DNA of 32,000 nucleotides, taken from Candidatus Methylomirabilis limnetica. GTDB taxonomy: Bacteria > Methylomirabilota > Methylomirabilia > Methylomirabilales > Methylomirabilaceae. A program made the position numbers and the translations under genes. The stretch is from the NCBI RefSeq assembly GCF_003044035.1, contig NZ_NVQC01000017.1, positions 90,001-122,000 of the forward strand, given 5' to 3'. Below the pieces are notes generated by a model, which saw only the letters and a list, made by a program, of their open reading frames with translations, ran no database searches and was not told the origin of the DNA. Of the stretch, positions 1 to 32,000 are shown piece after piece; position 1 is the stretch's first letter; each line of letters starts with the position of its first letter.

Positions 1-1077
1 GTTCGGAAATTCTCGAAGGATCGCGCCGTTACATCGGTAGCTCGTGCAGATCCGGATCGAGTCACAGGCATCAAGGACATCTAGCTTCATGAGGGCGAGG
101 GCCGATAGGCCGTTGATCCTGGCGCTGTACCTGACGGCAACGGCATCGAACCAGCCGCAGCGCCTCGGCCGCCCCGTTGTGGCCCCAAACTCCTGCCCAC
201 GTGTCTGCAGCATCTGACCGATCGCATCCGTAAGCTCCGTCGGCATCGGACCCTCGCCGACGCGCGTCGTATAGGCCTTGGTTACGCCCAGGACGCCGTC
301 GATCACTAACGGACTCACCCCGGTCCCGGTACAGGCGCCTCCGGCCGTGGCGCTCGATGAGGTGACGTAGGGGTAGGTCCCGAGATCGACGTCCAGGAGG
401 GTCCCCTGCGCCCCCTCAAACAGGACGCTCTTCCCGGTTTTGATCAGATCGTAAATGATAAGGGAGCTGTCCACCACGAAGCCGCGAACGCGCTCGAACT
501 GTTCAAGTTGCTCCGCCGCCATCTTTTCGCAATCCAGCTCCGCCAGCTCCTGATGCTGTGGGAACTGGGCGCGCTTCTCTTCAAGGTTACTGCGGAGGCG
601 CTCCCTGAAGAGGTCGCGGTCGGTCAGATCGCCAACCCGGATCCCTGTCCTCGCCATCTTATCGATATAGGCTGGACCAATCCCGCGTCTAGTGGTCCCG
701 ATCTGCCGACCCTCTCGGAGCCGTTCCAGCTCGGCGTCCAGGATCTTATGGTAGGGAAGCACCAGATGCGCGTTCTTACTGATAAAGAAGTTCTCCTCGA
801 TCTTCACGTGCAGCTTTCTGAGCTGATCCATTTCCTGGATAAGGGCGGTCAGGTCAATCACCACGCCGTTCCCCAGGATGCAGACCTTCCCCTTCCTCAG
901 TACGCCCGACGGGACCAGGTGCAGGACTATCTTCTCCTCCTCCACCACGACCGTATGGCCCGCGTTGGTCCCACCCTGGTACCGGGCCACCGCATCAAAA
1001 TACTCTGAGAGGAGATCAACAATCTTCCCCTTCCCTTCGTCGCCCCACTGCGTGCCGACAACAATTACATTGGCCAT
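1..1077 (-). CDS. purA: Adenylosuccinate synthetase, first 359 codons (3' end runs off the window)
   Basis: Reverse-strand translation from ATG at 1077 gives MANVIVVGTQWGDEGKGKIVDLL (P-loop GDEGKGK). It stays open to base 1 with PurA motifs (GTTRRGIGPAY, TTGRPRRCGWFD). It is absent from the ORF track because no stop lies inside the window. Confidence 0.93.
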   Translation of the reverse strand, partial: MANVIVVGTQWGDEGKGKIVDLLSEYFDAVARYQGGTNAGHTVVVEEEKIVLHLVPSGVLRKGKVCILGNGVVIDLTALIQEMDQLRKLHVKIEENFFISKNAHLVLPYHKILDAELERLREGRQIGTTRRGIGPAYIDKMARTGIRVGDLTDRDLFRERLRSNLEEKRAQFPQHQELAELDCEKMAAEQLEQFERVRGFVVDSSLIIYDLIKTGKSVLFEGAQGTLLDVDLGTYPYVTSSSATAGGACTGTGVSPLVIDGVLGVTKAYTTRVGEGPMPTELTDAIGQMLQTRGQEFGATTGRPRRCGWFDAVAVRYSARINGLSALALMKLDVLDACDSIRICTSYRCNGAILREFPN

Positions 1078-2369
1078 CGCCGTTCTCCACGTTCGACCTC
1101 GCCGCAAAATCGCTCAACCGGGACCCGCTCCTCAGCCCCAGAGTCAAGGTCCCTGACGAGCAACTCGTCCTGAGGCAGATGAGGTAAGCCCAGCACGATC
1201 GCTCGGCTGATCCCGGACGCTACCGCATAGTCAAATGAACCTTCCAGATCCCGCTTGATGATGTCTCTCGCCGCCGAGTAGCCCTGTTCCCGCAGAAGCC
1301 GAGCAATGCGAAGGGCGTGGCGCTTATCGGGGTTAAAGTCGATAATCAGAAACTTCTGGCTCGTCACGAGGGGAGGCCGATCCTCGGCAGCGACAGCCTC
1401 CAGGACCTTATCCAGATCGAAGGCAAAGCCGGTAGCGGGGCAGGGATACCCGAACCCACCGATCAGGTCGTCGTATCGGCCGCCGCGTGAGATCTCAGAG
1501 CCCAGGCCCTGAGCAAATGCCGCAAAGGTCACGCCAGTGTGGTACTCGAAGGCCCTCGCTTCGCCAAGATCGATGATCACCTGATCCGCCAAACCGTACT
1601 GCTCCAGGACTTCATAAACCTGGGTGAGGTTTCTCAGGGCCTCCTGTGAACGCCGGTTGGGCGCCAGGTCCTGCGCACGAGCCAGAACCTCTTTCCCGCC
1701 ATAGAGTGTTGGTAGGTCCAGCACAGCCTGCTTGGACTTATCGTCCGCATCCAGACCTTGCAGGAGCAGCTCAAGCTCGAGGGTATCTTTCCTGTTGATG
1801 GCCGAAACAAGCGCTCGGCGTCGATCGGGCTCGAGATCCAGGGCATCGACGAGCCCCCGCACGTACTCGATCTGGCCGACATCAATCTGAAAGCGCTGCA
1901 GGCCGAGGGCCCGGCAGCCCTCCACCACCATCGCCACCATCTCGGCATCGGCCTCCGGCCGCTCCAGCCCAATCAGCTCCACGCCAAGCTGGACACACTC
2001 GCGCTGCCGACCAGCCTGAGGGGCCTCGTAGCGAAAGACATTCGTCATATACGAGAGACGCAACGGCAAGGGACGGTGCCGAAGCGTAGTCGCCGCGAGG
2101 CGCGCCACCTGGGGGGTCGGGTCGTACCGCAGCGCCAGCAGGCGGCCGGTCTGCCGGTCGACGAACTTGAAGATCTTTTCTCCGCCCTCCCCCTCCGAGT
2201 CTCCCGAGAAGACCTTCAGATATTCAAACGTCGGGGTGATGACCTCTTGGAACCCCCATCGCTCAAAGATCGTAAGGATCTGGCGCTCAGCCCAGCGGCG
2301 CAGCGCGGTCTCCTCCGGCGGGAAGACCCGAACACCTTTCGGAATGGCGGTCTTTGAAGAGCAGTCCAT
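1065..2369 (-). CDS. hisZ: ATP phosphoribosyltransferase regulatory subunit (HisRS paralogue)
   Basis: 434-aa ORF with a class-II aaRS-like core (LRYDPTPQVAR, FRYEAPQAGRQRE, GGRYDDL). It has GFAFDLDKV where true HisRS has GFxxGxER. It overlaps the purA start by 13 nt, and hisZ-purA adjacency is common. Confidence 0.8.
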   Translation of the reverse strand: MDCSSKTAIPKGVRVFPPEETALRRWAERQILTIFERWGFQEVITPTFEYLKVFSGDSEGEGGEKIFKFVDRQTGRLLALRYDPTPQVARLAATTLRHRPLPLRLSYMTNVFRYEAPQAGRQRECVQLGVELIGLERPEADAEMVAMVVEGCRALGLQRFQIDVGQIEYVRGLVDALDLEPDRRRALVSAINRKDTLELELLLQGLDADDKSKQAVLDLPTLYGGKEVLARAQDLAPNRRSQEALRNLTQVYEVLEQYGLADQVIIDLGEARAFEYHTGVTFAAFAQGLGSEISRGGRYDDLIGGFGYPCPATGFAFDLDKVLEAVAAEDRPPLVTSQKFLIIDFNPDKRHALRIARLLREQGYSAARDIIKRDLEGSFDYAVASGISRAIVLGLPHLPQDELLVRDLDSGAEERVPVERFCGEVERGERRWPM

Positions 2370-2373
2370 AGGA

Positions 2374-2471
2374 GATCAGCTATCAGCGATCGGAGGCAGT
2401 GTAGGGGCGCTGCTTGCTGCGCCCGCATTGGTCAGGGCAAGCCCTGCCCATACGACGCTGATCGCTGATGG
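2374..2471. repeat. Composite intergenic element: family C termini (atcagcgatc / gatcgctgat) enclosing family B core
   Basis: 10-bp perfect inverted repeats at 2382-2391 and 2460-2469. The 24-nt core gtaggggcgctgcttgctgcgccc (2401-2424) is identical to 22037-22060. Confidence 0.8.
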
Positions 2472-2477
2472 CGGTCC

Positions 2478-4058
2478 TCAAACCTTCACAAGTTTAACGA
2501 AGACTATGTCGGGGAGCCGCCGGATTTCGTCTATGACATGAGCAGGAACAGGGTTGTCGACATTCACCACTGACAAGGCCCTACCACCAGGCTGCGCCCG
2601 CCCTAACTGCATTCCGGCGATATTGACCCGGTTCTTTCCGAGCAGGGTGCCAATCGTCCCGATGACCCCAGGCACGTCCAGGTTGGAGAAGATCAGGAGG
2701 TACCCTTCGGGGATGGCTTCCAGGCGGAATTCGTCGATCCGGACGACCCTGGGTTCCCGGCGGCTGAAGAGCGTCCCCGCAACCTCACTCGTGCCACGGT
2801 CGCCATTGATCGAGACGGTGATGAGACTCGCGTAGTCGGCCTCCTCCAGCACCTTACTCTCAATTACCCGAATGCCGCGCCCTTTCGCCAGGGCCAAGGC
2901 ATTGACGTAGTTGACCTCGTCACCCATGAAGGGGTCCAGCACTCCCTTGACGACGGACGCGGTGAGCGGCGCCGGGTCGTAGCCCGCGATCTCGCCCCGG
3001 TAATCGATCCGGATCTGCCGGAGTCCCCCCTCGGCAAGCTGAGAGGTCAGGCGGCCTAGTTTCTCGGACAGGGTAAGGTACGGCTGAAGGACCTTGTACA
3101 GCGCCGGGTCAATCGACGGGGCATTCACGGCATTCCTGATGAGCCCTTTCTGGAGATACTCGACGACCTGCTGGGCGATCTCGACGGCGACATTCTCTTG
3201 AGCTTCCTCGCTCGCCGCGCCGATGTGCGGGGTACAGATGAAGTTGTTGAGCGTCAGCAGCGGCGCGCTGGTGGTAGGCTCCTGTTCAAATACGTCCAGG
3301 GCCGCCCCTGCAACCTTGCCGGCCTTCATTGCCTCATACAGGGCCGCCTCGTCGATGATCCCGCCTCTCGCACAGTTAATAATCCGAACCCCCGTCTTCA
3401 TCTGCGCGATGGCGTCGCGATCGATGAGATGGTACGTCTCTGGGGTGATGGGGGTGTGGATAGTGATAAAATCCGATCGCTGGAACAGCTCCGGGAGCCC
3501 CACCAAATCGACCCCTAGCGCTGCTGCGGCCTCCTCAGAGACAAAGGGATCAGAGACGATGACGCGCATGGCGAACCCTTTGGCGCGTCGAGCCACCTCG
3601 ACGCCAATCCGCCCCAAGCCGATAATCCCTAATGTCTTGCTTCCCACCTCGACGCTGATGAAGGCGCCCTTCTCCCACCGACCGCCCTTCATCGAGGCGG
3701 TGGCCTGCGGGATATTCTTGGCGAGGGCCAGCAGAAGCGAGAAGGTATGCTCGGCGGTGGTCAGGGTATTACCGCTCGGGGCATTCATCACCAGGACTCC
3801 GCGAGCCGTCGCCGCCTCGACGTCGATATTGTCCACCCCGACGCCAGCCCTTCCTACCACCTTGAGTCTGCGCGTAGCCCGCAGGATCTGGGCGGTTACA
3901 CTGGTGGCGCTTCGGACGATCAGGCCATCATAGTTGTCGATGCATTCCTGCAGCGCCTCGGGGCTCAGCTTGCGCCGCTCATCAACCTCGAACGCCTCGG
4001 CTTGGCGCAGAATCTCAATACCGCGTGGCGAGAGACCGTCGCTCACAAGAATTCGCAT
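2478..4058 (-). CDS. serA: D-3-phosphoglycerate dehydrogenase with C-terminal ACT domain
   Basis: 526 aa. NAD-binding GIIGLGRIG, 2-hydroxyacid dehydrogenase motifs (INCARGG, CTPHIGAAS), a long intervening domain and an ACT-like tail (LLIFSNLDVPGVIGTIGTLLG). Confidence 0.93.
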   Translation of the reverse strand: MRILVSDGLSPRGIEILRQAEAFEVDERRKLSPEALQECIDNYDGLIVRSATSVTAQILRATRRLKVVGRAGVGVDNIDVEAATARGVLVMNAPSGNTLTTAEHTFSLLLALAKNIPQATASMKGGRWEKGAFISVEVGSKTLGIIGLGRIGVEVARRAKGFAMRVIVSDPFVSEEAAAALGVDLVGLPELFQRSDFITIHTPITPETYHLIDRDAIAQMKTGVRIINCARGGIIDEAALYEAMKAGKVAGAALDVFEQEPTTSAPLLTLNNFICTPHIGAASEEAQENVAVEIAQQVVEYLQKGLIRNAVNAPSIDPALYKVLQPYLTLSEKLGRLTSQLAEGGLRQIRIDYRGEIAGYDPAPLTASVVKGVLDPFMGDEVNYVNALALAKGRGIRVIESKVLEEADYASLITVSINGDRGTSEVAGTLFSRREPRVVRIDEFRLEAIPEGYLLIFSNLDVPGVIGTIGTLLGKNRVNIAGMQLGRAQPGGRALSVVNVDNPVPAHVIDEIRRLPDIVFVKLVKV

Positions 4059-4076
4059 TCGTTCCCCTCTAAAAAG

Positions 4077-4102
4077 CAGCTATCAGCTATCGGCCATCAG
4101 CT
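4077..4102. repeat. Family C motif (cagctatcagctatcggccatcagct) in the serA 5' leader
   Basis: Related gctatcag strings lie upstream of the hisZ start (2374-2393) and the fmdB start (about 5964, agcagttatcagatc). All three are in 5' leaders of minus-strand genes. Confidence 0.6.
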
Positions 4103-4117
4103 AAAAGCTACTCTTTC

Positions 4118-5257
4118 TCAACATGCCTGGACCAGTACCTCCTGGGCCGCTCGTATCCCCTCGCCCAACTTGACTGGATAGCCGAGGTCAGCGAGGGTTC
4201 GTTCTAGCGCCGCCAGGCAGACGACAACGTCGGATTCATCGGCGTATCCCAGGTGGGCCAGGCGGAAGATCTTCCCCTTAAGCTGAGCCTGGCCGCCCGA
4301 GATGGTGATGCCGTGGGCTGCTCGAAGCCTCTTTACGATGGCACCGGCCTCGATGCCAGGCGGGGCGATAATAGTGGTCAGCGCAGGGGTAGGCCGCTCG
4401 GTGAATAGTTGGAGCCCGAGCGCCATGACTCCGGCGCGGGTCGCCCGCGCAAGCCGGTCATGTCGCGCGAAGAGCGCGGTGAGACCCTCTGCCCTGATCA
4501 CAGCGAGAGACTCATGAAGCGCCACAACCAACGAGACCGCCGGCGTAAAGGTGTTCTGGTTCTTCTCCAGGCTCTTCCGCTCAGCGATAAAATTGAAATA
4601 GAACTTCGGGAGTCGAGATCGCTGCACCATGGCCCAGGCCTTGTCAGAGACCCCACACAAGGCGAGACCCGGCGGAATCATCAGCGCCTTCTGAGTACCG
4701 CCCACGACGACGTCCACCCCCCAGGCGTCCATCGGCAGGTCCACCACCCCCACGCTCGTAATGGCGTCAACGATCAGGATGGCGGGCGTCTTTCCGACGA
4801 TCCGAGCAATCGCCTCAATATCGTGCAGGACACCCGTGGAGCTCTCACTATGAGTCGTGAAAACCGCCTTGATCGAGGGATCGGCCGTAAGGGCTGCCGC
4901 CACAAGGTCAGGCTCCACGGCGCGCCCCCACTCCACATCAATGTACGACGGCTGAAGGCCATAGGCCTCGCAGATCTCCCCCCAGCGCTCGCCGAACTTG
5001 CCGCCGCGGATCACCAGGGCCCGGTCACCTGGCGAGAGCGTGTTGACCACCGCGCCTTCCATCCCACCCGTGCCGGACGATGTGAATAGCAGCACCTCGT
5101 TCTTGGTTTGAAAGAGGAACTTAAGCCCCTCCCGGACGGAGGCGAGAAGGACTTCGTACTCCGGACCGCGATGGTACAGGATCGGCCTGGCCATCGCCAG
5201 CAAGGCTTCCGGAAGGACCTGAGTCGGACCCGGCGCTAACAGATGTCGCTTTTTCAT
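4118..5257 (-). CDS. Class-V (AGXT/serine-pyruvate type) aminotransferase, probably the phosphoserine aminotransferase partner of serA
   Basis: 379 aa. Motifs PGPT, SSGTGGMEG and the PLP-lysine region GGTQKALM. It lies directly upstream of serA on the same strand. Confidence 0.8.
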   Translation of the reverse strand: MKKRHLLAPGPTQVLPEALLAMARPILYHRGPEYEVLLASVREGLKFLFQTKNEVLLFTSSGTGGMEGAVVNTLSPGDRALVIRGGKFGERWGEICEAYGLQPSYIDVEWGRAVEPDLVAAALTADPSIKAVFTTHSESSTGVLHDIEAIARIVGKTPAILIVDAITSVGVVDLPMDAWGVDVVVGGTQKALMIPPGLALCGVSDKAWAMVQRSRLPKFYFNFIAERKSLEKNQNTFTPAVSLVVALHESLAVIRAEGLTALFARHDRLARATRAGVMALGLQLFTERPTPALTTIIAPPGIEAGAIVKRLRAAHGITISGGQAQLKGKIFRLAHLGYADESDVVVCLAALERTLADLGYPVKLGEGIRAAQEVLVQAC

Positions 5258-5377
5258 CGCTACGTCCCTCGTGTGTATTGAGGCGTGATACGTCCCATCA
5301 ATTCGCGCCGACTATATCCAAAGCGACGCGCGACTGTCAAGGCGAAACACTGTCCCCCAGAACAGCGATAGAAAGTT

Positions 5378-5454
5378 GTCATTGCGAACGAAGTGAAGCA
5401 ATCTCGAATTGTTGCACTGAGATTGCCGCGCACCCTGCGGGTGCTCGCAATGAC
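5378..5454. repeat. Palindromic intergenic repeat, family A, copy 1
   Basis: gtcattgcgaac ... gaagcaatctc ... gagattgcc ... gctcgcaatgac gives nested inverted repeats. Confidence 0.8.
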
Positions 5455-5529
5455 GCAAGGAATCGAGTAGTTGCGAAGTCTGTCGCTGTTCTTGGGACTG
5501 TCCGGAAAGGTCAGGCGCGCAGCCATCAG

Positions 5530-5883
5530 TTACTCCTCGGCTTCCGCTCCCCCCTCGGCTGCTGCCCCTTCCTCCGTCGCCTCCTCCATCATCTGGTCGA
5601 AGTCCTCGCCAACGTCTTCGCCCATCTCTTTCCCCATCCGCTTGGCCCAGCGAGCGACACTCTTCGGATCATTCTCATCAAGATCACCGAAATTACTGGG
5701 GTCAGCCATTCGCTCGAAGCGGCTCTCTTCAGACTTAACCACCGCAAACCGGGAGAGCAGACGCGTCATCTCCCGACTCTCACAGCGGGGGCAGACAGGT
5801 ATGAGGGGGTTATGGATATTCCGGATCAGCAGGCTCACTCGCTTCCTGCAACTGTGACACGCGTATTCATAGATCGGCATCAT
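5530..5883 (-). CDS. FmdB-family zinc-ribbon protein with acidic tail
   Basis: M(M)PIYEYACHSCRKR ... CPRCES gives two CxxC pairs in the canonical FmdB arrangement. There are tandem ATGs, so the start may be 5880. Confidence 0.8.
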   Translation of the reverse strand: MMPIYEYACHSCRKRVSLLIRNIHNPLIPVCPRCESREMTRLLSRFAVVKSEESRFERMADPSNFGDLDENDPKSVARWAKRMGKEMGEDVGEDFDQMMEEATEEGAAAEGGAEAEE

Positions 5884-6042
5884 GCACCTCGTTGCTGCTA
5901 TCGCTCATCACCGTAAAGAGCCGCCAAGTCTCGGCATGGGAGGATACAACCTCCTGCTCGTGTAAGCAGTTATCAGATCACCCCGCCGCTGTCAAGAGCA
6001 GCCGCCTTCCCGGCAGTGTCCTAATTCTAGCCCCCTTCGTCC

Positions 6043-6139
6043 GTCATTGCGAGCCGAAGGCAAAGCAATCTCATCGTTTATGATGAGCTGTAGAACAGAA
6101 CCCCTGGATTGCCGCGCTCCAGTTGGTCGCTCGCAATGC
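6043..6139. repeat. Palindromic intergenic repeat, family A, copy 2
   Basis: gtcattgcgagc ... caaagcaatctc ... attgccgcgc ... gctcgcaatg has the same termini and internal boxes as copy 1, with a longer centre. Confidence 0.8.
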
Positions 6140-6415
6140 TCCATGAGCATGGAAGTCCGTACCTCGCTCACCTTTGTCCTCTCCTCCCGGTGAGGAGAGA
6201 GGAATCTTTTTGCTGCCCCTCGCCCCTTTGGGGAGAGGGTGCGGGTGAGGGGACTTTCCGGGTAGTGACCGCGCTGTTAGACATGATCCCTCGGGCATGG
6301 CTGCAAGCAAATCAGGACAGCACCGCCACCGGCGAGTAAAAGTCTTGACAAGTTCGCAGAAAGGCAGGAAAGTTTCATTGATATGTTGAAATTGTAGGCT
6401 GTAGAAGAAAGGCAA

Positions 6416-6619
6416 ATGAGACAGAGCAGTAAATTCCCCCCTGGGTGGGATGAGGAGCGTGTGAAACGGGTCCTTGCCCACTATGAATCCCAAACGGAAG
6501 AAGAGGCTGTGGCAGAGGACGAGGCCGCGTTTGAGGCAGCAGATCAGACCGTCATGGAAATCCCCACCGATCTCGTTCCGAAGGTTCGAGAGCTGATCGC
6601 CAAGCATCAAGCGGCGTGA
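6416..6619 (+). CDS. Small acidic conserved hypothetical protein (67 aa)
   Basis: ATG preceded by a purine-rich stretch (gaagaaagg). The sequence PPGWDEERVKRVLAHYESQTEEEAVAEDEAAFE resembles a small orphan protein type I recognise from accessory regions. Function unknown. Confidence 0.45.
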   Translation: MRQSSKFPPGWDEERVKRVLAHYESQTEEEAVAEDEAAFEAADQTVMEIPTDLVPKVRELIAKHQAA

Positions 6620-6754
6620 AGCAGGGTTGACCGGACGCGGTGTTTGCCCTCCGGCAGGGGCCGCAGAGCCGGCCGCACCGCTTCCGCTCGTTGCTCACGC
6701 GCAATGTTAGGCGTCATTCGGTGGGGGAGTGGTCCCTTGAAGGAGTTACACGGC

Positions 6755-7192
6755 ATGACTGAAGTGCGAAAGCCCTCCGTTCTCTTCGTCTGCAAAGGCA
6801 ATACATGTCGCAGTGTCATGGCCGAGGCACTGACGAGGCGGCGCTTCGGTGACGCGGTCCAAGTAGCGTCTGCCGGTCTCCGTCCCCAACCTCCTGAAGA
6901 CGCGAAAAATGCAGTCGAGACCTTGCGTGTTGAGTTTAACTGGGATACCTCTTCCCATCTCCCGCGCCACTTCCGAGACATTGACGTGAACTCGTTCGAC
7001 TATGTTGTGGCCATGGACAAGTATATTGCGAAAGAACTCAAGGGTATTCCTAAAGAGAGGCTTCTCGTATGGAATATCGACGATCCGTGGGACAACGATA
7101 TGGCCGAGTACAAGCGATGTGGACTCATCATATTGCGGTACCTCTCACGCCTCCCAATCACACACTCTGGGCAACAAGAGGCCAACGCCTAA
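6755..7192 (+). CDS. Low-molecular-weight protein-tyrosine phosphatase
   Basis: AAGGAG RBS at 6740-6745, then ATG 6755. P-loop VLFVCKGNTCRS (CxGNxCRS) and a DP loop (IDDPW). The track ORF starts at 6644, but its first 37 codons lie in the attC-like spacer. Confidence 0.85.
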   Translation: MTEVRKPSVLFVCKGNTCRSVMAEALTRRRFGDAVQVASAGLRPQPPEDAKNAVETLRVEFNWDTSSHLPRHFRDIDVNSFDYVVAMDKYIAKELKGIPKERLLVWNIDDPWDNDMAEYKRCGLIILRYLSRLPITHSGQQEANA

Positions 7193-7292
7193 CTCCGGCT
7201 TGCAGACGGATGGAGAGGAGCGCGCGAGTGCGGGGCTCGGTGGTCCAGGTGCGGCTTAGTGCCACGTCCGCCCCCGCCGCTGAAGCCGCGGG
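7187..7292 (+). other. attC-like site lacking its distal core (truncated)
   Basis: GCCTAAC at 7187-7193 contains the TAA stop of the phosphatase. The arm tccggcttgcagacgga (7194-7210) pairs imperfectly with tccg..ctgaagccgcgg (7267-7292). No GTTRRRY follows; a DUF497 gene fragment starts there instead. Confidence 0.4.
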
Positions 7293-7299
7293 CACTGTG

Positions 7300-7404
7300 T
7301 GCCACTGCTTTAGAGTGGGCGATGCTGTCATCCGGATCATTTCCGCACGGAAAGTAAACCGAAATGAAGGATTATCACATCAACATCTTCTTCTACAGCG
7401 ATGA
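7300..7404 (+). pseudogene. 3' fragment of a BrnT/DUF497-family toxin gene
   Basis: The frame of track ORF 7069..7404 ends in FRVGDAVIRIISARKVNRNE. This matches the conserved DUF497 C-terminal motif (xIRIISARkaxxxE). No DUF497 N-terminal region is found upstream. Confidence 0.45.
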
Positions 7405-7585
7405 AGACGGCGGCTACATTGCTGACATCCCCGACTTGAAGTTCTGCTCCGCGTTCGGCGAAACCCCCAGCGAGGCCCTGACGGAAGTCCTGAAGGCGAA
7501 AGCGGCTTGGCTCAAGGCAGCACGAGCCGCAAAAAAGCCCATCCCCAAGCCGTCCGTTCGACCGGCGATTTATCAGGTGGCATAA
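7364..7585 (+). CDS. HicB-family (UPF0150) antitoxin-like protein
   Basis: 73 aa. MKDYHINIFFYSDEDGGYIADIPDLKFCSAFGETPSEALTEVLKAKAAWL is a typical HicB N-domain. No hicA is nearby. Confidence 0.75.
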   Translation: MKDYHINIFFYSDEDGGYIADIPDLKFCSAFGETPSEALTEVLKAKAAWLKAARAAKKPIPKPSVRPAIYQVA

Positions 7586-7669
7586 CAGGACAGCGCCGGG
7601 TACAACCGCCTTCGCCGGCTCACCGGCTCAGCCGGACATGCACGTCCTGGCATTGACCTAGAGTTGCGC
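7580..7669 (+). other. attC-like site
   Basis: GCATAAC (7580-7586) contains the TAA stop of the HicB-like gene, and the inverse core GTTGCGC lies at 7663-7669. Internal pairing includes caggac (7586-7591) with gtcctg (about 7644-7649). The site is asymmetric and imperfect. Confidence 0.35.
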
Positions 7670-7777
7670 CTAGGTCGAGGATCTTGGCGAGACGGCGGGA
7701 GGCTGACCACGCTACCTAATAGCGAGGCGGCTTCTGCACCACCGTGAAGCGGGTTCTTCTACAACCGGCTTGCATAA

Positions 7778-7794
7778 TATCTCGCCTTGAGATA
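7778..7794. promoter_or_regulatory. Candidate HigA operator (inverted repeat TATCTC-n5-GAGATA)
   Basis: Perfect 6-bp arms just upstream of higB ATG 7805, inside an AT-richer promoter-like stretch (ttgcataatatctc). Confidence 0.3.
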
Positions 7795-7804
7795 CGATGA
7801 CACT

Positions 7805-8092
7805 ATGCGCATCATTTCGAGAAAGGCTTTGCGCCAGTTTTGGGAGCAATACCCGGATAGTAAATTGGCGCTGACGCGCTGGTTCAAAATCGTGCGGCAC
7901 ACCACCTTTCGCGGTTTTGGTGAATTGCGGACGACTTTTCCCTCAGTTGACAAAGTCGGCAAATGGATTGTGTTCAACATCGGTGGCAACAAATATCGGC
8001 TGATCGCAGTCATTCACTTTAGTCGGGGTAAACTATACATTCGCCATGTTCTCACGCATCAAGAATATGACAAAGGGAGTTGGAAGCAATGA
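7805..8092 (+). CDS. higB: HigB-family mRNA interferase toxin
   Basis: MRIISRKALRQFWEQYPDSK ... FNIGGNKYRLIAVIHF ... YIRHVLTHQEYDKGSWK is the HigB toxin signature. The ATGA overlap with the next gene indicates coupling. The track start 7787 is a TTG inside the operator. Confidence 0.85.
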   Translation: MRIISRKALRQFWEQYPDSKLALTRWFKIVRHTTFRGFGELRTTFPSVDKVGKWIVFNIGGNKYRLIAVIHFSRGKLYIRHVLTHQEYDKGSWKQ

Positions 8093-8487
8093 GCACTCTC
8101 ACGAAAGACCTCCAAAGTCATTGGGCCAATATTCGCCCCATCCTAACGATTCGCAATGAGCGCGAATATGACTCGGCGATTAAGCGGCTAAAGGAGTTGT
8201 TGGATGAAATCGGTGATAACGAGCGCCATCCCCTGTATGGCCTGTTAGATACGCTAGGCACGTTGATTCACGTTTACGAGGAAAAACATCATCCCATGCC
8301 TGGATGCGCTGGAGCTGACATGCTTCAATTTTTTATGGAAGAGCATGGTTTGAATCAATCGGACTTGGCAGACATCGGCTCTCAGGGCGTCGTGTCCGAA
8401 ATCCTGAATGGCAAGCGGGAATTGAATGTTCGCCAGGTTCGTCTTTTGGCAAGGCGGTTTCAGGTGTCACCCGCCGTGTTCATCTGA
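8089..8487 (+). CDS. higA: HigA-family antitoxin (XRE helix-turn-helix)
   Basis: The C-terminal HTH (LNQSDLADIGSQGVVSEILNGKRELNVRQVRLLARRF) and its position immediately after higB. Confidence 0.85.
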   Translation: MSTLTKDLQSHWANIRPILTIRNEREYDSAIKRLKELLDEIGDNERHPLYGLLDTLGTLIHVYEEKHHPMPGCAGADMLQFFMEEHGLNQSDLADIGSQGVVSEILNGKRELNVRQVRLLARRFQVSPAVFI

Positions 8488-8506
8488 GCTACACGCCGCT
8501 AGCGCC

Positions 8507-8526
8507 GCCCAACACCGCGTCCAGCC
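8507..8526 (+). other. Left half of an attC-like site (truncated)
   Basis: GCCCAACaccgcgtccagcc, 19 nt after the higA stop, parallels GCCTAACtccggcttgcagac at 7187. It breaks off into AT-rich sequence followed by a transposase remnant. Confidence 0.35.
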
Positions 8527-8596
8527 TAAAACAAATAGAAAACAAATAGGGACAGACACTATTATTGTGACGAGTTGTGGTGTTTACGGTCATGAT

Positions 8597-8824
8597 CGTG
8601 CCTGCTACGGATTACCCAAACTTATTGTACCCGGCCACCCGTATCATGTGAGGCAACGAGTGAATGATCACCAGGCGGTCTTTCGGAACGACAGCGATTC
8701 GAAGGCACACGATGACAGGGCGGCCACTACGAAGAGACGGGTTCATCTGGGAGGTGCGCAGGAAACTGGACGAGTAGTACCCGTGCTGCAGAGGGGAAGG
8801 CCAAGAAAGGACCTCAATAAATAG
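8597..8824 (+). pseudogene. Remnant of a REP-associated tyrosine transposase (RAYT / IS200-like Y1 transposase)
   Basis: LPKLIVPGHPYHVRQRVNDHQAVFRNDSD matches the RAYT N-terminal motif (LPRLxxPGxPxHVxQRGNxRQxxFxxDxD), and the C-terminal tail is RGRPRK. Only about 75 codons remain where roughly 200 or more are typical, so the gene appears internally deleted. Confidence 0.5.
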
Positions 8825-9020
8825 TGCCTGTATGCGTGCCAGGAGAAGACGCTCCGGCCGGGGTGAGCATACCATCCTGACTGAATCCGCCGAACCGCCG
8901 TATACGTGATCCGTATGTGCGGGGGTGTGGAAGGAGAGGAGCAGTGAGGCTCCTCCCTATCCCGATTGGCTTTCCCAATCTCCGGTTTTGTCTTGCCGTG
9001 GGATGGAAAATCTGCAGAAT

Positions 9021-9037
9021 CTTACTGGTAAGATAAT
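9021..9037. promoter_or_regulatory. Candidate operator and -10 element of the AbrB-PIN module
   Basis: Inverted repeat CTTAC-tg-GTAAG overlaps GATAAT. GGGAGG RBS at about 9044-9049, ATG at 9056. Confidence 0.3.
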
Positions 9038-9055
9038 CCTATTGGGAGGTGAAAA

Positions 9056-9319
9056 ATGGCTGGTGTCGCAACAACGAAGATGTCATCCAGGGGTCAAGTC
9101 GTAATTCCCGAAGGCATCCGGAAAAGACTCGGATTTACAACCGGTTCGCAATTCGTCGTTATCGGGGAGGAGGACACCGTAATCTTAAAGGCGATATCTG
9201 CTCCTACGCTGGCAGATTTCGACGAGCTCGTGTCAGAAGCTCGAAGACAGGCCCGTCAAGCCGGAATGAAGAGATCCGATGTCGTTGCGGCCATCAGAGA
9301 AGCCCGAGGGGCAAAGTGA
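9056..9319 (+). CDS. AbrB/MazE/SpoVT-family antitoxin
   Basis: MSSRGQVVIPEGIRKRLGFTTGSQFVVIGEEDTVILK is a swapped-hairpin SpoVT/AbrB domain. Its stop overlaps the GTG start of the PIN gene (GTGA). Confidence 0.8.
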   Translation: MAGVATTKMSSRGQVVIPEGIRKRLGFTTGSQFVVIGEEDTVILKAISAPTLADFDELVSEARRQARQAGMKRSDVVAAIREARGAK

Positions 9320-9728
9320 GGATCGTCCTTGATACGAATGTCTCATCTCGGGCGTGTTCTTTTCAGGTCCACCCTTTCAAATCCTAAAGGCATGGCGAGA
9401 TCGTAGGATTCAGATCGCCCTCTCCGAGGAAATCCTTCAAGAATATCAACGAGTCGGGGAGACCTTGGCTGCGAGGCACCCAGGAGTACATCTGGGTTCT
9501 ATTCTAGATCTGCTCTCTGTAGAGGCCGACTTGTTTTCTTCCCCGGATTTACCAAATCCCGCTTGCGAAGACAGGACGGATGACAAGTTTTTTGCTTGTG
9601 CCTTGGCGGCTAGAGCAAGAATTGTGGTCAGTGGGGATAAGCACCTCTTGAAGGTGAACCACTATCGAGGTATTGAGGTGATAAGACCCCAGGAATTCGT
9701 GCATCGCTACCTAAAGGCGCAAAGCTAA
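9316..9728 (+). pseudogene. PIN-domain toxin (TIGR00305-like) disrupted by a 1-nt frameshift near 9343
   Basis: GTG 9316 gives VRIVLDTNV in frame 1. The conserved continuation ISGVFFSGPPFQILKAWRDRRI ... CEDRTDDKFFACALAARARIVVSGDKHLL is in the frame of track ORF 9354..9728, starting at 9345. One missing base between 9342 and 9345 would restore VLDTNV-x-ISG. Confidence 0.8.
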
Positions 9729-9857
9729 CTTCTGGCGATACCGCGACCCGGCAAAGCCACGTGCGTGACTGGCCGGCCCTCGCTGTGGCGGCCTCTAGCC
9801 GGTCACTCCGGCGGGCCCCTGGGTTATCCAGCATACTTATGGAACGATTTGTTAGGC
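9723..9857 (+). other. attC-like site
   Basis: AGCTAAC (9723-9729) contains the TAA stop of the PIN gene, and GTTAGGC lies at 9851-9857. Internal imperfect palindromes: ctggcgata with tatccag, and central gtgactggc with gccggtcac. There is about 17 nt of extra sequence next to the distal core. Confidence 0.4.
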
Positions 9858-10041
9858 ACATCCTCTTTGTGTGGCAAGCTTAAATGATCGCTGTCCCTAT
9901 TTACGCCTCTTGACAGGACCTCCATTTACTAGGAAGATGCACGCACAAGATGGTCGGCGCTCCGCTCCGCAGGTCGGACCAGACGGAACCAGATGGCCTG
10001 AGTCCAATGTGGACGGACGTCGTGCTCTGTCGGGAGACGGT

Positions 10042-11505
10042 ATGAATCTGGCTGGTTCGATATTGCATACTGCGTTTTCCCTCCTTTTAATCGTCAAACT
10101 GCGTCAGTACGCTGTCCTGCGCGCCGTCGCCGCGCTGGGGACAGCGGCCCTTGTGGTATCCACGCCCGCCATAGCCAAAACACCCAGCCAGGTCTTCGAG
10201 GAGGTCTCCGCCAGCGTGGTTGTGGTAGAGGTCTACGACGCGAAAGGGACACAGATCGGGCAAGGTAGTGGAGTGATCATTGCGCCAGGCGAGGTAGCGA
10301 CCAACTGCCATGTGACCAAGGATGCTCAACGCCTTCAGGTGCGCCACGGCCAGGTGCGGCATCCGGCTCAGGTGCGCTTGAGCGACGCAGACCGCGATCT
10401 CTGCCAGATCACCGCGGCAGGTCTCACGGCGCGGCCTGTGGCGATCGGCGCCACCAAAGCCCTCAAGGTGGGGAGCCGCGTCTATGCCGTGGGAGCGCCA
10501 AAGGGTCTGGAGCTCACCTTAAGCGAGGGGATCGTCTCGGGCCTCCGGGAGGTTTCTGGCGGCCGGTTCATCCAGACGACCGCTCCCATCTCTCCCGGGT
10601 CGAGCGGGGGTGGGCTGTTCGATGAAAACGCGGCACTCGTGGGGCTGACCACCTTCTACGTGAGCGAAGGCCAAAACCTCAATTTCGCCCTCCCGGTGGA
10701 GTGGCTGAGGGAACTTCACGCACGCCACACGGCCCAGACGCCGGCCAAGGATTCCACCGTGGGCTGGCTGGCCAAGGCGCTGGCATTGGATAGCCGGAAG
10801 GATTGGGAGGGGCTACGCGCGCACGCCCGGCAGTGGGTCAACGCCCAGCCTAAGAACGCGGTGGCGTGGTACACCCTGGGCTGGGCCTATGGCAAGCTCG
10901 GCCAGTCGGCCAAGGCCGTGGACGCCCACCAGCAGGCCATTCGCCTCAACCCCGAGTATGCCGACGCGTGGAACAACCTGGGCAGGGCCTATGGCAAGCT
11001 CGGCCAGCCGGCGAAGGCCGTGGACGCCTACCAGCAGGCCGTGCGCCTCAACCCCGAGTATGCCGACGCGTGGTCCAACCTGGGCTATGCCTATGGCAAG
11101 CTCGGCCAGTCGGCCAAGGCCGTGGACGCCTACCAGCAGGCCATTCGCCTCACCCCAGAGGATGCCGACGCGTGGCACAACATGGGCGTGGCCTATGGCG
11201 ATCTCGGCCAGTGGGCGAAGGCCGTGGACGCCCACCAGCAGGCCCTGCGGCTGAACCCCGAGCATGCCAACGCGTGGTCCAACCTGGGCTATGCCTATGG
11301 CAAGCTCGGCCAGTCGGCCAAGGCCGTGGACGCCTTACAGCAGGCCCTGCGGCTCAACCCAGAGAATGCCAACGCGTGGTACAACCTGGGCGTGGCCTAT
11401 GACGAGATGGGTCGCAGGGACCAGGTCATGGAGGTGTACCGGAAGCTTAAAGGGCTGGATGCGGCAAAGGCCGAAGAGTTTTTTCAGGAGGTGGTGCTTC
11501 CATAG
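10042..11505 (+). CDS. Secreted trypsin-like (S1) serine protease fused to a TPR array
   Basis: GGAG then ATG 10042, followed by a hydrophobic signal-like segment (AVAALGTAALVVSTPAIA). Catalytic triad context: TNCHV, DRDLC, PGSSGGG. Six to seven 34-aa TPR units follow (AWxNLGxAYGKLGQxAKAVDAxQQAxRLNPExAD). The track ORF begins at GTG 9871, so the start is uncertain. Confidence 0.85.
   Translation: MNLAGSILHTAFSLLLIVKLRQYAVLRAVAALGTAALVVSTPAIAKTPSQVFEEVSASVVVVEVYDAKGTQIGQGSGVIIAPGEVATNCHVTKDAQRLQVRHGQVRHPAQVRLSDADRDLCQITAAGLTARPVAIGATKALKVGSRVYAVGAPKGLELTLSEGIVSGLREVSGGRFIQTTAPISPGSSGGGLFDENAALVGLTTFYVSEGQNLNFALPVEWLRELHARHTAQTPAKDSTVGWLAKALALDSRKDWEGLRAHARQWVNAQPKNAVAWYTLGWAYGKLGQSAKAVDAHQQAIRLNPEYADAWNNLGRAYGKLGQPAKAVDAYQQAVRLNPEYADAWSNLGYAYGKLGQSAKAVDAYQQAIRLTPEDADAWHNMGVAYGDLGQWAKAVDAHQQALRLNPEHANAWSNLGYAYGKLGQSAKAVDALQQALRLNPENANAWYNLGVAYDEMGRRDQVMEVYRKLKGLDAAKAEEFFQEVVLP
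10864..11373 (+). repeat. Five near-identical tandem 102-bp units (TPR-coding)
   Basis: Direct reading: units start at residues A332, A366, A400, A434 and A468 of the track ORF. The DNA is largely conserved unit to unit and produces long spurious ORFs in other frames. Confidence 0.9.
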
Positions 11506-11507
11506 AT

Positions 11508-11703
11508 ACGCCCATACCCCATGACTCGTCGCGGGACAATCGAACTGAGCCCCGGCCTACCGTGCGCATGGCGATGTGCCCCCAGGCCACTGCGGCTGCG
11601 GGTTCAGCGGCGCCACCCCCCCCTTTGAGTCGTTTTAAGGCATATCATCTCAGCGCGGCGTGCCGGCGGGATACTATTTTTGAGGCAGAATACTCTGTTA
11701 GAA
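11508..11703 (+). other. Possible long, degenerate attC-like spacer
   Basis: ACGCCCAtAC lies 3 nt after the protease stop, and GTTAGAA (11697-11703) lies 11 nt before the lipoprotein ATG. There is a central hairpin (ctgagccccg with cgggttcag). The cores are imperfect. Confidence 0.25.
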
Positions 11704-11713
11704 GGAGAGTGAG

Positions 11714-12037
11714 ATGACACGTCCGTTCTTTACTGCTATCGCTTCTGCAGTCCTACTCCAAGGATGTGCCACATCTAGCGGAGTATTCCTAGCCGATGGA
11801 ACCAAGGGTTACAACATCAACTGTAGTGGGGCCTTTATGAATTACGCCCACTGCCTTGAGAAAGCCGGCGAAATTTGTGGCGCACGAGGCTACTTGGTCG
11901 TGAATCAACAGGGAGATGCCGTGCCATTGTCCGTGGCAGGTGGGGGATTTGGTGCAAACCCCCAAGCGGCCTCTGGGGGTTTCTATGCTCAGTCTGGCAC
12001 CATCGTCACTCGTAATCTGTTCACCAAGTGCAAGTAG
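11714..12037 (+). CDS. Small lipoprotein of unknown function
   Basis: GAAGGAG RBS. Signal peptide with lipobox (AVLLQGC-A). Gly-rich C-terminal half. Confidence 0.7.
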   Translation: MTRPFFTAIASAVLLQGCATSSGVFLADGTKGYNINCSGAFMNYAHCLEKAGEICGARGYLVVNQQGDAVPLSVAGGGFGANPQAASGGFYAQSGTIVTRNLFTKCK

Positions 12038-12061
12038 CTCCTTCTAGCATTGCGGTCGAGA

Positions 12062-12122
12062 ATGACGCTCCGCGAGCATCGCGTTGCCCGCTCGCACGCG
12101 CATCTCACCGCAGACGTTGGGC
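12062..12122 (+). other. attC-like site with a degenerate proximal core
   Basis: ATGACGC (12062-12068) pairs with GCGTCAT, which directly follows GTTGGGC (12116-12122). Inner stem gcgagc with gctcgc. The distal core plus GTCAT also occurs at 6706-6717 (GTTAGGCGTCAT). Confidence 0.35.
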
Positions 12123-12150
12123 GTCATAGACCTATGTATGGTGGCGTGAT

Positions 12151-13014
12151 ATGAAGAGAAAGATCCTGGAGGACGTGCTCTCTCAGTCTCCTAGTGATTC
12201 GTTGTACCACTACACCCAGCAGAGAGGATTCATGGGGATTGTTCAGAGTGCTGAGATATGGGCAACCCATACCCAGTACCTTAACGACCGAAGGGAATAC
12301 TTGCACGCCGTTGACATGGTTCGTGACCAGATCCAGATAAAGGCTATGCGGGCATTTGGTGATCCTAACCTCCGCTCGATTCTTCAAGACATGGAGAATG
12401 GCCTGGATGGCATCGAAGGCATGAACGTTTGTGTTTGCTCGTTTTCTGAGGAACGGGACTCCCTATCTCAGTGGCGCGCGTACGGTGGAGGTTCATCTGG
12501 TTTTTCGATCGGTTTCTCGGGTGATTTCCTTACCGAAGTCGCTGGCCAAGAAGGATGGTATCTCGCCCCCTGCATATATGACCCAAAGGCCCAGAGCGAT
12601 CTCGTCAGCGCTCTAGTGCAGGAGGTTATTGAGGAAAATGTTGCTCGGGAGAGCGCAGAAACAAAGGAGGAAGTCATGCTACCTCTCGGTGGTAACCTCA
12701 ACGCATACCTGCATCGGTACGCGCCAATCTTGAAGGACTACTCGTTTCGCGAAGAGAGGGAGTGGCGACTGATATCTCGCCCGCTGAGCTGCACATTTGA
12801 CGCATTCGACTTTCGCGAGGGCAGTTCAATGTTGACCCCTTACTACAGGCTTCGACTCGGCGCCGATCCTACGGCACTGAATATTCAGGAGGTGGTCGTG
12901 GGGCCTACGCCGCATCCAGATCAATCATCCAGGTCCACGCGAAGCTTTCTGGTACGCCACTCGCTGAAAACTGTTCCAGTAGTTGCGTCACAAGTTCCGT
13001 ATCGCAGTTGGTAG
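12151..13014 (+). CDS. DUF2971-family protein
   Basis: 287 aa. LYHYT, IWATHTQYLNDRREY (the fNDxxE motif), CVCSFSEERDSLSQWRAYG and REEREWRL fit the DUF2971 pattern. The gene looks less GC-rich than its surroundings. Confidence 0.7.
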   Translation: MKRKILEDVLSQSPSDSLYHYTQQRGFMGIVQSAEIWATHTQYLNDRREYLHAVDMVRDQIQIKAMRAFGDPNLRSILQDMENGLDGIEGMNVCVCSFSEERDSLSQWRAYGGGSSGFSIGFSGDFLTEVAGQEGWYLAPCIYDPKAQSDLVSALVQEVIEENVARESAETKEEVMLPLGGNLNAYLHRYAPILKDYSFREEREWRLISRPLSCTFDAFDFREGSSMLTPYYRLRLGADPTALNIQEVVVGPTPHPDQSSRSTRSFLVRHSLKTVPVVASQVPYRSW

Positions 13015-13056
13015 CAAACTCGCCCTGTATCCAGGAATGCACTCTCCCGCTAAGAC

Positions 13057-13123
13057 GCCCAACCCATCATTCCACCGGACATGCGCGAAAAGCCGCGCAG
13101 GCCGGTGAATTCAAACGTTGAGG
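13057..13123 (+). other. attC-like recombination site (best-formed in the window, 67 bp)
   Basis: GCCCAAC (13057-13063) ... GTTGAGG (13117-13123). The arm attccaccggacatgcgcg pairs with cgcgcaggccggtgaat around an aaaag loop, with two unpaired bases on the left arm. Confidence 0.6.
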
Positions 13124-13339
13124 TTGTAGAAAAACCTCCTCGTGAAGAGCGCTCGCAATAGGACGCGATATGAGCGACGATCGTCCGAAATCTGACGTCT
13201 TTTGCCCAACGTCGGCAGGAGCGTGGCCTCTCGCGGCTCAGAGAGAGCCGCAGGCTCGGTACCATTGGGCAGCAAGGAAAATTATGGTCTGTTGTTGAGG
13301 CCTCTAAAGACGCGTTCCCCGAGGTTTTTCTACAGCCTC
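13120..13339. repeat. 19-bp inverted repeat pair bracketing about 220 bp of ORF-less DNA (MITE-like or inverted cassette ends)
   Basis: GAGGTTGTAGAAAAACCTC (13120-13138) against GAGGTTTTTCTACAGCCTC (13321-13339) matches 18/19 as a reverse complement. Both copies are flanked on the outside by GTT. Confidence 0.55.
13204..13270 (+). other. Second attC-like hairpin
   Basis: TGCCCAAC pairs with ATTGGGCA. Inner stem gcct(ctc)gcggctc with gagccgc-aggc around an agaga loop. The distal core starts with A instead of G, and accattgggcag also occurs in an unrelated repeat at 22076. Confidence 0.4.
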
Positions 13340-13797
13340 GTTAGCAGGGCAAAGTTCCCTACCGATGGGCCGCCGCACGGAGCGAGGCCGGGCGAATGTG
13401 AAGCCTCGACGTCCAAACATTTGACGTAAGCACGAGGCTGTTCACTTAGGCTCTCCCACCGTTCACCCTTATCGAAGGGTAATTGTGGTTCGACAGGCTC
13501 ACCACGAACGGCTAGAGTAAATAGTATTGGACGTAAGTATGTAAGGAATGAGCGCCTTGCAAAGGCGGGAGAATCGCTGCAACCTTTGAACGTTTCTGTA
13601 GGCGCGATAGACTGACCAACCGCGTCATCTGGACTGTGGCTTCCCCATCAGCTTTCCGCACGGTGCTCATCTCCGCCGCCGTAACGGGTACGATCGACGT
13701 GCGGGAGGTGGGATGACGGCGAAGAGAGGGCTTGATCTCCAGTCATTAATGTTTTACTCTAGTCCCGTGAATAAGCGGGGGGTTCAGTATCGCTGCC

Positions 13798-14979
13798 GTG
13801 AATAAGCCGACGAACGTCTCTCGCCGGGCTCGCGCCGGTACCTACGTGACCGTCTCGACGGTCGGCGGCGAGCGCGTACGTGCCTTCGTGCCGGCGCCGC
13901 TTCCGCCGACGCCGCCGATCGAGATCGACGGGGCGCTCCGCCGTGCGCTCGACGAGGCTCTGGTCGCCTTGGGACGGCTTGATGGCGTCTCCGGTTTCCT
14001 GCCCGACCGCAATCTGCTTCTCTACTCCTTCGTCCGCAAGGAAGCCGTGCTGTCCTCGCAGATCGAGGGCACGCAGTCCTCGCTCTCCGACCTTCTACTC
14101 GCGGAGATCGACGAGGCTCCGGGCGTCCCCATAGACGATGTCAGCGAAGTCTCCAATTGCGTCGCCGCCATCGAGCACGGGGTACGCCGCTTGCGGGAGG
14201 ACTTCCCGCTCTCGAACCGGCTGCTCCGTGAGATGCACGAGATTATGTTGCGCCGCGGCAGGGGGGCGGAGAAGCAACCGGGCCACTTTCGTCACTCGCA
14301 GAACTGGATCGGTGGCACGAGGCCAGGCAATGCGGTCTTCGTCCCGCCTCCTCCCGATCGCGTCGAAGAGCTCATGGGCGCCCTCGAACGTTTTCTCCAC
14401 GACGAGCGGACCTCACCGCTCCTGAAAGCCGCGCTGGCCCACGTTCAGTTCGAGACCATTCACCCGTTTCTCGACGGCAACGGCAGGGTCGGACGGATAC
14501 TGATCACGCTCATCCTCGTCCACGGGGGCCTCCTGAGCGAGCCCATGCTCTATCTGAGCCTTTACTTCCGGCAGCACCGGCGGGAGTACTACGAGCGCCT
14601 AAGCGCGGTGAGGCTCGAAGACGACTGGGCTGGGTGGCTCCACTTCTTCGCCGAGGCCGTGAACGTGACGGCACGGTCGGCGCTCGACACGGCACAGCGA
14701 GTGACCGGCATGTTCGCGGCGGATCTTTCTCGCATTCACTCCTTGGGTCGGCGCGCGGCGGCTGCTGCGCAGGTGCACACGAGTCTGTCCAAACGGCCCC
14801 TCGCCTCGATTGCGAAGCTCAGGGAGCTGACCGGGATGTCCACCCCAGCGATCATCCGCGGGCTCGAAGCCCTGGCGGGGATCGGCATAGTGCGAGAGAT
14901 AACCGGCCGCAGACGAAGTCGCATCTTCGCCTACGATCAGTACCTGCGACTCCTCAACGAGGGGACTGAAACGCCATGA
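13798..14979 (+). CDS. Fic-family protein (AMPylase-type, class II auto-inhibited) with C-terminal winged-helix-like domain
   Basis: Canonical HPFLDGNGRVGR Fic motif, with an N-terminal inhibitory SSQIEG (SxxxEG) motif. GTG start. Confidence 0.9.
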   Translation: MNKPTNVSRRARAGTYVTVSTVGGERVRAFVPAPLPPTPPIEIDGALRRALDEALVALGRLDGVSGFLPDRNLLLYSFVRKEAVLSSQIEGTQSSLSDLLLAEIDEAPGVPIDDVSEVSNCVAAIEHGVRRLREDFPLSNRLLREMHEIMLRRGRGAEKQPGHFRHSQNWIGGTRPGNAVFVPPPPDRVEELMGALERFLHDERTSPLLKAALAHVQFETIHPFLDGNGRVGRILITLILVHGGLLSEPMLYLSLYFRQHRREYYERLSAVRLEDDWAGWLHFFAEAVNVTARSALDTAQRVTGMFAADLSRIHSLGRRAAAAAQVHTSLSKRPLASIAKLRELTGMSTPAIIRGLEALAGIGIVREITGRRRSRIFAYDQYLRLLNEGTETP

Positions 14980-15047
14980 CCCCGGAGATCTCCGAGCGTT
15001 CGCTTGAGGAGACAATCGAGTCGCGGATGTTTTACTGGCCGGGATAG
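14976..15047 (+). pseudogene. 23-codon stump of a gene once translationally coupled to fic
   Basis: ATGA overlap with the fic stop. MTPEISERSLEETIESRM resembles the SExxFEExIE N-termini of type I/III restriction helicase subunits, and the frame stops after 23 codons. This is speculative. Confidence 0.25.
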
Positions 15048-15100
15048 CTTTACAGTTAGGCCCACCGCACCTTACACTGGAGTTAAGGAGGAATACCTTG

Positions 15101-15232
15101 ATGGAAGCGCGCCGTTGGCTGATCACGTTGCTGGCAGTCGTGGCGATCTTTGTGCTGGGTGCGCGCGCTGTCTTGTCGTTAAGACGCTCTGAGGAGTCCC
15201 TGATTTTGCACAACCTGCGGCGCTCAAACTGA
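15101..15232 (+). CDS. 43-aa single-pass membrane peptide
   Basis: Strong AAGGAGG RBS about 8 nt upstream of the ATG. MEARRWLITLLAVVAIFVLGARAVLSLRRSEE has one hydrophobic helix. It is below the track size cut-off and lies 40 nt after the GTTAGGC core at 15055-15061. Confidence 0.35.
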   Translation: MEARRWLITLLAVVAIFVLGARAVLSLRRSEESLILHNLRRSN

Positions 15233-15309
15233 CATGCCTCAATGAAAGACCAGAGGCTCATTTATAATCGAGATTATACTGCTGACAGCGGCAAACAGAT
15301 AGGGGGACA

Positions 15310-15825
15310 GTGAGTAACGTTGAGTACTGCCATCCCGCCGCATCGATCGACGGTGTGCTTATTATCGCGGGACCTGAGGTCCGTAAGGCCGGATTCTGGA
15401 TTCGACTGGCGGCCTGGGTCGTCGATCTCGCCTGCCTCTTTCTCGTCACCATCGCTCTCGCCCTTGCAGCGCTGATAACCATTTATCTCGGGGGCCAGTT
15501 CGGCGGTGAGATTAATGACCAGGTGATGGCGTTGGCTGGATATTCAAGCACTGCCATTGTCATGTTAAGTGGTGTAGTATATTTCACCATCTTTGTCGGC
15601 TCGTGCGGGCAGACCCCAGGGAAGATGCTCTTCCGCCTGAAGGTTGTTCGAGCTGACGGCCAGGAGATGACCTATGACGGGGCATTGCTTCGCTCGCTGT
15701 TTTGGATGCTCTCGCTGCTGCTTTTCGGCATCGGCTTTCTGATGATCGCGTTTACCCGGCAAAAACGCGGTCTGCACGATATACTGGCAGGCACGTCCGT
15801 GATCCGCCTCCAACGCTCGCCTTGA
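15310..15825 (+). CDS. RDD-family membrane protein
   Basis: AGFWIRLAAWVVDL ... GQTPGKMLFRLKVV ... RGLHDILAGTSV is the RDD domain pattern, with 3 TM segments. GTG start. Confidence 0.8.
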   Translation: MSNVEYCHPAASIDGVLIIAGPEVRKAGFWIRLAAWVVDLACLFLVTIALALAALITIYLGGQFGGEINDQVMALAGYSSTAIVMLSGVVYFTIFVGSCGQTPGKMLFRLKVVRADGQEMTYDGALLRSLFWMLSLLLFGIGFLMIAFTRQKRGLHDILAGTSVIRLQRSP

Positions 15826-15909
15826 CAGCACCTGTGCCTCTGCGCAGTTTGACCTTGACAAGTAGCGCTGAGGAGGCTATTTTTAGGCACTTCGGAGGGA
15901 GCATGGGAG

Positions 15910-17253
15910 GTGTTTGAAGGACTCACAGAACGATTAAGCTTGGTCCTGAAAAAGCTTCGTGGCCACGGGCGGCTCACTGAGGAGAACATCGCCGAGGCGC
16001 TTCGTGAGGTTCGGCTTGCTCTGCTCGAAGCGGATGTCAATTTTAAGGTCGTTAAAGGGTTCATCGAGCGCGTCCGCGAACGGGCAGTGGGTCGTGATGT
16101 ATTAGAGAGTCTGACCCCTGGCCAGCAGGTTGTCAAGGTTGTCTACGAAGAACTGGTAGAGGTGCTGGGCAAGACACGCGCCCCGCTGGTCTATGCGCCG
16201 GATCAGCCTACGGTCGTCATGCTGGTCGGCCTGCACGGAGCAGGTAAGACGACTACGTCGGCAAAGTTGGCCCGGTGGTTCGTGTCTGAAGGACGGTCGC
16301 CGCTCCTGGTGGCGGCCGATACGACCAGGCCGGCGGCCAGGGAGCAGCTCCAGACGCTGGGGCGGGCCCTTGGGGTTCCGGTATACGCTGGGGAAGGTTC
16401 TGCGCTGCAAGTCTGCCAGGAGGCGAGGAGGCTCGCAAAAGAACGCGGACAGAATCCGGTAATTCTCGACACCTCCGGGCGACTCCATATCGATGAGCCG
16501 CTGATGCAAGAGCTGGTGGCGATTGCCGGGGCAACCTCCCCGACCGAGAGACTGATGGTCGCCGACGCCATGACCGGACAGGATGCGGTTAATTCCGCGC
16601 TTCGGTTCAATGCGGATCTTGACCTGACGGGCTTCATCCTCACCAAGTTGGATGGAGATTCCCGAGGCGGAGCGGCCCTCTCGATCAGGTCAGTGACTGG
16701 GAAGCCGATCAAGTTCATCGGTGTAGGCGAGAAGTCTGATGCTCTCGAGCCTTTCCACCCTGAACGACTGGCTTCTCGGATCCTTGGGATGGGCGATATC
16801 CTCACCCTCGTGGAAAAGGTGCAGGCGAGGGTGGATCAGAAGCAGGCCCTGGACCTTGTGAAGAAGGTTCGCTCCGAGGGCTTTACGCTGGAGGATTTTC
16901 GCGTGCAGCTCCAGCAACTGAAGGACCTTGGGCCCCTCGATCAGGTGATGGAGATGATCCCGGGGTTGTCACGGCAGAAGGGCTTGACTGACACCGTTTC
17001 AGCGGAACGGGATTTCAAACAAGCTGAGGCGATTATTAATTCGATGACTCGGAAAGAGCGGGGGGTTCCCGAGATTATTAATGGGAGCCGACGCCGGCGG
17101 GTCGCCGCCGGAAGCGGCACATCTGTGGCAGACGTGAATCGGCTGCTCAAACAGTTTAGCCAGGCCCGGAAACTGATGAAACAGTTCATTCCTGGGGGTG
17201 GCGGGGCGAGGGGAAAAATGGCACATCGCCTTCGGTCCCTGATGGGAGTGTAA
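15910..17253 (+). CDS. ffh: Signal recognition particle protein
   Basis: MFEGLTERLS ..., NG domain GLHGAGKTTT, DTSGRLH, TKLDGDSRGG, and a Met-rich M domain. GTG start. Confidence 0.95.
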   Translation: MFEGLTERLSLVLKKLRGHGRLTEENIAEALREVRLALLEADVNFKVVKGFIERVRERAVGRDVLESLTPGQQVVKVVYEELVEVLGKTRAPLVYAPDQPTVVMLVGLHGAGKTTTSAKLARWFVSEGRSPLLVAADTTRPAAREQLQTLGRALGVPVYAGEGSALQVCQEARRLAKERGQNPVILDTSGRLHIDEPLMQELVAIAGATSPTERLMVADAMTGQDAVNSALRFNADLDLTGFILTKLDGDSRGGAALSIRSVTGKPIKFIGVGEKSDALEPFHPERLASRILGMGDILTLVEKVQARVDQKQALDLVKKVRSEGFTLEDFRVQLQQLKDLGPLDQVMEMIPGLSRQKGLTDTVSAERDFKQAEAIINSMTRKERGVPEIINGSRRRRVAAGSGTSVADVNRLLKQFSQARKLMKQFIPGGGGARGKMAHRLRSLMGV

Positions 17254-17281
17254 CGCCGGACGGATGAGGGGGAGATAAAAG

Positions 17282-17563
17282 ATGGCTGTGAAGATCAAGC
17301 TGCGGCGGATAGGGGCGAAGCAGCACGCCTTCTATCGCTTGGTTGTGGGAGACTCACTGGCTGCGGGAGGCGGCAAGGTGCTGGAGTCCCTGGGTACCTA
17401 CGATCCCCATGGGGAGCCGCCCGCACTTTCCGTGGTGGCGGAGCGTGCTTTGCATTGGTTGCAACGGGGTGCTGAGCCTACCGACAGTGCCCGACAACTT
17501 TTGCGGCGAGCAGGCGTCATGCGGCAATTCGCTGAACTGAGAGCCGCAGGAAAGGCTCAATAA
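17282..17563 (+). CDS. rpsP: 30S ribosomal protein S16
   Basis: MAVKIKLRRIGAKQHAFYRLVV ..., in the canonical position after ffh. Confidence 0.95.
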   Translation: MAVKIKLRRIGAKQHAFYRLVVGDSLAAGGGKVLESLGTYDPHGEPPALSVVAERALHWLQRGAEPTDSARQLLRRAGVMRQFAELRAAGKAQ

Positions 17564-17602
17564 CCCTGGGGTTGTTGGGGCACAGTACCGAAAAGAGGGA
17601 AG

Positions 17603-17725
17603 ATGGAAGGCGATCCGTCGGTTCCGAGTCATGAGGCCATGGAGAAAGCAAGGGCGCTCAAGGAACTGGTAGAACGGGTGGCCATTCGAAGTGTCGGGCC
17701 GTCCTGGAGATTCTGGAATAGTTGA
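17603..17725 (+). pseudogene. Vestigial KH-domain (YlqC-like) ORF, 40 codons
   Basis: It occupies the slot between rpsP and rimM where the KH protein normally sits. It keeps only LKELVERVA, similar to the YlqC N-terminus, and the GxxG KH core is absent. Its stop abuts the rimM ATG. Confidence 0.3.
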
Positions 17726-18250
17726 ATGCCATCGCCATACCTTGTACTGGGCAGGACTGCCAAGGCTTGGGGGCTCAAGGGAGAAGTGAAAGTGCAGCCC
17801 TCCGCTGACTCGATAGCAATTGCAGCAGGATCGGCAACCGTGTACCTCAGGGGGCCCGGGGGCGACCTTACCGAGTACGTCGTGGAGCGGGTTCGGCCGG
17901 CTGGCAAAGCCTGGATCCTGCAATTCCAGGGCGTGGGGACCATTGAGCAGGCCGAACGTCTGGTTGACCGTGAGCTGCTCATTCCCCGGTCGGCTGCCCC
18001 GACGCTTCCGGAGGGGGCGTATTACCATGCCGATCTCATCGGCCTGAAGGTCGTCACTGAAGAGGGACAAGAGCTTGGGCGAATTGCCGAAATCCTGGAA
18101 ACGGGCGCCAACGATGTGTACGTAGTCCACGGTGAAGGTTCGGAATGGTTGCTGCCGGCGACCCGAGAGGTCGTGAGAAGGATCGATCTTGCAGGGGAGA
18201 TCATGGTGGTCCACCTGCTGAAAGGGATGATCGAAGCTGAGGCGGTATGA
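17726..18250 (+). CDS. rimM: 16S rRNA processing protein RimM
   Basis: [18 protein letters not shown] ... and a PRC-barrel C-terminus ([20 protein letters not shown]). Synteny supports the call. Confidence 0.9.
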
Positions 18251-18977
18251 CATTCTCACCCTCTTCCCTGGGTTCTTTCAGGGACCTCTCTCGGAAAGCA
18301 TCCTCAAACGAGCCCAGCAGCGGGGCATCGTGCAGATCGCGGTCCACGATCTTCGGAACTATGCCCATGATCGCCATGCCATCGTGGACGATCGGCCGTA
18401 CGGGGGTGGCGCTGGAATGGTGCTTAAGCCGGAGCCGATCATCGAGGCGGTCACGAGTCTCCGTCAGGGGCAAGAGACTCACCTGATCCTCTTGACCCCC
18501 CAGGGCCGACCGTTCAAACAGGCGATTGCCCGGGAGCTTAGCGAGTACCAGCACCTGCTGTGCGTTTGCGGCCGGTACGAGGGGTTCGACGAACGGGTGA
18601 GAGACCTCCTGTCGCCTGATGAGATCTCTATTGGGGACTACGTTCTGACTGGGGGTGAGCTGCCGGCCCTCGTACTCCTGGATGCCGTCATCCGGCTTAT
18701 TCCTGGCGTGCTGGGCGATGAAGACTCGGCCCGGTACGACTCTTTTGTAGACGCATTGCTGGAGTTTCCCCACTATACGCGGCCACAGAATATTCAGGGG
18801 CGTGGGGTTCCGGACGTGCTGCTGTCTGGTGACCATGAGCGGATCAGGCGCTGGCGCCGAAAGGAGGCCTTGCGACGCACTAAGGTTCGTCGTCCGGATC
18901 TCCTGCAGCAGGCTTTCCTGAGTAAAGAAGACCTTGATCTCCTGGGGGAGATTGAAGATGAGCAAGGAGCCAGTTAA
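18237..18977 (+). CDS. trmD: tRNA (guanine37-N1)-methyltransferase; start codon non-canonical or unresolved
   Basis: The conserved N-terminus [24 protein letters not shown] is in frame upstream of the track start (GTG 18330). Between the in-frame TGA at 18228 and 18330 there is no ATG, GTG or TTG. CTG 18237 is the only near-cognate start ahead of the conserved block. Confidence 0.85.
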
Positions 18978-19044
18978 ACGATTCGATGTTCGAGGGCCGA
19001 GGTACTTTCGCACCTCATACTTTTTGCATGTTGGAGGCTGAATC

Positions 19045-19392
19045 ATGGATGTTATCAGGAGCGTCGAAGCGCCCTCGCTGAAGGCGCAGATCCCAGACTT
19101 CTCACCCGGCGACACGATTAAGGTACAGGTAAAGGTTCGGGAAGGGGACAAGGAAAGATTCCAGGTATTCGAAGGTGTGGTCATCCGTAAGCGCGGCGAC
19201 GGTCTTCGTGAGACCTTCACTGTGCGCAAGGTCACTTACGGCGTCGGTGTGGAGCGAATCTTCCCCATCCATTCCCCCATGATTGACAAGATCGAGTGCA
19301 CAAGACGGGGTCATGTCCGTCGGGCGAAACTCTACTACCTGCGAAAGCTGAAGGGAAAGGCTGCTCGGATCTCGGAGCGCAAGCTGACGTAA
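19045..19392 (+). CDS. rplS: 50S ribosomal protein L19
   Basis: [32 protein letters not shown] ... plus synteny. Confidence 0.95.
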
Positions 19393-19406
19393 AGAGGATC
19401 GCTGCT

Positions 19407-20009
19407 TTGCGTCCTGAAGAGGTGGAGACCTGCCTCCGTACCGCGGGGTATCACCTCATTGCCGGCGTTGATGAGGCTGGGCGAGGTTCCCTGGCCGGGC
19501 CGGTAGTGGCTGCCGCTGTGATCCTTCCACCGACTTGCGCGATCGATGGGGTAGATGACTCCAAGGCGCTCAGCGCACATCGGCGGGAGCAGCTCGACTT
19601 GGCGATCAGAGCTGAAGCGATGGCCATCGGCTTCGGTGTGATCCAGGAGGAGGTCATCGATGCCATCAATATTCTCCAGGCGACCATGCTCGCCATGCGG
19701 CGAGCCATAGAGGATTTGAACCCACCCCCTGATTTCGTTCTGATCGACGGTGATCGATCCCCCAACTGCTCCAGCCCCCATCGACTGATCCCTTCAGGAG
19801 ATCGTCTCTGCTTCTCCATCTCTGCGGCTTCCATCCTGGCGAAGGTTGGCCGGGATCGGATCATGCAAGCGTATGACCTGGCCCTCCCGCAGTACGGCTT
19901 CAGCCGACACAAAGGGTACGGGACCCCGGAACATCTGTCGGCTATTGCGCGGTTCGGGGCGAGCCCTATCCACCGAAAGAGCTTTAGAGGTGTCCGGGAA
20001 TATGTGTAG
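19407..20009 (+). CDS. rnhB: Ribonuclease HII
   Basis: IAGVDEAGRGSLAGPVVAAAV, DDSKAL, and SIAAASILAKV-like SISAASILAKV. I chose the TTG start at 19407, which has an AGAGGA RBS 9 nt upstream. The track start 19296 would overlap rplS by 97 nt. Confidence 0.88.
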   Translation: MRPEEVETCLRTAGYHLIAGVDEAGRGSLAGPVVAAAVILPPTCAIDGVDDSKALSAHRREQLDLAIRAEAMAIGFGVIQEEVIDAINILQATMLAMRRAIEDLNPPPDFVLIDGDRSPNCSSPHRLIPSGDRLCFSISAASILAKVGRDRIMQAYDLALPQYGFSRHKGYGTPEHLSAIARFGASPIHRKSFRGVREYV

Positions 20010-20018
20010 CGGGGTCTG

Positions 20019-20414
20019 TTGATGAAAGCAGGACGGTTGGGTCTGGGAGCGGAAGGGGAGCGCGTAGCGAAAGCATATCTGCAGACCAAAGGGTTTCGGA
20101 TCCTCCACGAGAACTATTCGACCCCGCTCGGCGAGATCGACTTGATCGCTAAGGAGAGTGGCGTGGTAGTCTTCGTAGAGGTGAAGGCTCGTACGTCAGG
20201 CGCATTCGGTCCGCCGCAGGCCTCGGTGACGCTGGCAAAACAGCGACAGATCATCAGGGTGGCACGGCTTTACTTGCAGCGGGAGGGGCTAGCTGATGAG
20301 GCCGCCTGTCGCTTTGACGTTGTGGCGGTGATGTTTGCAGGAGGCCAGGCGGGGCAGCCCAATGTCCTCCTGATCCGGGACGCCTTCAGCAGCGAGGGGA
20401 TCGCCCTCTTTTGA
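20019..20414 (+). CDS. yraN: YraN-family (UPF0102) endonuclease-like protein
   Basis: [46 protein letters not shown]. The usual neighbour of rnhB. Confidence 0.85.
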
Positions 20415-20424
20415 TGGAGTCACG

Positions 20425-21954
20425 ATGCTGGCCAAGGTCTTATCTAGCGCGGTTCTAGGGGTCGATGCCTACCTGGTAGAGGTGGAGGTCGACATCGCCC
20501 TTGGGCTTCCCATCTTCAATACCGTTGGCCTGCCGGATACCTCGGTCAAGGAAAGTCGTGATCGGGTGAAGGCGGCTATCAAGAACTGCGGGTTCGACTT
20601 TCCCTCCAGACGGATCACCGTGAACCTGGCGCCGGCCGACATAAAAAAGGAAGGGGCCTGCTTCGACCTCCCCATGGCCTGCGGTATCCTGGCGGCAATG
20701 GGCCTGGTTAAGCCAGACCGGCTCAAGACCCATCTGCTCCTGGGCGAACTCTCGCTGGACGGCGGCCTCCGTGGGGTAAAAGGCGCCCTGCCGATGGCTG
20801 TTTCGGCCGCAGAGAGGGGGCTTGCCGGGATGATCCTCCCGGCGGAAAACGCCGCTGAAGCGGCCGTTGTGGAGGGGATTCAGGTCTATGGTGTCGAGAC
20901 GCTTCCGCAGGTGGTGCAGTTCCTGAACGGCGCGCAGGAGATTTCGCCCACGCGCATCGACCTGCAGGAGGTCTTCGCCCAGCACGCCCTGTACGGGGTC
21001 GATTTGGCCGACGTGAAAGGGCAGGCCCACGCGAAAAGGGCACTTGAGGTAGCAGCTGCTGGCGGCCATAACATCCTCTTCATCGGGCCACCTGGCTCCG
21101 GCAAGACGATGCTTGCTAAGCGACTTGCCACCATCCTGCCTGACCTGGGGTTGGAGGAAGCGATCGAGGTGACGAAGATCCATTCCATCTGTGGCCTCGT
21201 GCCTTCTCGCGCGGCGCTCATTGCGACGCGGCCCTTTCGAGCGCCTCACCACACCATCTCGGATGCCGGCTTGATCGGCGGCGGGACGATTCCGCGACCC
21301 GGAGAGGTAAGCCTGGCTCACCATGGGGTCCTCTTTCTGGACGAGCTGCCGGAGTTCAAACGGTCTGCTCTAGAGGTGTTGCGTCAGCCGATCGAGGATG
21401 GCATCGTCACCATCTCGCGCGCCCTAACCTCTGTCACCTACCCGGCTTGCTTCATGCTGGCCGCCGCGATGAACCCCTGTCCTTGCGGCTATTTCACCGA
21501 CCCCAAGCACGACTGTACTTGCGCCCCGTCCCAGATCCAGCGCTACCGCTCCCGGATCTCTGGCCCCCTCCTGGATCGGATCGATATGCATATCGAGGTC
21601 CCTCCGCTCCGCTATCGGGAGATCACGACCGAGTCGCAGGGGGAGACTTCCGACGTGGTGCGGACGCGGGTAAAGGGGGCCAGGGCCATCCAGCAGGAGA
21701 GGTTCAGGCGGACTCAGACCTTCTGTAACGCCCAGATGAGCGCCAAGCAGCTCCGGCGGCACTGCCTAGTCGGGCCGGACGGGCAGCGGCTTCTGGAGAC
21801 CGCGCTAGAGCGTTTGGGGCTGTCCGCGCGGGCGCATGATCGAATCCTCAAGGTGGCTCGCACCATCGCCGATCTTGAAGGCCACGAGACGATCCAAACC
21901 GACCATCTAGCCGAGGCGATTCAGTACCGGACCCTGGACCGCCGCACAGGGTAG
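20425..21954 (+). CDS. comM: YifB/ComM-family Mg-chelatase-like AAA+ ATPase
   Basis: N-terminal Lon-protease-like domain, Walker [19 protein letters not shown], and the zinc-ribbon-like NPCPCGY insert. Confidence 0.9.
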
Positions 21955-21957
21955 TAG
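21927..21957 (+). repeat. Direct repeat copy 1 (3' end of comM)
   Basis: ccggaccctggaccgccgcacagggtagtag. It recurs with 3 mismatches at 22925-22955. Confidence 0.85.
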
Positions 21958-22036
21958 GCATATGGCTGAACGGCATCTTGGGTCTTTCGGAAGTCGTGTA
22001 AGTGACGGCGTGGTTTATGACTATGCCATCTAGCTC

Positions 22037-22088
22037 GTAGGGGCGCTGCTTGCTGCGCCCTTCTCGGCGTCAGGCACCATTGGGCAGA
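22037..22088. repeat. Family B repeat, second copy
   Basis: 24/24 identity to 2401-2424, followed in both copies by a cattgg-n-cag box. Confidence 0.8.
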
Positions 22089-22126
22089 GCGGTGAAGCCT
22101 GATTCCAGCGAATCCTTTAACAAACA

Positions 22127-22141
22127 ATAGCGTTCTGCTAT
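22127..22141. promoter_or_regulatory. Candidate operator of the second higBA (ATAGC-n5-GCTAT)
   Basis: Inverted repeat 10 nt upstream of higB-2 ATG 22151, with the same arm and spacer geometry as at 7778-7794. Confidence 0.3.
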
Positions 22142-22150
22142 CATTACTCA

Positions 22151-22438
22151 ATGAAGCTCATCGGGCGGGATGTCTTCCAGCTATTCGTACGGAAACATCC
22201 CGACGCCAGATCTTCTCTGAAGAGCTGGACGCAGGCCGTGGAGTCCAACAGCTTCAAGCACTTCGTAGATCTTAAGAAGACCTTTGGGTCAGCGGATCAG
22301 GTCAAGGCGCACACGGTGTTTAATATCTGTGGGAACAAGTACCGGCTGATCGCTGTCGTGGACTATACTATTCAATCTGTGTCAATTGAGTGCGTGCTGA
22401 CGCACGCCGAGTACGATGAGGAACGTTGGAGAAAGTGA
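22151..22438 (+). CDS. higB: HigB-family toxin, second copy
   Basis: FNICGNKYRLIAVVDY ... CVLTHAEYDEERWRK parallels the first HigB. Confidence 0.85.
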   Translation: MKLIGRDVFQLFVRKHPDARSSLKSWTQAVESNSFKHFVDLKKTFGSADQVKAHTVFNICGNKYRLIAVVDYTIQSVSIECVLTHAEYDEERWRK

Positions 22439-22439
22439 C

Positions 22440-22907
22440 ATGACGATCGCAACACTTGAAAAGAAGCTTAAACCGCTGGAGTCGCCGGTAGACAACGAGC
22501 TACTTCGGTGGCTCTATCTCCATCTGCCGCTGCAACCCATCACGAGTAGAAAGATGCACCGCGGTTACAGCGAAGCGGTCCGCATCCTGATGCGGGAATC
22601 CGGAAGCCTGGACGCCGACAACCGAACGGCTGTCGGCCGGTATCTGCGCGCTGTCATTCCTTTCATCGAACAGTACGAAAAAAGAATATTCCCTATTGGT
22701 CCGGCAACCCCTGAGGAAATGCTTGGGTTCCTCATGCAGCAGCATGAGCTCAGCCAGTACGATCTCGCGAAAGAGCTGGGGGGCCAGTCCGTCGTTTCGC
22801 AAATCCTCAGAGGGAAGCGAAGGCTTACACGAGAGCACATCGAGCGATTGAGTAAGCGATTCGGGGTGACTCCAGCAACCTTCTACCCCGGAGGCGCCTC
22901 GGCCTGA
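22440..22907 (+). CDS. higA: HigA-family HTH antitoxin, second copy (longer N-terminal domain)
   Basis: ATG 22440 lies 1 nt after the higB-2 stop. HTH: LSQYDLAKELGGQSVVSQILRGKRRLTREHIERLSKRF. Confidence 0.8.
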   Translation: MTIATLEKKLKPLESPVDNELLRWLYLHLPLQPITSRKMHRGYSEAVRILMRESGSLDADNRTAVGRYLRAVIPFIEQYEKRIFPIGPATPEEMLGFLMQQHELSQYDLAKELGGQSVVSQILRGKRRLTREHIERLSKRFGVTPATFYPGGASA

Positions 22908-22924
22908 GCAATCACTTCAGCCAG

Positions 22925-22955
22925 CCGGACCCTGGACCGCCACACCGGGTGGTAG
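22925..22955 (+). repeat. Direct repeat copy 2 (pseudo 3' end of comM)
   Basis: ccggaccctggaccgccacaccgggtggtag would encode RTLDRHTGW-stop, against RTLDRRTG-stop in the real gene. Confidence 0.85.
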
Positions 22956-23101
22956 CAAGCAAGTAGGCTGGGTTGAGGCACGAAACCCAGCTCAATAACC
23001 TTAGCGGTGTCGCCGGACGTCGCAGCGTATCGACGGGAGCAACCGGATTGCTAGATGCGCTTCACTCATCCCAGCCTACCGGACTGCGACAGATCAGGGC
23101 T

Positions 23102-23599
23102 TCAGCGTCCTGACGCTGCCGGATAATTCAGTTGAATCTCTACGCGCGTCTGACTGTTCGAGACATGAAATGCCACTTGCTTATGGCTGGGTGTGATCAG
23201 GAATAAGCCAGGGTTATTCGAGAAACCGCCGCCTTCGCTAGGCAACCCGATCCGGTTCCTATCAAATTTCCCATTGCCGTTTTCATCGTGATATACCGCA
23301 GCGGCGTACACGCCTACCTTTGGTGCAATCACACAGAACGTGACGATCCCTCGCTTCGCTGGAATGCGTTGCTTTAAGATTTTCTTGCCTTTCACGAGGA
23401 AATCACTCGGATTATCGCCATACAGGACGAACATGATATTCCCGCGATCGCTCCTGACTCCCCGCACTCGGACATCGATGGTGGTAGAAGTGCGGTCACA
23501 TGCCGGCTCGATCGCCTCGATCCGGCCAGATACACCCCATGAGAGCAACAGCAGACAAGTAAGCCCGAGGCCCGATACTACTGACAATACGCGATGCAT
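23102..23599 (-). CDS. Secreted DUF2141-family protein
   Basis: Signal peptide, then GNIMFVLYGD ... VYAAAVYHDENGNGKFDRNRIGLPSEGGGFSNNP, which matches the DUF2141 core. Confidence 0.7.
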   Translation of the reverse strand: MHRVLSVVSGLGLTCLLLLSWGVSGRIEAIEPACDRTSTTIDVRVRGVRSDRGNIMFVLYGDNPSDFLVKGKKILKQRIPAKRGIVTFCVIAPKVGVYAAAVYHDENGNGKFDRNRIGLPSEGGGFSNNPGLFLITPSHKQVAFHVSNSQTRVEIQLNYPAASGR

Positions 23600-23606
23600 C
23601 GTACTG

Positions 23607-24569
23607 CTATCGATACGCCTTGCGCCAATAGAGCTTGCCGAGGATCAGCGCCGTCGCGAGCCATGGGTGACGTTGTAGACGCGGTGGCACTTCTGACCTC
23701 ATACCGGAATGTCGTTCGATCTTCCACAGGATATAGCTTGCACCACCCTGAAAAGTGAATACCCCTTTAAGAAGGCGCAGGATGTTCAGTATTTTTCCCT
23801 GCACTTTCCGGATTCGCCATGCAAGGCCGGTGATGGAGCGGGTAGAGCGGGGTATGATCGCGTGATATCTACTCGGCCTGCCTTCTTCTACCAGCCGCAC
23901 GTCAAACTGTACACACCCTATCCCAATGCGGGTGATCTGCTCATAGTAATCAAGTGAGTCATCTACCAACCGCACCACGGCATCTGCCCGTTCAGGCCGT
24001 AGTTCGGTGCCATAGCTCAGGCGCAGTGCCTGCTGCCACAGTTCGCGAGCATCGAACGTCGATGGTAGAACCGGAAGGACACGACCGATAAATGTCACGA
24101 TAGCCTGAGCTAATGCCTTGAACACCCGCTGGGCTCCGTCCTCATCGCGAACGTAAAGTGCCCCAGTAGGTTGTGCGTACCTTCCCCAGAGGTGCGAATT
24201 AAAACAGCGTGTTGATGTTCCTCGCTCGAAATCCGTACAGGAAATCACAGTATACTTTGTCCGGATGGCACGACCGTCACACTCGATCCCCATGGAAAAG
24301 ACGGTCGGCGGTAAGGTGCGGTACAGCCAGCGCTGCCACAAGGTCCCAGGGAGAGACCGGTAGCTGTCAACCAGTACGCAAAGATCAACAAGTCCCTCGT
24401 CCGTCTGATTTCGGAAACAGGAGCCATACGCAAGAATGGCGACCACGGCGTTGCCATAGCGCGCTAGAAGCGTATCAGCCAAGGCACGAACCCCCGGCGC
24501 GCCGGGTCGCGCACTATGCTGCTCGATGCAGGAGGCTAGCTGCGTCCAAGCTTCCCGTCTACCGCGCAT
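23607..24569 (-). CDS. Putative Tam41/Mmp37-like nucleotidyltransferase (candidate CDP-diacylglycerol synthase of the non-CdsA type)
   Basis: 320 aa. AILAYGSCFRNQTDEGLVDLCVLVDS is NTase-like (GS ... hDhxh). IRTKYTVISCTDFERG ... HLWGRYAQP is reminiscent of Tam41 iKYGVvs..l..DL..W..lYlaGRlqKP. This is similarity by eye only. Confidence 0.4.
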   Translation of the reverse strand: MRGRREAWTQLASCIEQHSARPGAPGVRALADTLLARYGNAVVAILAYGSCFRNQTDEGLVDLCVLVDSYRSLPGTLWQRWLYRTLPPTVFSMGIECDGRAIRTKYTVISCTDFERGTSTRCFNSHLWGRYAQPTGALYVRDEDGAQRVFKALAQAIVTFIGRVLPVLPSTFDARELWQQALRLSYGTELRPERADAVVRLVDDSLDYYEQITRIGIGCVQFDVRLVEEGRPSRYHAIIPRSTRSITGLAWRIRKVQGKILNILRLLKGVFTFQGGASYILWKIERHSGMRSEVPPRLQRHPWLATALILGKLYWRKAYR

Positions 24570-25710
24570 ACGTCGCCGTTCTCGGGTGACGCCACGCCTG
24601 CATCGGATTTTGTCCGGCCTTTCCCGCTACTCTCGCGCCTCGCAACAGTTCGCGGAGCGCAGCCCACAAACTGGGGAAGATCCCCTTCTTGTATGGCGAG
24701 TCCTCGGTAAGTGCGCTCATCAAGCGGCGATGGGCCTCGCCCATAGAGTGATAGGGCATGAGCGGAAAAAGATGATGGAGGGCATGATAACGCAATCCAA
24801 TTGGAAATAGGAGCAGCGTCAACAAGGAACGTCCCTCGATAGTCTGAGAGTCCTCGATCTGCTCCACGTAGGTCATGTTGCCTCCCGTATTCAGGAAACG
24901 GTGCGCAGCCAGCGTACGAACCCAGTTCAAAGCGATTGTAGAGATCGACAGACCATAGACCATTCCAACCGTCGTCCATACGATAAATCCTTTGAAAATC
25001 AGTCCGATGACGACGACTAACCACAGCAGACAGAGAAGATCCAGTGCTGCCCAGAGGCCCAGAGGTTCCGTTGATGGAATGACGCGCCGATAGTAGGGAT
25101 TGATGGTATACGAGGACCATTGTTCCAGGAGCCACCGCCGAGAGGGGGGATAGAGAAATGACAGCGGCACCAGGACCAGGAAGCGAAAAGCAGCCAGGAG
25201 CGGCACAACCGGAATCTGTGCGAGATACAGTACCGTTTCGCGAATAGGAGCCGAGGCCAGAGGGAGATATTCTCCCTCAGCCGGGGTGCCAAACTTGCGA
25301 GGGTAATGATGGTCAAGATGGCTACGGTATAGAAGTGAATGGAGGAGAAAAGGCACCCCGAACAGAAGATTCCAGGCGATATGAAATCCTATCATGGAGG
25401 GCTCCTCTCTATGGACAAGCTCATGGATGAAGATGCCAACCCTGAATAACGCCAGCCCGGAAACCAGGAATGCTACAATCTGCATGACCGAGAACGCTGG
25501 CGCCATCAGGTAGATCGCAGCAAAGCCGTACCCAATGGACACCGTCATCAGAAAGTCAGCCCAATAGAGTGCGGGCTTTGGTGTGAACAGATCCTGAACA
25601 AGCCTCTTGGCCTCTCGGTGCGAAAAAGCCGGAGTCTCTCGCTCGTCGGTAGCCGGCGATTTCGGTCCATGCAGGGCAGCAGAAGGCGCCATTTTATTAG
25701 AGTCGTACAA
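24559..25710 (-). CDS. Membrane fatty-acid/lipid desaturase (three His-box di-iron family)
   Basis: His boxes HELVH, HLDHH and HALHH with multiple TM segments. It overlaps both neighbours (by 11 and 14 nt). Confidence 0.85.
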   Translation of the reverse strand: MYDSNKMAPSAALHGPKSPATDERETPAFSHREAKRLVQDLFTPKPALYWADFLMTVSIGYGFAAIYLMAPAFSVMQIVAFLVSGLALFRVGIFIHELVHREEPSMIGFHIAWNLLFGVPFLLHSLLYRSHLDHHYPRKFGTPAEGEYLPLASAPIRETVLYLAQIPVVPLLAAFRFLVLVPLSFLYPPSRRWLLEQWSSYTINPYYRRVIPSTEPLGLWAALDLLCLLWLVVVIGLIFKGFIVWTTVGMVYGLSISTIALNWVRTLAAHRFLNTGGNMTYVEQIEDSQTIEGRSLLTLLLFPIGLRYHALHHLFPLMPYHSMGEAHRRLMSALTEDSPYKKGIFPSLWAALRELLRGARVAGKAGQNPMQAWRHPRTATYAR

Positions 25711-26728
25711 AGTCTATCTCCCCGCCGTGAGTCACCGTTAATACGCGCGGCGACTCGCCCGCAAGGATTTGTCCGTCAAGCGCGCATTTCGCCTTTAATT
25801 GCAGTACGGCTTCATGGATGTTCCTGCTCGTGTACCCAGACTCAGGTGTCAGGTACCGGTTGGGTCTACCATGGAAGAACGAAGGCGCAGCGAGCAGAAG
25901 ATCCTGGTGCTCATAGGCAACCGCCGTATACCTGAGTGGACCATCCCCCTCCCCCCAGTACGGTCGTATTCCTGGATTCAAACGCACCAACGTGGTGATG
26001 AACAGCGCGAGGTAGTTGTGCGTACCGCACGATTGACCGTCTAAACGAACAGCGATCGGGGTGGGCTCAACAACGCGTCGTCCCATGGCAAGGCCCAGGA
26101 GATACCGGCCCACTGTGACGGCTGTCCCCAGGCCACCGCGCATCAGTTTCGATCCGGCCTGCCGGCGAGTCGCCCGTCGAACGCGAGTGACTTGAACGAT
26201 GCCGGCGGCGCTGAAGAACATCCCAAACTGAGGGGCACTGCCCGGTCCACAATCCACCCGCAGGATCGCCCGCCGGACAAGCTGTCCCGAGGGCCCCCTA
26301 CCCTCTGACCAAGCCAGCAGGCGCTCTAAGGCCCGCACCGGCTTACCTCCCATGCCGACGTCGGCAGCGGTCATATTCGTGGTCCCCCCTGCAATAAGAA
26401 CTACCAAAGGTCTCACCGCAAAGGGGCTGGTAGGAAACAGGGCAGTCAGCATGGCATGGACGGTTCCATCACCACCGCAGACAGCCAGGACCTCTACTTG
26501 CTGCGCAGCCATGTCTGTAAGGGCGCCGGCTACGTCCTTTGGCCCCCTAACCAATCGGTGGATCGCCGGCTTGTACCGGTCCAGGATGCGCAGGATGGCC
26601 TGAAGACTGTGTCGATTCGCCCCGCTCTGCGGATTGATCAGGATGCCAAGCCGTCGCGGCCGGCTGGTGTCCCACGGATTCGGGGCGCAAGGAGTAGAAC
26701 CGACGTCATTCTTCGCAAGCATAGGCAT
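25697..26728 (-). CDS. Diacylglycerol-kinase-family lipid kinase (DAGK_cat / YegS-LCB5 type)
   Basis: LGILINPQSGANR ... AVCGGDGTVHAML ... LIAGGTTN are the soluble lipid kinase motifs. Confidence 0.85.
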   Translation of the reverse strand: MPMLAKNDVGSTPCAPNPWDTSRPRRLGILINPQSGANRHSLQAILRILDRYKPAIHRLVRGPKDVAGALTDMAAQQVEVLAVCGGDGTVHAMLTALFPTSPFAVRPLVVLIAGGTTNMTAADVGMGGKPVRALERLLAWSEGRGPSGQLVRRAILRVDCGPGSAPQFGMFFSAAGIVQVTRVRRATRRQAGSKLMRGGLGTAVTVGRYLLGLAMGRRVVEPTPIAVRLDGQSCGTHNYLALFITTLVRLNPGIRPYWGEGDGPLRYTAVAYEHQDLLLAAPSFFHGRPNRYLTPESGYTSRNIHEAVLQLKAKCALDGQILAGESPRVLTVTHGGEIDFVRL

Positions 26729-26761
26729 GGCGGTGCTAATGCGGCGCAGAGGCGATCCCGG

Positions 26762-27982
26762 TCACGCTTCGCTTCCCGAAGACGGCATTCGATCGGTAAA
26801 CAGCCGTACGGCAAGCGAACGGTCGCCACAGTGTCCAATTCCATCGGCTAGCCAGGATCGTAACGGTCCGTACGTAATCCGCGCATAGACGGCGGTGCCA
26901 AGGCGTACCAGGAGCAGAAGGGTCGAGAACGCCGTCCATACGGTAACGGCAGCTAATCCCAAATCCGGCCTGCTGAAACCCAGGCTTACGGTAAGAAGGA
27001 TCAGATTGGGATTGCGTCTGGCAGTTACGAGTCTGAAGTAGGAGTCAAAGGGACGCCAGCAGAAGATACCGTACTGGCCAAGCAAATGCTGAAATGCGCC
27101 CTCGACCAAGCGTCCGAGAATGTATCCGATGAAGATCGCCCATACCGCGAGGTTCAGAGTGAGTGACGGAATGCCCGGGTGGAAGGACTCCAGCCCGACG
27201 CCCCACAGCAGGTACCACACCGGGGGATGGACCAGATCCAGGATCTTGTCCAGAAAGTGGCCGAACCGGGTGCTCGTGACGGTCACCCTGGCGAGCTTCC
27301 CGTCTACCGTATCGAGGAAGGTCATGACCCATGCGGCGGCAAGTCCCCATCCGTAGCTACCTTTAGCAAACAGGGTCGCGGCCACGATGACCAGTACCAC
27401 GCTGGTCATCGTGACATGGTTCGGCCTCATGCCCACGGCTACGCACAGACGCGTCACCCATTGGGCAGGAGTAGGCCACACCCATTTAGTGACCAGATCG
27501 GTCACGCTTCTGTAGGAGCTGGAAAACAAGCGCTCCTCCAGCGCGCGTTTGTTTTCGGCCCTGATGGGCACCACAAAGGGTGGCTCCGATTTGCGTAACG
27601 ACTTGTTAAATGACGAGAGCAGGCCTTCAAGTTGCTCTATGCTGACTCCCGGTAGAGCAGCCGTGTGACCTTCCGAAGACAGCATCGCACTGGCCTCCGC
27701 CGCCAGGTTAGCCGGCACATGAGCTGCAACGACCGCGCGAGATGTTCCGATGGGCACCTGGAACACGACATTCAACGACCTGGCCAGACTGTGAAGGACC
27801 CGGCCATCGAAAAGGTAATCCCCGCGAACGATGAGCACGGAATCGTCTGGTTTCACGGAGGAGAGATCATCCACAATCGCCGTGACCCCCGCCTGCCTCA
27901 GCACGCGCCGGCAGCGCTCGCGGGATGATAGCTTCCACAGCGTGACTGGAGCCTCTCTAAGTATGTGGGCGCAAACAGCCAT
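26762..27982 (-). CDS. CDP-alcohol phosphatidyltransferase with degenerate N-terminal nucleotidyltransferase-like domain
   Basis: Full signature DTVDGKLARvtvtstrfGhflDkilD (DxxDGxxARx8Gx3Dx3D). About 160 N-terminal residues resemble the IPCT-DIPPS-type sugar-nucleotidyltransferase module but lack the GxGxR loop. Confidence 0.85.
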   Translation of the reverse strand: MAVCAHILREAPVTLWKLSSRERCRRVLRQAGVTAIVDDLSSVKPDDSVLIVRGDYLFDGRVLHSLARSLNVVFQVPIGTSRAVVAAHVPANLAAEASAMLSSEGHTAALPGVSIEQLEGLLSSFNKSLRKSEPPFVVPIRAENKRALEERLFSSSYRSVTDLVTKWVWPTPAQWVTRLCVAVGMRPNHVTMTSVVLVIVAATLFAKGSYGWGLAAAWVMTFLDTVDGKLARVTVTSTRFGHFLDKILDLVHPPVWYLLWGVGLESFHPGIPSLTLNLAVWAIFIGYILGRLVEGAFQHLLGQYGIFCWRPFDSYFRLVTARRNPNLILLTVSLGFSRPDLGLAAVTVWTAFSTLLLLVRLGTAVYARITYGPLRSWLADGIGHCGDRSLAVRLFTDRMPSSGSEA

Positions 27983-28089
27983 TACTCACAATGGGTACGC
28001 TTCCCGGCAGATGAGGGACGCCACCCGTTTGTTGTCCGGAAACATGGCCGACCATTCGTAGGACCAGGCAAAAAACGACTATTTATACT

Positions 28090-28120
28090 ATAGAAAGGTC
28101 GATCCAGTCAAGATCGACCC
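28090..28120 (-). terminator. Candidate intrinsic terminator after the ABC exporter gene
   Basis: On the minus strand: GGTCGATC-ttgactg-GATCGACC followed by TTTCTAT, 12 nt after the stop. An AT-rich tatagtataaat stretch follows and could be a promoter for the downstream operon. Confidence 0.4.
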
Positions 28121-28131
28121 CTCAACTGGGA

Positions 28132-29874
28132 TTACGCCTGTGGCATGATTGGGATAAGGCCCGAATCATGGTCGCTCGTAACCAAAGAAACCTCGCCGTG
28201 TCGTATCCGGTAGACCCTGTCGGCAGACTCCACCACGGTAGGCTGATGCGAGATGGCCAAAATCGTCAACCGGCCCAGAAGGCCACGGAGCATTCGGCAT
28301 ATCTCAGTCTCGGTCTCCGGATCGAGCGCACTGGTAACTTCGTCCAGAATCAGCAGTTTGGGCCGATGTGCCAGCGCCCTGGCGATGGCGATGCGTTGCC
28401 GCTGGCCTCCTGACAGCGTCGACCCGCGCTCCCCGACCGAGCTGTGGATCCCGGAGGGCCGTGCTATCACAAAGTCCCAGGCGCCTGCAGCACGCAGAGC
28501 GGCTTCGGCATCAGCCTCGCTCAGCTCCGGATCGCCAAGCGTCACGTTCTGCAGCACTGTGTCGTGAAACAGGAAGGTCTCTTGTGGTACATATCCGATC
28601 ATCCGCCGCCACTGCCTGAGATCCACGCTGTCCAGCGGCAGGTCGTCGATAAAGACATGACCTTGCTGCGGACGCAACAGACCCGTAAACAGATCTGCTA
28701 TCGTCGTTTTCCCCGCCCCGGATGGTCCCATGATGGCAGTGAATGATCCCACCGGAACGGTCAGCGACGCATTCCAAAGCACACGATGTTTTCCATATCC
28801 AAAGTTGACCTTGTCCAGGCAAAGGGCTCTCTCGAGGTGGGGGGGAAGGCCTCCTGGCTCTGCTTCACGGTCACGGTTCGCGCCGTCAATGGCCGCTTGC
28901 AACGACCAGAAGGCGCTTTCCAGGGTTCGCATTTTCTGGTATTGCCGCTGCATCTTGGCCAGGCAGGTCAACAATCGAGCAAGAAGGAACACCATAACCA
29001 TTACGATATTAAACGGCATCTGCCACCGGCTAAGGGCCACATATAACCCGACAGCAATAATGACGGTTAAAAGAATCTCTTGGGAGGAGCTGAGCAGCTC
29101 GGTGCTGAGTACTTCACGCTGAAACGCCCGGTTTAATCGCCTGGCGTTGGACTTGAGGGGAGGGCCGATCAACTCTTCGCGCGCCATCGCTTTGAGGGGT
29201 TTGATGGATTGAAGGCTATCAGTTAGGCCGGCGAGAAGGGATTTTAATAAATGGGTCTGGCGGTTTCCAGCTCGGTGTGCCATGCGGATGAAACGGTTGA
29301 GTCCATAGAAGATTACGATTCCGGGAACCAGTATTCCCAAGGTTGTCTTCCCCGCAACAACGAAGGCTACACATGCATACACAACGGCCTCTATAAACAG
29401 GGTCGTACTCTTGGCGCCCTCAAGGTACGCCATTGAAGCCCGCATCGCTTCAGTACCTACTGCGTTAGCGAAGCTTCCGACGGGTTGGCGCACGTAATAC
29501 TCCCACCGAGCGGCCAGCAGAGCTTGGAGCAGCGAGAGTCGTAGTTCAGTGGCGACGTGCGTAACCGTATAGCCGACCTGAGTTTTGGCCAATAGGAGAA
29601 ATGCCCCTTTGACCGTCACACAGAAGACAATAACAATCAGCAGCGTACCGACTGTCGGCGTGAGTCCTACGACTGAAAGTGATTGCATCAGGATATGCTG
29701 CGCACCGGATGGGAGCGAACCGGTCACAAAGGTCTTTTCACCGGTCGCCATGCTCAGCATCGGAAGCAGAAAGAGGAGTCCGGCCCCCTCTGCAATGCTG
29801 GCGAACAAGAGGGAGATGAGGGTGAGTGCGCTCCGTCGCGGATACATCCGGACGATGGTACTTAAAAACCGCAT
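28132..29874 (-). CDS. ABC exporter, fused permease-ATPase (MsbA-like type I exporter)
   Basis: Six-TM N-domain, Walker A GPSGAGKTT, signature LSGGQRQRIAIARAL, Walker B LLILDEVTSALD. I chose the start ATG 29874 (MRFLSTIVRMYP). The track start 30171 would overlap the upstream gene. Confidence 0.9.
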   Translation of the reverse strand: MRFLSTIVRMYPRRSALTLISLLFASIAEGAGLLFLLPMLSMATGEKTFVTGSLPSGAQHILMQSLSVVGLTPTVGTLLIVIVFCVTVKGAFLLLAKTQVGYTVTHVATELRLSLLQALLAARWEYYVRQPVGSFANAVGTEAMRASMAYLEGAKSTTLFIEAVVYACVAFVVAGKTTLGILVPGIVIFYGLNRFIRMAHRAGNRQTHLLKSLLAGLTDSLQSIKPLKAMAREELIGPPLKSNARRLNRAFQREVLSTELLSSSQEILLTVIIAVGLYVALSRWQMPFNIVMVMVFLLARLLTCLAKMQRQYQKMRTLESAFWSLQAAIDGANRDREAEPGGLPPHLERALCLDKVNFGYGKHRVLWNASLTVPVGSFTAIMGPSGAGKTTIADLFTGLLRPQQGHVFIDDLPLDSVDLRQWRRMIGYVPQETFLFHDTVLQNVTLGDPELSEADAEAALRAAGAWDFVIARPSGIHSSVGERGSTLSGGQRQRIAIARALAHRPKLLILDEVTSALDPETETEICRMLRGLLGRLTILAISHQPTVVESADRVYRIRHGEVSLVTSDHDSGLIPIMPQA

Positions 29875-30064
29875 GGCGACACCAAGCAGCTCCGAATAAG
29901 GTTGACTACTGACCAGGAACCTTGACGATGCAGGCGGGATATCACGTCTAACCGGGTCCGAAAAGTCGAAGCCTGGCGCCTCCGACAGGCTTGGAATAAG
30001 ATGCCATAACGCTGCTCCACGGTACGTTCCATTGAACACGCGGTGGCCAAGCTTATGACCGCTA

Positions 30065-31240
30065 TCATAACCGCAAAAGAGGCGACATGCTGTTGTGCCC
30101 CATAACGGCCGCGAGAAAGTCGGCAATGGCGTCAGCGCCGCGTTGGGCTGCGGTGCTGTCTGGCTCCTCATGAAAGGTATAGGCGAATCCTGCGCGCTGC
30201 TTGGGCAGGAATTGGGGGTGGGTTTCCGAAGCGACCTCCAGAGCCGGGCCGAGACCGTGCGAGACGTCGTCTATCACCTGTCCAAAGTGCCAATGCGCGT
30301 AGTATGGATTATGCTCCCACGTAACCCTATGCGCGTTGAGAAAGATACAGGGCTTGGGATCGAGGAGAAACTCGTATACCTGGCTGCTCACGTCGCCCAG
30401 ATAGATATCGGCCGCGAGCGTATACGTCATATCGGCTGAGGCCGGACTGCCGGTATCGATCAGGATATTTGGGACCCCTTTGTAACGGCGCGGAAGCCAT
30501 GTACCGTGCCGCCAGCGGCGCGCAAAGAGCACGACGTGTGGCGCAAAGATGAGGTTGTAGTGCGGATTGGCAACAAAGAAATCGAGGACCGCGTGTCCCA
30601 TCCTGGCCCATGACGCGACCTTCTGGTCGAAGTGCGGGTTATAGACGACGACCGGGTTGGCGTTGTGGAACAAGCGCGGTCGCTTGGGCTTGAGAGCTCG
30701 AACGACATCGAACTTCGGCCAGCCGATCACCGCGTAGCGACCGGCACACAGATGGCCTTCCTTTATGAACCGGTCGACGTATTTTTGCCCAGGCAACAGC
30801 ACGAAATCGAACAGCGTGACGTGCTCGTCCCTCGTTCCTTCGCGGTCGCCGGCGCCATGCCGCGTGTGGATGAGTTTCAAATCCCTCAGGCCGTATTGCG
30901 TGCGCAACCGTCGGCAGTGTCGCTCCGGCGCGACCAGTGCGTCGAGGCTCCTGAAGAAATCAAGATTGTCCTTGAGAATGCGCTTCTTACGCTCGAATGT
31001 GAACTTTGACACCACAGGATCGATCAGAGGATACCACCACGCCGGGTGGAGGCGGAGGAGTGTGCAGCGATGCCCGGGATAGAGCTCGCCGATCGATCTG
31101 GCCATGTCGGCCTCAGCTTCGGTTGAGGCGGCGATGATCACCTCGAATTCCGGGTGCCGGCGCGACAGTTCGTAGGCGTAGGGCGTCGCGTGCGGCACCT
31201 GATGCGGCGAGTAGTGGTTGAAGAGGAAGCCGATGCGCAT
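30065..31240 (-). CDS. TagB/TagF-like glycerophosphotransferase-type (or related GT-B) transferase
   Basis: IGWPKFD, VVVYNPHF ... and ADIYLGDVSSQVYEFLLDPKPCIFLN resemble the CDP-glycerol glycerophosphotransferase C-terminal motifs (GxPRxD, YAPTxR, DxxITDYSSxxFDF). An alternative TTG start lies at 31276. Confidence 0.45.
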   Translation of the reverse strand: MRIGFLFNHYSPHQVPHATPYAYELSRRHPEFEVIIAASTEAEADMARSIGELYPGHRCTLLRLHPAWWYPLIDPVVSKFTFERKKRILKDNLDFFRSLDALVAPERHCRRLRTQYGLRDLKLIHTRHGAGDREGTRDEHVTLFDFVLLPGQKYVDRFIKEGHLCAGRYAVIGWPKFDVVRALKPKRPRLFHNANPVVVYNPHFDQKVASWARMGHAVLDFFVANPHYNLIFAPHVVLFARRWRHGTWLPRRYKGVPNILIDTGSPASADMTYTLAADIYLGDVSSQVYEFLLDPKPCIFLNAHRVTWEHNPYYAHWHFGQVIDDVSHGLGPALEVASETHPQFLPKQRAGFAYTFHEEPDSTAAQRGADAIADFLAAVMGHNSMSPLLRL

Positions 31241-31295
31241 AGTGTCCAGGCTCTGTTCGTGATCGTCGGCGCGCAATGCGGGAGCTGCAGCCGCT

Positions 31296-32000
31296 TCAGG
31301 CGGTACGCTCGCACGGGATTGCGGATTCGGCCGCCTGATGTCGCCGCCACTGCTGGAACATCAGAACGCACCACAGCAACCGCTGGCGGTTGTGCGACCC
31401 CGCAAGGTGTTCGCGCCAGCGCGCGCGGACAAGGGTGGGGTTGAAAAAGCCATCCTCGGCGAGCCGCTGCTCGTCGAGAAGCTCTTCCGCCCACGGCCGC
31501 AATGGACCGCGAAGCCACACCTTTACCGGCACGGCAAAGCCCCTTTTCGGGCGGTCAACGAGCGCTCGCGGCACATGCCGGTAGAGGACCTGGCGCAGCA
31601 GCCGCTTGTTCTCGCCTGCACCGGCGTATTTGAGCGCCGGCGTAAGGCGCCAGACATATTCCACAATGCGATGGTCAAGCAGCGGAACACGAACCTCAAG
31701 GCCGAACGCCATGCTCGCCCGATCCACCTTGGTAAGGATGCCATCCGGCAGACGTGTGGTCATATCGAGGCAGCCTATGCGTTCCATGAAGTCGGGCAAG
31801 CTAGCGCCTGCCGTCGCGTCCTGGAGCAGATCCGGCCGCTCACGCGCGCCAGGGATGACGGCGGCCGGGTCCTCCGGCGTACTGACCACCTGACGGTAGA
31901 GGTCGCCCTCAGTTACCGCCGCGAAGGCGTGGGTTAGCTCGCTCACCCGACTGAGCGAGAGTCCGGGGCGGAGGAAGACCGGGAGGACGCCACACAGCAT
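31296..32000 (-). CDS. Asparagine synthase (glutamine-hydrolysing)-family amidotransferase, C-terminal part (5' end outside the window)
   Basis: LTKVDRASMAFGLEVRVPLLDHRIVEY ... KRLLRQVLYRHVP ... PKRGFAVP is the AsnB synthetase domain. Confidence 0.85.
   Translation of the reverse strand: MLCGVLPVFLRPGLSLSRVSELTHAFAAVTEGDLYRQVVSTPEDPAAVIPGARERPDLLQDATAGASLPDFMERIGCLDMTTRLPDGILTKVDRASMAFGLEVRVPLLDHRIVEYVWRLTPALKYAGAGENKRLLRQVLYRHVPRALVDRPKRGFAVPVKVWLRGPLRPWAEELLDEQRLAEDGFFNPTLVRARWREHLAGSHNRQRLLWCVLMFQQWRRHQAAESAIPCERTA

What the first reader, a model, noticed from the sequence alone, without database searches (positions are those of the whole stretch)
6620..15061. Integrase-less integron-type cassette array wedged between housekeeping operons
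About 9 kb of short, co-oriented, functionally unrelated units sits between two core blocks (purA-hisZ-serA and ffh-rpsP-rimM-trmD-rplS). At or within 50 nt after most stops there is an RYYYAAC-type motif: aACGCCTAAC 7184-7193, GCATAAC 7580-7586, cCGCCCAAC 8505-8513, AGCTAAC 9723-9729, ACGCCCAtAC 11508-11517, gACGCCCAAC 13054-13063 and GCCCAAC 13204-13210. In three of them the TAA stop lies inside the motif. Ten to fifty nt before the next start there is the inverse GTTRRRY-type motif: GTTAGGC 6706, GTTGCGC 7663, GTTAGGC 9851, GTTAGAA 11697, GTTGGGC 12116, GTTGAGG 13117 and GTTAGGC 15055. The DNA between paired motifs is imperfectly palindromic with bulged bases. This is the R''-L''...L'-R' architecture of attC sites. 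A load rich in toxin-antitoxin modules is typical of sedentary chromosomal integrons. No intI-like tyrosine recombinase or recognisable attI is present and both in-window flanks are core genes, so this looks like a CALIN or a decayed array.
Basis: partly seen in the sequence, partly recalled or inferred. Interest (0 to 1): 0.8.

Follow-up and report, generated by a model that had tools for sequence, protein, structure and literature searches.

The report
Decayed integron cassette cluster without integrase
A strain-variable stretch of the Candidatus Methylomirabilis limnetica chromosome holds a few genuine integron gene cassettes (one textbook example) among toxin-antitoxin and phage-defence genes, but it has no integrase and most recombination sites are eroded, so it is an ordinary relic cassette cluster and not a working array.

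Summary
The window comes from Candidatus Methylomirabilis limnetica.

- **Motifs.** All 14 listed motifs are at the stated coordinates. The degenerate 7-mer RYYYAAC is at chance level (42 found, 39.5 expected).
- **attC sites.** Covariance models built here from known class 1 attC sites find only two in 32 kb. One is 13057-13123 (32-44 bits, E 9e-6 to 4e-10, canonical architecture). The other is 12042-12122 (17 bits, E 0.015-0.03, AAC mutated to AGC).
- **A textbook cassette.** These two sites bracket a DUF2971 gene. Homologous copies in unrelated contigs share its borders exactly at G|TT.
- **A third junction.** At 13340/13341, a relative carries an Mrr cassette with a canonical attC joined at |TTAGCAGGG.
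- **Other boundaries.** They carry only relics or nothing. The pairs 7580-7669 and 9723-9857 do not fold like attC.
- **Variation.** Close relatives (Ffh 97-98% identical) carry different unit sets between the same flanks, so about 6014-15282 is hypervariable.
- **Integrase.** No intI or intI pseudogene is present.

Verdict: a small decayed CALIN inside a toxin-antitoxin and defence hotspot. It is a new member of a known kind, of modest interest.

The parts
6014..15282 (+). Strain-variable accessory locus between the Zn-ribbon gene (5530-5883, minus strand) and RDD-ffh. All units are co-oriented on the + strand.
   Evidence: blastn of relatives against the window. L180 matches 5537-6013 and then resumes at 13341. 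All relatives resume at 15283. Relatives carry different unit sets.
6416..6619 (+). orf67, no family match. It is preceded by a diverged copy of the promoter-like repeat (about 6344-6385).
6706..6717 (+). GTTAGGCGTCAT: an R'-type core and the 5' end of the LMW-PTP unit. It matches the DUF2971 cassette's 5' end (GTTGGGCGTCAT) at 11 of 12 bases.
   Evidence: No complete attC upstream of it.
6755..7192 (+). Low-molecular-weight phosphotyrosine phosphatase / ArsC-like gene; probable former cassette.
   Evidence: Pfam PF01451, E 2e-21. A homolog 62% identical is a cassette in a complete integron, L183-L185.
7187..7319 (+). Eroded attC of the LMW-PTP unit. It has R'' GCCTAAC (the stop codon lies inside it). 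The L box is GGCTT(G)CAG(A)CGG paired with CCGCTGAAGCC. The R' is degenerate (TTTAGAG) and lies after an extra hairpin.
   Evidence: ACGCCTAAC (7185-7193) is a 9-nt perfect inverted repeat of 6706-6714. Fold, z only -0.6. The model hit covers the L box only: 7200-7284, 6.9 bits, E about 10, not significant.
7364..7585 (+). HicB-like antitoxin. It is preceded by the last ~20 codons of a truncated toxin gene (...IRIISARK).
   Evidence: Pfam PF15919, E 6e-4; translation. The BrnT-like reading of the remnant is from memory.
7805..8487 (+). HigB toxin (7805-8092) and HigA antitoxin (8089-8487).
   Evidence: Pfam PF09907, E 1e-29, and HTH_3. The HigA segment 8089-8503 is 96% identical in L181, which has no HigB.
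8507..8526 (+). Relic 5' half of an attC (R'' GCCCAAC, then ACCGC, then GTCCAGCC), cut off by unrelated AT-rich DNA.
   Evidence: L181 lacks the 13 nt that hold R'' but keeps the rest of the hairpin (CAGCCG...CGGCTG) ending in ATTGGCC. The two strains hold complementary fragments of one site. This is inference.
9056..9728 (+). AbrB/MazE-type antitoxin (9056-9319) and a PIN toxin gene (9319-9728) with a frameshift near 9343, so probably a pseudogene.
   Evidence: Pfam and NCBIfam; reading frames; no gene was called there in L001.
10042..11505 (+). Trypsin-like protease fused to six TPR repeats.
   Evidence: Pfam and NCBIfam; repeats of 102 nt.
11508..11517 (+). ACGCCCAtAC followed by CCCAT. It resembles the R'' plus spacer of the 13057 site with one extra base; possible relic.
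   Evidence: Direct reading of the sequence. No model hit.
11714..12037 (+). Small lipoprotein gene; a cassette whose attC follows it.
12042..12122 (+). attC site with a mutated R'' (TTCTAGC, AAC changed to AGC). The hairpin has three extra bases on the 5' arm. R' is GTTGGGC.
   Evidence: R2 17.1 bits, E 0.034. R3 17.0 bits, E 0.015. Bottom-strand fold.
12117..13117 (+). DUF2971 gene cassette (gene 12151-13014), running from TTGGGCGTCAT to the G of its attC.
   Evidence: Homology to L087, L090 and L093 is confined to the cassette and starts and ends at G|TT. Pfam PF11185.
13057..13123 (+). Canonical attC: GCCCAAC | CCATC | ATT(C)CACCGG ... CCGGTGAAT | TCAAAC | GTTGAGG.
   Evidence: R1 32.2 bits, E 8.6e-6. 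R2 41.5 bits. R3 44.3 bits, E 3.9e-10. It is the only hit of the strict architecture scan. The bottom strand folds with bulged G and T, z -2.8.
13118..13340 (+). Short unit without an ORF. It is bounded by 19-nt inverted arms (13120-13138 and 13321-13339). It holds an attC-like relic at 13204-13263 (GCCCAAC ... ATTGGGC).
   Evidence: (inverted repeat I8). No model hit.
13340..13346 (+). GTTAGCA: the cassette junction. The SoFic unit starts at 13341 (TTAGCAGGG).
   Evidence: In L180 a canonical Mrr attC (R2 46.8 bits, part of the training set) is joined to the same TTAGCAGGG. Homology to the window starts at 13341.
13555..13595 (+). 5'-truncated copy of an ~85-nt promoter-like direct repeat (TTGACA, 17 nt, GAGAAT in full copies).
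13798..14979 (+). Fic-domain protein of the SoFic anti-phage defence family.
   Evidence: PADLOC SoFic, E 2.7e-117; Pfam Fic_N and Fic. No attC follows it.
15053..15282 (+). Strain-specific filler holding GTTAGGC (15055-15061) and a 43-aa ORF (15101-15232). Relatives have an unrelated 180 nt here.

Best explanation
Window positions about 6014-15282 form a strain-variable accessory locus of Candidatus Methylomirabilis limnetica. At least part of it was built from integron gene cassettes and has since decayed: a cluster of attC sites lacking an integron integrase (CALIN).

**Shown**
- Two attC sites survive, at 12042-12122 and 13057-13123. They bracket a DUF2971 cassette.
- The next junctions (13117/13118 and 13340/13341) are also G|TT cassette junctions.
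- The LMW-PTP unit carries matching cassette ends and belongs to a protein subfamily that is cassette-borne in a true integron.

**Inferred**
- The cassettes were inserted by an integron integrase. That enzyme recombines the folded bottom strand of attC hairpins (R box, unpaired spacer, L box with extrahelical bases) and cuts between G and TT.
- The integrase is now absent from the locus, so the sites are no longer under selection. They erode by point changes (AAC to AGC; GTT to ATT, TTT or CTT) and by deletions. These deletions also truncated or frameshifted toxin genes.
- The present differences between relatives come partly from old cassette exchange and partly from ordinary deletion and recombination.
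- The genes (toxin-antitoxin pairs, SoFic, DUF2971, a protease, a phosphatase) are probably expressed from their own promoters. They probably serve in defence or stabilisation.
For: **attC models.** R1 was trained on 7 class 1 attC sites plus one environmental site. It hits 13057-13123 at 32.2 bits, E 8.6e-6, and nothing else. R2 and R3 give 41.5 and 44.3 bits, and add 12042-12122 at 17 bits, E 0.034 and 0.015. The window was never in the training sets.

**Specificity control.** R2 gives 0 hits at E<=10 in 1.4 Mb from 80 unrelated genomes.

**Positive controls.** All class 1 sites score 43-73 bits.

**Structure.** 13057-13123 has a 7-nt R'', a 5-nt spacer and a 3+6 bp L box with a bulged base, then a 6-nt spacer and GTT. 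Its bottom strand folds with extrahelical G and T.

**Mobility.** DUF2971 homologs at 67-79% identity sit in unrelated contexts. Homology starts at G|TTGGGCGTCAT and ends in the attC. L087 has canonical attC sites on both sides of the gene.

**LMW-PTP.** A homolog (62% identical) lies in an integron with an IntI that is 52.6% identical to IntI1, and with 5 attC hits.

**Strain variation.** Relatives with Ffh 97-98% identical carry different units between the same flanks. The L180 Mrr attC joins the window's Fic unit exactly at |TTAGCAGGG.

**No integrase.** No tyrosine recombinase gene was called, and there are no tblastn hits to IntI1 or an environmental IntI at E<0.4.
Against: - Only 2 of about 10 unit boundaries have a model-supported attC. 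The second is weak and lacks the AAC triplet.
- Relatives L175, L177, L179 and L181 have none.
- Many breakpoints between strains are not at attC sites.
- The Fic unit has no attC at its 3' end. It overlaps a truncated downstream reading frame, which suggests it came from a larger non-cassette island.
- The models were home-made from few sequences. The official IntegronFinder model was not run.
- The relic assignments (7187-7319, 8507-8526, 11508, 13204-13263) rest on reading by eye and are not statistically significant.
- Inverted repeats of 9 nt or more starting with GTT within 3 kb are expected about 4 times per window by chance.
Confidence: 0.72

Rival explanations
1. The locus is a general integration and defence/toxin-antitoxin hotspot assembled by other means, such as homologous exchange through the core flanks, other recombinases or illegitimate recombination. 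Only two to four units (lipoprotein, DUF2971, the short unit, perhaps Fic or Mrr) are stray integron cassettes that landed there, for example at a secondary site. The remaining units were never cassettes.
For: - Most boundaries lack an attC.
- Breakpoints occur at 8089, 13557, about 15052 and 15283, away from attC sites.
- An ~85-nt promoter-like direct repeat brackets the variable block in every strain.
- A second HigBA module elsewhere in the window (22151-22907) was inserted by a different mechanism, with a ~28-nt direct repeat at the end of comM.
- DUF2971 cassettes occur as singletons in other genomes.
Against: - The LMW-PTP unit, 5 kb from the attC pair, carries matching GTTAGGCGT / ACGCCTAAC ends of the same family as the DUF2971 cassette. 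Its closest relatives are cassette-borne.
- Half-site relics follow HigA and the protease gene.
- All units are co-oriented, as in a cassette array.
Confidence: 0.25
2. The array is still active. An integron integrase encoded elsewhere in the genome acts in trans on the surviving attC sites, and possibly on an attI-like site near the left end.
For: - About half of the CALINs reported by Cury et al. 2016 are in genomes that encode IntI elsewhere (PMC4889954).
- 13057-13123 is fully canonical.
- The Fic and HigA units are 96-97% identical between lineages whose flanking core DNA is about 93% identical, which suggests recent exchange.
Against: - No intI could be looked for outside the 32-kb window.
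- The other attC sites are mutated in the conserved triplets.
- The toxin genes are decaying.
- Three long contigs carry this same arrangement.
Confidence: 0.1
3. The motifs belong to a generic REP-like palindromic repeat family, or are chance matches, and have nothing to do with integrons.
For: - RYYYAAC is at chance frequency.
- Other generic short repeats do exist in the intergenic DNA (6040-6260 and 13455-13505).
Against: - A model trained on clinical attC sites hits 13057-13123 at E 8.6e-6.
- There are 0 hits in the 1.4-Mb control.
- Cassette-limited homology appears in three unrelated contexts.
- The two CGCCYAAC matches outside the block lie inside genes.
Confidence: 0.02

Closest known systems
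CALIN (cluster of attC sites lacking an integron integrase; Cury et al. 2016, PMC4889954)
   Same: - Two or more attC sites lie within 4 kb.
- There is no intI or intI pseudogene within 10 kb.
- The attC sites have low mutual similarity.
- The cassettes are of unknown or accessory function.
- The authors interpret such clusters as a step between capture in an integron and fixation in the genome.
   Different: - Only two sites pass a model here, one of them weakly.
- The cluster sits inside a larger variable block whose other boundaries are eroded or are not attC sites.
- The host phylum (Methylomirabilota / NC10) was not found linked to cassette arrays in the literature search.
Sedentary chromosomal integrons, for example the Vibrio superintegron and the Xanthomonas integrons (the Xanthomonas details are from my own knowledge)
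   Same: - The location is chromosomal, next to housekeeping genes.
- The cassettes are co-oriented.
- Many cassettes are toxin-antitoxin or anti-phage defence genes.
- Cassette content differs between close relatives.
- Arrays that are decaying are known.
   Different: - There is no integrase and no recognisable attI.
- The attC sites are few and dissimilar, not a homogeneous family.
- The array is far smaller.
Defence or toxin-antitoxin islands at chromosomal integration hotspots
   Same: - The content includes SoFic, Mrr (in L180), MNT/HEPN (in relatives), HigBA, PIN and HicB modules.
- Content varies between conserved core flanks.
   Different: Part of the content is demonstrably delivered as integron cassettes with G|TT borders. 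That is a specific mechanism not implied by the term 'island'.

Membership tests
CALIN / integron cassette array | At least two attC sites detected by a covariance model, no more than 4 kb apart | tested here: met
   13057-13123 scores 32-44 bits and 12042-12122 scores 17 bits (E 0.015-0.034). They are 935 nt apart. The models were home-made, not IntegronFinder's attc_4. The second site is marginal.
CALIN / integron cassette array | attC architecture: R''(..AAC), spacer, L'' ... L', spacer, R'(GTT..), with extrahelical bases on the folded bottom strand | tested here: met
   Fully met at 13057-13123. At 12042-12122 the hairpin, bulges and R' are present, but R'' reads AGC instead of AAC.
CALIN / integron cassette array | No integron integrase gene or pseudogene nearby | tested here: met
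   Gene calls and Pfam show no tyrosine recombinase in the window. tblastn with IntI1 and an environmental IntI gives a best E of 0.44.
CALIN / integron cassette array | Units behave as discrete cassettes: the same unit appears in other contexts, bounded at G|TT | tested here: met
   Shown for the DUF2971 cassette in L087, L093 and L090 and for the Fic-unit junction against L180. Not shown for the other units.
CALIN / integron cassette array | An attC after (nearly) every unit of the 9-kb block | tested here: not met
   No model hits at the other boundaries. 7580-7669 and 9723-9857 do not fold as attC.
Complete integron | An intI gene with the integron-specific insertion, adjacent to the array | tested here: not met
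   The rest of the genome could not be searched.
Complete integron | An attI site and a Pc promoter at the head of the array | tested here: inconclusive
   A conserved promoter-like element (TTGACA, 17 nt, GAGAAT) lies at the left end in relatives. A GTTRRRY-like core follows it 25-65 nt downstream. The high identity between strains ends at the promoter element, not at G|TT. attI sites have no general consensus to test against.
Sedentary chromosomal integron | A large array (more than 19 attC sites), or presence in all strains, with a homogeneous attC family | tested here: not met
   Two attC sites, dissimilar to each other.
REP / generic intergenic palindrome family | The same repeat scattered through the genome irrespective of gene ends | tested here: not met
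   Within the window, CGCCYAAC is concentrated at gene borders of the block. The two matches outside lie inside genes. A genome-wide test was not possible.

The most novel reading that the evidence does not exclude
An ~85-nt promoter-bearing direct repeat brackets the variable block in every Methylomirabilis strain examined: one copy at the left end and one near the right end. This repeat could be the real landing or recombination site of the hotspot. It might be an attI-like or otherwise new site, used in trans by an unlinked recombinase. The locus would then be a still-active cassette platform without its own integrase and with a built-in promoter, and not a dead relic.
Probability: 0.08. 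Interest if true: 0.6.

Novelty: new member of a known kind. Interest (0 to 1): 0.3.

Why it matters
- **Host range.** Integron cassettes have reached the chromosome of a nitrite-dependent methane oxidiser of the NC10 / Methylomirabilota phylum. The literature search found no report of cassette arrays in this group.
- **A view of decay.** The locus shows how such cassettes become fixed. Sites erode by point mutation and deletion, toxins decay, and different strains keep complementary fragments.
- **Content.** The load (SoFic, DUF2971, toxin-antitoxin modules) fits recent reports that cassette arrays stockpile anti-phage defence genes (bioRxiv 10.1101/2024.07.02.601686, listed).
- **A caution for motif-based calls.** The R''/R' 7-mers alone are at chance frequency. 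The two halves of a cassette's attC flank the gene and do not sit together in the same spacer.
- **Limit.** None of this changes current understanding of integrons.

Tried and rejected
- **Rfam at gathering threshold:** 0 hits in the window.
- **tRNA/tmRNA scan:** none found, so no tRNA-linked island.
- **Genome-contig scan with Ffh:** the nearest genome had Ffh only 63% identical. It was replaced by protein search plus contig look-ups.
- **Metagenome scan with a DUF2971 alignment:** most homologs below about 65% identity are ordinary chromosomal genes without attC. Only the closest relatives are in cassette form.
- **Strict hand-written attC scanner:** it needed at least 5 of 7 R-box pairs and so missed true sites. 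In integrated arrays R'' and R' come from different cassettes.
- **Half-site profile HMMs:** no power. Even the true site scores only E 0.1-0.4.
- **Counting GTT-led flanking inverted repeats:** not enriched as a class.
- **The ~85-nt promoter-like repeat as an attC:** no model hit. The RNAalifold structure is weak (-12.7 kcal/mol, with the covariation term unfavourable) and the element is not palindromic. It is absent from the viral contigs.
- **An attI-like junction at the left end:** identity between L175 and L180 drops at the end of the promoter element, not at G|TT.
- **A third, broader model (R3):** it found the same two sites and nothing new.

Full report
**Source and gene map**

The DUF2971 and LMW-PTP proteins are 100% identical to Candidatus Methylomirabilis limnetica proteins CLG94_05750 and CLG94_05710. 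The same DNA lies on a 152-kb metagenome contig.

Pfam, NCBIfam and PADLOC give the following map.
- Minus strand, left flank: a hisS-like gene (1065-2369), serA (2478-4058), a class-V aminotransferase (4118-5257) and a Zn-ribbon gene (5530-5883).
- Plus strand, in order:
  - orf67 (6416-6619)
  - LMW-PTP (6755-7192)
  - HicB-like antitoxin (7364-7585)
  - HigB/HigA (7805-8487)
  - AbrB/MazE antitoxin (9056-9319)
  - frameshifted PIN toxin (9319-9728)
  - trypsin-TPR protease (10042-11505)
  - lipoprotein (11714-12037)
  - DUF2971 (12151-13014)
  - Fic (13798-14979)
  - RDD (15310-15825)
  - then ffh, rpsP, rimM, trmD and rplS
- The Fic protein matches the SoFic defence family (E 2.7e-117).

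The description of short, co-oriented, unrelated units between core genes is therefore correct.

**Checking the motif observation**

- Every listed motif is at its stated coordinate, and three TAA stops lie inside motifs.
RYYYAAC on both strands occurs 42 times in the window against 39.5 +/- 6.1 in shuffles.
- Five listed motifs break the stated consensus.
- A narrower word, CGCCYAAC, is enriched: 7 against 2.25, with 0 of 100 shuffles reaching 7. Five of the 7 lie at gene borders in the block, forward after stops and reverse before starts.

**Are there attC sites?**

Rfam has no hit, so I built attC models here.
- I confirmed my recalled aadA1 attC sequence against 1962 plasmid records at 99% identity or more. 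I then took seven class 1 attC sites from two plasmid integrons.
- Model R1 used those seven plus one environmental site. With filters off it finds one site in the 32-kb window, 13057-13123, at 32.2 bits and E 8.6e-6. Everything else is at E>3.
- R1 also found sites it was not trained on, next to DUF2971 homologs in other contigs.
- Two broader models never included the window. R2 used 13 sites and R3 used 17. They score 13057-13123 at 41.5 and 44.3 bits. They add 12042-12122 at 17 bits, E 0.034 and 0.015.
- As a specificity control, R2 gives no hit at E<=10 in 1.4 Mb from 80 unrelated genomes.

*Site 13057-13123* reads GCCCAAC | CCATC | ATT(C)CACCGG ... CCGGTGAAT | TCAAAC | GTTGAGG. This is the same 7-5-(3+1+6) ... 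(6+3)-6-7 layout as the aadA1 site. Its bottom strand folds into one hairpin with a bulged G and a bulged T (z -2.8).

*Site 12042-12122* has the hairpin, three extra bases on the 5' arm, and R' GTTGGGC. Its R'' reads TTCTAGC, so AAC has become AGC.

**The DUF2971 unit is a textbook cassette**

- Homologs at 67-79% identity lie in unrelated contexts. One sits beside a thiamine operon in L087. Another sits beside ribonucleotide reductase genes in L092. Others are on short contigs.
- Nucleotide homology to the window begins at G|TTGGGCGTCAT (12116/12117). It runs to the attC and ends at its G|TT. The DNA beyond differs in each case.
- In L087 both flanking attC sites are canonical (30 bits with R1, which was not trained on them). 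In L090, L092 and L093 they are variously decayed (GTT to GTG or ATT, or R' lost).
The start of a cassette (TTGGGCGTCAT) and its R'' (ATGACGCCCAAC) are the two halves of one extended R box in the circular cassette. They therefore flank the gene and do not sit in the same spacer.

**Other units**

- *LMW-PTP.* The unit has the same kind of ends (GTTAGGCGT at 6706 and ACGCCTAAC at 7185-7193). After R'' comes an L box with two bulged bases (GGCTT(G)CAG(A)CGG paired with CCGCTGAAGCC). Its R' is degenerate, and the next gene (a toxin) is cut down to about 20 codons. The models give only a non-significant L-box hit. Its closest relatives (62% identical) are cassettes in a true integron, L183-L185. 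That integron has an integrase 52.6% identical to IntI1 with the integron-specific insertion, and five attC hits.
- *HigA.* After HigA the window keeps R'', the spacer and the start of L'' (8507-8526). Relative L181 has lost those 13 nt but keeps the rest of the hairpin, ending in ATTGGCC. I read these as complementary fragments of one site. This is inference.
- *Possible relics.* Weaker candidates are at 11508-11517 and 13204-13263.
- *Fic.* No attC follows the Fic gene.

**Comparison with close relatives**

Contigs whose Ffh is 97-98% identical carry different sets of units between the same flanks.
- L175/176/178/179: orf173, an unrelated LMW-PTP (31% identical), nucleotidyltransferase/HEPN, Fic.
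- L180: left flank, an Mrr-type nuclease, Fic.
- L181: orf189, nucleotidyltransferase/HEPN, a HigA 95% identical to the window's but with no HigB, and orf62. It has no Fic.

Positions about 6014-15282 are therefore hypervariable.

One junction is exactly as the integron model predicts. In L180 the Mrr gene is followed by a canonical attC with three bulged bases. The sequence after it, TTAGCAGGG..., is the window's 13341 onward. The window has G|TTAGCA there, after different upstream DNA.

Other breakpoints (8089, 13557, about 15052, 15283) are not at attC sites. L175, L177, L179 and L181 have no detectable attC at all. The mobile units (Fic 96.9% identical, HigA 96.4%) are more similar between lineages than the flanking core DNA (about 93%). 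This suggests more recent exchange.

**Integrase**

- No tyrosine recombinase was called in the window or in the relatives' loci.
- tblastn with IntI1 and the environmental IntI finds nothing better than E 0.4.
- The rest of the genome could not be searched.

**Interpretation**

By the published definition, a CALIN is at least two attC sites with no neighbouring intI (PMC4889954). This locus qualifies. It is small and decayed, and it sits inside a toxin-antitoxin and defence hotspot.

The mechanism is inferred from established integron biology. An integrase inserted the cassettes by recombining folded bottom-strand attC hairpins at G|TT. Once the integrase was gone, the sites and some toxin genes eroded, and later variation came largely from ordinary recombination. 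I put 0.72 on this reading.

The main rival, at 0.25, is that only the lipoprotein, DUF2971 and neighbouring units are stray cassettes in an island built by other means. An integrase acting in trans (0.1) cannot be excluded. A REP-like or chance explanation is contradicted (0.02).

**Unexplained**

An ~85-nt direct repeat precedes unrelated units in all strains. Its sequence is GGTCAACAGCGGGTCATGGCGAACCTTGACAA.TCCTTGCAAAGGCGGGAGAATCGCCGCAACC.TTGAA.GTTT, and it contains a TTGACA, 17 nt, GAGAAT promoter-like motif.
- One copy lies at the left end and one near the right end. In the window the copy at 13555-13595 is 5'-truncated, and a diverged copy lies near 6344-6385.
- It is not palindromic and gives no attC model hit. 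Its predicted structure is weak.
- High identity between L175 and L180 ends at its 3' end, not at the next GTT.
- It may simply be a duplicated promoter. Its bracketing position leaves room for a role in recombination.

**Verdict**

This is a new member of a known kind, with interest about 0.3.

Noticed in passing
window 13555-13595 and about 6344-6385; L175 308-357 and 2318-2381; L180 633-700 and 1842-1882; L181 210-255 and 2748-2814: An ~85-nt direct repeat with a promoter-like motif (TTGACA, 17 nt, GAGAAT) precedes unrelated units and brackets the variable block in every strain. It is absent from the viral contigs.
   Followed up: partly
window 21930-22955: A second HigB/HigA module (22151-22907) is inserted at the 3' end of the comM-like Mg-chelatase gene. 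It is flanked by a ~28-nt direct repeat (21930-21958 and 22928-22955). It is absent from relatives L175-L179, where the Mg-chelatase gene is directly followed by DUF2141. This is a separate insertion by a mechanism other than attC recombination.
   Followed up: partly
window 9319-9728 and 7296-7363: Two toxin genes are decaying. The PIN toxin gene has a frameshift near 9343: VRIVLDTNV continues as LISGVFFSGPP in another frame. Only the last ~20 codons (..IRIISARK..) of a toxin gene remain upstream of the HicB-like antitoxin. The antitoxin genes are intact.
   Followed up: partly
window 13341-15050 and 8089-8503, compared with the flanks 5537-6013 and 15283 onward: The Fic unit (96.9%) and the HigA segment (96.4%) are more similar between lineages than the flanking core DNA (92-93%). 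This suggests more recent horizontal exchange of the units.
   Followed up: no
window 6040-6260 and 13455-13505: Generic short intergenic repeats occur here (for example cattgcgagccgaaggcaaagcaatc, ccctttggggagagggtgcgggtgagggg and ggttcgacaggctcaccacgaac). Contigs from other samples (L002, L004) break at about 13485, probably because of such a repeat.
   Followed up: no
window 10751-11547: The trypsin-TPR gene contains six tandem copies of a 102-nt unit (TPR repeats) at 61-100% identity.
   Followed up: no
L183 328-792; L185 68-1149: This is a complete environmental integron whose integrase (52.6% identical to IntI1) lies on the same strand as its cassettes. The gene is frameshifted in L185. 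The array carries two phosphatases, an AbiJ-domain protein and five attC sites.
   Followed up: partly
window 9839-9857, minus strand: GCCTAACAAATCGTTCCAT on the minus strand resembles an R'' plus spacer plus the start of L'' (the best half-site hit, E 0.19). It has no partner arm. It may be a relic of an inverted attC, or chance.
   Followed up: partly
window 8600-8700: The translation PKLIVPGHPYHVRQRVNDHQAVF resembles, from memory, the N-terminus of REP-associated tyrosine transposases. Pfam gave no hit for the enclosing ORF, so this is unverified.
   Followed up: no
window 14976-15050: The Fic stop overlaps an ATG that opens a short reading frame (MTPEISERSLEETIESRMFYWPG*). The frame ends at the strain-variable junction. 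It looks like the stump of a downstream gene, which would suggest the Fic unit was cut out of a larger island.
   Followed up: no

Follow-up and report, generated by a model that had tools for sequence, protein, structure and literature searches.

Positions 23,102 to 32,000 of the window (the whole 32,000-nt stretch of Candidatus Methylomirabilis limnetica DNA that was analysed) very probably hold the head-group, tailoring and export half of a sphingolipid gene cluster homologous to the CPG/CPG2 system of Caulobacter crescentus, in which cpgA-cpgB-cpgC (CC_1159-1161) convert ceramide into ceramide phosphoglycerate and diphosphoglycerate (PMC9393093, PMC11324152, PMC10331486, PMC12275187). They make up the downstream part, one half, of a co-directional cluster of about 20 kb, which starts just past the window end, and the host belongs to the phylum Methylomirabilota (NC10). 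What is new here is the host and a variant of a known system, and not an undescribed pathway, because the genes match those for the anionic ceramide phosphoglycerates of Caulobacter. The proposed match draws on published domain descriptions, on gene order and on a bridging alphaproteobacterial locus. The variant is marked by a desaturase/hydroxylase with three His boxes that is embedded among the core genes, by an ABC exporter and a TagF-like GT-B enzyme encoded near spt, by a DUF2141 gene and by a GT4 and AsnB pair. The literature searched yielded no lipid data for any Methylomirabilis, and we infer both the product of the M. limnetica cluster and its order of reactions from the comparisons given below.

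Source and extent of the cluster

A previous reading made from the sequence alone (hereafter the sequence-only reading) had described eight co-directional genes on the minus strand; all eight ORFs are present at the coordinates given below, and the spacings reported for the last five (33, -14, -11 and 7 nt) are exact. Its domain inventory was also nearly all right, as judged by profile searches, with structure models being needed for the TagF-like and Tam41-like proteins. CLG94_05845 of Ca. M. limnetica and the TagF-like protein have 100% identical sequences, and contig L088, which matches the last 5.9 kb of the window (32,000 to 26,079) at 100% identity, adds 9.2 kb of upstream sequence.

This extension encodes a fatty acyl-AMP ligase (769 bits, cut-off 600), a CerR-like reductase of the epimerase family, an 82-aa acyl carrier protein (ACP) and a serine palmitoyltransferase (Spt), the last assignment being shown, at the level of sequence profiles, by the NCBIfam equivalog NF047599 (620 bits, cut-off 500). 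Caulobacter CC_1165-1162 has ligase, reductase, ACP and Spt in this same order (PMC11324152). GT4 and AsnB genes are inserted after spt, and a divergent, bCerS-like GNAT gene is followed by an NTP_transf_3 gene, as GNAT and nucleotidyltransferase genes follow each other in CC_1154-1153 (PMC11324152 S1 Text). With ligase, reductase, ACP and Spt beginning the cluster just beyond the window, the self-contained salvage-type route proposed earlier does not hold. In close Methylomirabilis contigs, the GNAT-nucleotidyltransferase pair is followed by LptF, LptG and a metallophosphoesterase, and Caulobacter likewise has LptF/G paralogues and a metallophosphoesterase; these genes, together with a CpgD-type cytidylyltransferase, were seen only in the related contigs and had no match in the M. 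limnetica DNA examined.

A core with the content and order of cpgA-cpgB-cpgC

The first core gene (26,762 to 27,982, minus strand) encodes a CpgA-like CDP-alcohol phosphotransferase of 406 aa (PF01066, CDP-OH_P_transf, E = 3e-13), in which the motif D224xxDGxxARx8GxxxDxxxD249 is intact and whose PDB relatives include AF2299 and PIP synthase. These relatives and the IPCT-DIPPS-type proteins (Archaeoglobus) have the same catalytic motif and a cytoplasmic N-domain followed by a membrane domain. The N-domain of the window protein (about 170 aa, cytoplasmic) had been described as degenerate and nucleotidyltransferase-like; the domain is there, but its likeness to NTP_transferase is weak (hhalign probability 26%), and it may be a degenerate nucleotidyltransferase. 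Unlike IPCT, it has no glycine-rich NTP-binding loop and, therefore, would be no working cytidylyltransferase of that type; unlike AF2299 and the PIP synthases, the transferase stands in a context of sphingolipid synthesis, and not of inositol solute or phosphatidylinositol synthesis.

After a 33-nt gap (between 26,762 and 26,728) comes a CpgB-like lipid kinase of the DAGK/LCB5 family (25,697 to 26,728, minus strand, 343 aa; DAGK_cat E = 5.6e-15), with GGDG at residues 85-88, which we regard as a candidate ceramide kinase by analogy with Caulobacter. The kinase gene overlaps by 14 nt (25,697/25,710) a gene for a 383-aa membrane di-iron desaturase/hydroxylase (24,559 to 25,710, minus strand; FA_desaturase E = 1.7e-20) with His boxes HELVH (96-100), HLDHH (131-135) and HALHH (309-313). 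This gene lies between the kinase and Tam41-like genes, a placement confined to Methylomirabilis and some Nitrospiraceae loci; in others, degenerate remnants of it occur.

An 11-nt overlap (24,559/24,569) leads to the CpgC-like nucleotidyltransferase of Tam41/Mmp37 fold (23,607 to 24,569, minus strand, 320 aa). Its Pfam score is sub-threshold (15.8 bits, cut-off 24 bits), yet the Tam41/Mmp37 call of the sequence-only reading is borne out by several lines of evidence: many homologues carry PF09139, the family profile matches Schizosaccharomyces pombe Tam41 (E = 3.6e-4), and the five best Foldseek matches of the AlphaFold model (pLDDT 88.2) in the PDB are all Tam41 structures (E 2e-10 to 5e-8, TM 0.56-0.63), clearly set apart from the next fold (E ~7e-4). 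The predicted structure thus confirms the Tam41 fold. In common with the CDP-diacylglycerol synthases of mitochondria and Firmicutes (PDB 6IG2, 6IG4, 7ECD), the protein has the overall fold and the G-S...D nucleotidyltransferase signature (G49-S50...D62, invariant), at a sequence identity of only ~15%. Its genomic setting and the genetics of Caulobacter argue for ceramide-1-phosphate, and not phosphatidate, as its substrate.

The published domains of CC_1159-1161 (PF01066 with an N-terminal cytoplasmic domain, DAGK/LCB5 kinase and Tam41 InterPro domain; PMC11324152) are those of the transferase, kinase and Tam41-type trio, in the same order, which contradicts the earlier statement that no characterised operon has this combination. 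The wider Caulobacter cluster (CC_1152-CC_1168) comprises cpgA-D with spt, acpR, cerR, aasR, bcerS and lptF2/G2, and a TagF-type gene (CC_1167 in Caulobacter) occurs in both systems. Besides the host (Methylomirabilota, in contrast to Proteobacteria), M. limnetica differs in having an ABC half-transporter in place of the Wzx-like candidate flippase CC_1166, in the desaturase/hydroxylase embedded in its cpg operon (the related CC_0202 being unlinked), in the appended DUF2141 gene and in the insertion after spt. Roseomonas plasmid p546-2 bridges the two, having the exact Caulobacter order from the CpgD-like gene through ACP and proteins 33-54% identical to those of M. limnetica (44% over residues 7-381 for the gene in the cpgA position, 34% for cpgB and 33% for cpgC).

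Candidate genes for export and decoration

Upstream of the core, the window ends within a gene for an AsnB-type glutamine amidotransferase (31,296 to 32,000, minus strand, the C-terminal 234 aa of 655; Asn_synthase E = 3e-47), which runs past the window edge and is complete at 7978-9945 of L088 (TIGR01536, 484 bits; XrtA/PEP-CTERM amidotransferase-like). It is followed by a gene (30,065 to 31,240, minus strand) for a TagF-like GT-B phosphotransferase or glycosyltransferase, whose length is 391 aa and not 403 as first given, and by one (28,132 to 29,874, minus strand) for an ABC half-transporter with fused membrane and ATPase domains, shortened from 679 to 580 aa according to the genes called on contigs L087-L089. 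With both lengths corrected, the three genes are spaced by 55 and 190 nt.

The TagF-like ORF had no Pfam (PF04464 included), NCBIfam or PDB sequence match. Nevertheless, the TagF-like assignment is upheld by its AlphaFold model (pLDDT 88.4), which has a GT-B fold and whose Foldseek TM to TagF (0.60-0.61) is among the highest in the list, and by homologues (60-84% identical across phyla, with invariant HTRHG and NPHF motifs), some of which are named TagB/SpsB-family glycerophosphotransferases by their sources. The gene recurs in four other cluster loci (L037, L041, L073 and L077) and is the candidate counterpart of CC_1167. In the TagD/TagF logic of teichoic acid synthesis, put forward as an analogy for CpgD and CpgA by Klein and colleagues, a CDP-activated polyol is moved by a GT-B phosphotransferase and cytidylyltransferases are coupled in the same clusters, as they are here; unlike in TagF, the acceptor would be a sphingolipid and not a linkage unit.

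The ABC protein (ABC_tran E = 1.1e-32, ABC_membrane; Walker A at 482-489, LSGGQ at 586-590) has HepA, CydD and MsbA as its best NCBIfam models, all under cut-off. It is an exporter of the type found in MsbA/LptB2FG export of lipid A and LPS, and in related loci it is paired with LptF/G paralogues, but the MsbA model scores 219 bits against an equivalog cut-off of 602. Homologues of 44-53% identity adjoin spt in Desulfobacterota, Syntrophus and a Pseudomonas plasmid, and because of this adjacency we regard it as a candidate sphingolipid flippase, and not as an MsbA orthologue.

The 149-nt gap between exporter and core (27,983 to 28,131, minus strand) had been read as terminator- and promoter-like. 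A 13-bp hairpin directly 3' of the ABC stop codon (-23.2 kcal/mol, z = -2.8 by RNA folding) and a sigma-70-like TTGACT-N18-TATAAA, seen by eye, are indeed present, but a consensus scan of the gap flagged neither.

Conservation of the neighbourhood

At least 582 species have a relative of the Tam41-like protein, usually together with the kinase, the transferase, LptF/G paralogues, a metallophosphoesterase and nucleotidyltransferases, and often with spt. Desulfopila aestuarii DSM 18488 and Desulfoprunum benzoelyticum DSM 28570 are cultured organisms that carry the cluster. Of the eligible species loci, 56 of 69 have the kinase directly upstream of the Tam41-like gene, and 38 of 60 have the transferase at most 5.5 kb upstream of it. 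In a set of 31 species-representative loci, each with at least 9 kb of sequence to either side, the neighbours are LptF/G and the metallophosphoesterase (26 each), NTP_transf_3 and GNAT (23 each), NTP_transferase (22), the fatty acyl-AMP ligase (18), Spt (11) and the ABC exporter (9). The neighbourhood comparison suggested with the sequence-only reading shows a core that recurs across species with sphingolipid and LptF/G genes.

Alternative readings

Glycerolipid salvage without CdsA, in which diacylglycerol (DAG) would be phosphorylated to phosphatidate, activated to CDP-DAG by the Tam41-like enzyme and converted by the transferase into a polar glycerophospholipid, is in our judgement very improbable. 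Tam41 itself is a bona fide CDP-DAG synthase, the kinase is of the DAGK family and DAG is, in vitro, also a substrate of CpgB from Caulobacter (PMC10331486), the nearest models of the transferase use CDP-DAG or CDP-archaeol, and in some Desulfobacterota loci the kinase and Tam41-like pair stands alone, with no spt within 10 kb. On the other hand, spt, a bCerS-like GNAT, a CerR-like reductase and a dedicated ACP belong to the same co-directional block as these genes in M. limnetica, a linkage with sphingolipid genes that recurs across phyla, and deletion of cpgB in Caulobacter leaves phosphatidate levels unchanged, the cpg genes acting on ceramide (PMC10331486, PMC9393093). A phosphosphingolipid made in the Caulobacter manner with a head group other than that of CPG/CPG2 (phosphoinositol, phosphoglycerol, or a glycosylated and amidated derivative) is less easily dismissed, although we still hold it to be unlikely. 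The best NCBIfam models of the transferase, all sub-threshold, are (archaetidyl)inositol-phosphate synthases, so that the head group need not be phosphoglycerate; TagF-like enzymes usually use CDP-glycerol or CDP-ribitol, ceramide phosphoglycerol is reported to accumulate in Zymomonas, and M. limnetica adds the GT4 and AsnB genes and has no CpgD-type gene in the DNA examined. Against this, close Methylomirabilis relatives and Nitrospirota have the full Caulobacter set, and its CpgD-like and CC_1153-like nucleotidyltransferases and metallophosphoesterase indicate the same chemistry.

It is also rather doubtful that AsnB, the TagF-like enzyme and the ABC exporter are chance neighbours from an exopolysaccharide or surface glycan locus, outside the lipid pathway. 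The best models for AsnB and GT4 are associated with XrtA/PEP-CTERM exopolysaccharides, and the hairpin lies between the ABC gene and the core; however, the exporter adjoins spt in 14 loci, the TagF-like gene is found in four other loci at 61% identity and CC_1167 shows cofitness with the cpg genes, members of the GT4 family occur in three further cluster loci (the GT4 and AsnB pair being specific to M. limnetica), and sphingolipid genes flank AsnB, TagF-like, ABC and GT4 genes on both sides. Given this recurrence and these flanks, a glycan locus is plausible only for AsnB, which was not found beside the cluster in any other lineage examined and is thus linked to the pathway by position alone. 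Of the upstream genes earlier assigned to decoration and export, the TagF-like gene and the exporter do accompany the cluster in distant phyla.

Proposed mechanism

Under the favoured reading of a Caulobacter-like sphingolipid cluster, the fatty acyl-AMP ligase, ACP, Spt, bCerS-like GNAT and CerR-like reductase would, by homology, make (dihydro)ceramide, and the CpgB-like kinase, judging from the biochemically characterised CpgB, would phosphorylate ceramide to ceramide-1-phosphate. The Tam41-fold enzyme, whose fold is shown by the structure model and whose chemistry we infer, would most likely activate ceramide-1-phosphate with CTP, giving a CDP-ceramide-type intermediate toward the first head group. 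The CpgA-like transferase would then lengthen the head group with a phospho-alcohol unit from a CDP-activated donor (presumed to be CDP-glycerate in Caulobacter). A ceramide-like lipid had indeed been named as a possible substrate by the sequence-only reading, which fits the closest characterised system, as does its general logic of a phosphorylated lipid alcohol, a Tam41-type step, a CDP-alcohol transferase and nearby tailoring and export. Its linear order of reactions, however, conflicts at one step with Caulobacter genetics: cpgC is required to convert ceramide phosphate into CPG, while cpgA is dispensable for this first head group and needed only for CPG2.

The His-box enzyme would desaturate or hydroxylate the ceramide, and the TagF-like enzyme, with GT4 and AsnB in M. 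limnetica, might, more speculatively, decorate the head group further. The recurrent adjacencies suggest that the finished lipid would be flipped across the inner membrane by the ABC half-transporter and passed on to the outer membrane by the LptF/G paralogues, whose genes, in close relatives, are part of the cluster's other arm. The last gene, 7 nt beyond the Tam41-like gene (23,607 to 23,599), encodes a 165-aa DUF2141 protein (23,102 to 23,599, minus strand; PF09912 E = 1.6e-28), whose hydrophobic N-terminus suggests secretion. Absent from the Desulfobacterota and Nitrospirota loci examined, and inside or beside the homologous clusters of Roseomonas haemaphysalidis and Qipengyuania citrea, DUF2141 accompanies the cluster recurrently but sporadically, and its product would act as an accessory protein, probably in the periplasm.

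Composition of the cluster

All eight minus-strand ORFs proposed between 23102 and 32000 are present, the spacings quoted for the last five match exactly, and the domain calls are mostly upheld by profile searches against Pfam and NCBIfam. The DUF2141 protein matches PF09912 (E = 1.6e-28), and the kinase (25697-26728) contains a DAGK catalytic domain (E = 5.6e-15), with GGDG at residues 85-88. The desaturase/hydroxylase gives an FA_desaturase match with E = 1.7e-20 (PF00487, 74.3 bits, cut-off 29.7) and carries three His boxes (96-100, 131-135 and 309-313); a sequence search of the PDB returned no match for it. In the ABC exporter, the membrane and ATPase domains are fused and both Walker A and LSGGQ are intact, and the protein scores below the equivalog cut-off for the MsbA lipid A flippase (TIGR02203, 219 bits vs 602) and below that for the HepA family (265 bits, cut-off 725).

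Some details had to be revised. The genes called on the contigs give lengths of 391 residues for the TagF-like protein (not 403) and 580 for the ABC exporter (not 679). In the gap described as holding a terminator and a promoter, a hairpin can be demonstrated, but a promoter/terminator scan backed neither call. The window end carries the C-terminal portion of an asparagine-synthase-type amidotransferase (AsnB). In public annotations of the sister contigs, a 68-aa ORF (~29862-30068, minus strand) fills the 190-nt gap between the TagF-like and ABC exporter genes, overlapping both ends.

Fold and family assignments

For the Tam41/Mmp37-like protein (23607-24569), the fold assigned by the sequence-only reading is borne out, but the PF09139 gathering threshold is missed (15.8 bits vs 24). 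Many of its homologues carry PF09139, the family profile matches Schizosaccharomyces pombe Tam41 (6IG2), and the AlphaFold model (pLDDT 88.2) retrieves Tam41 structures as all of its best five Foldseek matches in the PDB, with a wide gap before the next fold. The genomic context argues for ceramide-1-phosphate, rather than phosphatidate, as the probable substrate of this enzyme.

The CDP-alcohol transferase (26762-27982), which sits upstream of the kinase, matches PF01066 with E = 3e-13 (50.9 bits vs a cut-off of 22) and has the motif DxxDGxxARx8GxxxDxxxD intact at residues 224-249. A simple hydropathy scan shows three strong hydrophobic segments, the helix number reported for its Caulobacter counterpart CC_1159. 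The N-terminal domain is cytoplasmic, and the PDB relatives of the transferase are AF2299-type enzymes, also with a cytoplasmic N-domain. In this domain there is neither a Pfam nucleotidyltransferase match nor a glycine-rich loop, and hhalign against NTP_transferase (CpgD-like) gives a probability of 26%, with only the GDYLFD region aligning, to the second half; that the domain is a degenerate nucleotidyltransferase is plausible.

The TagF-like ORF has no Pfam or NCBIfam match at E <= 0.01 and no PDB sequence match, so its annotation needed structure prediction. The AlphaFold model (pLDDT 88.4) has a GT-B fold with TagF among its matches (TM-score 0.60-0.61); the TagF/TagB family model (PF04464) does not match the protein. 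Other GT-B proteins match comparably, namely UDP-GlcNAc 2-epimerases (one with a TM-score of 0.62) and GT4 enzymes of similar E-value. PF04464 is found on one of the 120 homologues listed, and some homologues are named TagB/SpsB-family glycerophosphotransferase in their source. The HTRHG and NPHF motifs are invariant. The protein is 100% identical to a Candidatus Methylomirabilis limnetica protein (phylum Methylomirabilota). On L153, a Methylomirabilis-like contig, two tandem TagF-like paralogues (2428-4851), 79-81% identical to the window protein, lie between Spt and the ABC exporter, which suggests variation in head-group elaboration.

Ceramide synthesis genes upstream of the window

A 120-kb M. 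limnetica contig (L088) is 100% identical to window positions 32000-26079 and extends 9.2 kb beyond the window end. Co-directional with the cluster, it encodes a fatty acyl-AMP ligase (769 bits vs a cut-off of 600), an epimerase-family reductase (CerR-like), an 82-aa acyl carrier protein (ACP), a serine palmitoyltransferase (Spt; NCBIfam equivalog, 620 bits vs a cut-off of 500), a GT4 glycosyltransferase and the whole AsnB (655 aa); genes for a GNAT protein of 380 aa and then for an NTP_transf_3 nucleotidyltransferase (CC_1153-like) run divergently. Counterparts of spt, the dedicated ACP, CerR, the acyl-ACP synthetase and the bacterial ceramide synthase (bCerS) are thus all five found within 9.2 kb of the window end.

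Because these sphingolipid genes continue co-directionally upstream, the eight-gene region is best read, from gene content, as the downstream half of a 13-gene, ~20-kb co-directional sphingolipid cluster, and the idea that it encodes a self-contained lipid route is not borne out. The M. limnetica sequence analysed ends after the GNAT and nucleotidyltransferase genes; in close Methylomirabilis relatives (L090, L093 and L153), these two are followed by genes for LptF, LptG and a metallophosphoesterase, and L153 also has a close CpgD-like gene. About 18 kb from the cluster, the window also encodes an ACT-domain 3-phosphoglycerate dehydrogenase of the SerA type and a class-V aminotransferase (2478-5257, minus strand), which would supply serine for Spt.

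Comparison with the Caulobacter cpg system

In Caulobacter crescentus, ceramide phosphoglycerate (CPG) and ceramide diphosphoglycerate (CPG2) are formed from ceramide through the operon CC_1159-CC_1161 (cpgA, cpgB and cpgC) (PMC9393093). CpgB belongs to the DAGK/LCB5 family and has been purified and characterised as a ceramide kinase (PMC10331486), CC_1161 has the Tam41 CDP-DAG-synthase InterPro domain, and CC_1159 has PF01066 preceded by an N-terminal cytoplasmic domain (both PMC11324152 S1 Text). By these published descriptions, cpgA-cpgB-cpgC and the transferase, kinase and Tam41-like genes of the window have identical domains in the identical order, so the suggestion of an undescribed pathway does not hold: the cluster is no new kind of pathway. 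The likeness extends upstream, the Caulobacter order aasR-cerR-acpR-spt being that of the ligase, reductase, ACP and Spt genes on L088, and bcerS followed by a nucleotidyltransferase corresponding to GNAT followed by NTP_transf_3. The 17-gene Caulobacter region also holds the CpgD cytidylyltransferase, LptF/G paralogues, a metallophosphoesterase and a HIT protein, as well as the TagF-type CC_1167, which is cofit with the cpg genes.

The equivalence was drawn from domain descriptions, gene order and a bridging locus in Roseomonas haemaphysalidis, whose plasmid p546-2 has exactly the gene order of Caulobacter over the stretch that starts with the CpgD-like gene and ends with ACP. Proteins of this cluster are 33-54% identical to their M. 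limnetica counterparts; those in the cpgC, cpgB and cpgA positions are 33% identical to the Tam41-like protein, 34% to the kinase and 44% (over nearly the full length) to the transferase, respectively. Judged on sequence, the region most probably extends the Caulobacter-type phosphosphingolipid system to a new phylum, with CPG or CPG2 as candidate product. Compared with Caulobacter, M. limnetica has a different candidate flippase, an embedded desaturase/hydroxylase (in Caulobacter, an unlinked DesA-family hydroxylase acts on the amide-linked acyl chain) and DUF2141, with GT4 and AsnB as species-specific additions.

Distribution across species

When species-representative genomes were scanned, relatives of the Tam41-like family turned up in at least 582 species; the 80 best belong to Nitrospirota, Desulfobacterota, Gammaproteobacteria, Myxococcota, Calditrichota and Nitrospinota. 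In the original description, cpgC homologues were limited to Caulobacterales and Sphingomonadales; the known range of cpgC is therefore much wider. The literature searched places cpgC homologues in Proteobacteria only and has already noted the broad conservation of CpgB, and our literature search for sphingolipids in Methylomirabilis, Nitrospirota or Desulfobacterota found nothing relevant.

Neighbourhoods were counted by clustering the neighbouring ORFs at species-representative loci. The kinase lies directly upstream of the Tam41-like gene at 56 of 69 eligible species loci, and a CDP-alcohol transferase within 5.5 kb upstream at 38 of 60. Of the loci, 31 are flanked by 9 kb or more in each direction; here LptF/G and the metallophosphoesterase each occur at 26, GNAT at 23, nucleotidyltransferases at 22-23, the fatty acyl-AMP ligase at 18, Spt at 11 and the ABC exporter at 9. 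At one Syntrophus locus, the order is Spt, ABC exporter, TagF-like, nucleotidyltransferase, LptF, LptG, metallophosphoesterase, transferase, kinase and Tam41-like. Recurrent membership of the cluster thus extends to the ABC exporter and the TagF-like gene. The expectation that the genes would co-occur in other genomes was thus confirmed for the core, the ABC exporter and the TagF-like gene, but not for AsnB, which is confined to M. limnetica-like contigs; members of the GT4 family recur in three other cluster loci.

Proposed route and alternative readings

Folds, motifs, the identity of Spt and gene linkage make up the part of the mechanism that was observed directly. By analogy with Caulobacter, ceramide would be made by the upstream genes and phosphorylated by the kinase to ceramide-1-phosphate, the Tam41-fold enzyme would be needed to turn ceramide phosphate into the lipid that bears the first head group, and the CDP-alcohol transferase would extend the head group from a CDP-activated donor. 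The His-box enzyme may tailor the ceramide, the TagF-like enzyme may add or polymerise phospho-alcohol units, and the ABC exporter could flip the lipid, with hand-over to the Lpt paralogues. This agrees in general with the linear order of reactions suggested from the sequence, except that in Caulobacter the first head group appears without need for cpgA. CTP activation of ceramide-1-phosphate is a hypothesis already in the literature. To our knowledge, this activation has been demonstrated nowhere and a CDP-ceramide-type intermediate in no organism; a literature search for CDP-ceramide returned no paper.

Other readings were also weighed against a Caulobacter-type phosphosphingolipid system. 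The transferase could be taken for an IPCT-DIPPS-like enzyme of compatible-solute synthesis; we rejected this since its N-domain has no NTP-binding loop and the neighbouring genes are those of lipid synthesis. The LptF/G and lipid A acyltransferase genes near some loci prompted the reading that the cluster modifies LPS, which was given less weight in view of the bCerS-like GNAT, ligase and spt genes that accompany the cluster.

Extending the phosphosphingolipid reading beyond M. limnetica, we put forward a broader and rather doubtful proposal: that Methylomirabilota, Nitrospirota, Desulfobacterota and other non-proteobacterial diderms make polyanionic phosphosphingolipids and export them to the outer membrane by a three-part route. 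In this route, the Tam41-fold enzyme may form a CDP-ceramide-type intermediate, the TagF-like enzyme may extend the head group from CDP-activated units, and a dedicated ABC flippase encoded beside spt may act with LptF/G paralogues, joined in some lineages by DUF2141. Glycosylation and amidation of the lipid would be further steps in M. limnetica. Two cultured organisms, Desulfopila aestuarii DSM 18488 and Desulfoprunum benzoelyticum DSM 28570, carry the same kind of cluster. From the analysis, NC10 nitrite-dependent methanotrophs probably have the whole Caulobacter-type system for making and exporting sphingolipids, and comparison of gene content nominates the spt-adjacent ABC exporter (as candidate flippase), the highly conserved TagF-like enzyme and DUF2141 as candidate components of the pathway.

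Local variation and other observations

A near-complete sphingolipid cluster (L171, 1-20000) is found on the IncP plasmid pPNP1 of Pseudomonas sp. JS425, with a class 1 integron (intI1, sul1) only a few kb away. It encodes an ABC exporter, Spt, ACP, reductase, ligase, nucleotidyltransferase, LptF/G, kinase, Tam41-like protein, metallophosphoesterase, Asp/Asn beta-hydroxylase, CDP-alcohol transferase and cytidylyltransferase; the bCerS-like GNAT gene appears to be split by an IS5 element. Matches were also obtained on another Pseudomonas plasmid and on one from Diaphorobacter.

In three Nitrospirae loci (L004, L011 and L012), a ~70-aa desaturase remnant (42-59% identity) lies between the kinase and Tam41-like genes, at 9736-10020 in L004 and at the same position in the others, and looks like the product of gene decay. 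Two taxonomic labels look like binning or labelling errors: DATMXF010000146.1, labelled 'Patescibacteria group bacterium', shares synteny and 78-82% nucleotide identity with the window, and JBLMXM010000048.1, labelled 'Hyphomicrobiales', encodes a Tam41-like protein whose few named relatives include Desulfobacterales. In a homologue search, the relatives of the latter protein were Desulfobacterales-like, with no Caulobacter protein among the best 120 matches listed.

DUF2141 was not found in the Desulfobacterota and Nitrospirota loci. Within the Roseomonas cluster it is flanked by the genes for the HIT protein and the metallophosphoesterase (6421-6981), and in Qipengyuania citrea it adjoins the kinase and Tam41-like pair (12882-13379); in Sphingomonadales, it has been described beside the carotenoid hydroxylase gene crtG (PMC5989583). 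Directly downstream of DUF2141, the window encodes a HigB toxin (E = 2.6e-27) paired with an HTH antitoxin (22151-22907, plus strand), in whose place two sister contigs (L087 and L089, 97-98% identical) have an IS200-like Y1 transposase, so that the junction between the cluster and an Mg-chelatase-like gene varies between strains. Elsewhere in the window, positions 8000-9800 are low in G+C (0.52-0.53 vs ~0.60 elsewhere) and contain several small ORFs.
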